Part shown: in pieces, positions 1-64,000 of the stretch | Position numbering within the stretch: position 1 is the first letter of the stretch | Layout: each line of letters opens with the position of its first letter | Source of the DNA: Thermoanaerobaculia bacterium | GTDB lineage: Bacteria > Acidobacteriota > Thermoanaerobaculia > Gp7-AA8 | Length of the DNA stretch: 64,000 bases | Assembly: GCA_035627015.1 (NCBI GenBank) | Contig: DASPMO010000054.1 | Coordinates: forward strand, 32,136-96,135 | Reading direction: 5' to 3' | Made by a program: the position numbers and the translations under genes | The notes under the pieces: model-generated | The model's database searches: none | Seen by the model: only the letters and a program-made list of their open reading frames with translations | What the model was told of the DNA's origin: nothing

Positions 1-104
1 TCGCTGACGGAGGTCTCGCCGCGGGCCAGCCGCGCCAGGATGGCGCGGCGCGTGGGGTCGGCCAGCGCGGCGAAGGTGGAGCTGAGGTGGTCTTGCTCAA
101 CCAT
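1..104 (-). CDS. ArsR/SmtB-family HTH transcriptional regulator (N-terminal part; gene continues beyond window start)
   Basis: Reverse-complement of 1-104 translates to MVEQDHLSSTFAALADPTRRAILARLARGETSVS, a classic ArsR HTH signature (ALADPTRRxIL). ATG at 104. Confidence 0.6.
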   Translation of the reverse strand, partial: MVEQDHLSSTFAALADPTRRAILARLARGETSVS

Positions 105-135
105 CGAGTTAATTAACCATATGGTTAACTACGTC
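105..135. promoter_or_regulatory. AT-rich 22-bp palindrome GTTAATTAACCATATGGTTAAC directly upstream of the ArsR start; candidate operator/-10 region
   Basis: Perfect dyad seen in sequence. It is the only AT-rich stretch in a GC-rich context and abuts the regulator start codon. Confidence 0.4.
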
Positions 136-145
136 GACGTGTCAA

Positions 146-266
146 GCCGTCTGGAGTGCGGCAGCGCCAGCTGCCGCTTTCCATTGCGGCAGCCGCAGCT
201 GCCGCGGTGGGCGGAGGCTGGCGCCTCCGCATCAAAAGCGGCAGCTGGCGCTGCCGCACTCCACAA
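146..266. repeat. Family-A palindromic intergenic element, copy 1 (termini GGAGTGCGGCAGCGCCAGCTGCCGC ... GCGGCAGCTGGCGCTGCCGCACTCC)
   Basis: Roughly 120-bp element with 25-bp terminal inverted repeats. Near-identical termini recur at 31441-31530 and 51398-51528. Confidence 0.6.
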
Positions 267-268
267 CA

Positions 269-1482
<1,214 letters not shown>

Positions 1483-1486
<4 letters not shown>

Positions 1487-2223
1487 GCTGCTTCCTCCAT
1501 CCCCGCCAGGTCGGCCGCGGCGGAGCGGCGGTTCCTCACCGGCTCGTCGCGGCGGATGCTGCCGTCGCGCACCTCGACGATGCGCTTCGCGTAGGCCGCC
1601 ACTTCCGGCTCGTGCGTGACCAGGACGACGGTGATGCCCTGCTCGTTCAGCTCCTGAAAGAGCGCCATGACCTCGATGGTCGTGCGCGAGTCGAGGTTGC
1701 CGGTCGGCTCGTCTGCCAGGACGAGAGCCGGCTCGGTGACCAGCGCGCGTGCAATCGCGACGCGCTGCTGCTGGCCGCCCGAGAGCTCGCTCGGCTGGTG
1801 GTCGACGCGCTCGCCGAGCCCGACGCGCTCCAGCGCGGCGATGGCCAGCGCCTTCGTGTCGCGCTTCTTTCCGCTGCGGTCGTACAGCATCGGCAGCTCG
1901 ACGTTTTCCAGCGCGGTCGTGCGCGGGAGGAGGTTGAAGCCCTGGAAGACGAAGCCGATCTTCTGGTTGCGGATCGCCGCCAGCTCGTTCTTGCCGAGGC
2001 CGTCGACGCGCACGCCGTCGAGCTCGTACGAGCCGGCGGTCGGCGTGTCGAGGCAGCCGAGGAGGTTCATGAGCGTCGACTTGCCGGAGCCCGACGTGCC
2101 CATGATCGCCACGAGCTCGCCGCGTCCGATGGTCAGGTCGATGCCGCGCAGCGCGTGCACTTCGTTCGTGCCGCTGACGTACGTCTTTGTCAGGCCGCTG
2201 GTGTGGATGACGGCGTCGCTCAT
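1483..2223 (-). CDS. ABC transporter ATP-binding protein (MacB/LolD type)
   Basis: Walker [13 protein letters not shown] signature [15 protein letters not shown] and Walker [13 protein letters not shown]. Confidence 0.9.
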
Positions 2224-3458
2224 CAGAATCCCCCTCGGGGGCCGCGCTGCTGCTGCTGTCCGCCCTGGAACGGGTTGCTCGACGTCTCCGTCTGCGCCGC
2301 CTGCGGCTGGGCCGTGCCGGCGATGACCTGCAGTCCTTCCTTCACGGTGTCGCCACGGACCTCGGTGAACGAGCCGTCGGTGACGCCGGTGCGCACGCGG
2401 ATCGACTGCAGCTTGCCGTTCGCATCGACGAAGTAGAGCGTGCCTGTCATCCTGAGCGCAGCGAAGGACCCCCCGCGGTTGCGCGCTGCACGTGCGTCGG
2501 CAGGGGTTCGTTCGCCGTCTTCGCGGCTCACGATGACAGCGGGATCCGGCTTGAAGCGGAGCGCCGCGTTGGCGACCTTCAGCACGTCGTCGGCGGAGCG
2601 CGTCACGAACTTCACGCGCGCGGTCATGCCGGGGAGGAGCTTGCGCTCTGCGTTGTCGACGTTGACGACGACGGTGTAGTTGACGACGTTCTCGGTGGTG
2701 GCCGACTGCAGGCGCACCTGCTCGACGGTGCCTTCGAAGGTGTCGCGCGGCAGCGCCTGCACCGTGAACTTGACCTTCTGCCCTTCCTTGATTCCGGCGA
2801 TATCCCCCTCGCCGACTTTGGCCAGGATCTGCATCCGGGTGAGGTCGTTGGCGATGAGGAAGAGCTGCGGAGTGGAGAGGCTGGCCGCGACGGTCTGGCC
2901 GAGGTCGACGTTGCGCTCGACCACGACGCCGTCGATCGGCGCGTAGATGTTGGTGTACTCGAGGTTGCGCTTGGCGCGCTCGAGGGCCACCTGCGCCGAC
3001 TTCACGTTGGCGCGGGCGACGTCGGCCGACGAGTCGGTCATCTCGACTTCGCTGCGCGCGACGAGGCCGGCGGACGCGAGCTCGGCGTTGCGGTTGTACT
3101 CGCGCGCAGCCTGCCGCGCCTGCGCCTGGGCACGCTCGAGCGCGGCATAGGCGTCGGTGACGGCCTGCTGCTGCAGAGTCGGGTCGATGCGCGCGAGCAG
3201 CTGGCCCTTCTTCACCGTGTCGTTGAAGTCGACGAACAGCTCCGACACCTGGCCGGAGACCTGGGTGCCGACCTGGACGGTGCGGACCGCGTTGAGCGTG
3301 CCGGTCGCGGACACGCTCGCTTCGACATCACCGCGCTCGACGGCGGTGAACCGGTATGTGGTCGTCTCGCGCGCGAACGCCTGCCTGTGGACGAGCACGC
3401 CGACGACGGCCAGCACCGCGATGAGGGCAATGGCGATCGTTGTCTTTTTCTTTCTCAT
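2223..3458 (-). CDS. macA: Efflux transporter periplasmic adaptor subunit (HlyD/MacA family)
   Basis: Signal/TM anchor, coiled-coil and beta-barrel adaptor architecture. Stop/start abuts the ATPase gene. The start is taken at the second Met (MRKKKTT) because the first Met lies inside a conserved leader element. Confidence 0.8.
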
Positions 3459-3538
3459 GCGCTCTTCAACGAGGCCGAAGGTGCGCACACTTCAGAAAAA
3501 CGACGACCTGCACGCGGGTGTCATGAACTGCACGGCCA
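3459..3538 (-). promoter_or_regulatory. Conserved ~85-nt leader/promoter element, copy 1 (GTGCAGTTCATGACAC...TGAAGTgTGCGC...CCTCGTTGAAGrGCGCATG)
   Basis: Near-identical element upstream of the SLT gene at 10023-10105. The conservation runs right up to the start codon. Confidence 0.5.
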
Positions 3539-3632
3539 GACGTAGGTCGGGCTTCAGCCCGACTGGCTCTCGCGCCATCCGGCCTTCCCTGCAGACGGGC
3601 ACGCGGAGACGGGCTGAAGCCCGTCCTACGTC
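3539..3632. repeat. Family-B REP hairpin pair (ACGTAGGTCGGGCTTCAGCCCGAC ... GACGGGCTGAAGCCCGTCCTACGT)
   Basis: Two inverted copies of the 13-bp-stem/5-nt-loop hairpin. The second copy supplies the TAG stop of plsC (minus strand). Confidence 0.7.
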
Positions 3633-4345
3633 AGCGTGCTCATCGCCGCCACCGCTTCGCGCAGCCGTTCCGCGATCGCGACCGCCCCCTCTTTGTCGCT
3701 GTTGACGCCGGCGAACTGCAGCGGTTTCCCAATAACCAGCCGTAGCTTGCGCGGGCGGGGGATCCACTTCCCTTTCGGCCACGCCCGGTACGCTCCGTCG
3801 AGATAGCAGGGGACGACAGGCGTGCTCGTCCCGGCGGTGAGGAAGCCGATGCCGGGCTTGAACTTGCCGATCGCGCCGTCCGCCGTGCGCGTCCCCTCGG
3901 GAAAGAGGATGAGGATGTGGCCCGGCGCGTCGAGGAGCTGACGGCAGAGGGCGAGGCTCTGGCGCGGGTTCTCCTTGCGGTCGAAGGGCATGGCGTTGAC
4001 GACGATCGCGGAGAAGACGAGCTTGGAGAGGTTGGTGAAGAAGTAGTCGCTCGCCGCGGCGGGGAAGGCGCGGTGGATCTTGCGCAGCGGCAGCGCGGCC
4101 AGGAGCGCCGGCGCATCGAGATGGCTGCCGTGGTTGGCGACCATGACGAACGAGCCCTCGGACGGCAGGTTCTCACGGCCGACGATCTCCAGCCGGTGCC
4201 AGGCGCGCATCAGCAAACGGATGACGAGGTTCGTCAGCGACCGCGCGGCGTACACGAAGAGATCCGGATGCCGCGGAAAGTTCTTCAGCCGCTCGATCGG
4301 CGCCTGATCGAAGTCCTCGGTCGGCTGATAGCGCCACTCGTCCAT
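3626..4345 (-). CDS. plsC: 1-acyl-sn-glycerol-3-phosphate acyltransferase
   Basis: VMVANHGSHLDAPAL (HX4D acyltransferase motif) and FPEGTRT motif. The long N-terminal extension in the ORF track overlaps cdsA and is rejected. Confidence 0.8.
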   Translation of the reverse strand: MDEWRYQPTEDFDQAPIERLKNFPRHPDLFVYAARSLTNLVIRLLMRAWHRLEIVGRENLPSEGSFVMVANHGSHLDAPALLAALPLRKIHRAFPAAASDYFFTNLSKLVFSAIVVNAMPFDRKENPRQSLALCRQLLDAPGHILILFPEGTRTADGAIGKFKPGIGFLTAGTSTPVVPCYLDGAYRAWPKGKWIPRPRKLRLVIGKPLQFAGVNSDKEGAVAIAERLREAVAAMSTLT

Positions 4346-4347
4346 CT

Positions 4348-5271
4348 TCACAGTCCGCGGAAGTAGCGCACCATGTGAAAAAAGAGCGGTGCGACGTAGA
4401 TCAGCGAGTCGACGCGATCGAGCACGCCGCCGTGTCCCTCCAGCAGCGCGCCCATGTCCTTGATGCCGATGTCCCGCTTGATCACGCTGATGGAGAGGTC
4501 GCCGAGCTGGCTGCCGACGCCGACGATCACGCCGGCCAGCAGCAGCTCGCGCGTGCCGAGCTCGGGGAACGAGAAGCGCACCAGCCAGGGGAAGGCCATC
4601 GACACCGCGAACGCGCCGAGTGCCCCCGCCCAGGTCTTGTTCGGGCTGATGTTCGGGCGGAACTTGCGGCGGCCGAAGATCCGTCCGAAGGTGAACGCGG
4701 CGATGTCGCACAGCGGCACCGCGAAGAGGAGGTAGAGGAGGTAGCCGTACGCGTTGCGCGCGTTGGCCAGGAACGCGAGGTGGCCGAACATCCAGCCCAT
4801 GTAGATGAAGCCGAGCAGCGCCAGCGCGATCGGCTGCAACTGCCCCTTCGCGCGGTCGCGCGCGATCGGGATCATCAGGATCGCCGCGACGACGTACACC
4901 GGCAGCGCCATCAGCATGCCGTACCACCCCGGCTCGCCGGTGACGGGCGTGTCGATGTACGAGACCACTCCCACCGCGGCGATGCCGAGCAGCACGATGC
5001 CGGTCATCCACCAGTCGCGATAGAGGCCGGTGGCGCGGGCGAACTCGCTGAACGCGCCGAGGGCCAGCAGGGTGAAGAAGAGGATGGTGGTGAGGCGGCC
5101 GAAGTAGAGCGCGGTGAAGACGAGCGGGATGATGATCAGCCAGCCGCGATACGCCTTCCACGCGTGGTCGACGTTCTTTTTCAGCCCGAAGCGGAGCACG
5201 GCCAGCAAGGCCCCCGCGACGACGAGCAGGCCGACGAGCACGACGAGGTAGCTGCGAAAGACCGGATTCAT
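4348..5271 (-). CDS. cdsA: Phosphatidate cytidylyltransferase (CDP-diacylglycerol synthase)
   Basis: Polytopic membrane protein of 307 aa with the C-terminal CdsA signature region (SxxKRxxGxKDxGxxxPGHGGxxDRxDS: SVIKRDIGIKDMGALLEGHGGVLDRVDS). Confidence 0.9.
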   Translation of the reverse strand: MNPVFRSYLVVLVGLLVVAGALLAVLRFGLKKNVDHAWKAYRGWLIIIPLVFTALYFGRLTTILFFTLLALGAFSEFARATGLYRDWWMTGIVLLGIAAVGVVSYIDTPVTGEPGWYGMLMALPVYVVAAILMIPIARDRAKGQLQPIALALLGFIYMGWMFGHLAFLANARNAYGYLLYLLFAVPLCDIAAFTFGRIFGRRKFRPNISPNKTWAGALGAFAVSMAFPWLVRFSFPELGTRELLLAGVIVGVGSQLGDLSISVIKRDIGIKDMGALLEGHGGVLDRVDSLIYVAPLFFHMVRYFRGL

Positions 5272-5702
5272 CCGTACACCGATGATAGGACGAGCGCGGC
5301 GAGTTGTGCGATGACGGCGATGGCTGCCTGGACGATGAGCCGCTTCGCGCCGCGGGAGCGGTCGATCCAGTCGCGAGGCGCGTCTGGACCGGCTGAAGCC
5401 CGTCCTGCGTTCAGCATCCGCATCGCGCGAGGCGCGCTCGACGTAGGGCGGGCTTCAGCCCGCCCAAGCGCGCGGTCGAGCGCATCGGTCGCAATCCGCC
5501 CCGCGGCAACGTCGTCGAACAACTTGGCGTCGAGCGAGACGCGGAAGCAGAAGTAGATCGCCGCGACACCGAGGACGATCGCCGCAATGGCCACCTGGAA
5601 CGCGGCGACGATCGTCAGCCCGACGGCGAGGCCGGAGAGGCTCGCCGCGGCGCGGAGGAGCCGCGCGGTGACGATGACGTGTGCGCGCTCTTCGTCAGTC
5701 AT
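5268..5702 (-). CDS. Small membrane protein (hypothetical) carrying an in-frame family-B REP insertion
   Basis: 144 aa. Its stop overlaps the cdsA start (ATGA). The REP-derived peptide GRAEARPTSS...GRASAGP sits in a loop. Confidence 0.5.
   Translation of the reverse strand: MTDEERAHVIVTARLLRAAASLSGLAVGLTIVAAFQVAIAAIVLGVAAIYFCFRVSLDAKLFDDVAAGRIATDALDRALGRAEARPTSSAPRAMRMLNAGRASAGPDAPRDWIDRSRGAKRLIVQAAIAVIAQLAALVLSSVYG
5386..5470. repeat. Family-B REP hairpin pair (degenerate), intragenic
   Basis: GGCTGAAGCCCGTCCTGCGT ... ACGTAGGGCGGGCTTCAGCCCGCCC inside ORF 5268-5702. The reading frame is kept. Confidence 0.6.
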
Positions 5703-6930
5703 GATGCAGCACGATCGAGGGACGCGCCTTGCGCACCATCGCCGCGGCCTCGTCGAACGAGGCGGCGCGGCGCGTCGTCAGCAGCCATTCCACGACCGCG
5801 CGGGCGCTGCGCGAGTAGCCGAGGGCGCAGCAGACGAGGAGTGGCTTCGGCGCCGACTCGATGGCCTGTGCCGCGGTGCGCAGGGCGTCCGCATTCGGGA
5901 CGGTGAGATCGAGCACGGGGACGTTGCGATAGGCAGGGTGTTCCGCGCACGACAGCTCGGCGCAGAGATCGACGATCGCGGCGAACGGCTCGCCCGACGT
6001 CGGGATGCGTCCGATCCACACACCGTCGCGCACTTCCGCCGCGCCGGGATGGTTGCGCGTCCAGAGGCGCGAGTTCAGCCACGCCGCGCCGAGGTACGGC
6101 GCGAGCAGCGCGCGGGCGCCGAGGCTCAACCGGCCGCTGGACGATTTCTGGAAGCCGCGCTCGCCGACGGCGGCGTAGATCAGCGCCACGATCGCCAGCG
6201 AGGCCGCGGGCCAGCACATCCAGAGCCACGCGCCGCCGAGAGACGCCACCGCGGTGCAGAGCGCGGCGCCGGCCGCGTAGAACAGCGCCAGGCGGCGGCG
6301 TCTCCGGTCGCGCGTGAACGACAGGCGCCGCAGCGGCGACTCTTCCTCATCCGGCAGGATCCAGAGCGCGAGGAAGCCGACCGCGGCACCGGTGGGGAGA
6401 TCGATGAAGTGGTGTTGATACGTCGTCAGGATCGATACACCGATCAGTGCCATCCACCCGTGGAACAGCCAGCGCATGCGTCGCAGATGCGCGGCGAAGC
6501 GGACCCACACCACGATGAGCAGGGCGATGTGCAGCGAGGGCGCCTGGTTGAACGGCTTGTCGAAACTGGTCAGGGCGGTGAAGAGCGCGCCGAACACTCC
6601 GTCGGACTGCGGCCGCTCGAACGAGAAGCGCAGCGGGAAAGCGATGAAGCAGGCGATCGAGACGAGTTGCGCGAACAGCAGCCGCTGCCCATGGCGATCG
6701 ACTTCGCGGCGCGTCGTGCAGACGAAGAACGAGATCGCGTACAGCAGGTCGATCGACCAGTACGGCACGATGGTCCACGGCACGAAGGGAATGTGCCGTT
6801 CCCACGCGAAGGCGACCACGCCGACGTCCGCCCGCGTGCTGGCCAGCCAGTTCGCGAAGCCGTAGCTGGCGAAGAAGAACGGGCCGAGAAAAGCCAGCCA
6901 CGCGGCGGCGCGCTTCCAGGGACGCTTCAC
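5695..6930 (-). CDS. Membrane protein with SMS/IPC-synthase-like (PAP2_C) catalytic motifs fused to a C-terminal dual-specificity (PTPMT1-like) phosphatase domain
   Basis: GTG start in a GTGA overlap with the upstream gene. The polytopic N-terminal domain carries ...APSLH...(about 40 aa)...YQHHFIDLPTG (an SGH ... HYTxD-like H/H/D triad). The C-terminus has VCCALGYSRS, a CX5R(S) PTP/DSP P-loop. Confidence 0.6.
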   Translation of the reverse strand: MKRPWKRAAAWLAFLGPFFFASYGFANWLASTRADVGVVAFAWERHIPFVPWTIVPYWSIDLLYAISFFVCTTRREVDRHGQRLLFAQLVSIACFIAFPLRFSFERPQSDGVFGALFTALTSFDKPFNQAPSLHIALLIVVWVRFAAHLRRMRWLFHGWMALIGVSILTTYQHHFIDLPTGAAVGFLALWILPDEEESPLRRLSFTRDRRRRRLALFYAAGAALCTAVASLGGAWLWMCWPAASLAIVALIYAAVGERGFQKSSSGRLSLGARALLAPYLGAAWLNSRLWTRNHPGAAEVRDGVWIGRIPTSGEPFAAIVDLCAELSCAEHPAYRNVPVLDLTVPNADALRTAAQAIESAPKPLLVCCALGYSRSARAVVEWLLTTRRAASFDEAAAMVRKARPSIVLHHD

Positions 6931-8663
6931 GCCCGCACCGATAGGGAGACGGTGAAGATCCCCCAGTCGTCGATGCGCTGCTCCAGCTTGCGGAAGCCCG
7001 CGCGCTCCACGAGCTGGTCCATCTCCCCCTGCGAGCGGCGCCGCATCACCCACGCCTCGCCGCCGCGGTGGCTGGTCAGCGCGCGCGCGATCAGCTCGAG
7101 CTGCGGGTGCCACGGCTGGCCGGTATAGACGAGGTATCCCCCCGCCGGGACGGCATCGGCGATCCCCGCGAGCGAGCGCGCCACGAGGTCGTTGTCGCCG
7201 AAGAGCTCGTAGAGTCCGGAGACGATGGCCAGCGTCGGACGCGGGGTCACCGCGGCGAGGGAGGCGCGGTCGAAGGCGTCGCCCTGCACGAAGCGCGCGA
7301 CGTCACCCAGTCCCTTCGACTGGATCATGGCCGCGCCCTGGCGCACATTCAGCTCGCTGTAATCGCGCAGGAGGATCGAGTCGGGACGCGTGGCCGCGCC
7401 GTTCAGCGCCTCGAGCACGTAGCGTCCGTGTCCGGCGGCGACGTCCATCACATGTACCGGCTGGCCCGCCTCGCGCAGCTTCTCCATCGCCAGGCGGATC
7501 AGCTCCTCGACGTGCACCTTGCGCCGGCGGATACCGCGCCAGCCGATCGACTGCAGGTAGTTCCTGTCGATCACGCGGCCCAGGAGCGAGGGGCTGTCGG
7601 GCTGGTTGCGGTAGACGTAATCGAGCGTGCTGCCGGAGTCGAAGCCCGTCTCGTGGCCGAGCTTCAGGCCGTTCGACAACGCGCCGCCGAGGCGCATGCC
7701 CGCGCGCGTCGCCGCCCAGTACAGGCCGCGCGGCGAGAACGGCGAGAGCGGCGTGGCCAGTTCGTCCGCCTCCTGCCGCGTCGGGCCGGTCCGGTGCGAC
7801 TGCGTGAGGTCGACGGTGACCGGCGGCTCGGCGAAGCGCTTTTCGATGAATGTACGCGCGAGCTGCACCGCTTTGGCGCGCTCTTTTTCGCCGAGGGTGT
7901 CGTGGTAGAAGCCGGGCAGCACGTGCCGCTCCTTGACCGTGCTGCCGAGGCGGTTGAAGAAGTCGTGCTGCGGCTTGTGGTGCACGACGAAGTCGGAGCC
8001 GGAGATGAGCAACTGCAGCGGCACGGTGATGGCCTGCGCGTCGGCCACCACCCGCTCCGCGGCCGCGTACAGCTCCAGGAGGATGTTGACGGAGATGTCG
8101 CGCGTGATGAGCGGGTCGGCGTCGAACGACTCGATGCGCCGCGGGTCGTGGGTGAGGAACTTCGACTTCACGTAGCTCTTCACCACGAAGTTGCCGCGCA
8201 GCTTCTGCATCAGCGCCAGCCCCGGCCGCGCCAGCGGGACGTACAGCTTGACCTTGAACGCGGGCGAGGCCAGGACGGCGCAGCGCACCTTCGGCGCGTA
8301 GTCGTGCAGCCACGTCGCGGCCAGCACGGCGCCGACGCTCTGCGCGATCACGGCCACGTTCTCGATGCCGTGCGTGCCGGCGATCCCGCCGACGAAGTCG
8401 TTTACGTCGCGCACGGAGGTGGCGAAGCTCGGGCTGTGTCCGCGCTCGCCGGGCGAGCGGCCGTGGCCGCGCGCGTCCCACGCGTAGAAGGCATACCCGG
8501 GAAGATCCAGCTCGTCGATGAGATGCGCCATGCGTCCGGAGTGCTCGTGCCCGCGGTGGAACAGCACGATGGCGCCTTTGGCATTCTCGGCCGGCCAGTG
8601 CCGGTAGAACAGCTCCACGCCGTCGAACGTGCGGAAGCTCTTCTCCTCAGACGGACGATTCAC
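6927..8663 (-). CDS. Bifunctional alpha/beta-hydrolase (lysophospholipase/monoglyceride-lipase-like) - class I SAM-dependent methyltransferase
   Basis: N-terminus: HRGHEHSGR...AQSVGA nucleophile elbow and DTLGE. C-terminus: VMDVAAGHGRY SAM-binding motif I. 578 aa. Overlaps both neighbouring genes. Confidence 0.75.
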   Translation of the reverse strand: MNRPSEEKSFRTFDGVELFYRHWPAENAKGAIVLFHRGHEHSGRMAHLIDELDLPGYAFYAWDARGHGRSPGERGHSPSFATSVRDVNDFVGGIAGTHGIENVAVIAQSVGAVLAATWLHDYAPKVRCAVLASPAFKVKLYVPLARPGLALMQKLRGNFVVKSYVKSKFLTHDPRRIESFDADPLITRDISVNILLELYAAAERVVADAQAITVPLQLLISGSDFVVHHKPQHDFFNRLGSTVKERHVLPGFYHDTLGEKERAKAVQLARTFIEKRFAEPPVTVDLTQSHRTGPTRQEADELATPLSPFSPRGLYWAATRAGMRLGGALSNGLKLGHETGFDSGSTLDYVYRNQPDSPSLLGRVIDRNYLQSIGWRGIRRRKVHVEELIRLAMEKLREAGQPVHVMDVAAGHGRYVLEALNGAATRPDSILLRDYSELNVRQGAAMIQSKGLGDVARFVQGDAFDRASLAAVTPRPTLAIVSGLYELFGDNDLVARSLAGIADAVPAGGYLVYTGQPWHPQLELIARALTSHRGGEAWVMRRRSQGEMDQLVERAGFRKLEQRIDDWGIFTVSLSVRA

Positions 8664-9237
8664 GCAGCCCTCCTCGGATTCGATTGACGATCGTGACCGC
8701 GACCAGCGCGGCGATGCCCCACAGGATCGCGTCGTGCAGCGGCCAGCGCAGCGCCACGGCGATGGCCAGCAGGGAGAAGACGAACGCGCGGTCGCTCTTT
8801 CCCATCGGCCCGTCGTAGCGCCGGGCGGCGCCGGTCATCACCGCCACGACGCCGGTCATCTCCGACAGCGAGGCGGCGAAGATGACGGCCGAGACGCTCC
8901 ACCAGGTGAACGGCGCGACGAACGCGAACGGCAGGTAGAGCGCGGCGTCGGAGACGACGTCGGTCAGCTCGTTCAGGTACGCGCCGAGGTGCGACTTCTG
9001 ACCGAACTCGCGCGCCAGCATGCCGTCGACGGCGTTCAGGCCCATGCGCACGAACATCCACAGCGGCACGAGCGCGAACCACTGCCGCGGCGCGCTCACG
9101 AGGAACGCGCCGAGGGCGATGGAGACGAGGCAGGCGAAGACCGTGACCTGATTCGCCGTCACGCCGAGGGCCTGCAGGCGCCGCACGAGCGGCCGCAGGA
9201 ACGCCTGAAACCGCGTTTTCAGGGTGTAGATCGACAT
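8647..9237 (-). CDS. CDP-alcohol phosphatidyltransferase (PgsA/PIP-synthase-like, 196 aa)
   Basis: NAVDGMLAREFGQKSHLGAYLNELTDVVSD matches D-G-x2-A-R-x8-G-x3-D-x3-D. About 6 TM segments. Confidence 0.85.
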   Translation of the reverse strand: MSIYTLKTRFQAFLRPLVRRLQALGVTANQVTVFACLVSIALGAFLVSAPRQWFALVPLWMFVRMGLNAVDGMLAREFGQKSHLGAYLNELTDVVSDAALYLPFAFVAPFTWWSVSAVIFAASLSEMTGVVAVMTGAARRYDGPMGKSDRAFVFSLLAIAVALRWPLHDAILWGIAALVAVTIVNRIRGGLRESSV

Positions 9238-9260
9238 CGGACGTGAGCGCGATTATGCAC

Positions 9261-10022
9261 TCAGGCGTTGATGTCGAATCCGTACTTTTCCGGCTCCTTG
9301 GCGATGCGCGCGGCGGCGATCATCAGCGGCACGTAGTCGGCCGTCTCCTGCGGGAGCAGCTCGGCGATGGCGTAGTAGTCATCCTCCGACCCCTTCTCCG
9401 AGCCGGTCACGCTGCGCATGATGCGTCCGACGCGATTCTCGCCGGTGTTGTACGCGGCCGCGGCCAGGTACCAGGAGCCGAAGCGGTCGTACAGGTCGCC
9501 GAGATACGACAGCGCGGCCTCGGTCGACTTTTCCGGATCGGTGCGCTCGTCGACTTTGCGGTCGACGGTCAGGCCGTAGCGCTCCGCGGTCGGCTCGATG
9601 AACTGCCACAACCCCTTCGCCTTCGCGGCCGACGTTGCCACGGGGTTGAAGCCCGACTCGATCATGGCCAGGTAGACGAGGTCCTGCGGCATCCCGCGCG
9701 CGGCGAGCTTCTCGCTGATCATCGGCGCGTACTTCGGCATCCGCTTCAGGAAGACCGTGAAGTCGTCGCGGCCGTCGGTCTGGAAGAACTCGACCCAGCG
9801 ATCGACACGCGGATGGTCGAGGTTGGGGAGATCCCACCCGGTCGTTTGCTCGGGTGGAGCGGCGGCATGCAGGCTACCGACCGCCACCGGCGCGCTCTCG
9901 ACCACGGCCGGCGGGCTGAAACCCGCCGCTCCACCGGGCCGATTCCCGAGTCCGGCGACGAACGACGCGCCGAACAGCGCCGCGAGGGCAAGGGGGATTG
10001 CTGCGTCTTTCGTCTTCATCAT
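9261..10022 (-). CDS. Lytic transglycosylase, SLT domain (MltD/Slt-like), secreted
   Basis: Signal peptide MMKTKDAAIPLALAALFGASFVAG. SLT motifs MIESGFNP...GLWQF...AAYNTGENRV. Confidence 0.8.
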   Translation of the reverse strand: MMKTKDAAIPLALAALFGASFVAGLGNRPGGAAGFSPPAVVESAPVAVGSLHAAAPPEQTTGWDLPNLDHPRVDRWVEFFQTDGRDDFTVFLKRMPKYAPMISEKLAARGMPQDLVYLAMIESGFNPVATSAAKAKGLWQFIEPTAERYGLTVDRKVDERTDPEKSTEAALSYLGDLYDRFGSWYLAAAAYNTGENRVGRIMRSVTGSEKGSEDDYYAIAELLPQETADYVPLMIAAARIAKEPEKYGFDINA

Positions 10023-10105
10023 GCGCCCTTCAACGAGGGCCGCGAGGCGCATACTTCACCTGGGTAACGATATGCACGAACGTGTCATGAACTGCACCGG
10101 AGTGA
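10023..10105 (-). promoter_or_regulatory. Conserved ~85-nt leader/promoter element, copy 2
   Basis: GTGCAGTTCATGACACGTTCGTGCAT...TGAAGTATGCGCC...CCCTCGTTGAAGGGCGCATG aligns nearly base-for-base with 3459-3538. Confidence 0.5.
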
Positions 10106-10502
10106 GCCCCGATCTCTGTCTGCGGCGGTTCATCGGCGACGGTGCCGAGCCGGTCACGACCGCCGACCTGCGCATCCGCCATCTTCTCGCCGCGATTGCC
10201 GCGGGACGCTGGCCGGAGCTTCGTGTTGTGACGAAGGGAGAAGGCGAGGCCATGCGGAGGGCGGACGACGAGTCGCGCCTCGACGCGGGCGAGCGCGAGC
10301 TGCTGGAGCTGCTGGCGGCCGGCGACTTCGAGAGCGCGCTGATGTATTACTGGCAGACGCTCGGGAACTTCTCGTCGCTCGTGCGGGAGCGCGCGATCCA
10401 TCGCGGGGCGCGCCTCTGCAGAGCGCTCAATGACGGTCACGATCCTGACCGGATCTCCGAGCAGTTGCGCGACTCGCCTGGCGCGATGGCCGTCGTCAAC
10501 GA

Positions 10503-10889
10503 TTGGGCCCTTTACGCGTGCGCTACGAGTTGCAGACCGCGTACGAGCTGGGGCGCTGGGACCGCACGGTGCTCGTCCTGCCGCCGCTGCATTCACACCT
10601 CGACGTCATCGACAGCGATTCGCTCCTGCAGATGTTCCCGCGCGTCATCTGGGCCGACACGCTGCACACGGAGTCGCTGACCGACGCGTTCGTGCTGAAG
10701 GACCTCCTCGCGCGCATTGACGCCATCGCGGCGCTGCCGGATGAGGAGCGGCGCCGCCTCATCGACCCCGTTCTGCGCGACGAGGCATTTCCCATCGACC
10801 TGGAGTCGATCGCGCAGGCGTATGAGCTCCAGACGCGCATGGAAGCGATGCAGCAGGACGGCGACGACCGGCTTCGCTACTACGGCTGA
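10503..10889 (+). CDS. Hypothetical protein; possibly the C-terminal half of a larger frameshifted ORF starting near 10252
   Basis: 128-aa ORF with coding-like composition. An upstream ORF in another frame (10252-10520, MRRADDESRLDAGERELLELL...) reads straight into it, suggesting a frameshift or sequencing error near 10500. Confidence 0.3.
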   Translation: MGPLRVRYELQTAYELGRWDRTVLVLPPLHSHLDVIDSDSLLQMFPRVIWADTLHTESLTDAFVLKDLLARIDAIAALPDEERRRLIDPVLRDEAFPIDLESIAQAYELQTRMEAMQQDGDDRLRYYG

Positions 10890-11003
10890 GGATGACATGA
10901 TGGGCGACTCGTTGCGCGCGAGCGCGCTGGATCAGTGGGAGACGGTGCGCAGGCTGCGCGCGATAGTTGAAGCAGAGCCGGAGCGTTTCATCCTCCGGCC
11001 GCG

Positions 11004-12461
11004 TTACGGGCCATTCGTCGTGCGCAAAGCCTGATCCTCGGACGCCGCATGCTGCCCGAGAAAGGCCCGGATGTCCGCGATGGCCTGTTCCAGCTCCCGC
11101 TGTTCGCGTGCGAATGCCGGTACGTCGCCGCCGCAGTGCGGGCAGGTGGTCGTCCCCGCGTAGACGTACTGCTTGCAGCCGTAGCAGACCTCGAGGGTCG
11201 GGGGGACGCGGCCGGGGCGGTCGAGTTGCGGCTCCTTCATCTCCCACACCGGCGGCTCGGCGATGGTGCGGGGGCCGTCGCCGCCGTCCAGCGGCTCGGT
11301 GATGAGCGCGAAGCGGCCCTGGTCGAACGGCGTGCCCGGCGCTTCCTCCGTCTTCACGATGCGCTCGCGGAGGCCCTGCTTGGCCAGTGTGTCCACGCGG
11401 TAGTGGCAGTAGGGATTGTTGCCGGGGCGGCCGAAGAGCACCGTCGACGTCCAGGTGCAGCCGCCGCGGCAGACCTCCGCGTAGTAACAGTCGCGGCAGC
11501 GGCCCCACAGCTCGTGCACCTGCCGGTCGCGCGAGAAGCGGATCTCGCGGCTGTACGTCCAGATGTCCTCGATGGTCATGTCGCGCACGTTGCCGCCGGT
11601 GAACTGCGCCGTCGGCAGCGAGGGGCAGCCCTTGATCGCGCCGTCGGCCTCGATGCCGAGGACGGCCTGCCCCGCGGCGCAGCCGCTGAAGTGCTTCTCC
11701 CCATTGCCGAGCCGCCACTTGTGCTCGTAGGGGCCGAAGTAGCCGATGTTGTTGCCGGCCTGCATCCCCACGCCGAGCGAGCGTGCCTCGTCGTAGATCT
11801 CGCCGAGGAGCGGCATCAGCTCGCCCAGCTCGTACGGCTGGAGGAGCAGGTGGTCGTTGTCGACGGCGTTGCCCATGGCCACGGTGAGCTGGATCTGCCA
11901 GCCGCGGGCGCCGCGCGCCGCGATCTCGTGCAGGATGCCGCGGAGCTGGGGCATGGTGCGGCTGCCGATCTGCGTGTTACAGCCGCTGGGGATGCCGTGC
12001 TCGCGCAGCAGCTCCAGCGCCTGCATCGCCGAGCGGAACGAGCCCTTCACGCCGCGGATCTCGTCGTGCAGCTCTTCCAGCCCGTCCACCGAGACGCCGC
12101 ACGTACCGAGGCCCGCCGCCTTCGCCGCGCGAACGCGCTCGGCGGTCAGCGCGCGGCCGCCCGTCTGCATCGAGGCCAGCATGCCGTGGCTGGTGATGCG
12201 GGCGATGATGTCGGTCCAGTCGCGGCGCAGATAGGCCTCGCCGCCGATGAGTGTGATCTCGCGTGTGCCGAGGCGCGCCAGCTGGTCGACGACCTCGAAG
12301 CACTCCGTGGTGGACAGCTCGTCCGGGCGCACCTTTCCCGCGCGCGAGCCGCAGTGGGCGCATTTCAGGTTGCAGGCGAGGGTGATCTCCCACACCACGT
12401 GCACCGGATGCGGGTGCAGGAGATCGTCCGCGCTGAGAGCACGGGGCGGGGGGGCGGACAC
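11004..12461 (-). CDS. Radical SAM enzyme with a SPASM domain and a C-terminal zinc-ribbon extension (peptide-maturase-like)
   Basis: CNLKCAHC (CX3CX2C) within a WEITLACNLKCAHCGS motif. SPASM Cys cluster GCAAG...GCPSL...CRDCYYAEVCRGGC...NPYC. C-terminal CYGCKQ...CPHCGG. Confidence 0.85.
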   Translation of the reverse strand: MSAPPPRALSADDLLHPHPVHVVWEITLACNLKCAHCGSRAGKVRPDELSTTECFEVVDQLARLGTREITLIGGEAYLRRDWTDIIARITSHGMLASMQTGGRALTAERVRAAKAAGLGTCGVSVDGLEELHDEIRGVKGSFRSAMQALELLREHGIPSGCNTQIGSRTMPQLRGILHEIAARGARGWQIQLTVAMGNAVDNDHLLLQPYELGELMPLLGEIYDEARSLGVGMQAGNNIGYFGPYEHKWRLGNGEKHFSGCAAGQAVLGIEADGAIKGCPSLPTAQFTGGNVRDMTIEDIWTYSREIRFSRDRQVHELWGRCRDCYYAEVCRGGCTWTSTVLFGRPGNNPYCHYRVDTLAKQGLRERIVKTEEAPGTPFDQGRFALITEPLDGGDGPRTIAEPPVWEMKEPQLDRPGRVPPTLEVCYGCKQYVYAGTTTCPHCGGDVPAFAREQRELEQAIADIRAFLGQHAASEDQALRTTNGP

Positions 12462-12473
12462 CGTGTCCGCCCG

Positions 12474-12755
12474 TTACGCCGAGCCGAGGTGCTGCTTGAG
12501 CCGCGAGATCGCGCCCTGCAGGTCACTGTTCGCCACGGATTCGGCCTGCTGCAGGAGCTGCTGCAGCTCCTCACGGCTCGCGCCGCCCGAGATGGCCTTG
12601 TCGACGATGACGCCGTACAACGGCTGGATGTGCTGGTCGCGTGCTGCCTCGAGCGCCTGCCGCATCTGATCCGGATCGTTGCTCTGAAGCGCCTCGTTGA
12701 TCCAGACGCCGTAAAGGGGACGGGGCCTTGGTCCACCACCATAAGAAGACGACAT
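12474..12755 (-). CDS. 93-aa small protein with tandem PLYGV(W/I)(I/V)(N/D)(E/K)A repeats; candidate substrate/precursor of the adjacent rSAM-SPASM enzyme
   Basis: Strong SD (GAGGAGAA, 5 nt, ATG). 12 nt upstream of the rSAM start on the same strand. Two roughly 30-aa repeats: RPLYGVWINEALQSNDPDQMRQALEAAR / QPLYGVIVDKAISGGASREELQQLLQQAE. Confidence 0.55.
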   Translation of the reverse strand: MSSSYGGGPRPRPLYGVWINEALQSNDPDQMRQALEAARDQHIQPLYGVIVDKAISGGASREELQQLLQQAESVANSDLQGAISRLKQHLGSA

Positions 12756-12832
12756 AGAGTTCTCCTCAGCGAAGTTTTCCGGGGGAGCTATGAAAGATAG
12801 GTTCCCGAATTCGTGCCGTCAAGATGGCCCGC

Positions 12833-15800
12833 TCAGAACCGCACCCCCACCGACACGCGCCAGGTCCGCGGCGTCTGATAGTCCCCCTCGCTGTCCGGCT
12901 TCCCGAAGTTCGGTCCCTTGATGTAATGCACTCCCTCGACCGGCTTCTCGGTGAAGGGATTGAACGGCTGCAGCCCCTTGGCCGGGCACGGCGCGGCCAG
13001 GACGCCGCTGCCAGTCTGCGGCGCGCAGTCGACGGCGGAGAGGATCTCTTCGTCGACGGCCTCGATGCCCTGCTCGTTGAAGAGGTTCAGCACTTCCGGC
13101 TGCACGAAGAGCTGCACGCCGCCGAGGCGCAGGTTGTAGTTGATGGCCAGGTCGGTGCGGGTGATGTTCTCGTGCTTCAGTGCACCGCGTCCGTCGACGA
13201 AGTAGTCGACCGTGGCCGGCGGCGTGAGGTAGCCGGGGTTGGTGACGTACGGCCGCGGGTCGATGGACATGTCCAGCGACGAGCGCGTGCCGGAGTCGAA
13301 GTTCTGGAGCACCGAGATGTTGAAGTCGCCGGCCGGGGTCGGCTGGTCGTACGAGACCCACAGCCGCGCGCGGTGCCGCTGATCGCCGGTGAGGTAGCCG
13401 GTCGGATAGTTCCAGCTCTCCTGGCGGTACTCCGGATACTCGGCGGCGACGCCGACCAGCGGACCGGTGCCGCTGTCTTCACCGGTGACGTTGCCGGTCA
13501 GGCGCGACCAGGTGTACGTGCCGCCGAGGCGGAGGCGCTGCAGCAGGCGGTAGTCGAACTGCGTCTGCACCCCGGTGTACTTGCGGTCGTAGACGTCGCT
13601 GTTGCTGCGGATGATGGAGAGGTCGTACTGCGTCGACGTGCGCGGGTCGGTCACCTTGCCGGTGCTGACGTCGCGGAACGAGGTGTAGAAGTTCTCCCAG
13701 TCGCGCAGGACCACGTCCGCGCGCACGTAGCCACGCGTGCCGAGGGTGCCCGAGACGCCGACCGTGTACTCGCGCACCATCGGCGATTCCAGCCCGCCGA
13801 CGTCGAGGATGCTTTCCACGCCCGGCACCGACGGCGTGGTGCGGAAGGGACGCATGTTCGTCCCGCCGTTGGCGAAGAACCAGTCCATGACCATCTTGAT
13901 GGCCTGGTCGGTGGGGATGAGCTGGCTGGTGGGGACGTTCACGTCGTTGTTGATGTTCGGCCCGCGGTAGTTCCACTGCAGGCTGGCGTTGCGGCCGGCG
14001 GGGTCGGCGTCGTTCGCCGCGCCCTCGGAGAGGCGTCCCACGTAGTGGCCGTACGTGGCGTTGAAGACGAGGCGGCCGTTGGCGAAGAGGTCGTAGTGCG
14101 CGGCCAGGCGCGGGCTGAACGCCGAGTCGTCGGCGATCTGCGCCGTGCCGTCGCCGCTGATGGCGTCGTTCTTGTCGTAGCGCGCACCGACGTTGAAGGA
14201 CCAGCGGTCGTTCAGCGTCCAGCGGTCGTTGAGGTAGAGCGAGCGCGTGGTGTAGTCGGAGCCCTGGCTGAGCACGAAGATCGGCAGCCAGGAGATGCGC
14301 GTGAGCGTGCCGTTCGCGCCGCCGGGCATGCGCGGGAAGATCTGGTCGCCGCGGACGATGGTGTTCGGGACGCTGATGCGGTAGTCGCTGCCGTTCTGGT
14401 AGTTGTTCACGGCGCGCACTTCGTTGAAGTCCTCGTAGCCGCCCCGGATGTCGTGGCTGCCGAAGTTCCGCGTCGGCAGGAAGTACGTGGCCTTGGCGGT
14501 GTAGACGCGGATGTCGCGCTCCTCTCCCTCGGCTGTGGCGCGGAACGTCGGCGACCAGTAGCGCGTCTCGCGCGCGCGGTCGGTGATCAGGGTTCCCTTG
14601 ATGATGTCGAAGTACGGCGAGCCGGAGCCGACGAACTTGAAGTCCTTCCGCGAGTACTGCCCCTCGACGAAGAAGTTGCTCGAGAGCGCGCCGTTGTAGT
14701 TCGCCACCAGGAACGTGTGCGGCGTCTGGCGCTCCGCCACCAGGCTGTCCAGGTCCATGATCACCTGGCCGGTCTGGTTCGTCTCGCTCTCGTCGTTGTC
14801 GAGATACGACGCCACGAGGGAGTGGGCATTGGTGATCGACGCGGTGAGCTTTCCTTCCAGGCGCCGCTGCTCGGTGCCGTGCGGATAGGTGATCGGCGTG
14901 AGCGGCGTGCCGACGGGGATCGGGTTGCCGTTCGCATCCTGGTCGCCGGTGCGGGCCAGGCCGGGCACGGTCTGGCGGATGTCCTCGGTCTCGGCATAGC
15001 GGCCGGCGGTGAAGAACCAGAGGCGGTCGCGGAGGATCGGTCCGCCGAGGGTGCCTTCGTAGACCAGGTTCGTCGTGTCGTCCTGCTCCACCGTGAGCGG
15101 CGTGCGGTCCGCCCACGACTCGTTGGTCAGCGAGGTGCGGAAGCTGCCGGAGAGGTCGTTGCCGCCCGACTTCGTGATCGTGCTGACCACGCCGCCGGTG
15201 AAATGGCCATACTCGGCGGTGATGCCGCCGGTCATGACCGTCGTCTCCTGGATGGCGTCCTCGATGAAGAGCTGGTGCGGCTGGCCGCGCAGGTTCTCGT
15301 TCACGATGGCGCCGTTGACGAGGTAGACGCTGTCGAACGACATCGCGCCGGAGATGATGATGTTGCCGCCGGGACCGTTGCTGTTCGCACCGGGTGCGAG
15401 GAGGGTGACGGCGTTGATCGTGCGGCCGACCGGGAGCTGCTCGATCAGCTCCTGGTTGAAGTTCGTGCTGACCTGCGTCGACTCGACGGCCGCGGTGACG
15501 GGCGTGGCGGCGGTGACGGTGATGGCTTCGCTGACGGCGGCCGCGCGCAACTCGACGTCGAGGCGCTCGGTCCGCGCCGCGGTAAGCGCCAGCCGCCGCG
15601 TGACGGTCTGCATGCCCGAGAGCTCGTAGGTGATGGTGTAGTCACCCGGCGGCAGCAGCGGCACGAGATAGTCGCCCGTCTCCGTGGTCACGGCGGTGCG
15701 CGTCCCCTGCAGCTGGGGCGAGGTGAGCGAGATGGTCACGCCGGGGATGGCCGTGCCGTCCGCCGTCACTTTGCCGGAGAGCGTGGCCGTGGGGATGGAC

Positions 15801-15865
15801 TGCGCGAAGAGGAGAGCGGTAAACGAGAAGAGCAGAACCGCGACTGAAAGACGAAGGCGCATCAT
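12833..15865 (-). CDS. TonB-dependent receptor with an N-terminal carboxypeptidase-regulatory-like domain (1010 aa)
   Basis: Start MMRLRLSVAVLLFSFTALLFAQS after GGAGGA. CarbopepD_reg-like LSGKVTADGTAIPGVTISL...GDYTITYEL, then plug and 22-strand-barrel-like sequence with the terminal motif VSVGVRF. Upstream ORF-track extension rejected. Confidence 0.85.
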   Translation of the reverse strand: MMRLRLSVAVLLFSFTALLFAQSIPTATLSGKVTADGTAIPGVTISLTSPQLQGTRTAVTTETGDYLVPLLPPGDYTITYELSGMQTVTRRLALTAARTERLDVELRAAAVSEAITVTAATPVTAAVESTQVSTNFNQELIEQLPVGRTINAVTLLAPGANSNGPGGNIIISGAMSFDSVYLVNGAIVNENLRGQPHQLFIEDAIQETTVMTGGITAEYGHFTGGVVSTITKSGGNDLSGSFRTSLTNESWADRTPLTVEQDDTTNLVYEGTLGGPILRDRLWFFTAGRYAETEDIRQTVPGLARTGDQDANGNPIPVGTPLTPITYPHGTEQRRLEGKLTASITNAHSLVASYLDNDESETNQTGQVIMDLDSLVAERQTPHTFLVANYNGALSSNFFVEGQYSRKDFKFVGSGSPYFDIIKGTLITDRARETRYWSPTFRATAEGEERDIRVYTAKATYFLPTRNFGSHDIRGGYEDFNEVRAVNNYQNGSDYRISVPNTIVRGDQIFPRMPGGANGTLTRISWLPIFVLSQGSDYTTRSLYLNDRWTLNDRWSFNVGARYDKNDAISGDGTAQIADDSAFSPRLAAHYDLFANGRLVFNATYGHYVGRLSEGAANDADPAGRNASLQWNYRGPNINNDVNVPTSQLIPTDQAIKMVMDWFFANGGTNMRPFRTTPSVPGVESILDVGGLESPMVREYTVGVSGTLGTRGYVRADVVLRDWENFYTSFRDVSTGKVTDPRTSTQYDLSIIRSNSDVYDRKYTGVQTQFDYRLLQRLRLGGTYTWSRLTGNVTGEDSGTGPLVGVAAEYPEYRQESWNYPTGYLTGDQRHRARLWVSYDQPTPAGDFNISVLQNFDSGTRSSLDMSIDPRPYVTNPGYLTPPATVDYFVDGRGALKHENITRTDLAINYNLRLGGVQLFVQPEVLNLFNEQGIEAVDEEILSAVDCAPQTGSGVLAAPCPAKGLQPFNPFTEKPVEGVHYIKGPNFGKPDSEGDYQTPRTWRVSVGVRF

Positions 15866-15986
15866 TCCTCCGAACCGCGTTCGATTTTTCGGGAGCCGGA
15901 GCTTATCGCCGCTATGGATGTATGTCCACGAGTGGTACGCTGAGCAGACTCGTCCCGGACCATTCAGACCCAAACGGAGGATTGCG

Positions 15987-18251
15987 ATGTCCCGTTCGTT
16001 TGCCCGGCGTGCGTCCCTGCTCGTGCTCGTCTTCTTCCTCGCCGCTTCTTTGCTGGCGCAGGACCCGCCCGCCGATCCCCCTCCGCCCCCGCAGGAGCCG
16101 GTGCTCGACGAGATCACCGTCACCGCGCAGAAGCGCGAGGAGAACGTGCAGGACGTCCCCTCCGCCGTCACCGCGGTGCCCGATACGACGATGGAGGTCG
16201 TGACCGCCGGCGGGCAGGACGTGAAGGCGCTGTCGGGCCGCGTGCCGAGCCTGGTCATCGAGTCGTCGTTCGGCCGCGCGTTCCCCCGCTTCTACATCCG
16301 CGGCCTCGGCAACACGGACTTCGACCTGAACGCCTCGCAGCCGGTGTCGATGGTCTACGACGAGGTCGTGCTGGAGAACCCGGTGGTGAAGGGGATGCCG
16401 GTCTGGGACATCGAGCGCGTGGAAGTGCTGCGCGGACCGCAGGGGACGCTCTTCGGCCGCAACACCCCCGCGGGGGCGATCAAGTTCGAGTCGAAGAAGC
16501 CCACGCGCGACTTCGAGGCCAACGCGCAACTGTCGTATGCGACGTTCGGCACGCTCGACCTGAAAGGCGCCGTCGGCGGCGGGCTCACGCCGACGCTCTC
16601 GGCCCGCGTGTCGTTCCTCTATCAGCAGCAGGAAGACTGGATCGACAACCAGCGCACCGGCGGCGAGCTCGGTGGCTACGAGAACAACGCCTGGCGCGCG
16701 CAGTTGCTCTGGGAGCCGACGGCCAGGGTGGACGCGCTGCTCAACGTGCACGGCTGGAATGTCGACGGCACGGCGCGCATCTTCCGCGCGAACATGCTGC
16801 AGCAGGGGAGCAACGAGATCGTCCCCGGGTTCGAGCAGGACGTGGTCTTCCAGGACGGGCAGAACGTGCAGGAGATCTCGTCGACCGGCGGCAGCCTGCG
16901 CGTCGACTTCGACGTCACCGGCGGCACGATCACGAGCGTGACCGGCTACGAGAGCCTGGACATGTTCAGCCGCGGCGACATCGACGGCGGCTTCGGCGCG
17001 GTGTTCGCGCCTCCCTTCGGGCCGGGGTTCATCCCGTTCTTCTCCGAGTCGGCCGACGGGATCCCGTCGCTGACGCAGATCACGCAGGAGCTGCGCTACG
17101 CCTCGAACACGCAGGCGCCGCTGCAGTGGCTCGCGGGGCTGTTCTATTTCGACGAGGATCTGGAGGCGGAGACGTACAGCTTCACCTCGATCGCGCCGGG
17201 CAACCCGCAGGAAGGATTTGCCACGCAGGAGCAGCACGCGAGGTCGTGGGCCGCGTTCGGGTCGGTGGACCTGGCCACGTCAGACCGGTGGAAGTTCAAG
17301 GGCGGCCTGCGCTTCACGCACGACGAGAAGGACTTCGCGGCGGAGCGCCTCCAGGAGCTCTTCTTCAATACGCCGACGACCGGTCCCGTGACGGCGAGCA
17401 CGGACGACGACTTCGTGAACTGGGACCTCAGCGCGACGTTCATCATGAGCCCCCGTACGAACGTATACGGCCGCGTGGCCACCGGCTCGCGCGCGCCGAG
17501 CATCCAGGGGCGCATTCTCTTCGCCCCCGACACGAGCGGCGGGACGAACCCGGCCACGAACGGCCTGTCGGTGGCCGACACGGAGGAGCTCTTCTCGACC
17601 GAGGTGGGTGTGAAGACGGAGCTGCTCGCGCGCACGCTGCGGCTGAATGCCGCGGTGTACCGCTATGAAGTCGACGGGCAGCAGATGACGGCCGTCGGCG
17701 GGCAGTTCAACGTGGCCACGCTGCTGAATGCGGACCGCACGGAAGGCTACGGCGTGGAGGCGGACATCCAGTGGATGCCGGCGCCGGCGTGGCTGGCCAC
17801 ACTGGGCGTCAGCTACAACCACACGGAGATCGACGATCCGAACCTGACCGTGGCCCCGTGTGGCGGCGGCTGCACGGTGCTCGATCCGGTGGCCGGAGGA
17901 CTGGCGCTCGTCAACGGCAACAGCCTGCCGCATGCGCCGGAGTGGATCGTCAACGGCATCATCGACTACCGGACGCTGATGGGCACGGGGCAGGCCACGA
18001 TGTCGGTGGACTGGGCGTACCACGGCAACAAGCAGTTCTTCCTTTACGAGTCGCGCGAGTTCCAGGGGGACAGCTTCGAGCTCGGCCTCCGCGCCGGCTA
18101 CACCTTCGGAAACGGCCGGTACGGCCTGGCCCTCTTCGGCCGCAACCTGACGGACGAGGTGATCGTGCAGAACGGCATCGACTTCAATAACCTGACCGGC
18201 ATGACCAACGAGCCGAGGATGCTGGGGGTGGAGGCGTCGCTGCGGTTCTGA
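15987..18251 (+). CDS. TonB-dependent outer-membrane receptor (754 aa)
   Basis: RBS ACGGAGGATT. Signal peptide. Plug region ITVTAQKREENVQDVP...GRAFPRFYIRGLG. C-terminal beta-barrel ending ...EASLRF. Confidence 0.9.
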   Translation: MSRSFARRASLLVLVFFLAASLLAQDPPADPPPPPQEPVLDEITVTAQKREENVQDVPSAVTAVPDTTMEVVTAGGQDVKALSGRVPSLVIESSFGRAFPRFYIRGLGNTDFDLNASQPVSMVYDEVVLENPVVKGMPVWDIERVEVLRGPQGTLFGRNTPAGAIKFESKKPTRDFEANAQLSYATFGTLDLKGAVGGGLTPTLSARVSFLYQQQEDWIDNQRTGGELGGYENNAWRAQLLWEPTARVDALLNVHGWNVDGTARIFRANMLQQGSNEIVPGFEQDVVFQDGQNVQEISSTGGSLRVDFDVTGGTITSVTGYESLDMFSRGDIDGGFGAVFAPPFGPGFIPFFSESADGIPSLTQITQELRYASNTQAPLQWLAGLFYFDEDLEAETYSFTSIAPGNPQEGFATQEQHARSWAAFGSVDLATSDRWKFKGGLRFTHDEKDFAAERLQELFFNTPTTGPVTASTDDDFVNWDLSATFIMSPRTNVYGRVATGSRAPSIQGRILFAPDTSGGTNPATNGLSVADTEELFSTEVGVKTELLARTLRLNAAVYRYEVDGQQMTAVGGQFNVATLLNADRTEGYGVEADIQWMPAPAWLATLGVSYNHTEIDDPNLTVAPCGGGCTVLDPVAGGLALVNGNSLPHAPEWIVNGIIDYRTLMGTGQATMSVDWAYHGNKQFFLYESREFQGDSFELGLRAGYTFGNGRYGLALFGRNLTDEVIVQNGIDFNNLTGMTNEPRMLGVEASLRF

Positions 18252-18264
18252 CGACGCTTCCGTG

Positions 18265-18471
18265 TCACTTCACCTGGTCGGGCCTGTTGTCCGCCAGGCG
18301 GTCGCCGAGGGCGTCGTTGCGGGGGCTTTCGCCCTCGTCGTTCTGCCCCGAATGCTCGCCGCGGGCGGTGCCCTCGTAGCCAAGGACCTCGTCGCCGACG
18401 ATGGCGTCGATCTTCTGCATCTGTTCTTCTTTGGCGCCCTGCTCTTCGACTTCTCGTGGTTGGTCGCTCAT
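18265..18471 (-). CDS. Small acidic protein (68 aa), translationally coupled (ATGA) to the ABC-2/M1 fusion gene
   Basis: MSDQPREVEEQGAKEEQMQKIDAIVGDEVLGYEGTARGEHSGQNDEGESPRNDALGDRLADNRPDQVK. Its start ATG overlaps the TGA of the upstream gene. Confidence 0.4.
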   Translation of the reverse strand: MSDQPREVEEQGAKEEQMQKIDAIVGDEVLGYEGTARGEHSGQNDEGESPRNDALGDRLADNRPDQVK

Positions 18472-21400
18472 GGGAGGGGCAGGAGCAAGGATTGCTCCAG
18501 ATCGCGCTGGATCAGCTTGCGCCGCGGGTCGATGCCGGCGCTCTTCGGCGCGCGCGGGACGGTGACGGCGATGGTCTGCTCGCCGGAACGAATGCGGTGC
18601 GGCTGCAGGTAGAGCGGCGCGCCCGACGCATCGAAGACGCCGATGTCGACGCGATCGTCCATCGGTACGGGGCGGTCGCGGCCCGTCGCGTCGGCGACGA
18701 TTTTCTCCGCGCTCACGGTGAGTGTGACGCGATACGTGCCGTTGGGCAGGCGCTCGGATCGGGCGCTCTTCGCGCGCAGGCTCCAGAGCGTGATCGTCTC
18801 GAAGAGGTCGCGAAGGAGGCCGCGCTGCGCCTCGGGGGTGACGGCGCGCAGCTCGGCGTAGAGGTCGCGCGCGGTTGGGAAGGGGGGGCCGCCGAAGCGA
18901 TGCTTCACGAAGAGGCGTCGCAACGCCGTATTGACGCGCTCCTCGCCGATGGCCTCGCGCAGCGTGTACATCACCAGCGCACCCTTGTTGTAATGGATGT
19001 AGTCGTGGTCGTTCGAGCGCAGCAGCGGCACTTCGCTCGCGCGATGACCGCGGCGCCCGAGGAGGTAGCGGTGCTGGAAGAGCTCCCGGGCGCGGTCCAC
19101 CGGCTCGCGGCCGTACGTCTGCTCCAGCACCATCAGCGCGGTGTAATGCGCCAGCGTCTCCGTGAGCACCTGCGCCCCTTCCACGCGCGCGGGCCGCAAC
19201 TGGTTTCCCCACCACTGATGCGAGACCTCGTGCGCCGTGACGAGGAACGGATAGTCGATGCCGTTCTCCGGTCTGGCCATGAGCCCGAACCCCTCGGACA
19301 GCGCCAGCGCGGTGGGATACGCGCGCGCGTACGTCCCCCGGTGCCGCGGGAACTCGACGATGCGCAGCTCGCGATGCGGGTACGGACCGAAGTGTCGGGC
19401 GTGGTAGTCAAGCGTGGCCTTCGTGGCCCGGAGGATGCCGTCGAGGTTGCGCGTGTGCCGGGGGTGATGGAGCACCTGGATGGCAACGCCGTTCCAGCGG
19501 TCCTCGGTCACGGCGTACGCCGCCGAGTGGATGGCGTAGATGTTCTGGATCGGCGCGTCGGTGACGTAGTGGAACCAGCGTTTCCCGTTCGCGGTCCAGG
19601 TCCGGCGCAGGGTCCCGGGTGCGACCGCGGTCTGATCGAGCGCCGTGCCGATCGTCGTGTCGAGCTGCAGCCAGCGCGTATCGCCGATGGCGGACGTCTG
19701 TTGCAGCGCTTCCTGGTCGTCGAGCGATGCCAGGCGGCCGCGGGGAGGGAGCCCGCGCTCCTTCCGCGCCAGGTCGTCGGCCAGCTCGAGCTCGCGCTGA
19801 TAGCCGATCATCGGCATCCACGTGCGGCCGAAGTACGTCCCGTTGCCGACGATCTCGCCGCCCGCGCGTGCGTTGGTGAAGCCGCGCGGCTCGTGCACGA
19901 CGTGGAAGCGCAACTGCATCGCCTTCCCCGGCTGCAGCGGTCGCGGAAGCGGGAAGACCTCGTAGCGCGGCCGTGCCTCTTTATTGAGGATCACGTGCAC
20001 GGAGTCGATCGGCTTTCCGGTCTGATTCTCGAGCCGGTAGGTGCCGCGGACGTGCACGGCGCGGCGATCGAGCTCGACGTGCAGCCTGGCGTGGGTGATG
20101 AGCGGCTGCGGGAGTTTCTCGTAGCGCTTGTACCGCCGCTCGTATGCGGCGCGCGCGTCCTGCCGCTCGTCGCTCGTGCGGTAGTCGTTGAGGATGTTCG
20201 TGTTGTAGAAGACCCAGCCGCCGGTGGCGACGACGCCGAGCGCCGCGGTCGCGAGGGCCGCGACCGCGCGCCGCGGGAGTCGCATGCTGCGATCCTGTCC
20301 GCGCGGCCAGAAGAACGTCGCCGCGATCATGAGCAGCAGCGCCCAGGCGGTCCAGTACAGCCGGAACGACAGCCACGGCACGAAGAAGGGCTCGAAACCG
20401 CTGATGTCGGAGTACGACCAGCCGGGATCGGCACCCCACGCGAGGAGGTTGTGCTCGATGCCGAGCGCCGAGCGGCCGAAGCGGATGAGCGCCCAGCACA
20501 GCACGGCCACGAAGTGCCCGGCGTATTTGTGGTTCACCACCACGTGCACGAAGAGCGCGAGCGCGGCCCACACCACGTACTGCGGGAGCTGGATGCCGAA
20601 GAGGATCTTCGCGTAGAGCGCGGGCTCGAGCTCGAAGTAGCCCTCCGCCGCCTGCAGGCCGATGCCGGCGGCCATCAGCGCCGCCTGCACGATCGCCAGC
20701 GCGGCGATCATCGCGCCCAGTTTCCCCGTCAGCAGGACCCAGTTCGGGAGCGGCGCGGTGTCGACGATGGCGCTGCTGCGGGTGTCGCGCTCCCTCCACA
20801 CCAGCTCCCCGGCGAAGAGGATGCTCAGCAGGACGAGCACGGCGCCGGCGTCGCCCAGGACCTCGCGCGCGACGAGAGAGGTCATCGGCCATGTGGGGGT
20901 GTCGAGGATCACGCCGGCCGACTGCCACCCGGCCTTGACGATCATCGCCAGCAGCAGCGTCAGCGCGGCGAGTGTGGCCCGCGTCAGGAAGATCTCGGAG
21001 AGCGATCGCGTCGCGACGGCGGCCATCTGCCGCAGGCGCGTCGCGGCATTGAACGTCGGCCGCACCTCGGGCGCGATCCGGGGAGCGGCGGCGCGTTCCG
21101 GCGGGGGGATGGCGCGGCGTGTGCGGCGGCGCTGCCCGCCGTCGTGGAAACGGAAGCGGACGTGCGTCAGCGCGAGCACCACGCCGCCGAGGGCCATCCA
21201 GGTAAGGCGGTTCCAGAGCAGCGCGTCGGCGAACGGCACGAAGCGGGTGTTGGTCTCGAACGGCGTCCAGTACTGCGTGAGCTTGTCGAGCGTCGCCAGT
21301 CCGAATGGATCGAAGGAGTCGCCCGAGAGCCATGAGCCGAAGAAGAGGAACGCGCCGGCGGCGTAGCTGGCCAGCGTCCGGCCCGTGAGGGCGGCCAGCG

Positions 21401-21905
21401 CGAACATGATCGCGCCGATGGCGAAGATGGTCGGGAGGGCGAAGACGAAATACGGCTGGATGTACGCGAGCGGCCGCATCGCGCCGAAGAGCTCCGGCTG
21501 GCTGGCGCGCTGCATCTCGACCAGCACGATCCCGCCCGCCGCCACCGCGAGCAGGAGCGCGTTGATCGTAAACGCGCCGAGAAAGCGCCCGCCGAGGTAA
21601 CCGCTCTTCGAGATCGGCATCGTGTAGAGGAGCGGATGCATGCGCGTCTCGACGTCGCGCGCCGCGGCATCGCCGAAGAGTCCCGCCGCGGCGACGAGCA
21701 TCAGCATCGTGGCGATGACCGTGACCATCGCGATCGTCGCCGGCGCATTGGCGTGAATCGTCCCGGTTCCCGCCGCCTCGCCGATCATCAGGTCGATCAG
21801 CAGCAGCCACGTCGCCGCCGCCATGGCCGCGAAATAGAGCCACGTCGTCCACTGGCGAAACCGGTACGCGATCTCGAAGCGGAAGACCTCGGCGAACGTG
21901 CTCAC
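18468..21905 (-). CDS. Fusion protein: N-terminal ABC-2-type polytopic permease-like membrane domain + C-terminal M1-family zinc aminopeptidase domain (1145 aa)
   Basis: At least 12 predicted TM helices in the first ~600 aa. C-terminal HEVSHQWWGN (HExxH) plus a downstream E/Y (LREAIGEERVNTAL), typical of M1 aminopeptidases. Confidence 0.8.
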   Translation of the reverse strand: MSTFAEVFRFEIAYRFRQWTTWLYFAAMAAATWLLLIDLMIGEAAGTGTIHANAPATIAMVTVIATMLMLVAAAGLFGDAAARDVETRMHPLLYTMPISKSGYLGGRFLGAFTINALLLAVAAGGIVLVEMQRASQPELFGAMRPLAYIQPYFVFALPTIFAIGAIMFALAALTGRTLASYAAGAFLFFGSWLSGDSFDPFGLATLDKLTQYWTPFETNTRFVPFADALLWNRLTWMALGGVVLALTHVRFRFHDGGQRRRTRRAIPPPERAAAPRIAPEVRPTFNAATRLRQMAAVATRSLSEIFLTRATLAALTLLLAMIVKAGWQSAGVILDTPTWPMTSLVAREVLGDAGAVLVLLSILFAGELVWRERDTRSSAIVDTAPLPNWVLLTGKLGAMIAALAIVQAALMAAGIGLQAAEGYFELEPALYAKILFGIQLPQYVVWAALALFVHVVVNHKYAGHFVAVLCWALIRFGRSALGIEHNLLAWGADPGWSYSDISGFEPFFVPWLSFRLYWTAWALLLMIAATFFWPRGQDRSMRLPRRAVAALATAALGVVATGGWVFYNTNILNDYRTSDERQDARAAYERRYKRYEKLPQPLITHARLHVELDRRAVHVRGTYRLENQTGKPIDSVHVILNKEARPRYEVFPLPRPLQPGKAMQLRFHVVHEPRGFTNARAGGEIVGNGTYFGRTWMPMIGYQRELELADDLARKERGLPPRGRLASLDDQEALQQTSAIGDTRWLQLDTTIGTALDQTAVAPGTLRRTWTANGKRWFHYVTDAPIQNIYAIHSAAYAVTEDRWNGVAIQVLHHPRHTRNLDGILRATKATLDYHARHFGPYPHRELRIVEFPRHRGTYARAYPTALALSEGFGLMARPENGIDYPFLVTAHEVSHQWWGNQLRPARVEGAQVLTETLAHYTALMVLEQTYGREPVDRARELFQHRYLLGRRGHRASEVPLLRSNDHDYIHYNKGALVMYTLREAIGEERVNTALRRLFVKHRFGGPPFPTARDLYAELRAVTPEAQRGLLRDLFETITLWSLRAKSARSERLPNGTYRVTLTVSAEKIVADATGRDRPVPMDDRVDIGVFDASGAPLYLQPHRIRSGEQTIAVTVPRAPKSAGIDPRRKLIQRDLEQSLLLPLP

Positions 21906-22026
21906 TCATGGATGAGTACGTGCCGGCGGGCGAACGGTTTACCGGCGCTGAGGTTCGGCCGAAGTTTTTTTTGTGAAAAGTTCGACCTGGCGACGCTGCG
22001 GGAGGCGGCGACGGGGACGGCCTGAA

Positions 22027-23400
22027 TCACCTCCCGGCCCGCAGCTTCTGCAGCATCTCGACGGCATGCGTGTTCGCCGGGTCGAGCGTGAGGGCGCGCT
22101 CGTACGCGCCGATCGCCTTCTCGCGCTCACCGGCCGCCGCGTACGCCTCGCCGAGGCTGTCGTAGACGTTCCCGGATCCAGGGAAACGCTTCACGTTGCG
22201 CTCGAAGATCCGGACCGCGTCTGCGATGCGTCCGGTGTCGAGCAACAGGTAGCCGAGGCGGTTGATCTCCGCCTCGGTCAACTTGTCGATGGCCGGGGAG
22301 AGGACTCCGTGGACGCGGATGTCGCGGAACACGGTTTTCGCCGGCGAGTCGTAGCGTTCATAGCCCATCCACGCGAAAGCGGGATATTCGCCGGGGAGCA
22401 CGGCGGCGATGACCTCGGGCATGATCGAGAAACCGTTGCCGCTGTTCGTGAAAACGACCACGCCGTCGCCCTTCCGGTCGCCGATGGCGAAATTCTGGAC
22501 CTCGCCGTTGTTCTCACCCCAGTGCCAGAACGCCGTGCGCCATGCCGTCCGCTGAATCCCCCAGCCGAGGCCCCACGACAGTGCCGTGGAGATCTTCCCG
22601 CTTCCCGGTTTCAGGCAGTTGGAGCAGCTCTCATCGACGGCGCTTTGCCCGGTGAGCATGGCCCGCGCCGTCGCCGGCTTCAGGCCGGTGCCCTTCATCG
22701 TCGCGATCATGAACCGCGCGAAATCGGCGGGCGTGGTGTGCAGCGTGGCTACCGTCGCCACGGCAGGCCTGCGCCGCTCGGCGACTCTTCCGCTCGCGCG
22801 GTGACCGAATACCTTGCGTGTTTCGAATTCGGGAATCCAGACATAACCGGAGTCGCGCATGCCGAGAGGCGTGAAGACGAGCTCCCGCATCAGCACGGGC
22901 AGCTCTTTCCCCGTGAGGTGCTCGATGACCCGTTCGAGATAGAGAAAACCCGCCCCGGAGTAGCTGAAGCGCGAGCCGGGAGTGAAGTGCACGGCCAGCG
23001 TCTGGCCCGGCATCACCTCATTCTGAAAGCCGGTGGTGTGCGCGAGCACCATCCGCGCGGTGATCTGTTTCATCCGCTCGTCGGAAACCGGCTCGGCGAG
23101 GTAGTGCTGCAGCGGAACGTCGAGCGAAAGCACACCCGCGTCCACGAGCCTCAGCACGGCGTAGGCGAAGACCGGTTTGCCGAGGGAGGCGGACTCGAAG
23201 ATCGCCCGCCTGGTGAGCGGCGCTCGTGTCTCGGCATTCGCGACGCCGTATGCCTTCTCGGAGACGATCGTTCCTCCGCGGATGACGACGATCGACAGCC
23301 CGGCAACGTCGCCTTCCCGCATCAACCGGCCAATGGCCGGATCTGCCCCGCCGCGCGAGGCGAAAAGAACCAGGACCAGGAACGGGATCAGGCGTGGCAT
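22027..23400 (-). CDS. Serine hydrolase (class C beta-lactamase/PBP-like) with C-terminal TPR repeats, secreted
   Basis: Signal peptide. FESASLGKP (SxxK) and YSGAG. C-terminal TPR-like helices (YDSLGEAYAAAGEREKAIGAYERALTLDP). Confidence 0.8.
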   Translation of the reverse strand: MPRLIPFLVLVLFASRGGADPAIGRLMREGDVAGLSIVVIRGGTIVSEKAYGVANAETRAPLTRRAIFESASLGKPVFAYAVLRLVDAGVLSLDVPLQHYLAEPVSDERMKQITARMVLAHTTGFQNEVMPGQTLAVHFTPGSRFSYSGAGFLYLERVIEHLTGKELPVLMRELVFTPLGMRDSGYVWIPEFETRKVFGHRASGRVAERRRPAVATVATLHTTPADFARFMIATMKGTGLKPATARAMLTGQSAVDESCSNCLKPGSGKISTALSWGLGWGIQRTAWRTAFWHWGENNGEVQNFAIGDRKGDGVVVFTNSGNGFSIMPEVIAAVLPGEYPAFAWMGYERYDSPAKTVFRDIRVHGVLSPAIDKLTEAEINRLGYLLLDTGRIADAVRIFERNVKRFPGSGNVYDSLGEAYAAAGEREKAIGAYERALTLDPANTHAVEMLQKLRAGR

Positions 23401-23591
23401 TCGGTCTCCTGCTGCTTCAGACGCGGCCCGCGGGGAGACGTTGGAGACCTGCCTGAAAACCGCCGCCGGCCGGAGCCGGCGGCGGAGCAGCCTTCAGTTC
23501 GGTCCGAAACGGGAGTTGTATTCCGACGAGTAGACGAACCCGTCGCAAGAAACGTCAAGACGCCGCGCCGCGCCGACCCTACACTCGCACC

Positions 23592-24017
23592 ATGAGCATG
23601 AGAGACATTCGATGGGGAGCGGCGCTCGGCGGGATGCTGGTGGCCGAGATCGGGCAGATCGCCGCCACTTTCGCCTGGGTCGCCCTCTACAGCTACCTCG
23701 TGCATCCGGGGGAGACGCCGGCCTTCTACCAGCGTCACGCACAGGCGGCGGGCCCGTGGGTGTCGCTGCTGGCGGGGACGCCGATCTTCTACCTGGTCTG
23801 CCGGTGGATCGGTTCGCGGGTCCCCTCCCGGGCGTGGCCGACCGCCATGGCTCTCTTCGGCCTCTTCGTCCTCGTCGACGGCGCGCTGATCCTCTCCGCG
23901 GGGACCCCTTCTCCCCGCATCCTCGGGTTTGTGGCCGCCAGCTATCTCCTCAAGCTCCTGGCCTGCCATCTCGGAGGCCGGAGTGCTGTCCGGAGAGAGG
24001 TCGCGGAGCCGGCGTGA
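23592..24017 (+). CDS. Small integral membrane protein (4 TM), hypothetical
   Basis: 141 aa and hydrophobic. Its stop overlaps the GTG start of the downstream AraC gene (GTGA). Confidence 0.5.
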   Translation: MSMRDIRWGAALGGMLVAEIGQIAATFAWVALYSYLVHPGETPAFYQRHAQAAGPWVSLLAGTPIFYLVCRWIGSRVPSRAWPTAMALFGLFVLVDGALILSAGTPSPRILGFVAASYLLKLLACHLGGRSAVRREVAEPA

Positions 24018-24883
24018 CGCGGGACTGGGAGACGCTGCTCCCGCTCCTGGTCCACATTCAGGCCCACCTGGAGGAAGACCTCGGTCTCGAGGCGCTGAGC
24101 CGGAAGGCGGGGCTCTCGCCGTTTTACCTGCAGCGCCTCTTCAAGGCGGCGATCGGCGAGACGCCGAAGGCCTATACCTCGCGCCTCCGGCTGGAGCGCG
24201 GCGCCTTCCGCCTGCTGGTGCACGACTCGAACGTGCTCGACATCGCACTGGAGTGCGGGTTCCAGAGCCACGAGAGCTTTCTCCGCGCCTTCCGCCGGCG
24301 CTTCGGCCGGCTGCCGAGCGACTACCGGGAGTGGGTGCGCGGGCAGCTCACCGCGAGGGAGGAGTCCTCTCCGGAGGATTGCTCCGAGGCGGCGCCGGCG
24401 TTCGAGATCTCGAAGACCCGGGTGATTCCGCTGCGGCCGGCGCACCTGGCCTTCCGGCGGCACGTGGGGCCGTACGAGTCGGTCCCGGAGAGCCTCTTCG
24501 AGGAGTTGGAGGAGTGGGCGGCCCGGCGCGGGTTGCCGGGTCCGCCGGTCTGGATGGGGATCGGGCACGACGCTCCCGGGACCACGCCGGCCGAGCAGCT
24601 CCGCTTCGACGCGGCGCTGGTGGTGCCCGGTCCCTTCGCCCCCGAGGGGCGCATCGCCTACCAGCTCTTGCCCGGCGGCCCCTTCGCCGTCACGACCCAT
24701 GTGGGGCCGTACGACACGCTGCCGGCGGCCTACGCCGCGATCTTCCCGCGCCTCCTGGCCCTTCCCGGCTACCAGCTGGTCGGCCTGCCGGCGGTCGAGA
24801 TCTACCACACCACCCGGGTGAACGTGCGCTATCGGCTGAACCATACGGATTTGTGCTTGCCGGTGAGTCCTCGCCGCGCGTGA
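24014..24883 (+). CDS. AraC-family transcriptional regulator with a GyrI-like effector-binding domain
   Basis: HTH region LSRKAGLSPFYLQRLFKAAIGETPKAY...ECGFQSHESFLRAFRRRFG. C-terminal GyrI-like HVGPY...VTTHVGPYDTLPAAY. Confidence 0.8.
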   Translation: MTRDWETLLPLLVHIQAHLEEDLGLEALSRKAGLSPFYLQRLFKAAIGETPKAYTSRLRLERGAFRLLVHDSNVLDIALECGFQSHESFLRAFRRRFGRLPSDYREWVRGQLTAREESSPEDCSEAAPAFEISKTRVIPLRPAHLAFRRHVGPYESVPESLFEELEEWAARRGLPGPPVWMGIGHDAPGTTPAEQLRFDAALVVPGPFAPEGRIAYQLLPGGPFAVTTHVGPYDTLPAAYAAIFPRLLALPGYQLVGLPAVEIYHTTRVNVRYRLNHTDLCLPVSPRRA

Positions 24884-24912
24884 CGACCTGAATCCTGAAG
24901 GGCGGCGAAGGT

Positions 24913-25096
24913 CTAAGCAGGACGCACTGGCTTGGCCAACGGAAACACAGCGGACGGCCGGCGTCCTCGCCGGCTGTCGCGCAGGCGTCCCGCGCCTGCG
25001 CCCTGGGCGGGAGTGGCGGCGCGGGACGCCGCCACGACAGCCGGCGAGGACGCCGGCAGTCCGCATCCGTTGGCGAACCCAGTACGGTCTGCTTAG
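24913..25096. repeat. Long near-perfect inverted repeat (~80-bp arms) between convergent genes
   Basis: CTAAGCAGGACGCACTGGCTTGGCCAACGG...GTCCTCGCCGGCTGTCG pairs with CGACAGCCGGCGAGGAC...CCGTTGGCGAACCCAGTACGGTCTGCTTAG. Confidence 0.6.
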
Positions 25097-25539
25097 TCGA
25101 TGCCCCGGCACTCGGAGCCCAACTCCAGCAGAGCGCACTTGAACAGACAGAACTCGTCCTGGGGCTGGAGCTGACAGCGCTCGCGAGCCCGGAACTCCAG
25201 ATCGGCGCCGCCGCTCACGTTGATGAGCCGGAAGTGGAGATCCAGATATTCAGTACCGCGGCACTCTTGAAAGTCGAGACCACTCCCGATGACGACGGTC
25301 TCGTTGAACACGTACTCGTCGCCACTCGTCTCGCCGACGGCGGTCCCGGTACATTGCTCGTGGTACTGCTCGCGCCCGCTGCTGCTGGTCGCGACGATGT
25401 TGCAATCGATCGAGACGGTCACCAGCTCGTTCGTACACGCGTTTGCAAGGGTGAGCGTGTCCTGGATCGTGTCCTTGAAAACGAGGTTGGCACCCACCGG
25501 CATGGCCAAGAGCAGCGAGATGAGTAGCGCGTAACGCAT
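25093..25539 (-). CDS. Secreted cysteine-rich small protein (148 aa), hypothetical
   Basis: RBS AAGGAGG. Signal peptide MRYALLISLLLAMPVGANL. 10 Cys residues. Confidence 0.5.
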   Translation of the reverse strand: MRYALLISLLLAMPVGANLVFKDTIQDTLTLANACTNELVTVSIDCNIVATSSSGREQYHEQCTGTAVGETSGDEYVFNETVVIGSGLDFQECRGTEYLDLHFRLINVSGGADLEFRARERCQLQPQDEFCLFKCALLELGSECRGID

Positions 25540-25688
25540 CGCGGCCTCCTTGGAACCCTAGATAGAGTCGGCGCCGATGCGCGGCAACTGGGGAGGTGCG
25601 ATCGAGAAGGAGCCGGAGCGAGAACCCCCCTGAAACGAAAAAAGCCCCCAGGGAGGCTTTGCCAATCTGCGCCGGCGGCCGTGCCGCC

Positions 25689-25762
25689 TGGCTGGGAGAC
25701 AGGGACTCGAACCCCGATTCATCGGTCCAGAGCCGATTGTCCTACCATTGAACGATCTCCCA
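25689..25762 (-). tRNA. tRNA-Gln (anticodon CTG)
   Basis: Manual cloverleaf. Acceptor TGGGAGA/TCTCCCA (U1-A72, typical of bacterial tRNA-Gln). D-stem GTTC/GGAC. Anticodon stem ATCGG/CCGAT with loop CTCTGGA. T-stem CGGGG/CCCTG with loop TTCGAGT. Discriminator G plus encoded CCA. Confidence 0.8.
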
Positions 25763-25860
25763 GTAACGGCAGGGGTTGTGGATGCTACGCGGGCCCTAAC
25801 GTGGATGTCAACGATCACATTCCAATCCCGGCGTGGCACAATCTCCGCGAGAGCGCCGAT

Positions 25861-26191
25861 CATGTTGCCCGAGGTTTTCGAGTGTCCGCAGTGCCAGCGC
25901 CAGTTCGTCGTCGAGCTGGTGGAGAATGCCGCTGACCAGTCCATCCACTGCCCCCAGTGCAAGCGGTACCTGGGGGAGAAGGACCTGAACTTCATCATCC
26001 TCTCGGAGATCGACGAGCTCACCGAGCGGCTGGCGTTCGAGCGCGACCGGCTGGAGCGCGACCAGGCTGTCTACTCCATGACCGACTGCGACGCCGAGCT
26101 GCGCACCTACGGCAACGAGCTCCACAAGGTCGTGAACATCCTGCGCAAGACGCTCGCCGATCTCGACCAGTTGAAGTCGACGTACCGGTGA
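25861..26191 (+). CDS. Zinc-ribbon small protein (CPQC...CPQC), hypothetical
   Basis: 110 aa, MLPEVFECPQCQRQF...IHCPQCKRYLG, then a helical tail. Its stop overlaps the GTG start of the next gene. Confidence 0.45.
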
Positions 26192-27330
26192 AGCGCCTCC
26201 CTCTCGACGGCATCGTCGTTGCCGACTTTTCCCGCGTCCTCGCCGGGCCGCTCTGCACCGAGCTGCTGGCCGACGAAGGGGCCCGCGTCATCAAGGTCGA
26301 AGAGCCGCGGTTCGGCGACGAGACGCGCCGCTGGGGGCCGCCCTTCGCGGGCGACGTCAGCACGTACTTCTTGTCCGTCAACCGGAACAAGGAGTCGATC
26401 GCGCTCGACCTGCGGGCCGACCGCGAGCTCGCCCGGGCGCTGATCGAGCGCGCGGACGTCATCGTCGACAACTTCCTCCCCGCGCAGCGGCAGGAGCTGC
26501 TGGGGGAGATTCCGGAGACCAAGGTCCACTGCTCGATCACCGGCTTCGATCCGGAGACGGCCGAAGCCAGCCGCCCGGGCTACGACCTCCTGGCGCAGGC
26601 CGGGGCGGGGCTGATGTCGATCACCGGCGGCGCCGAGCCGTTCAAGACCGGCGTGGCGCTGGCGGACGTCCTGACCGCCCACTACGCGCACGGCGCCATC
26701 CTCGCGGCGCTGTACGCGGGCGGAGGGGCGCGGCTGGAGGTCTCCCTCTTCGGCGCCACGCTGGCCTCGCTGGTGAACGTCGCCCAGGCCGCGCTGAGCA
26801 CCGGCCACGAGGCGCAGCGCTACGGCAACGCCCATCCGTCGATCGTCCCGTACCAGCTCTTCCACGCGAGAGACCGCGCCTTCGCCATCGGAGGCGGCAC
26901 GGACCGGCATTACCGGTCGTTGTGCGGAGTCATCGGCCGCCCCGAGCTGGCCACCGACGAGCGCTTCGCCACGAACGCCGCCCGCGTGGCGAACCGCGCG
27001 ACCCTCGTGCCGCTGCTCGAAGAGATCTTCGCGACCAACGACGCGCAGCACTGGGTCGACCGCTGCCGCGACGCGAACATTCCCGCCTCGCTCGTGCGCG
27101 GCGTGCTCGAGGCGCTGCGCAGCGAGGAGGCGCGTCCGCTGATCGCGACGCTGGACGGCTTCGAGACCGTCGGCCATCCCGTGCGCATGAACGGCGAGCG
27201 CCTCCCGGTCCGCAGCCACCCGCCGAAGCTCGGCGAGCACACCGAGGCGCTCCGGCGCGAGCTCACTGGTACGCCAGCGCAAACAGGATCGCGCAGCAGA
27301 GGAACACGAACACCAGGAGGCCGCCGATGA
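26188..27330 (+). CDS. CoA-transferase family III protein (CaiB/BaiF-like)
   Basis: N-terminal VVADFSRVLAGPLCTELLADEGARVIKVEEP...GDETR signature. Confidence 0.8.
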   Translation: MKRLPLDGIVVADFSRVLAGPLCTELLADEGARVIKVEEPRFGDETRRWGPPFAGDVSTYFLSVNRNKESIALDLRADRELARALIERADVIVDNFLPAQRQELLGEIPETKVHCSITGFDPETAEASRPGYDLLAQAGAGLMSITGGAEPFKTGVALADVLTAHYAHGAILAALYAGGGARLEVSLFGATLASLVNVAQAALSTGHEAQRYGNAHPSIVPYQLFHARDRAFAIGGGTDRHYRSLCGVIGRPELATDERFATNAARVANRATLVPLLEEIFATNDAQHWVDRCRDANIPASLVRGVLEALRSEEARPLIATLDGFETVGHPVRMNGERLPVRSHPPKLGEHTEALRRELTGTPAQTGSRSRGTRTPGGRR

Positions 27331-27469
27331 GCCCCGCGTGCATCGGTTTGCCCCCCTTCGCCGAGCGGAACGCCACCGCGAGCACGGCCGTGCCGACGCC
27401 CATGATCACGAATCCTGCAGCCAGGACGACGAGCAGTGCCCGCTGAAACTCCGGATCCACGCCGCGCAC
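27263..27469 (-). CDS. Possible small membrane protein (68 aa)
   Basis: Hydrophobic ORF overlapping both neighbours. Weak support. Confidence 0.2.
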   Translation of the reverse strand: MRGVDPEFQRALLVVLAAGFVIMGVGTAVLAVAFRSAKGGKPMHAGLIGGLLVFVFLCCAILFALAYQ

Positions 27470-28182
27470 TCTACACGCGGCGTTTCGCCGCGGCCATTTT
27501 CGATTTCGACGAGACCATCATCGACCTCGAGCCGCAGCACACCGCCGCCCATGCCGCCCTCTGCCGCGACCTCGGCAACGACTACGACCGGATGCCGGAG
27601 AGCTTCCGCACCGGCTCCGGCCGCCGCATCATCGACGACATCCGCGAGATGCGCGCGCACTTTGGCTGGTCCGCACCGGAAGACGAGCTGGTCGCGCAGC
27701 GCCAGCGGCACTTCGACGCCATCTGCGAGACCTCCGACCTGGAAGCCATGGACGGTGTGAGAGAGATGGTCGAGGAAGTCAGAACGTGGGGCATCCCCAT
27801 GGCCATCACCTCTTCCGCGGTCGGCTCCTCCATCGACGCGATTCTCCGGAGGCTGAACCTCCGCGACGCCTTCACGCTCATCGTCGACGGCAGCGAAGTG
27901 ACGCACGGCAAGCCCGATCCGGAAGCGTATCTGCTCACCGCGAAGAAGCTGGGCGTGGACGCCGCGGAGTGCGTGGTCTTCGAAGACTCCCACGTCGGCG
28001 TGGTGGCGGCGAAGCGGGCGGGGATGTTCTGCGTGGCGGTGCGCAATCCGAAGGCGCTGCAGCTTCAGGACCTGTCGCTGGCCGACGTCGTCATCAATTC
28101 GATGCGCACGCTTCTGCAGGATGGGCAACAACCATCCATCGATGATGGGCCGGCGGGCCGCCCTAGGCGTGCCTTACGCTGA
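27436..28182 (+). CDS. HAD-superfamily hydrolase (beta-phosphoglucomutase-like subfamily)
   Basis: FDFDETIID (DxDxT), S/T motif ITSSA, K...FEDSHVG. Confidence 0.75.
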   Translation: MPAETPDPRRALYTRRFAAAIFDFDETIIDLEPQHTAAHAALCRDLGNDYDRMPESFRTGSGRRIIDDIREMRAHFGWSAPEDELVAQRQRHFDAICETSDLEAMDGVREMVEEVRTWGIPMAITSSAVGSSIDAILRRLNLRDAFTLIVDGSEVTHGKPDPEAYLLTAKKLGVDAAECVVFEDSHVGVVAAKRAGMFCVAVRNPKALQLQDLSLADVVINSMRTLLQDGQQPSIDDGPAGRPRRALR

Positions 28183-28803
28183 GCTCCGCCAGCAGCCGGA
28201 TCAGTTGCCGTCCCTCGGCGTCCGATTCCTCGTACGTGCGGCAGAGCGTGTCCAGCTCTGCCTCGTCCTCCCAGGCCGCCACGGTGAAGCCTTCCTCCGG
28301 CTGGCGCGGTGAGTCGGTGGGGATGCGCCACCATTTCCCGTCCTTCAGGCGGAAGGACATGTAGCCGCGGCTGCGCTTGCGCAGCGCGCCGCCGAGGCCG
28401 GCCAGGATCGCGGCGCTGTTCGCGTGCGCCTCCTCGCCGGCGGCGTTGGCGCGCTGCGCGTCGAGGATGCGGCGGACGAAGCTCCCCATCAGCTCCTCCA
28501 GCAGCGCCTCCGCATTGCCGACCGGCGCCACGAAATGCACGCCGCTGTGGGAGACCGGGTGCTCGCCGTCGCCGCCGGGCTCGCGCACGACGGTCGTGCG
28601 CACCACCTCGCAGTCGAACTCGACCGGCTCGCTCTGCCAGCGGAAGGAGAGGCGGAACCGGCGGCCCGGCTCGGTCGTCCCATAGTGCTCGAGGAAGGCC
28701 CCGGCCATCCCGATGTCGAGGATCAGGGCGTTGGCCCGGTCCATCGTCGCCAGGATGGGCTTGGCCAGGCGGAGGCGCTGAAACTCTCTGCGTTCCTCGG
28801 TCA
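28163..28803 (-). CDS. PilZ-domain protein (c-di-GMP-binding-like) with a conserved C-terminal domain; paralog 1
   Basis: MTEERREFQRLRL...ILDIGMAGAFLEH (RxxxR ... D/NxSxxG). Only the C-terminal 213 aa of the 848-aa ORF-track frame is credible. Confidence 0.65.
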
Positions 28804-28840
28804 TGGTAAGAGCTTTGCTGACGATATCGCAGGTCGACCC

Positions 28841-30850
28841 TTGAAGCAGTCGCAGGACATCGAACGACGCAGTATCTGGCGCGTCGGGCCGGAGAGCACG
28901 TGGACCACCATTGTGCCCGTCGTGTTCATCATCGTGTCCCTGCTGTCGCTGGTCCTGTTGCCGCTGATCGTCTCGCGGAAAACGGAAAGGATGCGCGACG
29001 AGATCTCCGGCGTCGCCGAGCCGGCCCGCCGCGCCGCGAACGCGATCCAGACCGGCCTCTCGAACGAGCTGGACAAAATCATCGCCTGGCAGGTCACGGG
29101 TCAGGAGAACTATCGCCGCGAGTACCTGACGCTGGTCCAGCAGCAGGAGCTGAACCGGCAGACGCTCTCCCGGCTGCTGCCGCAGCTCGACGAGGAGCTG
29201 ACGAAGGACCTGACCGAGCTCTTCGTCCACACCAGCCGCTGGCATGCGGCGGTCGGACAGGGTGAGTTCATCACCCGCGACCTGCCGGCCGAAGTGCTCC
29301 TGGCGCGTCTCTACGAGAGTCATCCGCCGTACGAGAAATCGCTGCAGGCGGCCTCGGATCTCGAGCTGGAGCTGCAGCAGGGGATCGAGGCGCGCCTGAA
29401 GAGCATTCGCGACACCCAGCAGCTCAATTTCTACGTGACCACCATCCTCACCATCCTGGCGCTCGTCTCGGCGCTGCTGGTGGCGGGGTTGGGACGGCAG
29501 ATGCGCCTCCTCGCGCGCGAAGCCATGCAGCGCCGCCTCGACGCGGAGCGCGAGGCCAACGAGGCCCGTGTGGCGCGCGAGGCGGCCGAGCGCGAGGAGC
29601 GCCGCGCGGCCTTCCTCGGCGCGGCGGGGCAGGAGCTGGCGGCGTCGCTCGATTACCAGCAGACCATCGCCACGCTGGCGCGCCTGATCGTGCCCAACCT
29701 CGCCGAGATGTGCGTGATCGACAGCACCGAGCAGGACTCGACTATCCGCCGCGTCGCGGTCGTACACCGCAATCCGGAGGACGAGACGCGCTTCGCGGGC
29801 ATCGTCGGCTCCGTCCACGAGCAGGTGCCGGAGGCGCTCGTGCGGATCATGCAGGCGGGCGAGCCGGCGCTCGTCGGCACGTCGTCGGCGTTGTACGAGT
29901 ACCTCACCGGTGAGCCAGGCGGCGACGGGCGGACGATGATCCTCCTGCCGCTGGTGAGCCGCGCGCAGACCATCGGCATCGCCGCGGCGATCTCCGCGGC
30001 CGGCAAGCCGCTCACCAGGGACGACCTGCCGCTCTTCGCCGAGCTGGCGCGCCGCGCGTCGCTGGCCATCGACAACGCGCGCCTGTACCTCGAATCGCAG
30101 CAGGCCGTGCGCGCCCGCGAGGAGGTGCTGGCCATCGTGTCGCACGATCTCCGCAATCCGCTCAGTGCCGTGACCCTCGGCGCCTCGCTGCTGGAGATGT
30201 CGGAGGCGCTGGCCGACGAGGACCGCGAACAGGTGGAGACCATCGAGGCCTCGGCCAAGCGCATGAGCCGTCTCATCGAAGACCTCCTCGACGTCACGCG
30301 CCTCGAAGGGGGCAAGCGCCTGCCGATCGAGCCGGCCACGGTCAGCCCCGCGGAGCTGCTTTCCGAGGCGGAGAACCTCTTCCGCGCCCAGGCCGCCGTG
30401 GCCGAGGTGACGATGATCTACGAGGCCGATCGCGACATGCCGCCGGTGCGCGCCGACCGGAACCGCGTGATGCAGGTCCTGTCGAACCTGATCGGCAACT
30501 CGATGAAGTTCACCCCGGCCGGGGGGCGCATCTCCATGCGGGCCAAGCTGGTCGGCGAGGAGGTGCTCTTCTCGACGAGCGACACCGGCCCGGGCATTCC
30601 CCGCGAGCACCTCAGCCACATCTTCAACCCGTACTGGCAGGCCAAGCGGACGGAGCGGCTCGGCGCCGGCCTCGGTCTGTCGATCGCGAAAGGCATCGTC
30701 GAGGCGCACGGCGGGCGGATCTGGGTGGAGAGCGAGCAGGGCCGCGGCACGGACTTTTACTTCACCCTGCCGGTCGACACGGAGGCGCTCACATCGACGG
30801 CGGGATCTGGAGCGCGTCGCTCACACTCAGCTCCGCGAACATCCGAATGA
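28841..30850 (+). CDS. Membrane-anchored sensor histidine kinase with a GAF domain
   Basis: TM helix WTTIVPVVFIIVSLLSLVLLPLIV. GAF-like middle region. HisKA VLAIVSHDLRNPLSAV. HATPase_c NLIGNSMKFTP...GLGLSIAKGIVEAHGG. The start is uncertain (TTG at 28841, or a downstream GTG). Confidence 0.75.
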   Translation: MKQSQDIERRSIWRVGPESTWTTIVPVVFIIVSLLSLVLLPLIVSRKTERMRDEISGVAEPARRAANAIQTGLSNELDKIIAWQVTGQENYRREYLTLVQQQELNRQTLSRLLPQLDEELTKDLTELFVHTSRWHAAVGQGEFITRDLPAEVLLARLYESHPPYEKSLQAASDLELELQQGIEARLKSIRDTQQLNFYVTTILTILALVSALLVAGLGRQMRLLAREAMQRRLDAEREANEARVAREAAEREERRAAFLGAAGQELAASLDYQQTIATLARLIVPNLAEMCVIDSTEQDSTIRRVAVVHRNPEDETRFAGIVGSVHEQVPEALVRIMQAGEPALVGTSSALYEYLTGEPGGDGRTMILLPLVSRAQTIGIAAAISAAGKPLTRDDLPLFAELARRASLAIDNARLYLESQQAVRAREEVLAIVSHDLRNPLSAVTLGASLLEMSEALADEDREQVETIEASAKRMSRLIEDLLDVTRLEGGKRLPIEPATVSPAELLSEAENLFRAQAAVAEVTMIYEADRDMPPVRADRNRVMQVLSNLIGNSMKFTPAGGRISMRAKLVGEEVLFSTSDTGPGIPREHLSHIFNPYWQAKRTERLGAGLGLSIAKGIVEAHGGRIWVESEQGRGTDFYFTLPVDTEALTSTAGSGARRSHSAPRTSE

Positions 30851-31421
30851 GGCGGCGTCCCTCGTCGTCCGAGGACTCGTAGACGGCGCAGAGGCGCTGC
30901 ATCTCGTCCGCGTCCTCCCCCCGCGCCACGGTGAACCCGAGGGCCGGCTGCTCGGGGAGGAAGACCCGGCGCCGGCGCCAGGAGCCGTCCTCGTAGCGAT
31001 AGGAGAGAAAGTGCGCGTCGGTGCCGCGGACGGTCGTGTCGCCGTCGATGGCGCGGAGGATCTTCAGGCGCGTGGCGGAGGAGTCGTACTTCTGCTCGAG
31101 CACGCGCCTCACGAGCTGGGCGAGCATGCTCCGGAGGTGGTCGCCCGAGTCGCCCGTCGCGGAGAGGAAGCGCATGCCGGTGACGTAATGCCCTTCGCTG
31201 CCGCTCGTGCGTACCGCCTCGCAGCGCATCTCGATGCTGCGGCCGTCGTGCTCGAAGCGCAGGTTTGCGTTCGGACCCTCGAGGGCCGTCTTGTGCTCCA
31301 TCCTCGCTCCGAGGATGCCGATCTCGACGAGCGTCGCCGGAACGGTGCCGAAGCGTGCGGCCACCGGCGAGTCGAGACGCAGACGCTGAAACTCACGCCG
31401 CTCCACGCCCTGTTCGTGCAT
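30789..31421 (-). CDS. PilZ-domain protein, paralog 2 (same two-domain architecture as 28163-28803)
   Basis: ERREFQRLRL...LVEIGILGARMEH. The C-terminal block ...GFTVARGEDADEMQRLCAVYESSDDEGRRLIRMFAELSV parallels the paralog 1 block GFTVAAWEDEAELDTLCRTYEESDAEGRQLIRLLAELSV. Confidence 0.65.
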   Translation of the reverse strand: MHEQGVERREFQRLRLDSPVAARFGTVPATLVEIGILGARMEHKTALEGPNANLRFEHDGRSIEMRCEAVRTSGSEGHYVTGMRFLSATGDSGDHLRSMLAQLVRRVLEQKYDSSATRLKILRAIDGDTTVRGTDAHFLSYRYEDGSWRRRRVFLPEQPALGFTVARGEDADEMQRLCAVYESSDDEGRRLIRMFAELSVSDALQIPPSM

Positions 31422-31440
31422 GGAAGGGTATTTTAACGTT

Positions 31441-31530
31441 TATGGAGTGCGGCAGCGCCAGCTGCCGCTTTCGATGCCGCAGCGCCAGCTGCGGCGGGGG
31501 CGGCGGCCCTAATGCAGCGCCCGGCGCATC
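31441..31530. repeat. Family-A palindromic element, copy 2
   Basis: TATGGAGTGCGGCAGCGCCAGCTGCCGCTTTCGATGCCGCAGCGCCAGCTGCGGCG... It abuts the PilZ-2 start and overlaps the stop of the SLT gene. Confidence 0.6.
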
Positions 31531-32174
31531 CGCACCGAGGCGATGTACGACGTCCGGAACCCCTCGCGATAGCGGCGCGTGCGCCGGTTCACCTTGGTGA
31601 TGTAGTTCTTCGTCTCCGTGAACGGCGGGATACCGCCGAAGCGGGCCACGTTTCCTTCGCCGGCGTTGTAAGCGGCCAGGGCGATGGTCTCATCGTCGAA
31701 GCGGTCCAGCAGGTAACGGAAGTAGCGCGTCCCGGCGGCGATGTTCTTCTCCGGGTCGAACGGATCGTCGACGCCGAGGAGCGCCGCCGTGCTGGGGACG
31801 ATCTGCATCAGCCCCTGCGCGCTCTTGCCGGAGACGAGCTTCGGGCGGAAGTCGGACTCGGTGTGCACCATGGCCGCGACCAGCTCCGGCGCCAGGTCGT
31901 TCTTCCGCGCCTCTCGGTAAATGATGTCTCCATAGGGGACGTTGCTGCGGAAGTAGTCCTCCTTGAAGACCTCCAGGCTGAGCGGACGCGCGACCGGCGA
32001 GAGGAACTGCTGGCGCACCGAGTCGGTGATGAGCGGGAGCGCGCTCTGTTGCGTCACCGGCTGCTTCGTCACTTGCGCCGGACGCAAATCGAGCTTCTTC
32101 GTGGCGGTCTTGATGTCGACGGCGGCCAGCGCCAGCGGAATGCCGAGCAGGATCGCCGCGACGCGCGCGGACAT
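31509..32174 (-). CDS. Lytic transglycosylase, SLT domain, secreted (second copy in window)
   Basis: Signal MSARVAAILLGIPLALAAVD. MVHTESDFRP...GLMQI...AAYNAGEGNV. Confidence 0.75.
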   Translation of the reverse strand: MSARVAAILLGIPLALAAVDIKTATKKLDLRPAQVTKQPVTQQSALPLITDSVRQQFLSPVARPLSLEVFKEDYFRSNVPYGDIIYREARKNDLAPELVAAMVHTESDFRPKLVSGKSAQGLMQIVPSTAALLGVDDPFDPEKNIAAGTRYFRYLLDRFDDETIALAAYNAGEGNVARFGGIPPFTETKNYITKVNRRTRRYREGFRTSYIASVRMRRALH

Positions 32175-32354
32175 GCGGACGGTGGCGCGGAACAGCTTGC
32201 GGCGGGAGGAGTGGTGCTGGCACGAGCAGACCACCCGCCAATCGGCTCCTCCGCGCCATTTCGGGGTGTCGTTTCGTAGACTGCGGAGCATCACGGACTT
32301 GCACCAAGGGCAAAAGGCGGACCATCACTGCGAAATAACTGACGCGGCTGGTGT

Positions 32355-33272
32355 TTATGGGACTCTGGTCCCGGACGTGTCGGTAACGGTCTCTTCCGTA
32401 GTGGTCGTTTCGGGGGTCCCGGTGGTCTCGGTCGTTTCCGTGGTCTCGCTCGCGGTCCCGGTCTCCGGCGCCAGATCGGTGTCCGTCGCGGGCGCGGTAC
32501 CGGTCGTTTCGGTGGTTGCGGTGGTCTCCGTGGTCTCGGTCTTCGGCTCGGCGGCGGGCTTCTTCTCCGTCAGCACCTCGCGCTCGAAGAGATAGCCCCA
32601 GCGCTTCATGCGCGAGAGGATCATCCGCTGCCGCGCGCGCAGGCGCCTGTTCGGGCTGCCCGGATTCATCACGCGAGGGTTGGGGAGGCAGCCCGCGAGC
32701 AGCGCGGCCTCGCGCGTCGACAGCGCGGACGCGGACTTGCCGAAGTAGTGGCGCGCCGCCGCCTCGGCGCCGTAAACGCGCTCGCCCATCTCCACGACGT
32801 TCAGGTAGATCTCCAGGATGCGCTTCTTGGACAGGTGCTTCTCGAGGGCGCGGGCGATGAAGTACTCGCGCACTTTGCGCAGCGGGTTGCGCGAGGGGGA
32901 GAGGTAGAGGTTTTTCGCGAGCTGCTGGGTGATGGTGGAGCCGCCGTGCGTGACCTTGCCGCGCTTCCAGTTGCGGTCGAAGGCCTCTTTCATGGCCTCG
33001 ACGTCCACTCCTTCATGGTCGTAGAAGGCGTTGTCCTCGGCCACGAGGACGCCGCGGCGCAGGTAGGGCGAGATCTTCCCGTACGGCACCCAGGTCCACT
33101 TCAGCGCGTCGCTCTTCCCTTCGCGGCGCAGCGTCTTCTTGCGCTGCTCCATGAAGGCGGTCGTTTTCGGGCGCTCGGTGGCGAGCCTGGCCACGTCGGG
33201 GAAGGTGATCCACTCCCAGGCGAGCCACGCCACGAGCAGGAGCAGGACGGCCAGGAGGATGCGCTTCAGCAA
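32355..33272 (-). CDS. mtgA: Monofunctional biosynthetic peptidoglycan transglycosylase (GT51) with a Thr/Glu-rich low-complexity tail
   Basis: N-terminal TM. EDNAFYDHEGVD...GGSTITQQLAKN GT51 motifs. C-terminal (TETTE)n tail. Confidence 0.85.
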   Translation of the reverse strand: MLKRILLAVLLLLVAWLAWEWITFPDVARLATERPKTTAFMEQRKKTLRREGKSDALKWTWVPYGKISPYLRRGVLVAEDNAFYDHEGVDVEAMKEAFDRNWKRGKVTHGGSTITQQLAKNLYLSPSRNPLRKVREYFIARALEKHLSKKRILEIYLNVVEMGERVYGAEAAARHYFGKSASALSTREAALLAGCLPNPRVMNPGSPNRRLRARQRMILSRMKRWGYLFEREVLTEKKPAAEPKTETTETTATTETTGTAPATDTDLAPETGTASETTETTETTGTPETTTTEETVTDTSGTRVP

Positions 33273-33290
33273 CGGAGAAAGGATAGACTA

Positions 33291-33890
33291 ATGCCCATGA
33301 AACGCCTGACTCTCGCCCTCTGCCTGCTGCTGGTCGCGGGTGCGGCGCACGCGTTCGATCCCACGCCCTCGGCCGACTCCCGCGTGTCGATCGGGATCCT
33401 CCGCGCGCCCGACGCCTTCTATTACGAGAACGCCGAGCACGTGCACCGCGCCATCAGCGCGGCGCTGCGCGACGAGCTGCGCTCGCGCGGCTACGAGACC
33501 GTGACCATCGACTGGACGTACGACGACCTCCCGCGCGACGCGAAGCCGATCGTCGACTACTACGTCGAGATCGCCGGCGACTCGCGCACCGACGATCGCG
33601 GCGGCGTGGGCGTGGCCGGCCGGCACGCCAGCATGTCGCTGGGGATGCTCGTCTCCGACGTGGCCGCGGACGTGTTCGTCTACGACGCGTTCACGCTGGA
33701 GGAGCTCGCCCACGAGTCGATGTCGAAGCGCGACAAGGCCTTCGTCCCGACCTCGGTCGGCGTCGGCGGGGGGAGCCTCTTCGCCTGGATCGCCACGCCG
33801 TTCATCGAGCGGGCGCAGGTGCGCAGCGTGGCCAGGCAGCTCGCCCGCGACATCGCCGGCCGCGTCGATGCCGTGGTGCAGAGGCGTTGA
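33291..33890 (+). CDS. Secreted hypothetical protein (199 aa)
   Basis: RBS GGAGAAAGGA. Signal peptide MPMKRLTLALCLLLVAGAAHA. Confidence 0.5.
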   Translation: MPMKRLTLALCLLLVAGAAHAFDPTPSADSRVSIGILRAPDAFYYENAEHVHRAISAALRDELRSRGYETVTIDWTYDDLPRDAKPIVDYYVEIAGDSRTDDRGGVGVAGRHASMSLGMLVSDVAADVFVYDAFTLEELAHESMSKRDKAFVPTSVGVGGGSLFAWIATPFIERAQVRSVARQLARDIAGRVDAVVQRR

Positions 33891-34204
33891 AGCCCGTCCT
33901 GGTCCTGACCACCACCGGCGCGGACTTTGACGCGCGCGCCCTCGCGCATGCTCTGGTCGAGGCGCGCGTGGCCGCCTGTGTGAACATCGTCGAGCGCATC
34001 CACTCGGTCTACCGGTGGGAAGGCCGCGTGGCCGATGACGCCGAGCAGTTGCTGATCATCAAGACCAGCGACGAGCGGGTCGCGGCGCTGCGGGAGGAGC
34101 TGTTCAGGCGGCATCCCTACGACGTGCCGGAGTTCGTGGTCGTGCCGGTCGCGGAGACGTCAGACGCCTACGGCGCGTGGCTGCTTTCGTCGGTAGCGCC
34201 GTAA
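33887..34204 (+). CDS. cutA: Divalent-cation tolerance protein CutA
   Basis: 105 aa ...VLTTTGADFDARALAHALVEARVAACVNIV...YRWEG...; TTG start overlapping the previous stop. Confidence 0.75.
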   Translation: MKPVLVLTTTGADFDARALAHALVEARVAACVNIVERIHSVYRWEGRVADDAEQLLIIKTSDERVAALREELFRRHPYDVPEFVVVPVAETSDAYGAWLLSSVAP

Positions 34205-36535
34205 CACAAAAAACACCACCACCCCGAGGATCGTCACCAGGGTGATGTTCCGCCCGCGCGTGAACGCCTCCGGGTGAAAGACGACGCGCAGGTGGTGCTT
34301 CCCCTTCGGCACGAAGACGCCGATGAAGGCGTGATTGGCGTAGTGCGTCTCGACGCGTTTGCCGTCGATGTACGCGCGCCAGCCCGGCCACTTCGTGTCG
34401 GAGATGACCACCCACCCGTCCAGGTCCATGGTGGCGTCGATCTCGTAGGCCAGCCCATCGCGCCGCGTGACCAGCGTGCCGGGGCCGTTGGAGATCTGGT
34501 GCGCCGGGTACTGCGGCACGGCGATCCAGGCCGTGTCGGCGAAATCGGTGGTGAAGCGCATGCCGCGCAGCACGGCCTCGTCGGTGCGCTCGTAGCGGAT
34601 GTGGCGCGGCACGAACGCGCGCGGCACGACGCGCGTGTTCTCGAACAGGCGGTGATGGCGGTCCTGCAGGACGAGCTTCCACTGCTCGTCGGGCTGCTGC
34701 TCGAGCGAGCCGATGGCGTACTTGACGTTGAGGAAGGAGAGGAACGTCTTCGAGCGGTCCTCGACGATGTTGTAGGAGACGGGCATCGCGCGCGACCAGA
34801 GCGGATACGTCTCGTGGAGGCGCTGGAAGGTCATGGCCTCGTAGCCGCGCGGGTCCTCCAGGCCGTAGAGGGCCGCCGTGTCGGGAACGAGCGCGTAGTG
34901 CATCCCCACGACCCGGAACGGCGTGGCCGGATCGTCCTGCAGATACTGGAAGACGGGGATGGCCGGATAGAACGCCTTCTCCGGCAGCGCCGGATACATC
35001 CTCCCGTCCTCCCACACCCGCTGCACGAGCACGAGCGCGAGGATCCAGCGCGGGTCTCTCCGGAACAGGAGCAGCGCGCCGAGGGCCACCAGCGGAACCA
35101 GCTCCGCCAGCGTGAGCGAAGCGATGACCGCCGGATCGACCCCCGAGCGGATCTCCGAGTCGCGCAGCAACGCCGCCCCGATCGCCAGACCAATCGCCAA
35201 CAACGCAACGGGTGCCAAACGTAGGACGGGTGCTAAACGTAGGACGGGCTTCAGCCCGTCCGGTCGGGCTGAAGCCCGACCTACGCCGTCCACCGCAAAC
35301 GCCGCCAGCACGCAAAGCGCGAACACCGCCGCGAACCCCAGCCGCTCATTCAAAGCAATATCGAACAACGGCAGCGCATGCAGCAGGTCCCCCACCGGCC
35401 AGGCGTTCAGCCCCGCCAGCGCCATGAACGCGAAGAACCCGAAGAAGAACCACGTGTCCCGCCGCCGGTACAGCAGCCCGAGCAGCGCCAGGGCCAGCAC
35501 CACGCTCCCCACCCGCATCGGGTACGCGTCCCATTTCGGCGCGTGCCCCCCTCCCTCCATCCGCCCCCCCGCGAACGGGAAGAGCGACGTCGCCGCGCGC
35601 GCGCCGACCGCCTCCGGCGGCACGTCGAACGGCGCGGCGGCGTAGGCGTCGCGGCGGAAGCGGTACTCCATCGTGTGCGGCGTGACGAAGAAGAACGGCA
35701 GCAGCGAGATCGCGGTCAGCAGCAGCGCCAGCACGCCGCAGAGCGCGGCCAGCGCGATCGTGCGCGGCCGCTTCGTGACGATGACTTCATAGAGGCCGTA
35801 GATCGAACCGACGAAGACGATGTGCAGCACCGACTCCGGATGCCCGGCGAAGACGACCAGCACGAGCGCCAGCGTGAGGAGCACCGCCGCGCGCACATTG
35901 GTCTCGCGCACGACCAGGCGCACGCCGAGGAAGACCAGCGGCAGGAACACCCAGATCCGCCCCAGCGGCCAGGCCACGAAGAGCGCGAGCAGCGCGCAGA
36001 ACGTGTAGCCGGCCGCGGCGATGAGCGCGGCCGTCTCGCCGCAGCCGAGGGCGCGGACGAAGGCGAAGGTGAACAGCGCGCAGAGGAAGAAGGTGAAGGC
36101 GGCGCCGAAGGTCAGCGCCTGCGCGTGCGGGAGGAGCAGGCCGAGGAGCTGGACCGCGTCGTAAGGGGCGGCCTGCATGTTCGCGGCGAGGATCGTCCCG
36201 CAGAGAAGGTACGGGTTCCAGACCGGCCATTCACCCTTGGCCAGCGCCTGCCGCACCGCGCTCTGCCACGGCATCATCTGCATGTAGAGGTCGGAGAGGC
36301 CGGGGTGGTACGGCTTCTCCACGCCGTAGTCGCGCGCGTAGTTGTTGAGCGGCTCGGAGAGGAACGGCAGGTCGATCGGGGCGTAGACGCGGCCGGTGAG
36401 CAGGGCCCGCCCGGTGAAGCAGAGCGGCAGGAGGATCAGCACGATCGCCGCCGTCCGGCTGACGGGCGCGACGAAGCGGCGCCAGACGGCGATCAGGACG
36501 AGCGTGGCGGCCGCGTAGAGAACGATCGCAAGCAA
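34160..36535 (-). CDS. Large polytopic membrane protein, YfhO-like (putative membrane glycosyltransferase family); tandem paralog 1
   Basis: 791 aa. About 13 TM helices in the N-terminal ~480 aa plus a C-terminal soluble domain. TTG start. Contains an in-frame family-B REP (RASARPDGLKPVLRLAPVLRLAP). Confidence 0.6.
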   Translation of the reverse strand: MLAIVLYAAATLVLIAVWRRFVAPVSRTAAIVLILLPLCFTGRALLTGRVYAPIDLPFLSEPLNNYARDYGVEKPYHPGLSDLYMQMMPWQSAVRQALAKGEWPVWNPYLLCGTILAANMQAAPYDAVQLLGLLLPHAQALTFGAAFTFFLCALFTFAFVRALGCGETAALIAAAGYTFCALLALFVAWPLGRIWVFLPLVFLGVRLVVRETNVRAAVLLTLALVLVVFAGHPESVLHIVFVGSIYGLYEVIVTKRPRTIALAALCGVLALLLTAISLLPFFFVTPHTMEYRFRRDAYAAAPFDVPPEAVGARAATSLFPFAGGRMEGGGHAPKWDAYPMRVGSVVLALALLGLLYRRRDTWFFFGFFAFMALAGLNAWPVGDLLHALPLFDIALNERLGFAAVFALCVLAAFAVDGVGRASARPDGLKPVLRLAPVLRLAPVALLAIGLAIGAALLRDSEIRSGVDPAVIASLTLAELVPLVALGALLLFRRDPRWILALVLVQRVWEDGRMYPALPEKAFYPAIPVFQYLQDDPATPFRVVGMHYALVPDTAALYGLEDPRGYEAMTFQRLHETYPLWSRAMPVSYNIVEDRSKTFLSFLNVKYAIGSLEQQPDEQWKLVLQDRHHRLFENTRVVPRAFVPRHIRYERTDEAVLRGMRFTTDFADTAWIAVPQYPAHQISNGPGTLVTRRDGLAYEIDATMDLDGWVVISDTKWPGWRAYIDGKRVETHYANHAFIGVFVPKGKHHLRVVFHPEAFTRGRNITLVTILGVVVFFVLRRYRRKQPRAVGV
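35215..35288. repeat. Family-B REP hairpins (1.5 copies), intragenic and in-frame
   Basis: CAAACGTAGGACGGGTGCTAAACGTAGGACGGGCTTCAGCCCGTCCGGTCGGGCTGAAGCCCGACCTACG. Confidence 0.6.
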
Positions 36536-36628
36536 CGTTCGCGACGGTAAAAGGTAAACGGCAAAAGGTCAAAGCCGGTGTTGCCCGTACGCGAAGCGTC
36601 TGGACTGCGGCAGTCCAGACGCTTCGCG

Positions 36629-38737
36629 TTACCTGGAACGCCGGGCACCGCGAGCAACCAGCAACACAGCAACCAGCAACGCTACCGCGGAGATCGCCCG
36701 CCCCCGCGTGAACGACTCCGGCAGATACACCAGCCGCACGCGATGCGCGCCCGCCGGCACGTACACGCCGAGGAAGGCGTGGTTGGCGTAGTGCGGCCGC
36801 ACGGCGCGGCCGTCGACGTAGGCGCGCCAGCCCGGCCAGTGGGTCTCGGAGATCACCACCCACCCCGCGCGCTGCATGGTGGCCTCGAGCTCGTACTCGA
36901 GTCCCCTGCGGCGGATGGAGACGCGTCCCGCCCCGTTGGGCGCGTCGTGCGGCTCGTATGCGTCCGTCTCAATCCAGACCGTGGAAGCGAACTCGGTGGC
37001 GTTCTTCATCTCCTCGGCCGCGTTCCCGCGCACGTAGCGCACGCGCTCCGGGACGAACGCGCGCGGCAGGACGCGCGGGTTCTCGAGCAGGCGCGTGTCG
37101 CGGTCGGCGGCGCGGACGCTCCAGCCGGGCGGCACGGCCACGTTCCCGTGCGCCAGCGCGTAGCGGATATTGAGAAAGGAGAGAAACGGCCGCGAGAGGT
37201 CGTCGACGGCGTTGAACCAGGCCCGCTGATAGCGTGACCAGAGCGGATACGTCTCGTAGAGGCGCACGAAGGTCATGGCCTGGTAGCCGCGGGCATCCTC
37301 CAGCTCGTAGAGGGCGGCGTTGTTCGGGATGAGCGCGGAGCCGGCGCCGGTGAAGCGCGCGTCCTTGGGGATGCTCGCCAGGAGCGGCACGCGCGGGTAG
37401 AAGACGCGCTTGTCGAGGGCGGGATAAAAGTCGCCGTCCTCGTTCACCCGCTCCAGGAGCACGAGCGCGAGCAGCGCGATGGCGAAGCCGCGCTTCGGAA
37501 TGCGGTCGACGGCCATCGCCGCCAGCATGGCCATGGCGAACGCCGCCGCGAACGCCAGCCGCTCGTTGATGGCGATGTCGAACAGCGGCAGCGCGTGCAG
37601 CGCGTGCGCGACCGGCCACGTCCCGAAGGTGGCCAGGAGGCAGACGACGGCCATGACGCCCCACCCCCAGGCCCTCCTCTGAAACAGCGCCGCGACCGCG
37701 AGCAGCATCACCACCACCCCCACGCGCGCCGACAGCGGATCCCATCCCGGCCTGTTCGACTCCCCGTGCGAGAAGGGGACGAACGTCTTCACCATCCGCT
37801 CCCGCCGCACCTCCGGCGAGACGATCACGTCGTAGCTCGTCGGTGCATACAGCTCCCGCCGGATCTTGTACTCCAGCGTCTCCGGCGCCGCCTCCGCAAA
37901 CGGCAGCAGATAAATCGCCCCCAGCGCCAACGCCATGAGCCCCGCAAAGAACGCGGAGCGTGCTGAACGTAGGTCGGGCTTCAGCCCGACCCCATACACC
38001 GCCCCCACGGCCACCACATGCAGCACCGACTCCGGATGCCCGGAGAAGATCACCAGCACGAACGCCGCGGTGAGCAGCACCCACCGCCGCTCCCGCACCG
38101 CGAACAGCACCAGCGGCAGCCAGGCCCACGTCCGCGCCAGCGGCCAGCCGACGAAGAAGGCCATCATCCCGCAGAAGGTGAACCCGGCCGCCGCCACCAG
38201 CGCGGCGATCTCCTTCAGCCCCGTCGCACGCGCGAACGCGAACGTGAAGAACGCCGCGATGAAGAAGGTCATCGAAGCGCCGAACGTCAGCGCGTCCGGC
38301 AGCGGCAGCAGAAATCCGAGGAGCTGCAGCGGGTCGTACACGGCCGGCTGTGCCGCCGCGGCCAGGATGTCGCCGTTGAGGATGAACGGATTCCAGAGCG
38401 GCCATTCCCCCTGCGACCATGCCCAGCGCACCGCCTTCTGCCACGGGATGATCTGGCAGTGCAGGTCCGAGAGCGCGATCTCGTGCGGCCGCGCCACCCC
38501 GAAGTCGCGCGCATAGTCGCGCAACGGCTCCGCCGTGAACGGCAGGTCGATCGGCGCGTAGACCCGCCCCGTGAGCATCGCCTTCCCCGTGAAGACGAGC
38601 GGCAGCGCGATCAGCGCGATCGCCGCGGCCACGCTCACGCGCTGGACGAACCGGCTCCAGAGGAAGGAGACGGCCGCGGTGGTGATCAGGTACAGAGCGA
38701 GGGCCAAAGCGTGCGGGAGTCTAGACGAGAGGCTCAC
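36629..38737 (-). CDS. Large polytopic membrane protein, YfhO-like; tandem paralog 2
   Basis: 702 aa with blocks collinear to paralog 1 (WNPFILNGDILAAAAQPAVYDPLQLLGFLLP vs WNPYLLCGTILAANMQAAPYDAVQLLGLLLP). In-frame REP (GLKPDLRSARSA). Its start codon lies inside octamer repeat array A. Confidence 0.6.
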   Translation of the reverse strand: MSLSSRLPHALALALYLITTAAVSFLWSRFVQRVSVAAAIALIALPLVFTGKAMLTGRVYAPIDLPFTAEPLRDYARDFGVARPHEIALSDLHCQIIPWQKAVRWAWSQGEWPLWNPFILNGDILAAAAQPAVYDPLQLLGFLLPLPDALTFGASMTFFIAAFFTFAFARATGLKEIAALVAAAGFTFCGMMAFFVGWPLARTWAWLPLVLFAVRERRWVLLTAAFVLVIFSGHPESVLHVVAVGAVYGVGLKPDLRSARSAFFAGLMALALGAIYLLPFAEAAPETLEYKIRRELYAPTSYDVIVSPEVRRERMVKTFVPFSHGESNRPGWDPLSARVGVVVMLLAVAALFQRRAWGWGVMAVVCLLATFGTWPVAHALHALPLFDIAINERLAFAAAFAMAMLAAMAVDRIPKRGFAIALLALVLLERVNEDGDFYPALDKRVFYPRVPLLASIPKDARFTGAGSALIPNNAALYELEDARGYQAMTFVRLYETYPLWSRYQRAWFNAVDDLSRPFLSFLNIRYALAHGNVAVPPGWSVRAADRDTRLLENPRVLPRAFVPERVRYVRGNAAEEMKNATEFASTVWIETDAYEPHDAPNGAGRVSIRRRGLEYELEATMQRAGWVVISETHWPGWRAYVDGRAVRPHYANHAFLGVYVPAGAHRVRLVYLPESFTRGRAISAVALLVAVLLVARGARRSR
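37966..37994. repeat. Family-B REP hairpin, intragenic and in-frame
   Basis: GAACGTAGGTCGGGCTTCAGCCCGACCCC. Confidence 0.6.
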
Positions 38738-38850
38738 AGGCTCATAGGCTCACAGGCTCATAGGCTCACAGGCTCATAGGCTCATAGGCTCACAGGTATA
38801 CAGGAGCTCCTGTGAGCCTGTGTGCCTGTGAACCTGTGAGCCTCGACCGA
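38725..38850. repeat. Octamer inverted array A: (CTCAyAGG)x8 ... center ... (CCTGTGAG)x4
   Basis: Tandem 8-bp units arranged head-to-head, able to form a long periodic hairpin. Confidence 0.7.
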
Positions 38851-38997
38851 CGCCAGTTCCTCCAAGCCGCCGCCCTCGCCGCGGCGGGGGGGTGAAGGGT
38901 GGCAAACATCTGAGGCCCGGCGCGCCCGGCATCGCGAAGGTCGAGCTCAGCGACGACGGCGGAAAGCGTGGCATTCCGTCGAGGTCGAGGTGACGGC

Positions 38998-39296
38998 ATG
39001 ATCCGCCTCCTGCTCTTCCTCCTGGCCGCGCTGCCGCAGCCCTCCACGCAGTTCAAGCAGCTCCCGCCCGGCGCCGGGAAAGCCCAGGTCGAGGCCGCCT
39101 GCTACCAGTGCCACGCCGCCGACCTCCTCGCCAGCAGCGCCTCACCGAAAAGCAATGGCTCGCCTCGGTCGAGAAGATGATCCGCTGGGGCGCCGACGGC
39201 CCGCCGAAAGACAAGGACGTCATCGTCCGCTACCTGGCGAAGCACTACGGGCCGGGGAACAAGTTCACGCCGACGAAGATCGCGCCGGTGAAGTAG
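38998..39296 (+). pseudogene. Small c-type cytochrome (CxxCH) disrupted by a single-base frameshift (or sequencing error)
   Basis: MIRLLLFLLAALP...AACYQCHAADLLASS ends at about 39130. The reading frame continues in another frame as QRLTEKQWLASVEKMIRWGADGPPKDKDVIVRYLAKHYGPGNKF. Confidence 0.5.
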
Positions 39297-39362
39297 GCGC
39301 ATAGGCACATAGGCTCATAGGAGCCCCTGTGAGCCTATGAGCCTATGAACCTATATCCCTAC
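39295..39362. repeat. Octamer inverted array B: (CATAGGCn)x3 ... (CCTATGAG/CCTGTGAG)x4
   Basis: Same CTCATAGG/CCTATGAG unit as arrays A and C. Together with A it flanks the cytochrome c pseudogene. Confidence 0.7.
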
Positions 39363-39416
39363 ATCCCGTAGAACGGGAACACGATCCCCCCGCCCGGAGT
39401 TAGATTGGTTCCTCAC

Positions 39417-42290
<2,874 letters not shown>

Positions 42291-42291
42291 G

Positions 42292-42545
42292 GCGGTTCCA
42301 CGCGCGTGTGTCCCGCGGGATCACGCGTGCATCCGCGGGAAACACGCGTGTATCCGCGAGGAACACGCGTGCATTCGCGGGACACAGGCGTGCGTCCACG
42401 GAAAACACGCGTGTGTCTTACGGGAAACACGCGTGTGTCCTTGGAAAACACGCATGTGTCCACGGGAAACACGCGTCTGTCCGCGGGAAACGCGCATGTG
42501 TCCCGGAGGGCACACGCACGAGGCTTGCGGGACACGACGCTGAAA
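42292..42545. repeat. Tandem array of about 10 copies of a 21-bp double-palindrome unit CACGCGTG-TG-TCCCGCGGGA-AA
   Basis: Direct head-to-tail copies with point variants. No intervening spacers, so not a CRISPR array. Confidence 0.8.
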
Positions 42546-42642
42546 CCGGCTGCCAAACCGCAGGATTCTGCCTGCCCGCTGGTGCACTGCCCGGAACCAC
42601 GGCGATGCCCTCACGCCGGGCAACGACATTTCATTTGTCCCT

Positions 42643-43287
42643 TTGGGAACAATGTTCCTTCCCCCGCGGGTTCGCCCGCACATGCCGCACAAGATCTTCC
42701 TGGTTTCGCCCGCCAACCTGAGCGGGCTGCGGGCGAAGCAGCTCGCGTCGCCGCGGGCGAAGTTCCAGACGGCGCTGCGGTACCAGTCCCCCGAGGGGGT
42801 GCCGATCGCGGACGCGTTCGCGTTCATGAGCGCCCTCTACTTCCGCGGGAAGATCGCCTATGCGCGGCATTTTGCCGATCCGCCGGACGGGGTCCTGATC
42901 ATCACCTCGGGGTACGGCCTGGTGCCGCCGGACTGGCCGCTCAACGAGGAGCGGCTGAAGCGGATGAAGAAGATCGACGTCGACGTGGCGTCGCGCAGCT
43001 ACACCAAGCCGCTCCGCGACCACGCGAAGCAGCTCGCGTCGATGCTGCAGCCCGACGCGCAGGTGGTGCTCCTCGGCAGCGTGGCCACGGGCAAGTACGT
43101 CGACGTGCTCAAGCCGATCCTCGGTCCCTGGCTGCGCTTCCCGAAGCTCTTCGCCGGCCTCGGCGACATGGCCCGCGGCGGCCTGATGCTCCGCGCCGTG
43201 CGCGCCAACCACGAGCTCGAGTACACCACCCTCGACGCACCGCGGCACCGCACCGGCGGGAGCGGTAAGATGCCGGAGACGTGGTAG
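42643..43287 (+). CDS. Hypothetical protein (about 200 aa); alternative start at 42682
   Basis: Coding-like composition and in-line with downstream genes. No recognisable motif. Confidence 0.4.
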   Translation: MGTMFLPPRVRPHMPHKIFLVSPANLSGLRAKQLASPRAKFQTALRYQSPEGVPIADAFAFMSALYFRGKIAYARHFADPPDGVLIITSGYGLVPPDWPLNEERLKRMKKIDVDVASRSYTKPLRDHAKQLASMLQPDAQVVLLGSVATGKYVDVLKPILGPWLRFPKLFAGLGDMARGGLMLRAVRANHELEYTTLDAPRHRTGGSGKMPETW

Positions 43288-43931
43288 CGATTGCCTGCGT
43301 GCTCTTCCCCGGCTTCACCCAGCTCGACCTGACGGGCCCGTACGAGATCTTCCACCGCCTTCCCGACGCCGACGTACAGCTCGTCGCGGCGACGGCCGAG
43401 CCGGTGAGCAGTGAAGGGGGCCTCTCGATCGTGCCGACGATGACGTTCGCGGAAATGGGCGGCTGCAACATCCTCTTCGTCCCCGGCGGCCCGGGGGTGA
43501 ACGCGGCCATGCTGGACGAGGAGCTGATCGCCTTCCTGCAGCGCCACGGCGAGCGGGCGCAGTGGGTGACGTCGGCCTGCACCGGCGCGCTGCTCCTCGG
43601 CGCGGCGGGGCTGCTGGCCGGCTTCGAGGCCGGGACGCACTGGGCCTCGATGGAGTTCCTGCAGGCCTTCGGCGCCTGGCCGAAAGAGGAGCGCGTGGTC
43701 GTGAGCGGGAACCGCATCACCGGCGGCGGCGTCAGCGCGGGGATCGACATCGCACTGCGCATCGCCGAGGAGACGCATGGCCGCCGCGTGGCCGAGGAGA
43801 TCCGCGCTGCCATCGAGTACGGAGAGCCGGCGCGCGAGGAGGTGCGCGAGGCGGTGCTGCGCCGCATGGAAGCGATGAAGCAACTGCGGCGGCGCGCGGT
43901 GGAAGAGGCGGCGCGGAAGCTGAGCTCGTAA
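43281..43931 (+). CDS. DJ-1/PfpI-family protein (class I glutamine-amidotransferase-like fold)
   Basis: VVAIACVLFPGFTQLDLTGP...VTSACTGALLLGAAGLL (nucleophile-elbow Cys)...GGGVSAGIDIAL. Confidence 0.8.
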   Translation: MVAIACVLFPGFTQLDLTGPYEIFHRLPDADVQLVAATAEPVSSEGGLSIVPTMTFAEMGGCNILFVPGGPGVNAAMLDEELIAFLQRHGERAQWVTSACTGALLLGAAGLLAGFEAGTHWASMEFLQAFGAWPKEERVVVSGNRITGGGVSAGIDIALRIAEETHGRRVAEEIRAAIEYGEPAREEVREAVLRRMEAMKQLRRRAVEEAARKLSS

Positions 43932-43980
43932 AGCGATACGCTTTCTGCCATCTGGCCCGCTGACTGCTAAGCTCGACTTC

Positions 43981-44919
43981 GTGGCGAAGTCGCAGGTCGT
44001 CATCCCAACCGATGCAGTGGACGTGATCCTGGGGTTCGGCGACCGCGAGGTGCGCCTGACGAACCTCCGCAAGCCGTTCTGGAAGAAGCTCGGCATCACC
44101 AAGCGCGACCTGCTGCAGTACTACGCCGATGTCTCGCAGTGGCTGCTGCCGCACCTGCACGACCGGGCCATGGTCATGAAGCGCTACCCCAACGGCGCGG
44201 AGGGGGACTTCTTCTACATGAAGCGCGCGCCCGACCCGCGGCCGGAGTGGATCGAGATCTGCGACATCGACCACGGCTCGGCGGGGCGCATCAACTTCCC
44301 GATCGTGCAGGACCTGCCGTCGCTGCTCTGGCTGATCAACCTCGGCTGTATCGATCTCAACCCGTGGTACTCGCGCTGCGGCGACACGGACCGCCCCGAC
44401 TTTCTGCACTTTGATCTGGATCCGGGTCCGGGCGCGAACTTCGCCCGCGTGCGCGAGGTGGCCCTGCGCACGCGCGACATCCTCGCCTCGCTGCAGATCC
44501 CGACGTATCCGAAGACCACCGGCTCGAAGGGCATCCACGTCTACATCCCCATCAAGCTCGGGCCGACGCAGAAGGAAGTGTGGGCCTTCGCCAAGGCCCT
44601 GGCCCTCGAGCTCGAGAAACGCCATCCGAAGATCATCACCGCCGAGTACCGCAAGGTGAACCGTCCCTACGGCCGCGTGCTCGTCGACTACAACCAGAAC
44701 GCGTGGGGCCGCACGCTGGCCTCCATCTACTCCATCCGCCCGACCTCGTTCGCCGGCGCGTCGATGCCGGTGACGTGGGAGGAAGTGGAAGGGGGCGTGA
44801 GCGTGGACGACTTCCGCATCGACAACGCCCTCGAGCGGCTGCGCGAGGTGGGCGACCTCTGGAAGCCGGTCGTGGCGAAGACGAAGCGCGTCGACCTTTA
44901 CAAGGTGTTCCGCAAATGA
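43981..44919 (+). CDS. NHEJ LigD polymerase/primase domain protein (stand-alone)
   Basis: ...VMKRYPNGAEGDFFYMKRAP...LHFDLDP...KTTGSKGIHVYIPI... blocks typical of LigD Pol/PrimPol. Confidence 0.85.
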   Translation: MAKSQVVIPTDAVDVILGFGDREVRLTNLRKPFWKKLGITKRDLLQYYADVSQWLLPHLHDRAMVMKRYPNGAEGDFFYMKRAPDPRPEWIEICDIDHGSAGRINFPIVQDLPSLLWLINLGCIDLNPWYSRCGDTDRPDFLHFDLDPGPGANFARVREVALRTRDILASLQIPTYPKTTGSKGIHVYIPIKLGPTQKEVWAFAKALALELEKRHPKIITAEYRKVNRPYGRVLVDYNQNAWGRTLASIYSIRPTSFAGASMPVTWEEVEGGVSVDDFRIDNALERLREVGDLWKPVVAKTKRVDLYKVFRK

Positions 44920-45950
44920 CCTTACCGATCCACCCTCCGTACGCGCCGATGGAAGCGAAGCGCGTCGACAAGATCCCTACCGGCGACCACTGGCAGTTCG
45001 AGCCGAAGTGGGACGGCTTCCGGGCCATCGTCTTCCGCGACGGCAACGACGTGTACGTGCAGTCGAAGGCCGGCCAGCCGCTGGCGCGCTACTTCCCCGA
45101 GGTCGTGGAAGCGGCGCTGCAACTGAAGCAGAAACAGTTCGTGCTCGACGGCGAGATCGTCGTGCCGGTGGGCGGCACGCTCTCCTTCGACGACCTGCTG
45201 CAGCGCATCCATCCCGCCGAGTCGCGCATCCGCAAGCTCGCCGAGACGACGCCGGCGCACTACTACGTCTTCGACCTGCTGGCCCTGAAGACGAAGGACT
45301 TCACCAAGCTGCCGATCGAGGACCGCCGCGACAAGCTGGAGGAGCTCTTCGAGTCGGTGAAGCACGAGCTCGTGCATCTCTCTCCCGCGACGCAGGACCG
45401 CAAGCTGGCCCTGGAGTGGTTCAAGAAGTTCGGCGCGGTCGGGCTGGACGGCGTGATGGCCAAGCGCCTCGGCGAGCCGTACCACTCTGGCGATCGCGAG
45501 GGGATGGTCAAGGTCAAGCACCTCAAGACCGCGGACTGCGTCGTCGGCGGCTTCCGATATGGAGAAGGGACGAAGACCGTCGGCTCGCTCCTCCTCGGTC
45601 TCTACGACGATGAAGGGCGCCTGGTGCACATCGGCCACACCTCGTCGATCAAGCACGCCGACCGCGCCGAGCTGACGAAGAAGCTGGAGAAGCTGCGCGG
45701 GAAGAACCCGTTCGAGGTGCGCGTCCCCGGCGCGCCGAGCCGCTGGGCCAGCGAGAGGAGCAGCGAGTGGGAGCCGGTCAAGCCGAAGCTCGTCTGCGAG
45801 GTCGAGTACGACTATTTCTCCCAGGGCCGCTTCCGCCACGGCTCGAAGTTCCTGAGGTGGAGGCCGGACAAGGCGCCGGAGCAGTGCACGATGGAGCAGG
45901 TTTCCCCGAAACGCGCGAAAGGCAAGACGCTGGCAACGCTGTCATCCTGA
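44916..45950 (+). CDS. ATP-dependent DNA ligase (LigD ligase-domain type, stand-alone)
   Basis: KWDGFRAI (KxDG adenylation motif I), motifs ...DGEIVV..., ...VGLDGVMAKR..., OB domain. ATGA overlap with the Pol gene. Confidence 0.9.
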   Translation: MTLPIHPPYAPMEAKRVDKIPTGDHWQFEPKWDGFRAIVFRDGNDVYVQSKAGQPLARYFPEVVEAALQLKQKQFVLDGEIVVPVGGTLSFDDLLQRIHPAESRIRKLAETTPAHYYVFDLLALKTKDFTKLPIEDRRDKLEELFESVKHELVHLSPATQDRKLALEWFKKFGAVGLDGVMAKRLGEPYHSGDREGMVKVKHLKTADCVVGGFRYGEGTKTVGSLLLGLYDDEGRLVHIGHTSSIKHADRAELTKKLEKLRGKNPFEVRVPGAPSRWASERSSEWEPVKPKLVCEVEYDYFSQGRFRHGSKFLRWRPDKAPEQCTMEQVSPKRAKGKTLATLSS

Positions 45951-45952
45951 AG

Positions 45953-46030
45953 CCGCGTAGACGGCGAAGGATCCCCGCCTACGGAGCGAGCACGGGTTTC
46001 AGCAGGGGATCCTTCGCCGTCTACGCGGCT
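45953..46030 (+). terminator. GC-rich hairpin after the ligase gene (GCCGCGTAGACGGCGAAGGATCCCC ... GGGGATCCTTCGCCGTCTACGCGGC)
   Basis: 25-bp perfect stem immediately after the stop codon. No U-tract. Confidence 0.45.
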
Positions 46031-46119
46031 CAGGATGACAGGTTGCCTGAGTTCTGGGATTTCTCTGGGACGTGACGGCGCGGGGATGACGGGGGGCGGA
46101 CCCCTGGTTTTCACAGGGC

Positions 46120-47493
46120 GTGAAAAGACTGCTGGTTGTCGCGCTGTTCGCCTTTCCCGCGCTCGCGCAAACGGTTCGCATCACCGACAAGCCGTCCGGC
46201 CTCGTCAGCGGCGTGCTGAACGTCCCCGTGGTGGCCGAGGCGCCGGTGGAGCGGCTGGAGCTGCTCATCAACGGCGTGCCGTACACGCAGACCAGCGGCA
46301 CGCGCATGACCGCGCAGGTGAACGTCGGGCACTACATCCGCCGCATGCGCATGCGCGCGGTCGGTTATGACGCCGAAGGGAAAATCGTGGCCGAGGACGA
46401 GATGGTCGTGAACGATCCCCGTCCGCCGTTCCGCGTGAAGATGCAGGGACCGCAGCAGTGGCCGGAGAGCGGGAGCGCCGAGCTGCACGCGAACGTGCTC
46501 CGTCCCGCGGAGATCGTCATCAGCGGCGTCGACTTTTACATGGGGGAAGAGAAGGTCGGCACGGCCACGAGCGCGCCGTACCGCGTGAGCGTCGACGCGA
46601 CGAAGTTCCCCGGCGCGGTGTACGCGCGCGTGGTGGCGCGCAGCGCGCGCGGCGAGGAGGCGAACGACGTCTGGTTCTTCGGCGACCGCGCCCACCTGCA
46701 GACCGACGTCACGGTGCAGCAGATCCCGGTGTCGGTCGCGGACGGTGCGCCGCTGCGGGCGGACCAGCTCACGCTCCTCGACAACGGCACGCGCCGCAAC
46801 GTGGAGAACCTCGTCGCGGCCAGCGACCAGCCGCTGCACGTCATCCTGCTGATCGATTACTCGGAGTCGATGCTCGAGGAACTCCCGGTGGTCAAGGCGG
46901 CGGCCAAGGAGTTCGCGCGCAAGCTGCTGCGGCCGCAGGACCGCCTGGCCGTGGCCGGGTTCAACCAGCGCACGTTCTGGCTGACCGGCTACACGAACGA
47001 CTGGAACAGCGCCGCGGCGGCCGTGGACCGCGTGCAGCCGATCGGCGAGACGCACCTCTACGACAGCGTGATCGAGATGCTGTACCAGATCCAGAAAATC
47101 CCCGGACGCGCGGCGCTGGTCGTGCTCACGGACGGCGTCGACCAGGGGAGCACGTTCACGCTCGATCACCTCGTGCACTACGCGCGCTACGCCGGTGTGC
47201 CGGTCTACCCGGTGGTGAAGAACAAGTCGCTTTCGCGCTGGATGAAGCTCGGCGTGGGACGGCTGCAGGCCAAGCGCCTCGACCGCATCGCCGAGGACAC
47301 AGGGGCAACGTACTTCATCATCCAGAGCGAGCGCGAGCTGGAGCGCGTCTACACCCGCATCGCCCAGGAGCTGCGCCAGCAGTACCAGATCGTCTTCCAT
47401 TCCGAGGCCAACGTCCCGGACCAGTGGAGGTCGTTGCAGGTGGTGTCGGCTGGCGGGCAGAACCTTCGCGCTCCGAGAGGCTATTTTCCGTGA
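46120..47493 (+). CDS. Secreted von Willebrand factor type A (VWA) domain protein
   Basis: Signal VKRLLVVALFAFPALAQ. VILLIDYSESM...GETHLYDSV...LVVLTDGVD (MIDAS-like motifs). Confidence 0.8.
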   Translation: MKRLLVVALFAFPALAQTVRITDKPSGLVSGVLNVPVVAEAPVERLELLINGVPYTQTSGTRMTAQVNVGHYIRRMRMRAVGYDAEGKIVAEDEMVVNDPRPPFRVKMQGPQQWPESGSAELHANVLRPAEIVISGVDFYMGEEKVGTATSAPYRVSVDATKFPGAVYARVVARSARGEEANDVWFFGDRAHLQTDVTVQQIPVSVADGAPLRADQLTLLDNGTRRNVENLVAASDQPLHVILLIDYSESMLEELPVVKAAAKEFARKLLRPQDRLAVAGFNQRTFWLTGYTNDWNSAAAAVDRVQPIGETHLYDSVIEMLYQIQKIPGRAALVVLTDGVDQGSTFTLDHLVHYARYAGVPVYPVVKNKSLSRWMKLGVGRLQAKRLDRIAEDTGATYFIIQSERELERVYTRIAQELRQQYQIVFHSEANVPDQWRSLQVVSAGGQNLRAPRGYFP

Positions 47494-47547
47494 CGTAGGG
47501 CGGGCTTCAGCCCGCCCATGGACGGGCTGAAGCCCGTCCTACGTTGT
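47492..47547. repeat. Family-B REP hairpin pair, intergenic
   Basis: GACGTAGGGCGGGCTTCAGCCCGCCCATGGACGGGCTGAAGCCCGTCCTACGTT starts at the TGA of the VWA gene. Confidence 0.7.
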
Positions 47548-47677
47548 CCGGCATGACACGTGAACCAAGCGGCCTCGCGTGCCTGAACGCGGCTCACCGC
47601 TTTTCCCCGAGGCGCCCAAGCGCCATCGCATCCACGGCGGTCTGAGAACCGAGCGGCAGGAGCACATCTTCACGTGG

Positions 47678-48730
47678 ATGGCGGTCATCGTCGTCCTGTT
47701 GTACGGGACGATGTGGGTCGGCGCGATCGTCGAGCTCCGCGACGCCCGCGACCGGCCCGTCACCATCGCCGGCGGCGAGCACACCGAGCCGGCCGCCCCT
47801 CCCCCCAGCCCGATGGAGAGCATCACCCGCTCGGTGAGCCCGGCCGTACCGAAGCCGGCGTACCTCTCCGACGCCATGCTCGGTTTCCTCCATCCGCTTC
47901 GCGGGCTCAGCGGCGACCTCCGCTATGCGCCGGCGCTTCCCGGCTCGCGGCTCGTGCAGTCGGTCCCCGGCGGCGCGACCGCGGTCATCGCCGGCAGTCC
48001 GGCCGACTTCCGGGCGCCGTCGAAGCCCGGCATCTACAGCTTCGCGGTGAAGATCCAACAGGCCCAGCGCCCGATCGAGGACATCAGCATCGTCACGCTC
48101 GTACCGCGCGCCCAGAAGAAGGCAGGGAAGATCGGCACGTATCAACTCGGCACGTGGCCGTTCGAGCGCGGCGGCACCCCCCGCTCCCCGCGCTACGCGG
48201 CGCCGCCCGGATTCATCCAGGTCACGCGCGACAACCAGGACTTCCAGGTCTCCGAGCATTTCCGGATCAAGCAGTTCCTGACCAAGGACCAGTTCAACGT
48301 CTGGCCGAAGTACGTGTTCATCGACCCGCTCCTGATCGACAAGCTGGAGCTGACCATCCAGGAGTTGAAGAAGGAAGGGGTGCGCGTGGAGCACGTGCAC
48401 GTCATGAGCGGCTTCCGCACGCCGCGCTACAACTCCGGCGGCGGCAACACGTCGGGACGGGCGAACCTGAGCCGGCACATGTACGGCGACGGCGCGGACG
48501 TCTACGTCGACAACAACCGCGACGGCCAGCCGGACGACATCACCGGCGACGGGCGCGTGACGGTCAGGGACGCGGAGAAATTCGCCGCCGCGGCCGAGCG
48601 CGTGGAGAAGAAGCACCGCACGCTCGTGGGCGGGATCGGAATCTACGTCGCGTGCTGCGGGCACGGACCTTTCACACACATCGACGTGCGCGGCTCCCGC
48701 GCCCGCTGGCGCGGGTCGGGCTCCGGCTGA
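47678..48730 (+). CDS. Peptidase M15A / DUF882 family protein (MepK/YcbK-like peptidoglycan LD-endopeptidase candidate), membrane-anchored
   Basis: N-terminal TM MAVIVVLLYGTMWVGAIV. C-terminal SGFRTPRYNSGGGNTSGRANLSRHMYGDGADVYV matches the SGYRxPxxNxxxGGxxxSxHxxGxAxD signature. Alternative GTG start at 47579. Confidence 0.6.
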   Translation: MAVIVVLLYGTMWVGAIVELRDARDRPVTIAGGEHTEPAAPPPSPMESITRSVSPAVPKPAYLSDAMLGFLHPLRGLSGDLRYAPALPGSRLVQSVPGGATAVIAGSPADFRAPSKPGIYSFAVKIQQAQRPIEDISIVTLVPRAQKKAGKIGTYQLGTWPFERGGTPRSPRYAAPPGFIQVTRDNQDFQVSEHFRIKQFLTKDQFNVWPKYVFIDPLLIDKLELTIQELKKEGVRVEHVHVMSGFRTPRYNSGGGNTSGRANLSRHMYGDGADVYVDNNRDGQPDDITGDGRVTVRDAEKFAAAAERVEKKHRTLVGGIGIYVACCGHGPFTHIDVRGSRARWRGSGSG

Positions 48731-48746
48731 TTCGAAGGAGGTAGAG

Positions 48747-49187
48747 GTGGCTACAGAGATTACATGCCCCGAATGTCAGAGCAGGCGAACCGACCCGTCG
48801 GTGGTCTGCCCGACGTGCGGCGCCCCGCCGGTACGCGAGGGGGACAAGCGCACCCTCGAAGAGGAAGTGCGCTCCCAGGACCTCGAGCCGTACATCACGC
48901 TTCGCTACATCGCCCGGCTGTTCAAGGTGCTGGCGGTGCTGATGGTGGTCATGCTGATCGGCGAGATCATCGCCGGCCTCTCCACCGATGCCTCGGAGGC
49001 CTTGCCGACGCTGATCGGCGAGGTGACGCAGATGCTCGTGCTGGCGGGACTGATGTGGGGCGGCGGCGACCTGACGCTGCTGGTGATCGACGCCGGCCAT
49101 GACCTGCGCGTGGCGCGCATCCTCCTCGGCCGCATCAACCACGAGCTGCACCGCCAGAACTCGGAAGACCGGAAAAAGTTGACGTAG
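48747..49187 (+). CDS. Zinc-ribbon / membrane hypothetical protein (146 aa)
   Basis: RBS GAAGGAGG. CPECQ...CPTCG N-terminus, hydrophobic middle. The stop TAG is supplied by the following REP (ACGTAGG). Confidence 0.5.
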   Translation: MATEITCPECQSRRTDPSVVCPTCGAPPVREGDKRTLEEEVRSQDLEPYITLRYIARLFKVLAVLMVVMLIGEIIAGLSTDASEALPTLIGEVTQMLVLAGLMWGGGDLTLLVIDAGHDLRVARILLGRINHELHRQNSEDRKKLT

Positions 49188-49210
49188 GGCGGGCTTCAGC
49201 CCGCCCGAAG
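49182..49210. repeat. Family-B REP hairpin
   Basis: GACGTAGGGCGGGCTTCAGCCCGCCCGAAG. Confidence 0.6.
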
Positions 49211-49621
49211 CAAAAATGAGTGTGAAGGCACTCAGAATCGATTGGCGCCGAGGAAACGCCGGCTGCGGCCGTGCTGCGGTTTGATGCGCCACGCTGAATG
49301 TTTGCTCGCTCGGCGCTGACGTTTGCTCCGCGCGTGCCGCGCGTTCATGGCGTCGAGATCGTTCCAGCTCGAGTCGCGCTGGACAAATGGAGCGAAGCTG
49401 CCCGGGAACAGCACAAGTCCATCAACTTGCAGCACGTCCCGGGCAGAATTTTGCTTTGAAACACCGCCGTCCAGCTGCCGGCGAGCTGGAAATCCCTCGG
49501 CGCCAGCAGGTGCCGGCTCGAAGTCATCATCCTTTTGCTCCGGCGGAACAAAAATTCAGCGCCGCCGAGCAAGAGACAGCAGTGGCGGCAATCCGCGAAT
49601 CTCGCGGCACCGTCCGTCTAG

Positions 49622-50104
49622 CTAGGTCTTCCCCATCAACTCGCGCTTGCGCGCTTCCATGCGCTCGCCGAGCTCGCGCAGCTCGTCGCGCTCCATCACC
49701 TGCCGCGCGCGCGGGAACATCTCTTTCTCCTCTTCCTCGGCGTGGTGCTCGACGAGCTCCTTGAGCACCTTTGCCTTGGCCTTCAGCTCTTCGTTGTTCG
49801 CGCCGCTGCCGGCCTCGGGGAGGAAGGTCTTCACGACGCCGTGCTCTTCGACGGCCTCGTAGTACATGGTCTGGTCGTCTTTCTTCCGCGCGGCCTCGCG
49901 CCAGGCGGGATAGAAGATCTCCTCCTCGATCGTGGTGTGGATCTGCAGCTCCTGCTCGATCTGGCCGAGGAGCTTCGTGCGCCGCGGGCCGGTGGCGCGC
50001 TCGAGCGAGTCGAGCAGGTCCATCACTTTCTTATGGTCTTCCTTGAGCAGCCCGATCGCGTCGGCCGGGGATTTCTTCTTCGCCGTCTTCTTCGTTGCAG
50101 CCAT
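49622..50104 (-). CDS. Hemerythrin HHE cation-binding domain protein
   Basis: LKEDHKKVMDLL...ELQIHTTIEEEIFYP...ELVEHHAEEEEKEMFP (H/E metal ligands). Confidence 0.8.
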   Translation of the reverse strand: MAATKKTAKKKSPADAIGLLKEDHKKVMDLLDSLERATGPRRTKLLGQIEQELQIHTTIEEEIFYPAWREAARKKDDQTMYYEAVEEHGVVKTFLPEAGSGANNEELKAKAKVLKELVEHHAEEEEKEMFPRARQVMERDELRELGERMEARKRELMGKT

Positions 50105-50149
50105 CTGTGATCCTCCGCGGCGCGAAGGATCACGATGCGTGCCCGCGGC

Positions 50150-50560
50150 TCAGACGATGGAGCGCGTAAGTGTCTCTTTCAGCTCGCGGTAGACGTTTTC
50201 GGGCGGGATCCCCAGCTCGCGGAAGCCGCCGGCGCGGCGGAAGAGCGTCTCCGCGGTCTTCTCGTCGAAGGTCACGTTGCGGTTGTTCAGCTCACAGAAG
50301 GCGAGGAGCGACGCCAGCGCCACCCGGCGATTGCCGCCGCGGAACGGGCGCGCCTGCAGCAGCGCGAAGACGAAGGCCGCCGCTTTGTCGGAGAAGGTCG
50401 GATAGGCCTCGCGTCCGAGAGTCGTGATCTGCGGGCGCTGGACGGCGTTCATCAGTCCGAACTGCGACTCCACCACGCCGGGATGCGCCTGGTTGCCGCC
50501 GAACTCCGCACAGACCGCCCGGTGCAGGTCGACCACGTCCTGCACGGTGAGATAGCGCAC
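50150..50560 (-). CDS. Doc/Fic-family (death-on-curing-like) toxin domain protein
   Basis: 136 aa from a GTG start. ...QARPFRGGNRRVALA resembles the Doc motif HxFxDGNKR. 7 nt downstream of the Lys-rich ORF. Confidence 0.65.
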   Translation of the reverse strand: MRYLTVQDVVDLHRAVCAEFGGNQAHPGVVESQFGLMNAVQRPQITTLGREAYPTFSDKAAAFVFALLQARPFRGGNRRVALASLLAFCELNNRNVTFDEKTAETLFRRAGGFRELGIPPENVYRELKETLTRSIV

Positions 50561-50567
50561 GCCCGCG

Positions 50568-50921
50568 TCAGTCGGTGAGCTTGCGGAAAGCGTTGGGGTA
50601 CTTCTTGACGGCGTGCTTGAAGGCGTTGGCGACGGCGGGGTTGGAGAAGGAGCCGCCGGCTTCGGCTGGGCCTTTGGCGGACTTGCCGCCGCCGCCTTCT
50701 TTGCCGGCGGGGGCGCCGTTGCCTTTTTCGGTTCCGGCTTTTTTGATGCTGATTTTGCCGCTTTCGGCTTTGGCAGCGCCCGCAGGAGCGCCTTTGCTGC
50801 CGCCTTTACCCGCGGCGCTTTGGCTGCCGCCTTCTTTGGTGGGGCTGCTGCTTTTTTTGACTGCTGAGGTCTGGCTGCTTTTGCCGCCGGTTTTGGCTTT
50901 TGCTTTGTCGCCATGCGTCAT
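50568..50921 (-). CDS. Lys/Ala/Gly-rich intrinsically disordered protein (histone-H1-like tail), putative partner of the Doc-like toxin
   Basis: RBS GAGGA 5 nt before ATG. MTHGDKAKAKTGGKSSQTSAVKK...NPAVANAFKHAVKKYPNAFRKLTD. The alternative reading is a single 254-aa fusion in another frame. Confidence 0.45.
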   Translation of the reverse strand: MTHGDKAKAKTGGKSSQTSAVKKSSSPTKEGGSQSAAGKGGSKGAPAGAAKAESGKISIKKAGTEKGNGAPAGKEGGGGKSAKGPAEAGGSFSNPAVANAFKHAVKKYPNAFRKLTD

Positions 50922-51086
50922 CTGCGTCCTCAGGCCGTCAGTTTAACTCTGTTAAGTCCTTGAGTCAACGGAGGTTACGCCTGAGTCATGAAATGACCCG
51001 CCAAAATCGGAAAGCGAGCGGGAAGCGTAAGTCACTGAAAAGGTGCAGGTTAAAGCAAACCATTACCTGCACTGAATTTTGTGCAA

Positions 51087-51392
51087 TCAGACGCCGTCCG
51101 CGTCGGGATTCGCGGCTGCCGAGGCTGCGGCGTCGCTCGTTCCTTCCACCAGAGGCGTCGCCTCGATAGCCAGAAAGTCCGTGGCCGAGGGGGCCAGGGT
51201 GTAGCCCTCCTCGCCGGCGACGAGGAAGCCCTTGCCCACCAGCGACACGGCCGGCTTCTCCCCGACCGCCCCCACGGGATGCTTGATGGCCTTGATCGTG
51301 TCGAGCGGCAGCGTCTGGGCGTTCAGGCGGCGGAACTCCTGGAGCACGCGAATCTCCTCGGAGGAGAGGCCAAGCGGAAGGTGGATTGCCAT
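51087..51392 (-). CDS. Hypothetical small protein (101 aa)
   Basis: Clean ORF directly abutting family-A element copy 3. Confidence 0.4.
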   Translation of the reverse strand: MAIHLPLGLSSEEIRVLQEFRRLNAQTLPLDTIKAIKHPVGAVGEKPAVSLVGKGFLVAGEEGYTLAPSATDFLAIEATPLVEGTSDAAASAAANPDADGV

Positions 51393-51397
51393 GGCGG

Positions 51398-51528
51398 GAG
51401 ATTAATGTATGGAGTGCGCGAGCGCCAGCTCGCGCTCTCGATGCGGGAGGCGCCAGCCTCCCGCCCCCCGGCGCAGCTGGCGCTGCGGCATAGAGAGCGC
51501 GAGCTGGCGCTCGCGCACTCCAGATCAG
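51398..51528. repeat. Family-A palindromic element, copy 3
   Basis: GTATGGAGTGCGCGAGCGCCAGCTCGCGCTCTCGATGCGGGAGGCGCCAGCCTCCCG...GCGAGCTGGCGCTCGCGCACTCCAGATC. Confidence 0.6.
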
Positions 51529-52316
51529 GGCTGGCACCTGGGGCACCAGTAGGTTCCCCGCGCGTCCTTGCCCTGTTTGGCGTACTCGATCGGCGTGCCG
51601 CAGCGCCGGCAGGGTTTGCGGCCGCGGCTGTAGACGTACTGCTTCTGGCTCGGGTCGAGGCTGAAGGTGGTGATGCGGGCGGGGGAGCGTTTCTGGATGT
51701 TGGCCAGCATCACCTTCCGGGAGAGCTTGAGGATCGTGTCGAGCTGTTCGTCGGTGAGGTCGCGCACTTTCGCGAACGGGCTGACCCGCGACATGAACAG
51801 CAGCTCGCTCTTGTACTCGTTGCCGATGCCGGAGACGACGCGCTGGTTGAGGAGCACGTCGGCGATCTCTTCGTCGGGCCGGGCGCGGATGCGGCGCACG
51901 GCCTCTTCCTGGTCGAACGTCTCGCCGAGAAAGTCGGGGCCGATGTTCAGGAGGTCGTCCTGCCGCTCCAGCGAGCGGGAGTCGTGCATCTCCGCCACCG
52001 GGACGTTGAACGCCACCGCCACCCAGGCGTCGGTCTCGAGGATGATGCGCATGTCGCTGAAGCGCTTCCGCCACCGCTCGCCCGGCTTGTAGAGGTGCCA
52101 CGAGCCGTTCATGCGCATGTGCGTGCGCAGGTGGAGGTCGCCGGAGAAGTGCATGAGCAGGTTCTTTCCGGCGGCGTCGACGCGCTCGACGGTGCGGCCG
52201 GTCATCTCCACGCGCGCGAGCTGCGGGAAGACGGTCTCGAAGCGGAGGATGGTGCGTCCCGCCAGCGCCGCGTGCAGGGTGCGCGCGGCGCGGTGGATGG
52301 TATCGCCCTCAGGCAT
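51525..52316 (-). CDS. Fpg/Nei-family DNA glycosylase (formamidopyrimidine-DNA glycosylase / endonuclease VIII-like)
   Basis: N-terminal MPEGDTIH (catalytic Pro2/Glu3). C-terminal zinc finger CRRCG...CPRCQ. Its start overlaps the lhr stop by 8 bp. Confidence 0.85.
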   Translation of the reverse strand: MPEGDTIHRAARTLHAALAGRTILRFETVFPQLARVEMTGRTVERVDAAGKNLLMHFSGDLHLRTHMRMNGSWHLYKPGERWRKRFSDMRIILETDAWVAVAFNVPVAEMHDSRSLERQDDLLNIGPDFLGETFDQEEAVRRIRARPDEEIADVLLNQRVVSGIGNEYKSELLFMSRVSPFAKVRDLTDEQLDTILKLSRKVMLANIQKRSPARITTFSLDPSQKQYVYSRGRKPCRRCGTPIEYAKQGKDARGTYWCPRCQP

Positions 52317-55300
52317 GCCTGGCCCGCAACTGCATCCCCATGGCCGTGGCCACGAATCCTTCTTCCGCCAGGAACGGCGCCAGCGCCGAGCGCGACGCCG
52401 GCTCGTCGTTGACTTCGGCCACGAGCAGCGCCCGCCGCCCTCCTTCATGGACGAGCGCTGCCAGCGTCTTCGCGATCTCCCTCCCGACCATGGACCGCGT
52501 CGGCTCGTCGTCGGGGAGGAAGACGTAGAACTGCTTCTCGCCGCGCGAGACGTAGCAGGCCATGAGGCCGTTCACGAGGATGACCTCGGCGCCGACGCTG
52601 CGGGAGAGCATCCAGCTCGACTCCGGCCACTTCACGATCGCGCCGTACGGATTGGCCGGGTCGGTGGCGGCCAGCCGGACCGTCTCCGGCGCCTCCGGCT
52701 CGTCTTTCAGGGCGCGCAGGAGGTCGATCGCGCCGCCGCTGGCGAACTGCGTCGCGCCGAGGCCGGCCACGAAGTAGCCGCGGCGGATGCGTCCCGCGTC
52801 TTCCATGCCGCGGAGCACGGGATAGACGGCGGAAAAGCCGCCGAAGATGTTCTCCAGCGCCGGCGCCTCCCGCGTGACCAGGCCGTAGCGCGACAGCAAC
52901 TGCTGCGCGAGCGCCGCGGCGCGCTGCGTGTCGTTGGCGTTCCCCGACGGGACGAGCGACCAGCGTCCCTGCGTCGACGCCGGCGCCACGCGCCGCGAGC
53001 GGAAGCCGCTCGTGCGCGTCGACTTCGGCCGCGTGTAGGCGCGCAGCGCGTGGAAGGTGTCGTTCGTGACCACCCCCTTCCAGACCAGGTCCCAGAGCGC
53101 GTCCGTCAGCTCCGCCGGGAAGCCGCCGAGCGCTCCCTGCATGAGATTGAAGAAGGAGGCGCCGTGCGCGCGAAGGTAGTCCACCACCGAGTCCCCTCTC
53201 CCCTCGGGGGAGAGGGGAGGGTGAGGGGCGAGCAGCGGCAAATGATCCGTCAGATACAACGCGATCCGCCCGTCGCGCTCTCCCAGCGGCTCCACCCCCA
53301 CCCACACGATCTCCCCCGCGGCCGAAAGCGTGTCGAGGTCCGACGACTTGTAGTCGACGATGCGCGCGGCGAGGATCTCGCTCTCGAAGATCGACGCCGC
53401 CATCGGGAAGCCCTGCAGCGTCTCGATCACTTCCAAGAGGGCGTCGAGGCCGCGGCGCTTGCGGGTGACGCTCTGCCAGTTGGCGAAGAGGCGCGCCAGC
53501 ACCGGCTGGTCGACTGGCTCCGCCTCCTTGCGCAGCTTGGCCAGCGACCGGCGGCGGATGGTGCGCAGTACGTCCTGCTCGCACCACTCGCGCTGCGTGC
53601 CGTTCGGGCGGAACTCCCCCTCGATGAGGCGGCCGCGCTCGACGAACCGCTCCAGCGTCAGCGTGACCACCGCCACGCCGAGGCCGTAGCGGCGGGCCAC
53701 GTCGTTCGGCACGAACGGGCCGTGCGTGCGCGCAAAGCGGAGGACGAGATCGCCGACCGCGTCCTGCACCGGCTGCAGGTAGCGCTCGGCCACGCCGTGG
53801 GGGATGGGGGTACCGAGGGCGTCGCGGTAGCGCGAGGCGTCCTCGACGGCGATGTAGCGCTTTTCCTTCGCCACGGTGACCTCGAGGATGCGGCGCGTTT
53901 TCACGAGCTCACGTAGGACGGGCTTCAGCCCGTCTGGTCGGGCTGAAGCCCGACCTGCGTCGAGCGCACTTCGCGCTTCGATTTCTTCTTCCGAGAGGTC
54001 GCCCAGCCGGAGTAAGAGGTCGTGGATCGCATCCGCGTTCTTCGCCTTATGCCGCTCGTCGAGGTGCTGCAGCTCGAGCTCCATCTGCGCCAGCGAGTCG
54101 GGGTCGAGCAGCTCGCGCAGCTCCGGCTCGCCGAGGAGCTCGCGGAGCTGCGACTGGTCGATGGCCAGTGCCTGCGCGCGGCGCTCGGCCAGCGGCGCGT
54201 CGCCGTCGTAGAGGAAGTTGGCCACGTAGCGGAAGAGCACCGAGGCGGCGAACGGCGACGGCTTGAGCGTATCGGCGGTGTGCACGCGGATCGTGCGCTG
54301 GCGGATCTTCTTCGTCAGCTCGACGAGGGCCGGCACGTCGAAGACGTCGCGCAGCGTTTCGCGGTACGTCTCCAGGATGATCGGGAACGAGCCGAAGCGT
54401 GCCGCCACCTGCAGCAGGTCGTAGGCGCGCTTGCGCTGCTGCCAGAGCGGCGTGCGTCCCTGGATGCGGGTGCGCGGCAGGAGCAGCGCGCGGGCCGCGG
54501 CCTCGCGGAACTTCGCGGCGAACATCGAGCTGGCCCCGAGCTGGCGGAGCAGGAGCTGCTCCACTTCATCGGGATCGGGGAGGACCAGGTCGACGTTCGG
54601 CGGGTGGTCGGTCTCGGGGAAGCGCACGATGAAGCCGTCGTCGCTCCACATCGTCTCGACGTCGATGGCCATCTCGTTGCGCACCTTCGCCGTCACGGCC
54701 ATGGCCCACGGCGCGTGGATCTTGCCGCCGAACGGCGAGAGGACGCAGACGCGCCAGTCGCCCAGCTCGTCGACCACGCGCTCGACGACGATGGTGCGGT
54801 CGTCGGGGACCGCGCCCGTGGCCTCCTGCTGGTCCATCAGATATTGAAGGAAGTTCTCCGCGGCCCGCTCGTCGAGATCGTGTCTCTTCACCAGCCGCTG
54901 GATCGCGGCGGCGCGCGGCGTCTCGCGGATCTCGCGCACGAGCTTCCCGATGGCCTCGCCGAAGGGGACCGTGCGCTCCGCGGAGTCGGCCTTCCAGAAC
55001 GGCATCTTCCCCGGCTGCCCCGGCGCGGGGGTGACGATGACCTTATCGTGGGTGATCTCCTCGATGCGCCACGTCGAGGCGCCGAGGACGAACGTCTCCC
55101 CGGGAGAGGTCTCGAAGACCATCTCTTCATCGAGCTCGCCGACGCGCGCGGACTGGTTCTTCTCCGTGCCGGCCAGGAAGACGCCGTACAGCCCGCGGTC
55201 GGGGATCGTGCCGCCGCTGGTGATGGCGATGCGCTTCGCCCCCTGCCGCGCGGTGAGCGTGTTGGCCACGCGGTCCCAGGTGATGCGCGGGCGGAGCTCC

Positions 55301-56793
55301 GCGAATTCGTCGGAGGGATAGAGGCCGGAGAGCATGTCCAGCACGCCGTCGAACGACGTGCGCGTCAGCTCGGCGAACGGCGCGGCGGTGCGCACGAGGT
55401 TGTAGAGATCGTCGACCGACCAGGCGTCCATGGCCACCATGGCCACGATGTGCTGGGCCAGGACGTCGAGCGGGTTGCGCGGATAGCGCGTCGGCTCGAT
55501 GGCGCCGGTGTGCATGGCCTCGGCCACGGCGGCGCAGGCCACCAGGTCGCCGCGGAACTTCGGGAAGATGATCCCGCTCGACTCCGCGCCCACCTGATGG
55601 CTGGCCCGTCCGATGCGCTGCATCCCGGAGGCGATGGACGGCGGCGCCTCGATCTGGATCACCAGGTCGATGGCGCCCATGTCGATGCCCAGCTCCAGCG
55701 ACGACGTGGCCACCAGCGCCGGGAGGCGTCCCGACTTCAGCGCGTCCTCGATCTCGGTGCGGTGGGCCCGGGCGATGGAGCCGTGATGCGCGTGCACGAG
55801 CGTCTCGCCGGCGAGCTCGTTCAGCGCGCCGGCCAGCCGCTCCGCCAGGCGGCGCGAGTTCACGAAGATGAGCGTCGACGTGTGCGCTTTGATCAGCTCG
55901 AGGAGGCGCGGGTGGATGGCCGGCCAGATCGACGTCCCCTTCGGTCCGGCGGAAGCGGGACCGCTCGTGATCTCCAGCGTCTCGCCGAGGCGGGCCATGT
56001 CTTCCACCGGCACTTCGACCTTCAGCGTCAGCTTTTTCTTCTCGCCGGTGTCGATGATGGACGTAGGGCGGGCTTCAGCCCGCCCCTCCCCGGGGGGACG
56101 GGCTGAAGCCCGTCCTACGTCGTACCCCCCCAGGAACCGCGCCACCTCTTCCAGCGGCCGCTGCGTGGCCGAGAGACCGATCCGCTGCGGCGGCTTCTCG
56201 CAGCGCGCGGTCAGGCGCTCGATCGAGAGGGCCATGTGCGCGCCGCGCTTGTTCGGCACCAGGGCGTGGATCTCGTCGATGACGATCGTCTCCACCCCCT
56301 GCAGTACCTCGCGCGCGTTGGAGGTCATCATCAGATACAGCGACTCGGGGGTGGTGATGAGGATGTCGGCCGGCTCGCGGGCGAAGCGGGCCCGCTCGGA
56401 CTGCGGCGTGTCGCCGGTGCGGATGGCGATCTCGGGGATGACGTACTCGTCGCCGCGCTGGGCGGCCACGTTGGAGATGCCGATCAGCGGCGCGCGGAGG
56501 TTGCGCTCCACGTCCACGGCCAGTGCCTTGAGCGGCGAGACGTACAGCACGCGGCAGCGGCGCTCCTTGGGCGGGCGCGGCGTGAACATCAGCCGGTCGA
56601 GCGCCCAGAGGAACGCGGTGAGCGTTTTTCCACTCCCTGTAGGGGCGAAGATCAGCGTGTGCTCGCCGCGGGAAATGGCCGGCCAGCCGAGTTGCTGCGC
56701 GCGCGTCGGGGAGGGGAACGAAGCCGTAAACCATTCCCGTACGGCGGGATGGAACGGCTCGAGACCTGTCGTCGAACTTTTTTTACGAAGCAT
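52309..56793 (-). CDS. lhr: Lhr-family ATP-dependent DNA helicase (about 1495 aa) carrying two in-frame family-B REP insertions
   Basis: APTGSGKT (motif I), VIDEIH (DExH), LSATQ, the large C-terminal Lhr extension. The REP peptides GRASARPPGEGRAEARPTS and GRASARPDGLKPVL lie in inter-motif loops. Confidence 0.9.
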   Translation of the reverse strand: MLRKKSSTTGLEPFHPAVREWFTASFPSPTRAQQLGWPAISRGEHTLIFAPTGSGKTLTAFLWALDRLMFTPRPPKERRCRVLYVSPLKALAVDVERNLRAPLIGISNVAAQRGDEYVIPEIAIRTGDTPQSERARFAREPADILITTPESLYLMMTSNAREVLQGVETIVIDEIHALVPNKRGAHMALSIERLTARCEKPPQRIGLSATQRPLEEVARFLGGYDVGRASARPPGEGRAEARPTSIIDTGEKKKLTLKVEVPVEDMARLGETLEITSGPASAGPKGTSIWPAIHPRLLELIKAHTSTLIFVNSRRLAERLAGALNELAGETLVHAHHGSIARAHRTEIEDALKSGRLPALVATSSLELGIDMGAIDLVIQIEAPPSIASGMQRIGRASHQVGAESSGIIFPKFRGDLVACAAVAEAMHTGAIEPTRYPRNPLDVLAQHIVAMVAMDAWSVDDLYNLVRTAAPFAELTRTSFDGVLDMLSGLYPSDEFAELRPRITWDRVANTLTARQGAKRIAITSGGTIPDRGLYGVFLAGTEKNQSARVGELDEEMVFETSPGETFVLGASTWRIEEITHDKVIVTPAPGQPGKMPFWKADSAERTVPFGEAIGKLVREIRETPRAAAIQRLVKRHDLDERAAENFLQYLMDQQEATGAVPDDRTIVVERVVDELGDWRVCVLSPFGGKIHAPWAMAVTAKVRNEMAIDVETMWSDDGFIVRFPETDHPPNVDLVLPDPDEVEQLLLRQLGASSMFAAKFREAAARALLLPRTRIQGRTPLWQQRKRAYDLLQVAARFGSFPIILETYRETLRDVFDVPALVELTKKIRQRTIRVHTADTLKPSPFAASVLFRYVANFLYDGDAPLAERRAQALAIDQSQLRELLGEPELRELLDPDSLAQMELELQHLDERHKAKNADAIHDLLLRLGDLSEEEIEARSALDAGRASARPDGLKPVLRELVKTRRILEVTVAKEKRYIAVEDASRYRDALGTPIPHGVAERYLQPVQDAVGDLVLRFARTHGPFVPNDVARRYGLGVAVVTLTLERFVERGRLIEGEFRPNGTQREWCEQDVLRTIRRRSLAKLRKEAEPVDQPVLARLFANWQSVTRKRRGLDALLEVIETLQGFPMAASIFESEILAARIVDYKSSDLDTLSAAGEIVWVGVEPLGERDGRIALYLTDHLPLLAPHPPLSPEGRGDSVVDYLRAHGASFFNLMQGALGGFPAELTDALWDLVWKGVVTNDTFHALRAYTRPKSTRTSGFRSRRVAPASTQGRWSLVPSGNANDTQRAAALAQQLLSRYGLVTREAPALENIFGGFSAVYPVLRGMEDAGRIRRGYFVAGLGATQFASGGAIDLLRALKDEPEAPETVRLAATDPANPYGAIVKWPESSWMLSRSVGAEVILVNGLMACYVSRGEKQFYVFLPDDEPTRSMVGREIAKTLAALVHEGGRRALLVAEVNDEPASRSALAPFLAEEGFVATAMGMQLRARHA
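53910..53962. repeat. Family-B REP hairpin pair inside lhr
   Basis: CACGTAGGACGGGCTTCAGCCCGTCTGGTCGGGCTGAAGCCCGACCTGCGT. Confidence 0.7.
56060..56120. repeat. Family-B REP hairpin pair inside lhr
   Basis: GACGTAGGGCGGGCTTCAGCCCGCCCCTCCCCGGGGGGACGGGCTGAAGCCCGTCCTACGT. Confidence 0.7.
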
Positions 56794-56882
56794 GTGAGCG
56801 CCGTCACGCCGCTGGACTTTCCGGCGCGACGACTGCAAGAATAGTGAACAGCCCCCAGCGCAAGAGAGTGAAGGAATGGGAG

Positions 56883-57647
56883 ATGCGGCTCAAGGTACTC
56901 GGCGCGTACGGCGCGTCCGATGCTGAACATAATCTGACCGGGTACCTGATCGACGACTGGTTCGCGGTGGATGCCGGCACTCTCACGTCGAAGCTGTCAT
57001 TTGCGCAACAGTCACGCGTGCAAGCCGTTTTCATCACGCATCCGCACGCCGACCACATCCGCGACCTGCCGCACCTGATCCACAACCGCTTCTCGCAGCC
57101 GACCCAGCCATTGACGATCTTTGCCGCCAAGGACGTGCTCGAGCTGCTGGTGCGCGACGTCTTCAACGGCATCGTCTGGCCGGACTTTTCCGAGATCGTC
57201 TCGCCGATCAACAACAAGCCCGCCGTGCAGTACCGCGCCCTGAACCCGGGGAAGCGCATCGTCTTCAACGACGTCGGCATCACCGCGGTGCCGGTCGATC
57301 ACCAGATCCCCGCGTCGGGTGTGCTCCTGGAGATCAACGGCCAGTCGATCGTCTTCACCGGCGACACCGGCCCGACCCAGGAGATCTGGAAGCGGACGAA
57401 CAAGATGCAGAACGTGGTGGCGGTGGTGACGGAGGCGTCGTTCCCGAACGACCAGCAGTCGCTGGCCGACGAGACCGCCCACCTCTCGCCGAATACCTTC
57501 GGCGAGGAGCTGAAGAAGATCACCGTCGACGCCCCCGTCTACGCCAGCCACCGCAAGATCCCGTTCGAGCGCGACATCGAGTCGCAGATCCGGAATCTGC
57601 GGGACCGGCGGGCGCGGGTGCTGCTCGAGAAGAACTACACGCTGTAG
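56883..57647 (+). CDS. MBL-fold metallo-hydrolase, class-II 3',5'-cyclic-nucleotide phosphodiesterase-like
   Basis: MRLKVLGAYGAS...AVDAGT...FITHPHADH (HxHxDH)...VFTGDTG. Confidence 0.65.
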   Translation: MRLKVLGAYGASDAEHNLTGYLIDDWFAVDAGTLTSKLSFAQQSRVQAVFITHPHADHIRDLPHLIHNRFSQPTQPLTIFAAKDVLELLVRDVFNGIVWPDFSEIVSPINNKPAVQYRALNPGKRIVFNDVGITAVPVDHQIPASGVLLEINGQSIVFTGDTGPTQEIWKRTNKMQNVVAVVTEASFPNDQQSLADETAHLSPNTFGEELKKITVDAPVYASHRKIPFERDIESQIRNLRDRRARVLLEKNYTL

Positions 57648-57780
57648 GCTCATAGGTACATAGGCTCACAGGCTCACAGGAGAGCCCTATGAGCCTATGA
57701 GCCTGTGCGCCTATGAGCCTATGAGCCTATGAACCTATGAGCCTATGAGCCTATGAGCCTATGCGCCTGTGCGCCTCAGT
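57645..57780. repeat. Octamer inverted array C: (CTCAyAGG)x4 ... (CCTATGAG)x~10
   Basis: Same 8-bp unit as arrays A and B. Sits between convergent gene ends. Confidence 0.7.
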
Positions 57781-59740
57781 TCACCCCCAGCTCCCGATAG
57801 ATCGCCTTCGGATCGAACACCTTCCCATCCTTCACCACCCGCACGACCCGCCGGATCTCCGAGATGTTCCTCGTCGGATCCCCATCCACGATGATGAAGT
57901 CCGCGAGCTTCCCCGGCTCGATCGTCCCGAGGTCCGCCTCGCGCTCGAGCACCTGCGCGGGGACGAGCGTGGCGATGCGCAGCACCTCGGCCGGCGGGAT
58001 GCCGGCGCGGACGTAGTTCTCCAGCTCGCGGTGCAGGGCGAAGCCGGCCAGGCCGTCCGTCCCCGCCACGATGGTCACGCCGCTGCGATGCAGCTCCGCG
58101 ACGAGATCGAGCATGCGCTGGTACGACGCGCGGTAGCGCTCGTCCATCCCCTCCGGCACGGGAAGCCCCCCCGCCAGGAACCAGCGCCGCACCTGCGGCG
58201 GCACGCGCTCCGCGATCATCGCGTACGACGGCTCGAGCTCTCCCTTGCGCGCGGTGAACATCCCCTCGAAGACCGTCATCGTCGGATCGACGACGATCTT
58301 TCGGCTCCGCAGTTTCTCGATGAACGCCCGCACTTCGGGCGACTGCAGGTCGAGGTCCGCGCCGCGCTTGGCCGGCTCGGTGAAGCGCGCCGGCGTGCGC
58401 GTGTCCGTCACGTCCGGCATGAAGTTGAGGAAGAGCATATTGACGTGCTGGATCTCGTCGTAGCCGGCGTCGACCGCTTTCTCCGCGGTCATCCCCGCGG
58501 GGATGTGGCCGCTCACGCGCAGCCCTTTCTCGTGCGCGTAGCGCGTCAGGAACGGCACGAGCTCCGGCTTGATGGAGCTGTAGATCTTCAGCCCCTCGTA
58601 CTTGCGCGAGACGAGGAAGTCGATGGCCTTGCGCCCCTCCTCTTCCGTCGCCACGAGGAGGTTCGTCGGTCCCTGGAACGGCCCCGGCCCGTCGATCAGG
58701 CCGGCCAGCACGAGCCGCGGTCCGATGGCCTCGCCGGAGTCGTATTTGTCGCGCAGCGCGGTGACCGTGTCGCTGTCGTTGCCGAGGTCGCGGGCGGAGG
58801 TGATGCCGGCCGCGATGTTCAGCAGGCCGTCGGTGTCGCCGAGATGCCCGTGCATGTCCCAGAGGCCGGGGAGGAGCACGCCCCCCTTGGCGTCGATCAT
58901 CTCTCCGGCGCTGTACGGGCTGTCGCTGCCGACGCTGGCAATGCGGTTGCCCTGGGTGACGACGGTGGTCGGCTCGGAGAGCCTGCCCGTGCGCGGATCG
59001 AACACGCGCGCGTTCACGACGATGACCCGCACCGGGTTGCCGGTCAGCCGCTTCGCGATCTCCGCGGCGCGCGACCGCCCGCGTTCATCCTGCGCGTCGA
59101 TGAGCTGTTTCACGTCGCCCTCGAAGCCTTCGCGGATGGTCGAGCTCCACGACGAGACGAGGCCGAAGAAGTTGCGGTCGTCGTCGAGCCAGACCTCGTA
59201 CGGCGTGAAGCCGATGCCGGAGATCTCGTACGCGGTGACGTGCGTGCCGCGCAGCGTGGCCTCGCCGACCTTGCGGATCGACGCCTCGCCGCCGCCCTGC
59301 AGCGGCAGCTTGCCGCCCGCCATCAGCAGCGCGCGCGAGAGAATGCCCCACTCCTCGGGCGGCCCATACATGCTGGTGTACAGCGCGCCCGCCTTCCCTT
59401 CGCCCGTTTCCGCGGTGCTCTTCCAGGTCACGCGGTCGCCGGTGGTGGTGAGGCGCTCCTCGACCGGCGTCTTGAGGTAGTCGTTGCCGGTCGTGACCAC
59501 GGACACCGGCAGGCCGCGCGCGTCGGTGCGCACGACGGTGTGGGTCTTCGGCCCGCGCCCGCGGTCGTTGAACTCGTAGTCGACGATCGTCTCGTCGCCG
59601 CTCGTCGTCACGACCTGCGTGCCGGCCTTGTTGGTGCTCATCAGCACCGTGTAGCGGCGCGTCTCCTCGCGCGCGGGCTGGTGCGCGCACGCTGCAACGA
59701 GCAGGATTGCCAGCAGACTATTTCTTTTCGACATCCGCAT
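57776..59740 (-). CDS. Amidohydrolase-family metal-dependent hydrolase, lipoprotein/secreted
   Basis: Lipobox LLVAAC. LPGLWDMHGHL (HxH)...SGHIP...GTDG. Confidence 0.8.
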   Translation of the reverse strand: MRMSKRNSLLAILLVAACAHQPAREETRRYTVLMSTNKAGTQVVTTSGDETIVDYEFNDRGRGPKTHTVVRTDARGLPVSVVTTGNDYLKTPVEERLTTTGDRVTWKSTAETGEGKAGALYTSMYGPPEEWGILSRALLMAGGKLPLQGGGEASIRKVGEATLRGTHVTAYEISGIGFTPYEVWLDDDRNFFGLVSSWSSTIREGFEGDVKQLIDAQDERGRSRAAEIAKRLTGNPVRVIVVNARVFDPRTGRLSEPTTVVTQGNRIASVGSDSPYSAGEMIDAKGGVLLPGLWDMHGHLGDTDGLLNIAAGITSARDLGNDSDTVTALRDKYDSGEAIGPRLVLAGLIDGPGPFQGPTNLLVATEEEGRKAIDFLVSRKYEGLKIYSSIKPELVPFLTRYAHEKGLRVSGHIPAGMTAEKAVDAGYDEIQHVNMLFLNFMPDVTDTRTPARFTEPAKRGADLDLQSPEVRAFIEKLRSRKIVVDPTMTVFEGMFTARKGELEPSYAMIAERVPPQVRRWFLAGGLPVPEGMDERYRASYQRMLDLVAELHRSGVTIVAGTDGLAGFALHRELENYVRAGIPPAEVLRIATLVPAQVLEREADLGTIEPGKLADFIIVDGDPTRNISEIRRVVRVVKDGKVFDPKAIYRELGVN

Positions 59741-62060
59741 CCTCCCAATAGAACGACCTGTATCTGCCGCGCCGCACGCGGCCGGCGTGATCTTCGATCT
59801 CGACGTAGAGGCTCGTATCGTACGGAATGCGCGGCGGCTTGTCCGGGATGGTCAGCTCGAAGCCCGGTTTGTCATTGAGGTAGCGCTGCCACGGATACGA
59901 CGCCTGCACGTCGGGACGTGGCACGCGCTCCATCTCGAACCGGTACCGGCCGCTGTGCAGGACGACCGTGGCCCGGCGGATGCCGTGCGGCGACATGGCC
60001 CATCCCTTCACGGTGAGCGAGCCTTTGGCCAGGTAGAACCACCCCGGCTCCTCGGTGACGATCATGATGGCGTCGCTGTGCGTCGGCTGCAGCGTCAGGA
60101 AACGCTGCAGGGTCTGCGACGGGAGATGTCCGGCCCCGTTCGGCACCTCGGCCATCCGGTAGCGCTGCCACTGCGGCAGGTTCCGGGTGATGGCGAAGAC
60201 GTAGTCGCCGACGATCTCGTTGTCGAAGCGCTGCAGGAACTGCAGGCGCCCCGTGGCCAGGTTGCGCTTCAGGAAGTCGACGAGCTTCAGGTAGCGCTCC
60301 CCCTGGAGCGAGTCGCCGTGCACGATCATGAGGCGCGCGCCGTAGCCTTCGAGCAGGCCGAGCATTTCGTCGTATGCGTCGCGCACCTCGGCGTCGCGCA
60401 GCTTCCAGAATTCGGGCGGGAAGAAGCCCGACGTGCCGTTGACGAGCATCACCCGGTGGGTCGCGGAGTGGAGCACGTAGCGGTAGTCGACGCCGTCGCC
60501 GCTGAACGGCATCTCCACGACCGGGCCGACGCGCGTCTTGTTCAGCCACGCGTAGACGGGAGGCGTCTCGGGAGGCACGTGCTCCCAGCGCAGCCGCGGC
60601 ACGACTTCCCACGTCATGAAGGCGAGGATGGCCACCGCGATCGCATGCTTCTTCCATCCCTTGCGGTCCCGCAGCAGCGCCGAGGCGCCGAGCGCGCCCC
60701 ACACGGCCAGCCCGACGTACGCCACGATGGCGAACCGCGCCGCCACGCGCATGGCCTGGAACGGCTCGAAACGCCGATAAAAGAAGATGTAGAGGAAGTT
60801 GTTCGCCCCGAGCGACCCGAAGATCCCGATGGCGATCCACACCGCCGCCGCCCACGCGCCCGGATTGAACCGCGACCGCGCCGCCGCGTCGCGCAGCGCC
60901 GGCGCGAAGCGCAGCACCGCCGCCCCCAGCGCCATCATCAGCGGAATGTCGGAGCTGTCCGCCGAGAAAATCCTCACCCCGAACACGGTCAACGCATACC
61001 GCTCGCTGACCGCCCCCGCCCACCCGATCGCCAGCCCGATGAAAATCAATGCATCCAGTGCCAAACGTAGGGCGGGCTTCAGCCCGCCTCCCTCGTGGCC
61101 GGGGGTCGGGCTGAAGCCCGACCTGCGTTGCGTCGCCACGATCCCGATCAACGCCAGAAACACGATCCCCAGCCCCGGAAACAACTGCTTCTCCGCCGCA
61201 TACATCTCCCCCCGCGGCACCCGCCCATACGCGCGGTTGATCGACGTCGGCACCAGCCAGTTCCGCCACGACGCCGACCCGTCGCGCACCTGATCGAAGC
61301 TGCGCACGTACTGGTAGTGTTTCGACACCACGCGATACGGCTGCAGGAAGGGATAGAGCAGGATCCCCGCGGCGAGGACGCTCGCGGCGAGCCCGAGGTA
61401 AAACTTCCACGGCCGCGGCGCGATCACCGCCAGCGCCACCACGGTGAACAGCACCGCCACGCCGCAGAACAGCAGGAAGTAGATGTTCGTCAGCCCGTTG
61501 GCGACGATGGCCAGCGCCAGCAGCGCCCCCCGCTTCCAGTTGGCGCGCTCCCAGAACGCCAGCAGCGCCGCCAGCAGCAGCGGAGGCCACGGGCTGAACA
61601 CGATCTGCAGGTGCGGCAGGTGGTCGAACTTGAACGAGCAGAAGGCGAAGAAGATCCCGCCCGCCAGCGCCCCGACGGTGCTCCCCGACACCCTCCGCGC
61701 CAGCACCCACGCGCCGTAGCCCGACAGCGCGAAGCCGAGGATGAAGGCAATGTTGTAGACCTGGATGGCGCTCAGTCCCGCGAGGAAGAACGGCATCACC
61801 ACGACGGCGACGGCGAAGAGGTTCTCGCTGTACGCGAACGGCAGGATGCCGGGGTGAAAGATCGGCGCGTCGTACAGGCGCAGCGGCTGGTGGGTGAGGG
61901 CGTAGCAGGCCCAGTCGAGGATGAACGCGTTCAGCAGCGGGTCGCCGAAATCCGACACGGCGCTGTCGAGATGCGCCGCCAGCGGCCACGTCAATGCGAC
62001 GGCCAGGACGATGAAGAACAGCAGCGCGGCAAGCTCGCGGACGATCGGTTTGTGGCGCAA
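59718..62060 (-). CDS. Large polytopic membrane protein, putative GT-C-type glycosyltransferase-like (ArnT/PMT/YfhO-like topology) with an in-frame family-B REP
   Basis: 780 aa. N-terminal AVSDFGDPLLNAFILDW loop followed by >12 TM helices and a C-terminal soluble domain. The REP peptide RRSGFSPTPGHEGGGLKPALRLA sits inside. Confidence 0.55.
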   Translation of the reverse strand: MRHKPIVRELAALLFFIVLAVALTWPLAAHLDSAVSDFGDPLLNAFILDWACYALTHQPLRLYDAPIFHPGILPFAYSENLFAVAVVVMPFFLAGLSAIQVYNIAFILGFALSGYGAWVLARRVSGSTVGALAGGIFFAFCSFKFDHLPHLQIVFSPWPPLLLAALLAFWERANWKRGALLALAIVANGLTNIYFLLFCGVAVLFTVVALAVIAPRPWKFYLGLAASVLAAGILLYPFLQPYRVVSKHYQYVRSFDQVRDGSASWRNWLVPTSINRAYGRVPRGEMYAAEKQLFPGLGIVFLALIGIVATQRRSGFSPTPGHEGGGLKPALRLALDALIFIGLAIGWAGAVSERYALTVFGVRIFSADSSDIPLMMALGAAVLRFAPALRDAAARSRFNPGAWAAAVWIAIGIFGSLGANNFLYIFFYRRFEPFQAMRVAARFAIVAYVGLAVWGALGASALLRDRKGWKKHAIAVAILAFMTWEVVPRLRWEHVPPETPPVYAWLNKTRVGPVVEMPFSGDGVDYRYVLHSATHRVMLVNGTSGFFPPEFWKLRDAEVRDAYDEMLGLLEGYGARLMIVHGDSLQGERYLKLVDFLKRNLATGRLQFLQRFDNEIVGDYVFAITRNLPQWQRYRMAEVPNGAGHLPSQTLQRFLTLQPTHSDAIMIVTEEPGWFYLAKGSLTVKGWAMSPHGIRRATVVLHSGRYRFEMERVPRPDVQASYPWQRYLNDKPGFELTIPDKPPRIPYDTSLYVEIEDHAGRVRRGRYRSFYWEDADVEKK
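61065..61130. repeat. Family-B REP hairpin pair, intragenic and in-frame
   Basis: CAAACGTAGGGCGGGCTTCAGCCCGCCTCCCTCGTGGCCGGGGGTCGGGCTGAAGCCCGACCTGCGTT. Confidence 0.7.
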
Positions 62061-62087
62061 GACGTGGGGATTCTAGAATGCCCGGCC

Positions 62088-62927
62088 ATGTCCCGCCCGC
62101 CGGTCTCTGTGATCATTCACACGCTCAACGAGATCGAGCAGATCGAGGAGTGCCTCCGCACCGTCGAGTGGGCGGACGAGATCTACCTCGTCGATTCCCT
62201 CTCCACCGACGGCACCGTGCCCCGCGTGCGCGAGCGGTTCCCGAAGGCGCGCATCGAAGAGCGCCCGTACCTCGGCGCCGCGGCCACGAAGAACTACGCC
62301 ATCGACCGCGCCGCCAACGACTGGATCTTCGTCATCGACGCCGACGAGCGCGTCACGCCGCAGCTCCGCGACGAGATCCTGCGCACGCTGGAGGGGCCGC
62401 TCGACCGCTGGGCCTACTCCGTCGGCCGCCGCAATTTCATGCTCGGGAAGGAAGTGCGCTTCAGCGGCCTGCAGCGCGACCGCGTCACGCGTCTCTTCCA
62501 CCGCGGCCACGCGCGCTATCCCAACAAGCGCGTGCACGCGGACCTCATCGTCGACGGCGCGACCGCCGACCTGCGCCACAAGATGCTGCACTACTACATC
62601 CGCAGCTTCGACCACATGATCGGCAAGATGACGCGCTACGCGAACTGGGGCGCCGCGCAGATGTTCATCGACGGCAAGACCACCGGCGTGTGGGGCATCT
62701 TCAGCCATCCCTTCGGCAAGTTCGTCCGCGACTACATCCTCAACCTTGGCTTCCTCGACGGCGCGCGCGGCCTGATCTCCGTCGGCATGCACGTCTACTA
62801 CACGTTCTGGAAGTACGCGAAGCTGTGGGAGCTCCAGCAGCTCAAGCGCCTCGGCAAGCCGGTGCCGTTGCCGGAGCTGGACAAAGAGGAAGAGCGGTGG
62901 GAGCTGCCGTGGCTGAAGAAAACGTAG
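62088..62927 (+). CDS. Family-2 glycosyltransferase
   Basis: VSVIIHTLNE...YLVDSLSTDGT...VIDADE (DxD) GT2 signature. The stop TAG is supplied by the REP (ACGTAGG). Confidence 0.8.
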   Translation: MSRPPVSVIIHTLNEIEQIEECLRTVEWADEIYLVDSLSTDGTVPRVRERFPKARIEERPYLGAAATKNYAIDRAANDWIFVIDADERVTPQLRDEILRTLEGPLDRWAYSVGRRNFMLGKEVRFSGLQRDRVTRLFHRGHARYPNKRVHADLIVDGATADLRHKMLHYYIRSFDHMIGKMTRYANWGAAQMFIDGKTTGVWGIFSHPFGKFVRDYILNLGFLDGARGLISVGMHVYYTFWKYAKLWELQQLKRLGKPVPLPELDKEEERWELPWLKKT

Positions 62928-62988
62928 GTCGGGCTTCAGCCCGACCAGCCGGCTTCAGCCCAGCCGGGCTGAAGCCCGGCCTACGTTT
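62922..62988. repeat. Family-B REP hairpin pair shared by convergent genes (supplies both stop codons)
   Basis: AACGTAGGTCGGGCTTCAGCCCGACCAGCCGGCTTCAGCCCAGCCGGGCTGAAGCCCGGCCTACGTTT. TAG at 62925-62927 (+ gene) and CTA at 62981-62983 (- gene). Confidence 0.7.
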
Positions 62989-64000
62989 CCGCCTTCTCCA
63001 CGATCACCCGCAGCCCCTCCACCCCCCGCACGCGCACGCGTGATCCCGCCGCGATCTCGCCGTTCGCGCTGGCGTTCCACAGCTCGCCGTGCACGAACAC
63101 CTTTCCGTCCGGCCCGAGCGGCGTGCGGGCGATGCCGATCTCGCCGATCATCGCCTCGACGCCGCTGGCGACCGGGTTCTTGTGCGCGCGCAGGACGAGC
63201 GTCATCAGGAAGACCGCGATGATGCCGATCGGCACGCTGACCACGAGCGCCGTCAGCAGCTTCACGCGCATCTCCGGAATGGGGCCGTCCACGAGCATCA
63301 GGGCGCCGAGGATCATGCAGATCACACCGCCTGCACCGAGGATGCCGTAGGAGGTGAACTTCGCCTCGGCGGCGAAGAGGATGAACGCCACGAGGATCAG
63401 CGCGAAGGCCGCGAAACGCGTCGGCAGCAGGTTCAGCGCGAAGACTGCCAGCACGATGGCGATCAGCCCGACCACGCCGGGGAGGATGGCCCCGGGATGG
63501 TTGAACTCCGCCCACAGCGCCAGCATGCCGAGGGACATCAGGATGAAGGCTACGTTCGGATCCATGATCCACGACAGCAGCTGCTGGCGCAGCGTCATGT
63601 CGTAGTCGACGATCGGCTTGTTGGCCAGGCGCAGCACGCTCTTCGTCCCGTTGAAGCGGCGGATCGTTTTCCCGTCGGCCCAGCGCAGCAGCGACGGCAC
63701 GTCGGCCGCCACGACTTCGATGAGCTTCAGCGCCAGCGCCTCGTCTTCGGTGAAGGACTTCGCCTCGCGCACGCCGCTCTCGGCCGCGGCCACGTTGCGT
63801 CCGCGGCGCTGGGCGATGCTGCGCATGAACGCCGCGGCGTCGTTCTGCAGCTTCATCTTCATGATCTCGTCGATCTTCTCGCCGCCGATCGTGACCGGGT
63901 GCGCTGCGCCGGTATTCGTCCCCGGCGCCATGGCCGCGACGTCCGCCGCCTCGAGGATGAAGAAGCCTGCCGACGCCGCGCGCGCCCCGCTCGGCCCGAC
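62981..64000 (-). CDS. NfeD-family membrane-bound ClpP-class protease/OB-fold protein (5' end beyond window)
   Basis: ...GTNTGAAHPV... ClpP-like region, 4-5 TM helices, C-terminal OB (KVFVHGELWNA). The frame stays open to the window end. Confidence 0.65.
   Translation of the reverse strand, partial: VGPSGARAASAGFFILEAADVAAMAPGTNTGAAHPVTIGGEKIDEIMKMKLQNDAAAFMRSIAQRRGRNVAAAESGVREAKSFTEDEALALKLIEVVAADVPSLLRWADGKTIRRFNGTKSVLRLANKPIVDYDMTLRQQLLSWIMDPNVAFILMSLGMLALWAEFNHPGAILPGVVGLIAIVLAVFALNLLPTRFAAFALILVAFILFAAEAKFTSYGILGAGGVICMILGALMLVDGPIPEMRVKLLTALVVSVPIGIIAVFLMTLVLRAHKNPVASGVEAMIGEIGIARTPLGPDGKVFVHGELWNASANGEIAAGSRVRVRGVEGLRVIVEKAET

Follow-up and report, generated by a model that had tools for sequence, protein, structure and literature searches.

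A TIGR03913 radical-SAM/SPASM enzyme and its DUF1843 neighbour from Thermoanaerobaculia: a catalogued two-gene system and probable leaderless splicease cassette

In the window, a stretch of 64,000 nucleotides from a Thermoanaerobaculia (Acidobacteriota) MAG, we found that a 485-aa radical-SAM/SPASM enzyme and the 93-aa protein encoded directly upstream of it belong to a two-gene system that has been catalogued before, of which they are an unremarkable example. The data support the view that the enzyme acts as a maturase on a peptide or protein and that its substrate is encoded next to it, and we consider it likely that the two form a leaderless, two-component splicease cassette that would make alpha-keto-beta-leucine at two sites of the small protein. 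All features that the original prediction had named at this locus are real and correctly placed. From its interpretation, the pairing of maturase and substrate and the alternative of a follower-type precursor held up, while the ideas that the cluster is undescribed, that its product is a cyclophane and that it is linked to a TonB receptor did not.

The enzyme, its substrate and their linkage

The enzyme gene (11004..12461, minus strand) starts with a GTG codon, and its product scored 626.2 bits against the NCBIfam model TIGR03913, above the cut-off of 591.75, with residues 5-456 covering model positions 4-461 of 477. The Pfam models Radical_SAM and SPASM matched as well, the latter over residues 261-326. 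TIGR03913 carries the names 'GDL motif peptide-associated' and 'Y-X(10)_GDL-associated'; the identical protein in NCBI already bears a name of this type, JGI names close homologs likewise, and more than 7,500 homologs were found at E <= 1e-20. With the enzyme thus named in both resources and its small neighbour belonging to Pfam DUF1843 (36.9 bits, GA 23.3), the cluster had in fact been described. In an alignment of 78 sequences, consisting of 77 homologs and the window enzyme, the CX3CX2C radical-SAM cluster motif, CNLKCAHC (C30, C34 and C37; 12351..12374, minus strand), was kept in 76, and all seven Cys of the SPASM region (C261, 279, 322, 325, 331, 335 and 352; 11406..11681, minus strand) were kept in 77-78. 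The C-terminal CxxC...CxxC zinc-ribbon-like element (C426/429/440/443; 11133..11186, minus strand) is present as had been noted, but since it is conserved in 62 of the 78 aligned sequences, it is a feature of the family and not an unusual one; it is also invariant in alignment A1 and lies inside the TIGR03913 model. In the AF2 model of the enzyme (pLDDT 85.6, pTM 0.85), the C-terminus consists of short strands, 422-426 and 431-434, and then a helix spanning residues 447-482.

The gene of the 93-aa protein (12474..12755, minus strand) stops 12 nt ahead of the enzyme's GTG on the same strand, and the Shine-Dalgarno sequence GAGGAGAA (12760..12767, minus strand) stands 4 nt ahead of its ATG. The gene is already annotated in NCBI, where its product HYC89540.1 is listed as a 'hypothetical protein'. 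When its conservation beside homologous enzymes was checked, the small ORF adjoined the enzyme gene in 10 of 10 close relatives, with dN/dS values of 0.31-0.55 against seven of them, and on these comparisons of sequence it is confirmed as a real gene. An internal repeat had been claimed for its product, and this is present beyond chance (the local alignment scored 44, whereas shuffles averaged 18.3 +/- 3.7 and 0 of 2000 were as high); however, the supposed two repeats of ~30 aa with a helical tail correspond to two DUF1843 ('Y-X(10)-GDL') domains, one of them truncated and the other complete, which a domain HMM places at residues 1-42 and 41-90. The AF2 single-sequence model of the protein is all helical (H15-24, H28-40, H45-56 and H61-91), and its unmodified monoisotopic mass is 10065.08 Da. 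No NCBIfam or leader-family model matched it, and only 12-13 residues stand ahead of the first predicted splice site; a substrate of this kind, with no N-terminal leader, fits the follower-type precursor that had been offered as an alternative. We suggest that HYC89540.1 should be annotated as a DUF1843 protein and as the substrate of the enzyme.

The linkage of the two genes was examined in 78 loci with an enzyme ORF, comprising 77 homologous loci and the window, and in 74 of them a DUF1843 gene adjoined the enzyme gene on the same strand. There were one to three DUF1843 ORFs per locus and 121 in total, all on the strand of the enzyme gene, with a median gap of 55 nt and 66 of them upstream. 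The four loci without such a neighbour are one truncated contig and three out-of-family homologs, near which no obvious YG-rich peptide was seen. All-against-all clustering of the neighbouring ORFs returned shadow ORFs and the DUF1842/DUF1843 family only, with no recurring transporter, protease or receptor family, and of the window genes in the first 30 kb, only those of the cassette are found consistently next to the homologs. Scattered matches to a few window ORFs, at 30-38% identity, turned up at two or three of the loci.

The DUF1843 family was once proposed to be self-assembling, a hypothesis that originated from the repetition of DUF1843 paralogs in operons. That repetition, together with the lack of a leader, protease or exporter, would agree with the small protein serving the enzyme as a structural partner or as a scaffold, such as a shell-like protein that self-assembles, with the true substrate encoded elsewhere. 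Such a role is very improbable in light of published biochemistry on a Burkholderia DUF1842-DUF1843 protein, which was found to be a monomer that forms no assemblies. Moreover, the most conserved element of the family is a short unstructured motif ahead of the helices with an invariant Tyr, as is typical of a modification site, and the presence of one to three copies per locus is what is seen with multi-substrate maturases.

Kinship with the tyramine spliceases and the predicted splice sites

The second-best NCBIfam family for the enzyme was TIGR04103 with 466.9 bits, and the next family reached 155 bits, leaving a gap of more than 300 bits between the top two families and the rest. TIGR03913 and TIGR04103 are reciprocal second-best matches (415-467 bits), and any other SPASM family scored 155 bits or less; in particular, the enzyme stands apart from anSME and NirJ, at ~63-130 bits versus 626 and 467 for the two peptide-maturase families. 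Because 467 bits fall below the TIGR04103 cut-off of 725, the enzyme is a sister and not a member of TIGR04103, which we take to be the same family as IPR026482, the PlpX tyramine-splicease family. PlpX (IPR026482) has been reported to excise tyramine at X-Y-G; PlpX-like YG-associated enzymes occur in 189 genera, the later-found non-cyanobacterial systems need no Y protein, and binary splicease systems without a Y protein have been published. For PlpX, PcpX and RhaX, the substrate site is reported to be positioned beside the radical-SAM cluster and the SAM site.

As a stand-in for PlpX in sequence comparison, we used the TIGR04103 cassette of a Nostoc plasmid, whose enzyme (420 aa) scores 853 bits to TIGR04103 and is encoded between a Nif11 precursor, the core of which, RGSIALYGLPPELF, contains LYG, and a 71-aa ORF, in the same layout as the published type I A-X-Y. 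Over 377 aa, the window and Nostoc enzymes share 52% identity (E 1e-139), and the stretches GNNIGY(F/Y)GPYE and GNNPYCH(Y/H)R are near-identical in TIGR03913 and TIGR04103. Since the alignment stops at window residue 391, the C-terminal extension has no counterpart in the Nostoc enzyme, and BLASTP detected no similarity between the tail of the window enzyme and the Y-like protein from Nostoc.

On the substrate side, the sole invariant residue among 149 DUF1843 domains is the Tyr of an (L/P)-Y-(G/A) motif, found in 144 of 144 domains in the domain alignment. The residue after it is Gly in 115 (80%) and Ala in 26 domains, and the residue before it is Leu in 103, Pro in 31 and Met in 6. By sequence and domain alignment, the window protein has two predicted splice sites, L14-Y15-G16 (CTT TAC GGC; 12708..12716, minus strand) and L46-Y47-G48 (TTG TAC GGC; 12612..12620, minus strand), and the LYG of the second is kept in six of the seven aligned close relatives, with LYA in the remaining one (L060). 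S4-Y5-G6 (12738..12746, minus strand) is weakly indicated as a possible third X-Y-G site; an N-terminal (G/S)-Y-G also occurs in L003, L006, L007 and L060 and is absent in L001 and L008. [quoted passage not shown] The GDL motif, on the other hand, is not invariant, as its positions hold G, D and L in 109, 103 and 75 of the 149 domains; the window equivalents are Y-X10-NDP in repeat 1 and Y-X10-GAS in repeat 2, which lack the literal GDL and retain its spacing.

We propose that the 93-aa DUF1843 protein would be the substrate of the adjacent TIGR03913 enzyme, the two making up a self-contained cassette. The enzyme would cleave SAM reductively at its CX3CX2C cluster, and the 5'-deoxyadenosyl radical would then drive the loss of a tyramine equivalent (C8H9NO, -135.07 Da) at the invariant Tyr in both Leu-Tyr-Gly sites, Y15 and Y47, and possibly also at Y5. 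The backbone would be rejoined after the excision, and through this rejoining the preceding Leu would become an alpha-keto-beta-leucine (ketoamide) residue. Ketoamides are electrophilic warheads of protease inhibitors. As the substrate lacks a leader and inspection of the neighbourhood revealed no PlpY-like ORF, the enzyme would probably recognise a local motif of ~10 residues around Tyr-Gly together with the helices downstream of this motif, perhaps aided by its own C-terminal zinc-ribbon/helix extension. With no protease or exporter conserved beside the cassette, a small protein that keeps its modification is a more probable product than a cleaved, secreted peptide.

Several points were counted against the splicease reading: Tyr-Ala takes the place of Tyr-Gly in 26 of 143 DUF1843 domains (18%) and is the sole form in the aligned domains at 10 loci, which departs from the published X-Y-G motif; the substrate is leaderless with helices directly after the site, unlike the characterised Nif11/NHLP precursors; and the enzyme stays under the TIGR04103 cut-off, while the argument presumes that IPR026482 and TIGR04103 are the same family. 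A different possibility was weighed, in which the TIGR03913 enzyme modifies the DUF1843 Tyr by another radical reaction, such as a side-chain crosslink, beta-carbon functionalisation or epimerisation, and the kinship with spliceases reflects shared substrate recognition and not shared chemistry. The Tyr-Ala domains would agree with this, as would the curation of TIGR03913 as an equivalog separate from TIGR04103 and the additional zinc-ribbon and helix module of the TIGR03913 enzyme, and no direct experiment on a TIGR03913/DUF1843 pair was found in the literature searched. Nevertheless, we hold another radical reaction to be rather unlikely, because the identity to the TIGR04103 enzyme spans the catalytic and SPASM region in full and includes the near-identical stretches, the one invariant feature of the substrate is exactly the splice motif, and the flanking residues match one of the published PlpXY tag sequences. 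Scott et al. 2022 (Chem) is reportedly the key survey of spliceases, and 27 validated splicease pairs are said to be on record.

The TonB-dependent receptors and the cyclophane proposal

The gene of a 1010-aa TonB-dependent receptor with CarboxypepD_reg, Plug and barrel domains (12833..15865, minus strand) lies 77 nt upstream of the peptide gene on the same strand, and by its position a second receptor gene (15984..18251, plus strand) is divergent from it. This proximity, the presence of Y-G-V and W-I-N in the window peptide and the SPASM radical-SAM nature of the enzyme would favour a three-residue cyclophane (triceptide-type) or other aromatic crosslink on YGV/WIN, with the product taken up or recycled via the TonB receptor, as the original prediction had it. 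The comparative data largely refute this reading, which we regard as extremely improbable. Of 149 domains, no more than 15 have Trp at the corresponding position, six out of seven close relatives compared carry Asp in place of the Asn, and no cyclophane-maturase family is among the best 25 of the 71 NCBIfam matches to the enzyme. Furthermore, a tblastn search of 79 related loci with the receptor found none beside the cassette, even where the enzymes are 80-85% identical, and in four of the five relatives checked the upstream gene encodes a transketolase, a helicase or a B12-radical-SAM protein, with nothing recognisable in the fifth. At one locus (L035), a weak receptor match lies ~1.5 kb downstream of the enzyme gene.

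A promoter-like site that matches the consensus, TTGACG-17 nt-TATCTT (12794..12822, minus strand), is situated in the 77 nt that separate the stop codon of the receptor gene from the start of the peptide gene, which also speaks against the TonB link; it was the one such site found in the scanned region, where 0.2 were expected, and a scan of positions 10500-13200 gave no terminators. The gene adjoining putative SodB lends no support to a siderophore or TonB link. We conclude that both TonB-dependent receptors are unrelated neighbours of the cassette.

Significance and comparison with known systems

Since a curated family already covers the enzyme, GenBank names the exact protein and Pfam includes the peptide family, the discovery value of the locus itself is small. 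The 'GDL-motif' radical-SAM systems, for which one published paper guesses 'XYE', are now tied to tyramine splicing by the kinship described above, a link that we did not find in the literature searched. A compact, leaderless substrate with two sites and a single-protein enzyme, both from Acidobacteriota, could serve as a test case or engineering tool for protein ketoamides. Quorum sensing is known to induce DUF1843-type proteins in Chromobacterium, and in Burkholderia their induction occurs in stationary phase. One may speculate, though we find it doubtful, that DUF1843 proteins are a large, phylum-spanning class of natural leaderless substrates that would acquire a backbone ketoamide, or another Tyr modification tolerant of Tyr-Ala, at the N-terminal helix cap, yielding an electrophilic protein that would act inside the cell, in stationary phase or under stress, instead of a natural product for secretion, and that the following helices and the zinc-ribbon/helix tail of the enzyme would replace PlpY.

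Among characterised enzymes of known structure, SkfB, PqqE, SuiB and anSME were the best structural matches, with query-normalised TM-scores of ~0.5-0.55, and with these SPASM enzymes the window enzyme shares its general fold and the arrangement of its clusters; the PDB holds no splicease and no DUF1843 structure, and SkfB and PqqE are the nearest enzymes. The family models of SkfB, PqqE, SuiB/StrB, MftC, DynA/DarE, WgkB and anSME gave only 57-127 bits, compared with 626 and 467 for the splicease-clade models. The window enzyme has no N-terminal RRE domain, its radical-SAM core beginning at about residue 20.

With the spliceases and spliceotides (PlpX/PlpY/PlpA, PcpX, RhaX/RasX and TIGR04103, 'nif11-class peptide radical SAM maturase 3'), the window shares a sister enzyme family, X-Y-G sites with flanks like those of the PlpXY tag, and the two-component layout of the binary systems. 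Unlike the characterised Nif11/NHLP splicease precursors, its substrate lacks both a leader of the Nif11 or NHLP type and a GG cleavage site, and since the splice site occupies the N-terminal edge of a helical domain, any recognition element would come after the site and not before it. In contrast to type I spliceases, the surroundings of the enzyme gene showed no PlpY-like ORF on inspection, and the enzyme has an additional C-terminal module of ~90 residues.

The closest counterparts are the TIGR03913/DUF1842/DUF1843 systems of Burkholderia pseudomallei (the BPSS0212 locus), B. thailandensis (BTH_II2182-2184), Chromobacterium and Ralstonia, with which the window has in common the Cys pattern including the C-terminal CxxC...CxxC, a DUF1843 gene directly upstream on the same strand, and the invariant Tyr. 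It differs from them in its host, a member of the Thermoanaerobaculia, in its degenerate GDL (NDP and GAS), which departs from the family name 'Y-X(10)-GDL', and in its substrate, a stand-alone tandem of 1.5 DUF1843 domains without DUF1842, encoded by one gene where Burkholderia has a 'trio'.

Gene layout and neighbourhood of the cassette

Mapping of open reading frames confirmed all the features listed in the original prediction, namely a 485-aa radical-SAM/SPASM enzyme with a GTG start (11004-12461, minus strand; Pfam Radical_SAM and SPASM), a 93-aa peptide ORF (12474-12755, minus strand) which is preceded by GAGGAGAA and whose stop lies 12 nt ahead of the enzyme GTG, a 1010-aa TonB-dependent receptor encoded on the same strand 77 nt upstream of the peptide gene (12833-15865; Pfam CarboxypepD_reg, Plug and barrel), and a second receptor divergent from the first (15984-18251; Pfam Plug and barrel). 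The G+C content is about 68% along the entire window. Thermoanaerobaculia (Acidobacteriota) MAGs are the closest relatives. The sole promoter-like consensus match within 10500-13200 sits in the 77-nt gap 5' of the peptide gene.

The proximity of the receptors had been read as a possible sign of uptake or recycling of a modified product. However, tblastn found no receptor homolog beside the cassette in 79 loci with enzyme homologs, save in L035, where a weak match lies downstream of the enzyme gene, about 1.5 kb away. The receptor was also missing beside the cassette in ten relatives that have a 79-85% identical enzyme and a conserved peptide gene; of five such relatives, four carry other genes upstream, a transketolase gene in two of them and a helicase or B12-binding radical-SAM gene in the others, and the fifth has no recognisable upstream gene. 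Thus, the proposed coupling was not borne out and, as judged from gene neighbourhoods, the TonB receptors are bystanders of the cassette.

No other gene from the first 30 kb of the window recurs consistently beside the enzyme homologs of the 79 loci. The remaining neighbours are a lytic transglycosylase and lipid-metabolism genes. An alpha/beta hydrolase (Hydrolase_4)-Methyltransf_20 fusion (6927-8663, minus strand) adjoins CDP-alcohol phosphatidyltransferase and PAP2/DSP phosphatase genes, and together these have the look of a lipid-modification cluster with no relation to the cassette. Two plus-strand ORFs (9757-10680 and 10503-10889), neither with a Pfam match, overlap in different frames and converge on the enzyme gene's 3' end; a frameshift or a sequencing error may have split a single gene here. 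At 18468-21905 (minus strand), a 1145-aa protein joins a peptidase M1 domain to ABC-2-type permease segments.

The enzyme and its DUF1843 partner

Although the cluster had been proposed as undescribed, NCBIfam profile comparison placed the enzyme above the curated cut-off of TIGR03913, 'GDL motif peptide-associated' (626.2 bits versus 591.75), and the NCBI entry for the identical protein already bears this family name. Close homologs are named 'Y-X(10)_GDL-associated radical SAM protein' at JGI, and more than 7,500 homologs were found at E <= 1e-20. The 93-aa protein, deposited as HYC89540.1 with no name beyond 'hypothetical protein', exceeds the gathering score of Pfam DUF1843; the cassette as a whole belongs to a kind that is known and has been annotated before. 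The C-terminal CxxC...CxxC zinc ribbon, described before as unusual, turned out to be a family feature: the family model covers it, and 62 of the 78 aligned sequences retain it. AlphaFold (overall pLDDT 85.6) builds the C-terminal module as a beta-hairpin, the zinc ribbon and a long helix (residues 447-482); an N-terminal RRE is absent. An out-of-family homolog from a Solibacteraceae MAG (L075, 5689-7296, plus strand; TIGR04103 468 bits, TIGR03913 432 bits) has its CxxC...CxxC zinc ribbon N-terminal, not C-terminal, and two more radical-SAM genes flank it.

The 79 loci came from Acidobacteriota, Ralstonia, Chromobacterium, Trinickia, cyanobacteria, Sorangium, Bradyrhizobium-like MAGs and others, and iterative HMM searching that started from the window peptide detected DUF1843 ORFs in 75 of them. 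Such an ORF adjoins the enzyme ORF in 74 of 78 loci (77 fetched plus the window), always on the same strand, with a median gap of 55 nt and in 1-3 copies per locus. Of the remaining four loci, one is a truncated contig and three encode homologs that score below both family cut-offs. All-against-all clustering of neighbour ORFs gave DUF1843 proteins as the single conserved partner family, and no transporter, protease or receptor family recurred among these neighbours. Many of the clustered proteins carry a fused N-terminal DUF1842 domain, an arrangement also present in the annotated Burkholderia pseudomallei locus; the DUF1842-DUF1843 protein of that species is reported to be monomeric.

The internal repeat of the peptide proved to be well beyond chance, its alignment score of 44 being reached by 0 of 2000 shuffles (18.3 +/- 3.7). 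Its supposed layout of two repeats plus a helical tail has to be revised, since a domain HMM built from single-domain DUF1843 relatives divides the protein into a truncated copy comprising the motif and first helical part (residues 1-42) and a complete copy (residues 41-90), so that it holds 1.5 DUF1843 domains. AlphaFold, run on the single sequence, gives a purely helical model of low to moderate confidence (pLDDT 65) in which each Tyr marks the N-terminal end of a helix. The peptide gene is under purifying selection (dN/dS 0.31-0.55).

Across 149 domains the DUF1843 consensus is ..I-[R/I]-P-L-Y-G-V-A-I-x-x-A-I-x-S-G-D-L-x-x-M-K.., and the motif Tyr is present in all 144 domains covering that position. 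It is preceded by Leu in 103, Pro in 31 and Met in 6 domains, and followed by Gly in 115 and Ala in 26. The family-naming 'GDL' is less conserved than the Tyr motif, the window clade having NDP and GAS. A third X-Y-G (S-Y-G, residues 4-6; 12738-12746, minus strand) lies near the peptide N-terminus and is possibly an additional modification site; an N-terminal [G/S]-Y-G also occurs in four other loci (L003, L006, L007 and L060) and not in L001 or L008. The Trp of the 'WIN' triad, by contrast, is found in only 15 of 149 domains, and its Asn is replaced by Asp in 6 of 7 close relatives compared; therefore, the suggested cyclophane at YGV/WIN lacks comparative support.

Kinship with tyramine spliceases and predicted chemistry

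The second-best model for the enzyme was TIGR04103, 'nif11-class peptide radical SAM maturase 3' (467 bits), which we take to correspond to InterPro IPR026482. All other models scored far lower (AhbD, NirJ and MftC at most 155 bits, PqqE 99, SkfB 80, anSME 63 and DynA 62). A TIGR04103 enzyme from a Nostoc plasmid gave mirror-image scores (853 bits to TIGR04103, 415 to TIGR03913), and the window enzyme is 52% identical to it over 377 residues (E 1e-139), with nearly identical stretches such as GNNIGY(F/Y)GPYE and GNNPYCH(Y/H)R. These profile and sequence comparisons make the enzyme a sister of the PlpX equivalog and leave it outside that equivalog itself. The Nostoc enzyme gene, on plasmid p057_G of Nostoc sp. 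C057, is part of a complete type I-like splicease cassette (L080, 4627-6448), in which it is flanked by the gene of a Nif11 precursor, whose core is RGSIALYGLPPELF and which ends ...AGGRGSIALYGLPPELF, and by an ORF of 71 aa. This is the layout and motif of the type I tyramine-splicease system in the literature. Beside the cassette lie a TOMM cyclodehydratase gene and precursors of the NHLP and Nif11 types.

Our analysis suggests that the cassette is quite likely a leaderless, two-component splicease with tyramine excision chemistry. Overall, Tyr-Ala replaces Tyr-Gly in 26 of 143 HMM-aligned DUF1843 domains (18%). The aligned domains have Tyr-Ala in L025, L046 and L074 (Calothrix), L053, L071, L072 and L034, and in the Chromobacterium loci L033, L036 and L044, which have an extra N-terminal 'PPYGTALQQA'. 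Tyr-Ala domains fall outside the published X-Y-G rule and would be unexplained if splicing were strictly Gly-dependent. That the same cassette performs some other Tyr-directed reaction is rather improbable. We do not rate splicing higher, nor this alternative lower, because of the sister status of the enzyme, the Tyr-Ala domains, a competing 'XYE' assignment, and the lack of an experiment on a TIGR03913/DUF1843 pair in the literature searched, to which the survey likeliest to contain one did not belong. The 'XYE' assignment comes from a Chromobacterium subtsugae quorum-sensing paper (PMC12114271), which placed the operon of DUF1842/DUF1843 and the 'GDL motif' maturase in that system without offering evidence; the family scores obtained here favour the splicease clade. 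In Chromobacterium, quorum sensing strongly induces homologous operons; in Burkholderia thailandensis the strong induction comes in stationary phase.

If splicing occurs, Y15 and Y47, and perhaps also Y5 of the N-terminal S-Y-G, would lose tyramine, and L14 and L46 would become alpha-keto-beta-leucine, each site with a mass change of -135.07 Da. Since neither a protease nor an exporter is linked to the cassette, its product is probably a small protein in modified form. The analysis also allows the 'hypothetical' 93-aa protein to be assigned as substrate of the enzyme and predicts two splice sites in it.

PlpY and the RhaA leader helix have been shown to play an activating role, and in the window system the enzyme C-terminal module, or the substrate helices after the site, may take over such a role. 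This module is extra in the window enzyme relative to the Nostoc TIGR04103 enzyme; no sequence similarity was detected between the window enzyme's C-terminal tail and the Nostoc Y-like protein. A later survey reports YG-motif-associated PlpX-like enzymes in 189 genera, with 27 validated pairs, and the systems found outside cyanobacteria do not need the Y protein. PlpX itself is a SPASM radical-SAM enzyme (IPR026482), and the natural PlpXY sites are MYG and LYG. The published tag sequences include GPIRPLYGLPI, which is very close to the window sites PRPRPLYGVWI and HIQPLYGVIV and to the DUF1843 consensus IRPLYGVAI.

Follow-up and report, generated by a model that had tools for sequence, protein, structure and literature searches.

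The window, a stretch of 64,000 nucleotides from a Thermoanaerobaculia bacterium, carries three inverted arrays of the octamer AGGCTCAY/RTGAGCCT (38730-38843, 39294-39354 and 57646-57776, hereafter arrays A, B and C), far more than expected by chance. Array A lies between a YfhO-like membrane protein gene and the relic of a sorA-like molybdenum oxidoreductase gene, array B between a small cytochrome c gene and uvrA, and array C between the genes of an MBL-fold hydrolase and an amidohydrolase (Table 1). A preliminary description of this DNA had reported three octamer arrays, and the counts bear it out: with at most 2 mismatches, the 16-mer AGGCTCAYAGGCTCAY occurs 27 times in the window versus 0.10 expected, all 27 occurrences being located within arrays A, B and C.

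Table 1. Genes and components of the inverted arrays in the window (unit numbers of the arms as given by TRF)
Feature	Position	Strand	Remarks
YfhO-like membrane protein gene	36629..38707	-	conserved TTG start at 38707
Array A	38729..38844	.	left arm and degenerate unit, centre, right arm
Array A, left arm	38730-38796		8.4 units of AGGCTCAC/T, alternating, 16-bp super-period; plus one degenerate unit (~9 in all)
Array A, centre	near 38801-38810		AGGAGCTCCT
Array A, right arm	38809-38843		4.4 units of CCTGTGAG
sorA-like molybdenum oxidoreductase relic	38844..38997	+	TAT-signal remnant RRQFLQAAALAAA and two collinear fragments
Small CxxCH cytochrome c gene, PF09098-like	38998..39296	+	99 aa when repaired; 1-base deletion near 39132
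Array B	39294..39354	.	first bases at the cytochrome c TAG stop
Array B, left arm	39294-39321		3.5 units
Array B, centre			AGCC
Array B, right arm	39326-39354		3.6 units, degenerate to 39361
uvrA	39417..42290	+	ATG at 39417
MBL-fold hydrolase gene	56844..57647	+	TAG stop 57645-57647 = first bases of array C
Array C	57645..57776	.	occupies the entire gap between two convergent stop codons
Array C, left arm	57646-57680		4.4 units
Array C, centre			AGAGC
Array C, right arm	57686-57776		11.4 units
Amidohydrolase gene	57776..59740	-	TGA stop 57776-57778, sharing one base with the end of array C

The octamer consists of a 7-nt core, AGGCTCA, and a loosely constrained eighth base that is free to vary and is often mismatched between the arms. 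It provides TAG or TGA in all three frames of both strands, and also ATG/GTG. The copies found in the window (61-131 bp) are made of ends only, with no internal segment. On either strand, each of them folds into a long imperfect hairpin (folding z-scores of -5.2 to -9.5), in agreement with the long, periodically mismatched hairpin that had been proposed. The two arms had also been said to contain the same number of units; TRF refutes this, with about 9/4, 3.5/3.6 and 4/11 units in A, B and C, respectively.

Concerning the neighboring genes, array B ends, as claimed, close to uvrA (55-63 bp before its ATG), and the conserved block upstream of this gene (39355-39416) starts directly after the array. 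The location of array C between convergent gene ends was also correctly described: it fills the gap from the stop of the MBL-fold gene to that of the amidohydrolase gene, and the C-terminus of the amidohydrolase (...ELGVN-stop) is neither longer nor shorter than in orthologues whose site is empty. The overlap of array A with the start of the YfhO-like gene exists only under a longest-ORF rule (GTG at 38737). The YfhO orthologues have an in-frame stop just upstream, and their conserved start is a TTG that matches the one of the window, 23 nt outside the array. Since the conserved start codon is located outside array A, a role of this array in phase variation of YfhO is unlikely. A scan of the window with Rfam 15 at the gathering threshold gave no match at the arrays and detected a single tRNA (25692-25762).

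Three related contigs (L096, L097 and L098) carry the genes in the order YfhO, sorA-like, cytochrome c and uvrA, all without AGGCTCAY arrays. Array A is at the exact position of the sorA start codon of L096 and L097 and stands in its place in the window. The sorA-like gene of the window lacks about 950 bp; two relic fragments (38917-38965 and 38966-39000) are each 94% identical to L096 (3742-3790 and 3969-4003, respectively). The cytochrome c gene had been described as frameshifted. Its frames indeed join at ...CHAADLLA/QQRLTEKQW, which fits the loss of one C near 39132, and more than 200 homologous proteins are intact (those listed have about 97-112 aa and are up to 90% identical). It represents the second gene of a sorA-cytochrome c operon that has decayed and in which its partner was the sorA-like gene, now lost. 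Its earlier depiction as a lone pseudogene bracketed by arrays A and B holds insofar as the gene is flanked and frameshifted, but remnants of sorA intervene between array A and the gene. The proposal that A and B delimit a small mobile unit carrying the cytochrome gene, which relies on their flanking position and on their 82% complementarity over 60 nt, is extremely improbable because the sorA-cytochrome c-uvrA order is conserved, with an intact cytochrome gene, at the orthologous sites of the three relatives devoid of these arrays; moreover, the sorA relics separate array A from the cytochrome gene, A and B are each a full palindrome alone, as every array is, and array C has no cargo. The same synteny rules out a mobile gene cassette in which gene and repeats would form a non-syntenic unit.

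The preliminary description called for a survey of the octamer in this genome and its relatives. Besides the three arrays of the window, the same unit with the same architecture was found at unrelated loci, at least 33 in the MAG SMAG_U1196 and at least 10 in Acidobacteria gp7 AA8, and further octamer-array loci from other Thermoanaerobaculia MAGs are present among the matches listed. Hits in Streptomyces, Treponema, Gemella, Rothia and other non-acidobacterial genomes were rejected, as they are one-directional arrays with no inverted partner; so were nine matches to viral contigs, all of them one-directional arrays in unrelated low-GC contigs. These comparisons show in part, and for the rest suggest, that the octamer arrays are a dispersed family specific to Thermoanaerobaculia-like Acidobacteriota.

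In SMAG_U1196, MITE-like copies of 143-303 bp have arms of exactly four units each, and the internal segment of 75-250 bp that these enclose is related between copies. They have 32-bp ends of four octamers plus a subterminal consensus of about 20 nt, and can be summarized as (AGGCTCAN)4-AGYAGCRC..CGCGAG...CTCGCG..GCTRCT-(NTGAGCCT)4. Between unrelated loci, the internal segments share 72-83% identity over 46-107 nt. No significant covariation of the arms was detected in the subterminal region of the MITE-like copies: likeness is 0.60 within one copy and 0.57 between copies (p = 0.06), as expected if copies decay independently. Nested or tandem copies were observed at L010, L026, L028 and L049.

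Furthermore, the octamer family is one of many: inverted arrays of numerous distinct 7- and 8-nt units are spread genome-wide in this clade, and one genome can hold many unrelated units. An inverted partner accompanies 85 of the 136 tandem arrays of period 7 and 148 of the 226 arrays of period 8 (63-65%), and almost never those of period 6, 9 or 12. In all unit families, the number of units per arm peaks sharply at four. Other units, for instance GTGCTGA, GATGAGC, GAATTGA and AGAATTA, have no G-tract, and AGGCTCAY has only GG. Among the 76 elements with an assignable gene context, drawn from pattern-selected loci and from the window, 40 are located between co-directional, 11 between convergent and 18 between divergent genes. 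The distance to the flanking stop has medians of 4-16 nt for all 116 elements. The arrays occupy intergenic gaps of a few bases in every orientation, including inside operons.

Comparison of orthologous sites revealed filled and empty states. L039 is filled whereas its orthologue L030 is an empty 4-nt operon junction; L025 carries a 12+4 array where L010 has an ATGA gene overlap. At the site of array B, L097 harbors an inverted array of AGTCTCAA units, and L096 and L098 have unrelated hairpins. At the site of array C, orthologues carry arrays of a different unit or a plain hairpin, or lack a spacer altogether. A 9-mer, AGGACTCAT, is found there in L106 and L102 where the window has AGGCTCAT; it has the orientation of the unit in the window and may be related to AGGCTCAT. 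A common ancestor of AGGCTCAT and of the GATGAGC heptamers found at this site was considered and dropped, the shared hexamer being located on opposite arms. One orthologous site carries, depending on the lineage, arrays of GGTTGCGC, GAGTTGCT, GGTTGTTC or CGGTTGC, with about 90% identity of the flanks and both arms changed together. Unit and copy number of orthologous arrays differ at about 90% flank identity. The length polymorphism that was to be looked for is seen, as differences in copy number, between related lineages; the exact UvrA protein of the window occurs on one other contig only, which is 100% identical over 10.9 kb.

The arrays share several properties with MITEs: small size, terminal inverted repeats, no ORF, intergenic location, nested copies and dispersed copies with related internal sequence at non-orthologous sites. 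They differ from MITEs by ends made of tandem 8-bp units and by the many copies, including all three in the window, that have no internal segment; moreover, neither a target-site duplication nor, in the 8-kb loci, an IS with matching ends was found. Like REP/REPIN/BIME elements, they are high-copy extragenic palindromes located at gene ends and inside operons, with no target duplication. In E. coli, REP/REPIN/BIME elements stabilize the upstream mRNA. The arms of the arrays are, however, tandem arrays and not a single palindrome of 20-40 bp; no GTAG/CGTC tag is visible at the array ends and no RAYT gene was seen near the elements. CRISPRs were discarded, since the units are contiguous 8-bp repeats in inverted blocks instead of direct repeats of 23-50 bp with unique spacers. 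A consensus scan found no T/U-run intrinsic terminator at the arrays. With no T tail, no Rfam family and no visible GTAG/CGTC tag, the arrays do not have, as initially stated, the architecture of a standard terminator, REP or CRISPR. The eukaryotic Foldback elements (Drosophila FB, Galileo, Tetris) also have long inverted ends made of short tandem sub-repeats; the number of units varies, and the arms enclose little or no sequence. They are kilobase-scale elements with known transposase partners, and homology with the arrays is not implied.

Among heptamer repeats, TAACTGA direct repeats of Beggiatoaceae and cyanobacteria are intergenic, in 2-6 copies, a few nucleotides from start codons, and include stop codons in all three frames, which limits their placement (MacGregor 2015, PMC4679880). 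These repeats and the cyanobacterial STRR heptamers resemble our arrays as short tandem units in intergenic regions, but are nearly always direct and in one orientation (1 inverted in 170), with no hairpin. The closest published parallel is found in Xanthomonas campestris and X. citri, where inverted GGGAATC heptamer repeats are intergenic and mostly made of four units (Rehm et al. 2015, PMC4692102). Each genome has 70-75 close pairs on opposite strands, able to form a stem-loop or a cruciform, near the end of the neighboring ORF, and their length and sequence vary between related species; the four-unit mode has been attributed to G-quadruplexes and the function of the repeats is unknown (PMC4692102). 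Tandem units of the 7-nt class, the four-unit mode, inverted pairing, intergenic location near ORF ends and variability are thus shared. Whereas Xanthomonas has a single G-rich 7-nt unit, the unit described here has 8 nt without G-tracts and belongs to another phylum. In addition, genomes of the clade carry many 7- and 8-nt units, some copies have a conserved internal segment, and the arrays occupy gaps of 0-4 nt and can themselves provide a start or a stop codon. As AGGCTCAY has no G-tracts, the octamer arrays do not qualify as G-quadruplexes; since most units of the clade lack them too, G-quadruplexes cannot be a general explanation of the four-unit mode. The octamer dimer was found in no paper, and the literature search retrieved nothing on Thermoanaerobaculia repeats.

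We propose, with a probability of about 60%, that the arrays are individual copies of a small foldback repeat, dispersed and subsequently modified by slippage, and that the operon of the window decayed after the arrival of copy A. The element would consist of two inverted arms of tandem 8-bp units around a short centre and would be related to the MITE-like copies, whose arms have exactly four units each and enclose 75-250 bp. A copy-and-insert process, involving a hypothetical enzyme, would disperse copies to many unrelated intergenic sites, and these would persist only in the few bases between genes. Such persistence fits with the stops in all frames and the ATG/GTG codons of the unit, as neighboring frames would stay closed or could restart. 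After insertion, replication slippage would expand or contract the arms (3-16 units) and template switching within the palindrome would probably keep both arms alike. In the window, copy A would have inserted in a 26-bp divergent spacer, removing the sorA start codon; the operon would then have decayed, leaving the sorA relics and the frameshifted cytochrome gene. Copy B would have settled after the cytochrome stop and copy C between the convergent stops. When transcribed, each copy could fold, whichever the strand, into an imperfect hairpin whose stem reaches up to about 28-44 bp, probably acting as a 3' barrier, an insulator or a processing site.

Several observations do not fit with this foldback element. 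No target-site duplication can be defined: a consistent direct repeat is seen neither in the flanks of 16 SMAG_U1196 copies nor in three filled/empty comparisons, although the compared species are about 75-92% identical and a 2-3-bp duplication could escape detection. Two candidate duplications, 'GAC' at array A and 'CG' at L039, were rejected as too short and inconsistent. Nor was an autonomous partner found: array pairs enclose no transposase in the 8-kb loci, and the ORF beside the solo end of L004, considered as a transposase candidate, has PHP-domain hits only. The different units at orthologous sites, with both arms changed together, require either repeated replacement at hot spots or evolution in place. 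Lastly, neutral slippage does not explain the four-unit mode of all families.

Alternatively, the arrays could be RNA hairpins under selection, being the terminator of this clade or an mRNA 3'-end stabilizer or processing site (e.g., an RNase III substrate). They fold strongly on either strand, arrays B and C directly follow stop codons, and other lineages have plain hairpins at the same sites; the junction at the MBL stop has a strong hairpin in 49 of 76 orthologues, although its sequence differs between lineages. This explanation is nevertheless rather unlikely, given the lack of a T/U tail, the 18 of 76 context-assigned elements located between divergent genes, the many elements inside operons whose gaps are 0-4 nt in relatives, the large surpluses of unpaired units (e.g., 11 versus 4 in array C) and the orthologues without any spacer. 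Moreover, for the 50 elements between co-directional genes, folding energy shows no bias toward the sense strand (sense better in 22, antisense in 28, p = 0.17).

Arrays could also arise in place, without transposition, from intergenic hairpins growing into inverted arrays by 7-8-nt slippage and template switching. The inverted partners, usual at periods 7 and 8 and almost absent at 6, 9 and 12, the four different units at one orthologous site, the 9-mer that replaces the unit of the window in L106 and L102 and the loops, which differ in every copy, are in favor of this origin; furthermore, heptamer repeats are considered slippage-prone in many bacteria (PMC4679880, PMC4692102). It is unlikely all the same: one and the same octamer recurs at three unrelated sites within 64 kb, at 33 loci or more of a single MAG and across several MAGs, copies at unrelated loci share homologous internal and subterminal sequences, some empty sites had no pre-existing hairpin (a spacer of 0-4 nt only), and slippage alone would not give a fixed four-unit mode.

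It is more doubtful still that the arrays are binding sites for a protein reading the 7-nt core four times per arm, for instance a transposase, a protein of the nucleoid or of partition, or a regulator acting after transcription. The core is conserved while the eighth base varies freely, and the number of units per arm, which peaks sharply at four in all families and has the same mode in Xanthomonas (PMC4692102), is suggestive of such a reader. Many unrelated units in one genome would, however, need many cognate proteins, a spacing of 7-8 bp places successive sites on different faces of the duplex, and no candidate protein was identified. Equally speculative is the idea that the 4+4 foldback arrays of many unit families and the GGGAATC pairs of Xanthomonas belong to one hitherto undescribed system that reads structure instead of sequence and installs or maintains hairpins of fixed arm size (four units, 28-32 bp) exactly at gene boundaries, where hosts would use them as frame-independent punctuation. 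A single-strand- or hairpin-specific transposition or template-switching enzyme may be involved, and the punctuation may combine stops in all frames with an RNA processing or barrier site.

Returning to the foldback arrays as such, they matter for annotation, since start codons and C-terminal tails are called inside them, for instance for YfhO here and for the uvrA tail in L097. In the window, they mark a decayed sorAB-like operon. More generally, inverted arrays of 7-8 nt, mostly with four units per arm, are widespread and diverse in a soil clade that is itself abundant, and sit in intergenic gaps down to 0-4 nt. The preference for four units, in units without G-tracts, argues for a cause that is different and general. 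If this cause is a mobilizing or binding protein, the arrays would represent prokaryotic foldback elements of a new kind; if the cause lies in an RNA function, they would be a clade-specific way of punctuating transcripts.

The three inverted octamer arrays of the window (A, B and C; AGGCTCAY/RTGAGCCT), delimited by TRF and by reading 38500-39600 and 57500-57950, account for all 27 matches to a two-unit pattern (up to two mismatches) in the window, 0.10 being expected. Each folds on both strands into a long imperfect hairpin (z-scores from -5.2 to -9.5), and their centres resemble one another (AGGAGCTCCT, AGGAGCCCCT, AGGAGAGCCCT). The preliminary description had recognized these arrays, but the equal number of units per arm that it proposed does not hold for A and C according to TRF counts. 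Array C corresponds, to the base, to the gap between the stop codons of the MBL-fold hydrolase and amidohydrolase genes. The Rfam threshold is reached in the window by one tRNA only, no array matching an Rfam family, and none of the terminator-like sites with a T tail coincides with A, B or C. Since orthologues of the adjacent YfhO-like gene start at a conserved TTG equivalent to 38707 and have an in-frame stop just 5' of it, the GTG inside array A is only a longest-ORF artefact, although the public annotation of the identical contig also starts the gene there. Between the two YfhO paralogues, 36581-36621 forms a plain hairpin whose 20-bp stem (ACGCGAAGCGTCTGGACTGC / GCAGTCCAGACGCTTCGCGT) is perfect; therefore, ordinary hairpins coexist with arrays.

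Arrays and neighbouring genes in the window
Feature	Position	Strand	Description	Source
YfhO-like gene	34160-36535	minus		Pfam
YfhO-like gene	36629-38737	minus		Pfam
Array A, left arm	38730-38796		8.4 units AGGCTCAC/T; better score as 16-bp super-unit	TRF
Array A, right arm	38809-38843		4.4 units CCTGTGAG	TRF
sorA-like Mo-oxidoreductase relics	38844-38997		~150 bp, collinear, including TAT signal	
Split CxxCH protein	between YfhO-like genes and uvrA			Pfam
Array B, first arm	39294-39321		3.5 units	TRF
Array B, second arm	39326-39354		3.6 units	TRF
uvrA	ATG at 39417			Pfam
MBL-fold hydrolase	56844-57647			Pfam
Array C, first arm	57646-57680		4.4 units	TRF
Array C, second arm	57686-57776		11.4 units	TRF
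Amidohydrolase	57776-59740		convergent with MBL-fold hydrolase	Pfam

Arrays A and B had been proposed to be the ends of a small mobile unit carrying the cytochrome c gene. Joining the cytochrome frames between ...CHAADLLA and QQRLTEKQW gives a 99-aa protein. Since this repaired protein has more than 200 intact matches, mostly from Thermoanaerobaculia (those listed being ~97-112 aa long and at most 90% identical), the frameshift is real in this sequence, whether its origin is biological or an assembly error. In the contigs of three homologues (L096-L098), the gene order is YfhO (minus strand), a sorA-like Mo-oxidoreductase (~363 aa, PF00174 and PF03404), cytochrome c and uvrA, except that another gene replaces YfhO as upstream neighbour in L098; none of the three relatives has AGGCTCAY arrays. 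No intact sorA is present in the window, where array A is followed by a TAT-signal remnant (RRQFLQAAALAAA) and then by a collinear pair of fragments, both with 94% identity to L096. Homology with L096 and L097 extends as far as ...GGGAGTCTAGAC. Because both relatives continue there with TACGCACATGGAT (spacer and sorA ATG) and the window with GAG and array A, the array occupies the former place of the sorA start codon. The sorA relics and the frameshifted cytochrome represent a decaying sulfite-oxidase-like operon, the cytochrome being a vertically inherited relic and not cargo. The proposed cassette is thus contradicted both by the synteny of the cytochrome in relatives without AGGCTCAY arrays and by the sorA relics located between array A and this gene.

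A block 5' of uvrA (CCTACATCCCGTAGAACGGGAACACGATCCCCCCGCCCGGAGTTAGATTGG; 39355-39416), a possible promoter or SOS operator with a GAAC..GAAC direct repeat, is nearly invariant in four lineages (the window and L096-L098), the sequence further 5' being different. Directly 3' of the uvrA stop (42303-42517), a 21-bp unit (GGGAAACACGCGTGTGTCCGC) is repeated in tandem about 10 times, each unit being an 18-nt imperfect palindrome with a ACACGCGTGT core. This motif is found nowhere else in the window, and the corresponding position of the orthologue L097 carries just a plain hairpin. With units spaced by 21 bp, or two helical turns, the repeats may form a one-face binding array. Genes encoding a LigD primase-polymerase and an ATP-dependent DNA ligase (43981-46290; gene list of locus L095), shortly 3' of uvrA and separated from it by a DJ-1/PfpI gene and another gene of unknown function, form a small DNA-repair gene cluster.

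Scanning species-representative genomes with three units gave more than 94 stretches. Among the first 80 loci, at least 33 belong to a single Thermoanaerobaculia MAG (SMAG_U1196), at least 10 to Acidobacteria gp7 AA8 and the others to four further Thermoanaerobaculia MAGs and to other Acidobacteriota MAGs. Matches from other phyla and viral contigs are one-directional, without inverted partner; for instance, the (AGGCTCAY)n arrays of 3-12 units in unrelated, lower-GC IMG/VR contigs (L180-L188) are probably a coincidence of the unit. SMAG_U1196 copies have exactly 4+4 units flanking 75-250 bp, with the consensus (AGGCTCAN)4-AGYAGCRC..GC..CGCGAG ... CTCGCG..GCG.G.GCTRCT-(NTGAGCCT)4. Their internal segments are 72-83% identical over 46-107 nt between unrelated loci, and the subterminal arms are no closer within a copy (similarity 0.60) than between copies (0.57). 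Judging from these sequences, the pattern has the look of a mobile family with independently decaying copies. Nested and tandem copies are also present. In the window, gp7 AA8 and SMAG_U3271, the arms are adjoining, the loop is different in each copy, and the two arms often do not match at the 8th base.

Across all fetched loci, TRF detected 133 inverted-array pairs, with many different units and several pairs per genome. An inverted partner was found for 85/136 arrays of period 7 and 148/226 of period 8, and for almost none of period 6, 9 or 12; every family shows a sharp mode of four units per arm. A simple codon-usage gene caller assigned a context to 76 elements (from the window and the loci selected by octamer pattern): 40 are co-directional, 11 convergent and 18 divergent, the others being at locus edges or inside called genes. 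The median distance to the flanking stop is 4-16 nt (all 116 elements). Units carry TAG or TGA and, as neither of their periods (7 and 8) is a multiple of three, provide stops in all frames within three units, which fits with a tolerance of arrays at gene ends.

The site of array B is occupied in L097 by an inverted array of another octamer (AGTCTCAA/TTGAGACT), in L096 by GGGCTTCAGCCC-type hairpins and in L098 by a palindrome with 25-bp arms. For array C, 80 orthologous metagenome loci were compared, 76 of them evaluable: inverted arrays are detectable in 15, another strong hairpin is present in 34, and little or nothing is seen in the other 27. The units found at this site are GATGAGC, GTGATGA, GTGCTGA, AGTCTCAG, AGAGCTAT-like and the 9-mer AGGACTCAT; further loci carry plain hairpins or a GTCATCCYGAGC element, and L115 and L121 lack the spacer altogether. 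A palindromic repeat distinct from the arrays, with GTCATCCYGAGC...GCTCRGGATGAC ends, is located there, 3' of the MBL-fold gene, in L100, L103, L133 (twice in tandem) and L139. Among pattern-selected loci, L039 is filled at an operon junction that is empty, with 4 nt, in L030. Moreover, L025 has a 12+4 array where L010 has an ATGA gene overlap, the ATG of the last octamer being the start of the downstream gene and the upstream ORF extending into the array. At one further junction, the arrays of two genomes are built from different units, GGGCGCG and GATGGCG. Where flanks are 100% identical, so are the arrays; they are unchanged at 95-99% flank identity and differ in copy number or unit at ~90%. 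In L097, an inverted octamer array (7254-7349; AGTCGCAA x4 / TTGAGACT x5) makes up the last ~20 codons of uvrA (...VAKPQSRKVAKIAAKTATLRL, then stop); therefore, arrays can be absorbed into coding 3' ends. The uvrA tail of the window (42240-42290) resembles a degraded version of this tail.

The octamer at many unrelated sites, the homologous internal sequence and the filled and empty sites argue for a copy-and-insert family, and the unequal arms and differing unit counts for slippage after insertion. The change of unit in both arms at one site would result either from repeated replacement at a hot spot of palindrome insertion or from concerted change in place. Quasi-palindrome template switching is an established mutational mechanism and could be a route to the latter. 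As for function, arrays could plausibly have a milder effect on RNA, serving as barriers, processing sites or REP-like stabilisers. Arrays are unlikely to be dedicated terminators since they have no T tail, many copies are inside operons or between divergent genes, the sense strand folds better in 22/50 and the antisense in 28/50 (p = 0.17), and unpaired units are in large surplus.

The closest published case is that of the GGGAATC heptamers of Xanthomonas, with ~186 arrays per genome, mostly of four units, and 70-75 inverted pairs. They lie between genes, at a mean distance of 28 nt from the upstream ORF, and vary between species; their four-unit mode was ascribed to G-quadruplexes and their function is unresolved (PMC4692102). 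The TAACTGA direct heptamers of Beggiatoaceae (PMC4679880) share with the octamer arrays the logic of stops in all frames, but only the latter are inverted. The octamer elements show neither a consistent target duplication, as in MITEs, nor a visible REP tag, and their likeness to eukaryotic Foldback elements is an architectural analogy only. None of the papers searched contains the octamer dimer. The octamer arrays are best filed with the poorly understood inverted arrays of short units, to which they add an octamer unit, a new phylum, many coexisting families and some copies with MITE-like bodies. Their main points of interest are the unexplained four-unit mode, common to Xanthomonas, and their extremely tight fit between genes.

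Follow-up and report, generated by a model that had tools for sequence, protein, structure and literature searches.

At the end of the window (the whole 64-kb stretch of Thermoanaerobaculia DNA analyzed here), a GT2 gene on the plus strand and an NfeD gene on the minus strand converge on a palindromic element with an outward-facing head at either end, and each gene takes its stop codon from the head that it reaches. In the GC3 frame plot, the plus-strand gene enters TAG 62925-62927 and the minus-strand gene enters CTA 62981-62983. Pfam searches confirmed both gene assignments as well as those of the plsC acyltransferase and VWA genes elsewhere in the window, with the C-terminal domain of NfeD ending at residue 313 of 316. 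The computed RNA fold of 62922-62986 amounts to -53.5 kcal/mol on the plus strand and -60.4 kcal/mol on the minus strand (z about -8). The element belongs to a repeat family, referred to here as family B, for which a regular-expression census of the window returned 18 units, 10 of them forward and 8 reverse, distributed over 10 loci. These loci, the stop codons located in them and one decayed head are as follows:

62922-62986: dimer, heads outward, separating the converging GT2 and NfeD genes; it comprises a forward unit (62922-62946), a partial extra unit (approximately 62950-62961), and a reverse unit (62962-62986)
62925-62927, plus strand: TAG stop codon for GT2 (62088-62927, 279 aa), contained in the ACGTAGG of the left head
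62981-62983, minus strand: TAG stop codon for NfeD, read as CTA on the plus strand and contained in the right head; this minus-strand gene extends from 62981 past the end of the window and encodes 421 aa in relatives
3540-3631: dimer, heads outward, with a 48-nt spacer; its right head supplies the plsC TAG
3626-3628, minus strand: TAG stop of plsC (3626-4345)
5389-5465, minus strand: dimer, heads inward, in frame in a conserved gene for a small membrane protein (5268-5702, 144 aa)
35219-35286, minus strand: dimer with a tandemly duplicated head (18 nt), in frame in a YfhO-like gene (34160-36535), peptide GRASARPDGLKPVLRLAPVLRLAPV
37967-37991, minus strand: single unit, in frame in a paralogous YfhO-like gene (36629-38737), peptide GLKPDLR
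47493-47544: dimer, the first base of which is the A of the VWA stop TGA (47491-47493)
49182-49206, plus strand: single unit, the TAG of which (49185-49187) stops a 146-aa gene (48747-49187)
49622-49627, minus strand: decayed head, CTAGGT for CTACGT; its codons ACC-TAG end a hemerythrin gene (49622-50104)
53911-53960, minus strand: dimer, in frame in the Lhr helicase gene (52309-56793), between DEAD_assoc and WH2, peptide DAGRASARPDGLKPVLR
56061-56120, minus strand: dimer, in frame in Lhr, between DEAD and Helicase_C, peptide DVGRASARPPGEGRAEARPT
61065-61128, minus strand: dimer, in frame in the gene 59718-62060, where it falls in a loop of the DUF6311-like membrane protein, peptide RRSGFSPTPGHEGGGLKPALR

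The family-B unit, ACGTAGG-N-CGGGCTTCAGCCCG-N'-C (n = 18 at the 10 loci; full consensus (AC)GTAGG-N-CGGGC-TTCA-GCCCG-N'-C(C)), is 25 nt long and consists of a 7-bp stem with a 4-nt TTCA loop and an unpaired GTAG head, the head sitting 5' of the stem GNCGGGC/GCCCGN'C and outside the unit's own stem. The head reads GTAGG in 16 of the 18 units and GCAGG in the other 2, and the variable stem pair N/N' is Watson-Crick in 17/17 window units, with 4 pair types represented. Inverted pairs account for 8 of the 10 loci, with spacers of about 1 to 48 nt (counts for this window only). ACGTAGG occurs 16 times in the window (G+C = 67.9%) against 2.8 occurrences expected from dinucleotide-preserving shuffles, none of which reached 16; for GGGCTTCAGCCC, with 1 mismatch allowed, there are 21 occurrences where 0.58 would be expected. 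The computed RNA hairpins of the dimers range from -47 to -60 kcal/mol (z -5.5 to -9), and that of a single unit has -20.7 kcal/mol. The ACG-TAG frame of the unit is closed and the 2 remaining frames are open, and the same holds for the opposite strand; in the dimer, the closed frame is interrupted by the head TAG and again by a TGA in the second loop, and the open frames translate into RRSGFSPTRRAEARPT and VGRASARPDGLKPVLR. A scan of the window against Rfam at gathering thresholds gave no match to family B, the sole match being a tRNA gene (25692-25762, minus strand); thus, the element is not a curated RNA family.

Orthologs with 81-100% identity carry source names that place the organism in Thermoanaerobaculia (Acidobacteriota). 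The same unit is found in other phyla. A scan with GTAGGNCGGGCTTCAGCCCG, limited to one genome per species, recovered it at at least 116 loci in Alpha-, Beta-, and Gammaproteobacteria, Verrucomicrobiota, Nitrospirota, Planctomycetota, Armatimonadota, and other Thermoanaerobaculia. Of the 145 units from other phyla, 136 have a Watson-Crick pair at the variable stem position, and the AC ahead of GTAG is not conserved there, being a local extension. To the window and the 180 loci fetched in all, we applied tblastn with 3 sequences of the REP-associated tyrosine transposase (RAYT), one of them an E. coli RayT sequence that was used solely as a probe, the matches of which were verified with PDB 4ER8 and Pfam. 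Matches were confined to proteobacterial loci (L102, L105, L099, and L093). In L102 (Aestuariivita) and L105, family-B-type units flank, in inverted orientation, a gene matching the E. coli TnpA-REP structure, PDB 4ER8 (E = 4e-38 and E = 7.5e-12, respectively), and the L105 gene also matches Pfam Y1_Tnp with 28.3 bits against a cut-off of 23. Within the L102 RAYT itself, an in-frame REP dimer forms a 33-residue insert relative to PDB 4ER8. The tblastn search detected no RAYT gene in the window or in approximately 0.4 Mb of related Thermoanaerobaculia DNA, so that we infer, rather than observe, the transposase link in this genome. Based on the flanking of RAYT genes in L102 and L105 and on the near-identity to the RAYT-linked REPs described by Nunvar et al. 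2010 (PMC2817692), namely GTAGGGTGGGCTTCAGCCCACC in H. influenzae and GTAGGTCGGCCTTCAGGCCGAC in Thioalkalivibrio, family B is, judged by its sequence, a GTAG-tagged REP that occurs mostly as inverted pairs (REPINs).

According to the initial annotation, the ACGTAGG arm contains the terminal TAG of the GT2, NfeD, plsC, and 146-aa genes, and the element begins at the TGA of the VWA gene; all the coordinates were verified, with the A of this TGA being the first base of ACGTAGG. The plsC gene ends ...acg ctg ACG TAG, the 146-aa gene ...ttg ACG TAG, and the VWA gene ccg TGA. The hemerythrin gene, which ends aag-ACC-TAG in the decayed head, is an additional, sixth case. Because the element's ACG precedes all 4 donated stops, each of these proteins has a C-terminal Thr. 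In the contig's public annotation, plsC (239 aa) and VWA (457 aa) have identical ends (100% matches, P0241 and P0121). The TAG is in frame in 4 of the 5 intact heads that face gene 3' ends, a weak statistic (P = 0.045, with a chance of 1/3 per head); with the decayed head at 49622-49627 counted, 5 of 6 heads are in frame (P = 0.018), the orthologous sites in relatives not being independent observations for this purpose. In other phyla, the TAG is in the ORF's frame for 18 of the 33 heads that are preceded by a coding-like ORF (P = 0.01), and the proteobacterial RAYT genes of L102 (299-930) and L105 (1833-2346) both have as their stop the TAG in the head of a flanking REP. The stops of the 42 putative genes of the window comprise 27 TGA, 10 TAG, and 5 TAA codons, and family B supplies 5 of the 10 TAG.

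Syntenic contigs fetched from relatives with 85-98% protein identity allowed us to compare alleles that have the element with alleles that lack it. For the GT2/NfeD junction, the alleles are:

L121: element absent, stops overlapping as CTAG; GT2 ends in KKTS, NfeD in AAD
L119: element absent, stops overlapping as TTAA; GT2 ends in KKN, NfeD in RAD
L122: unrelated 113-nt spacer, separate stops; GT2 ends in KRTS, NfeD in RAD
L118: dimer as in the window; GT2 ends in KKTQT, NfeD in KET
L117: 2 heads retained, with a different 130-nt palindrome nested between them; GT2 ends in KKT, NfeD in SAET
L120: right head changed from CCTACGT to CCTCCGT; GT2 ends in KKT, NfeD in AETEARLQPGGSG
Window: dimer plus the partial extra unit; GT2 ends in KKT, NfeD in KAET

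In L120, translation of NfeD continues for 10 further codons past the mutated head, to a TGA in the hairpin loop, and this read-through after the head mutation identifies the TAG of the head as a working stop. At the site between the 146-aa and hemerythrin genes, the 2 proteins end in KKAAAG and MGK, both at TGA, in the REP-less L125, and in KKLT and GKT in the REP-bearing alleles; in L123, the dimer is intact and stops both convergent genes. In the window, the decayed head is parted from its former partner unit by a 415-nt insert. This segment (49207-49621), which splits the REP dimer between the 2 genes, is unique and has a lower G+C content (61%); it is absent from L123-L126, and searches gave no match in the fetched loci, no convincing ORF, and no Rfam hit. 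For plsC, a metagenome scan gave distant relatives only (at most 77% identity), with variable tails, and closer REP-less orthologs came from a protein search: they end in AVAALA (L179, TGA) and AVLAQG (L180, TAA), and the window protein ends in AVAAMSTLT. The VWA protein ends in YFP in all relatives. The REP-less alleles of relatives have native stops; where the element is present, its TAGs now serve as stops. The proposal that the element sits in gene 3' ends and replaces both the native C-termini and the native stops is borne out for the stops and goes too far for the C-termini, the changes in which are tiny: compared with REP-less orthologs, the difference is about 1 residue in GT2 (KKTS or KKN to KKT), NfeD (AD to AET), and hemerythrin (GK to GKT), plsC has gained 3 residues, and VWA is unchanged.

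A neighbour-joining tree (10.7 kb) has the topology ((L121,L122),L120),((L119,window),L117). The carriers at the GT2/NfeD junction (the window, L118, L117, and L120) are not monophyletic, so that gain, loss, and recombination at this junction are not separable, and the tree does not settle the polarity. That NfeD ends in AD in every allele lacking the REP suggests absence as the ancestral condition here. The family-B junctions differ from the REP-less alleles by a few extra bases, and among the junctions compared with relatives, we found no target-site duplication and no clean pair of empty and filled sites.

Other palindromes also lie at gene ends or between genes. Arrays of palindromic 8-mers (TAGGCTCA / CAGGCTCA) are located at 57645-57776, 38729-38844, and 39290-39365, and this second repeat family donates a stop as well, the array's first TAG, at 57645-57647, ending the gene 56844-57647. 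An intergenic palindromic family, TGGAGTGCG..AGCGCCAGCT..GCGC.., is found at 152-263 and 51410-51522 and also just past the stop at 31509, with one copy positioned directly after a TAG stop. At 45951-46030, there is a perfect 26-nt inverted repeat, AGCCGCGTAGACGGCGAAGGATCCCC, with an internal GTAG of its own; the 130-nt palindrome between the REP heads at the GT2/NfeD junction of L117 (10841-10971) is a member of this family. The gene 39405-42290 is followed, right behind its stop, by an array (42303-42475) of CGCGTGTGTCCCGCGGGAAACACG-type inverted repeats. Immediately behind the VWA stop, where the window has a family-B copy, L123, L125, and L126 carry 3 other hairpins.

The initial view of gene 3' ends as the insertion site fits several gene ends and does not extend to the rest of the family: 6 of the 10 loci are in frame within genes (2 in the full-length Lhr and 1 each in the 2 YfhO-like paralogs, the DUF6311-like gene, and the small membrane-protein gene), and gene 3' ends are thus not a special target. 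This fraction is unusually high for an "extragenic" element. In-frame intragenic copies persist because only the ACG-TAG frame is closed and the other 2 are open. They encode loop peptides rich in Gly, Arg, Ala, Ser, and Pro, as exemplified by GRASARPPGEGRAEARPT in Lhr. Relatives are without the intragenic inserts of the window or have fewer units. Six relatives lack the 56061 copy in Lhr, which corresponds to a 17-residue gap opposite the Lhr of M. smegmatis (PDB 7LHL), and the small membrane protein has 0 units in L179 (118 aa), 1 in L180 (129 aa), and 2 in the window (144 aa). L119 was also considered for comparison with the 53911 copy, as a clean empty site, but Lhr is frameshifted there (approximately 1880-1900 of L119), which makes the site unusable; the frameshift may be an assembly error or mark a pseudogene.

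Several further observations concern the intragenic sites. The 18-nt tandem duplication in the YfhO-like gene (35219-35254) includes the REP head, with GGGTGCCAAACGTAGGAC present twice, and remains in frame, so that LRLAPV occurs twice in the protein. At the Lhr site of the window's 56061 copy, L124 has an in-frame 90-nt GAGTCGTC-repeat palindrome (approximately 20700-20800). At the 53911 site of Lhr, the REP is absent from L120, L121, and L126, in which CCGTCCTAT is found 3 times in tandem, encoding the peptide SVLSVPSVLS; the tandem CCGTCCTAT resembles the CCGTCCTACGT end of the REP and could be a remnant, a target, or a coincidence.

Collectively, the presence or absence of the element varies among close relatives, a 3'-end copy in the ACG-TAG frame ends its gene with a Thr-stop, and, where two convergent genes had overlapping native stops, a heads-out dimer stops both of them. 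We consider it likely that family B is a GTAG-tagged REP, mostly in REPIN form, which is spread in trans by a RAYT, and that the excess of in-frame TAGs arises by selection. Copies would be made in trans by the transposase and would land regardless of genes, and the survivors would be those insertions that either end the gene at once or stay open in a tolerant loop. In a genome with almost no intergenic space, selection, not targeting, would then lie behind the in-frame TAG excess. Survival where the gene is ended at once is supported by the 18 of 33 in-frame heads in other phyla and by both RAYT genes ending at a REP TAG.

Alternatively, insertion could be targeted, with the element and other palindromes integrating at stop codons, existing hairpins, or head-like strings, so that the use of TAG would be part of the mechanism. 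Consistent with such targeting, a single nucleotide position is occupied by different palindromes depending on the relative (4 kinds after the VWA stop and 2 at the GT2/NfeD junction), a single Lhr codon position holds either the REP or the GAGTCGTC-repeat palindrome of 90 nt, and head-like strings are present at REP-less sites (CGTCCTAG in L121, GACGTC in L117, and the 3 CCGTCCTAT copies at the Lhr site of L120, L121, and L126). However, the sites concerned are a handful, too small a sample for a decision, other REP-less sites are unlike the head (TTAA in L119 and TGACGCCCGCC in L125), the intragenic sites contain no stop codons, and the head-like strings are equally explicable as remnants of deleted elements. 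We regard targeted insertion as unlikely. The finding of unrelated palindromes at one position, be it after a stop codon, at a zero-length convergent junction, or at one Lhr codon position, also brings up the tentative and somewhat doubtful idea that the palindromic repeats of this lineage turn over at fixed "landing pads," the GTAG head being a portable Thr-stop cassette for junctions without intergenic DNA. If so, existing hairpins or head-like strings would be the insertion targets, or a hairpin would be functionally required at these positions.

The initial annotation further suggested that the element doubles as a bidirectional terminator. That the hairpins are native bidirectional terminators which evolved in place, the overlap with stops merely following from a compact genome, appears very improbable. 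The hairpins are strong and present at every copy, and there is always some hairpin after the VWA stop: the relatives have unrelated hairpins at exactly that spot, which weakly favours some role for a 3' hairpin. A U-rich tail accompanies the minus-strand side of the 62922 copy, at 62927-62946; it is absent from the plus strand and from the other copies in the scanned region (46000-64000), and most copies are without a U-tract. Equally strong hairpins are translated through inside Lhr and 4 other genes. In addition, near-identical copies reside at unrelated loci and, at 6 loci, inside ORFs, close relatives differ in whether they have the element, and the unit is found across phyla and linked to RAYT genes. 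On the preferred reading of a REP spread in trans, the long RNA hairpin would probably be a 3'-end stabiliser or weak attenuator, not a classical terminator. Finally, a MITE of a DDE transposon, with ACGTAGG as the terminal inverted repeat and the palindromic ACGT as a 4-bp target-site duplication, would agree with the dimers being bounded by ACGT...ACGT and with the GACGTC at the empty Lhr site of L117, but is scarcely credible and was rejected, as the flanks contain no target-site duplication and the ACGT travels with the head of each unit, being on the head side only in the single units at 37967 and 49182 and facing the internal spacer, not the outside, in the heads-in dimer 5389-5465, the AC is not conserved in other phyla, and family-B-type units flank RAYT genes.

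For annotation, these results mean that in REP-rich, high-GC genomes like this Thermoanaerobaculia MAG, many TAG stops are repeat-derived (5 of 10 here) and many proteins have repeat-encoded loops, and gene callers and ortholog comparisons should expect C-termini that are off by 1 to 10 residues and in-frame inserts of 8 to 27 residues. With carrier alleles, REP-less alleles, and one read-through mutant, the locus provides a clean natural example of a selfish palindrome in a genome with almost no intergenic space. As a lineage-specific GTAG REP, both behaviours of which are known, family B opens no new question; the only features that might repay a genome-wide study are the large share of intragenic copies and what looks like palindromes turning over at fixed positions.

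Among known systems, E. coli REP/BIME elements share with family B a stable hairpin close to the stop of the upstream gene, whereas in family B the stop codon is inside the stem itself. Liang, Rudd, and Deutscher reportedly found (Molecular Cell, in 2015) that in E. coli a REP hairpin only a few nucleotides away from the stop causes ribosomes to stall at termination and reduces the amount of protein made. RAYT-associated REPs and REPINs are also said to have been treated by Bertels and Rainey in 2011. Compared with RAYT-associated REPs (PMC2817692), which include near-identical units in H. influenzae and Thioalkalivibrio, the genome with family B shows no RAYT in the 64 kb and the related fragments. 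Rickettsia palindromic elements (RPEs; Ogata et al. 2000, as cited in PMC3733652) are palindromic in-frame gene inserts encoding loop peptides of approximately 10 to 30 residues in proteins that appear intact; they differ from family B in being CGTC-tagged and AT-rich, in having no linked transposase, and in belonging to another sequence family. Family B carries neither the CGTC tag nor the RPE consensus, its tag being GTAG and its sequence unrelated, and only in-frame insertion is shared.

The GTAG-tagged REPs analyzed by Di Nocera, De Gregorio & Rocco 2013 (BMC Genomics 14:522, PMC3733652) have GTAG termini that donate TAG stops to flanking ORFs, and REPs were found within ORFs in several species, in many replication and repair genes and sometimes twice per gene. 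Both TAG donation and intragenic REPs were thus already described for GTAG REPs in 2013 (PMC3733652). Like family B, members of this superfamily have an unpaired GTAG, a G plus one variable base, a 5-9 bp stem, and a short loop, occur mostly as dimers after unidirectional or convergent ORFs, and are found in frame inside genes, notably those for DNA repair and helicases. Consistently, family B has its GTAG outside the stem, a short (20-40 bp) stem-loop with complementary variation, and interspersed inverted dimers. It differs from the superfamily in its host, a member of Thermoanaerobaculia (Acidobacteriota), in its high intragenic fraction (6 of 10 loci in this window), and in its head, which is extended to (R)ACGTAGG in this lineage, so that every donated stop arrives with a Thr codon.
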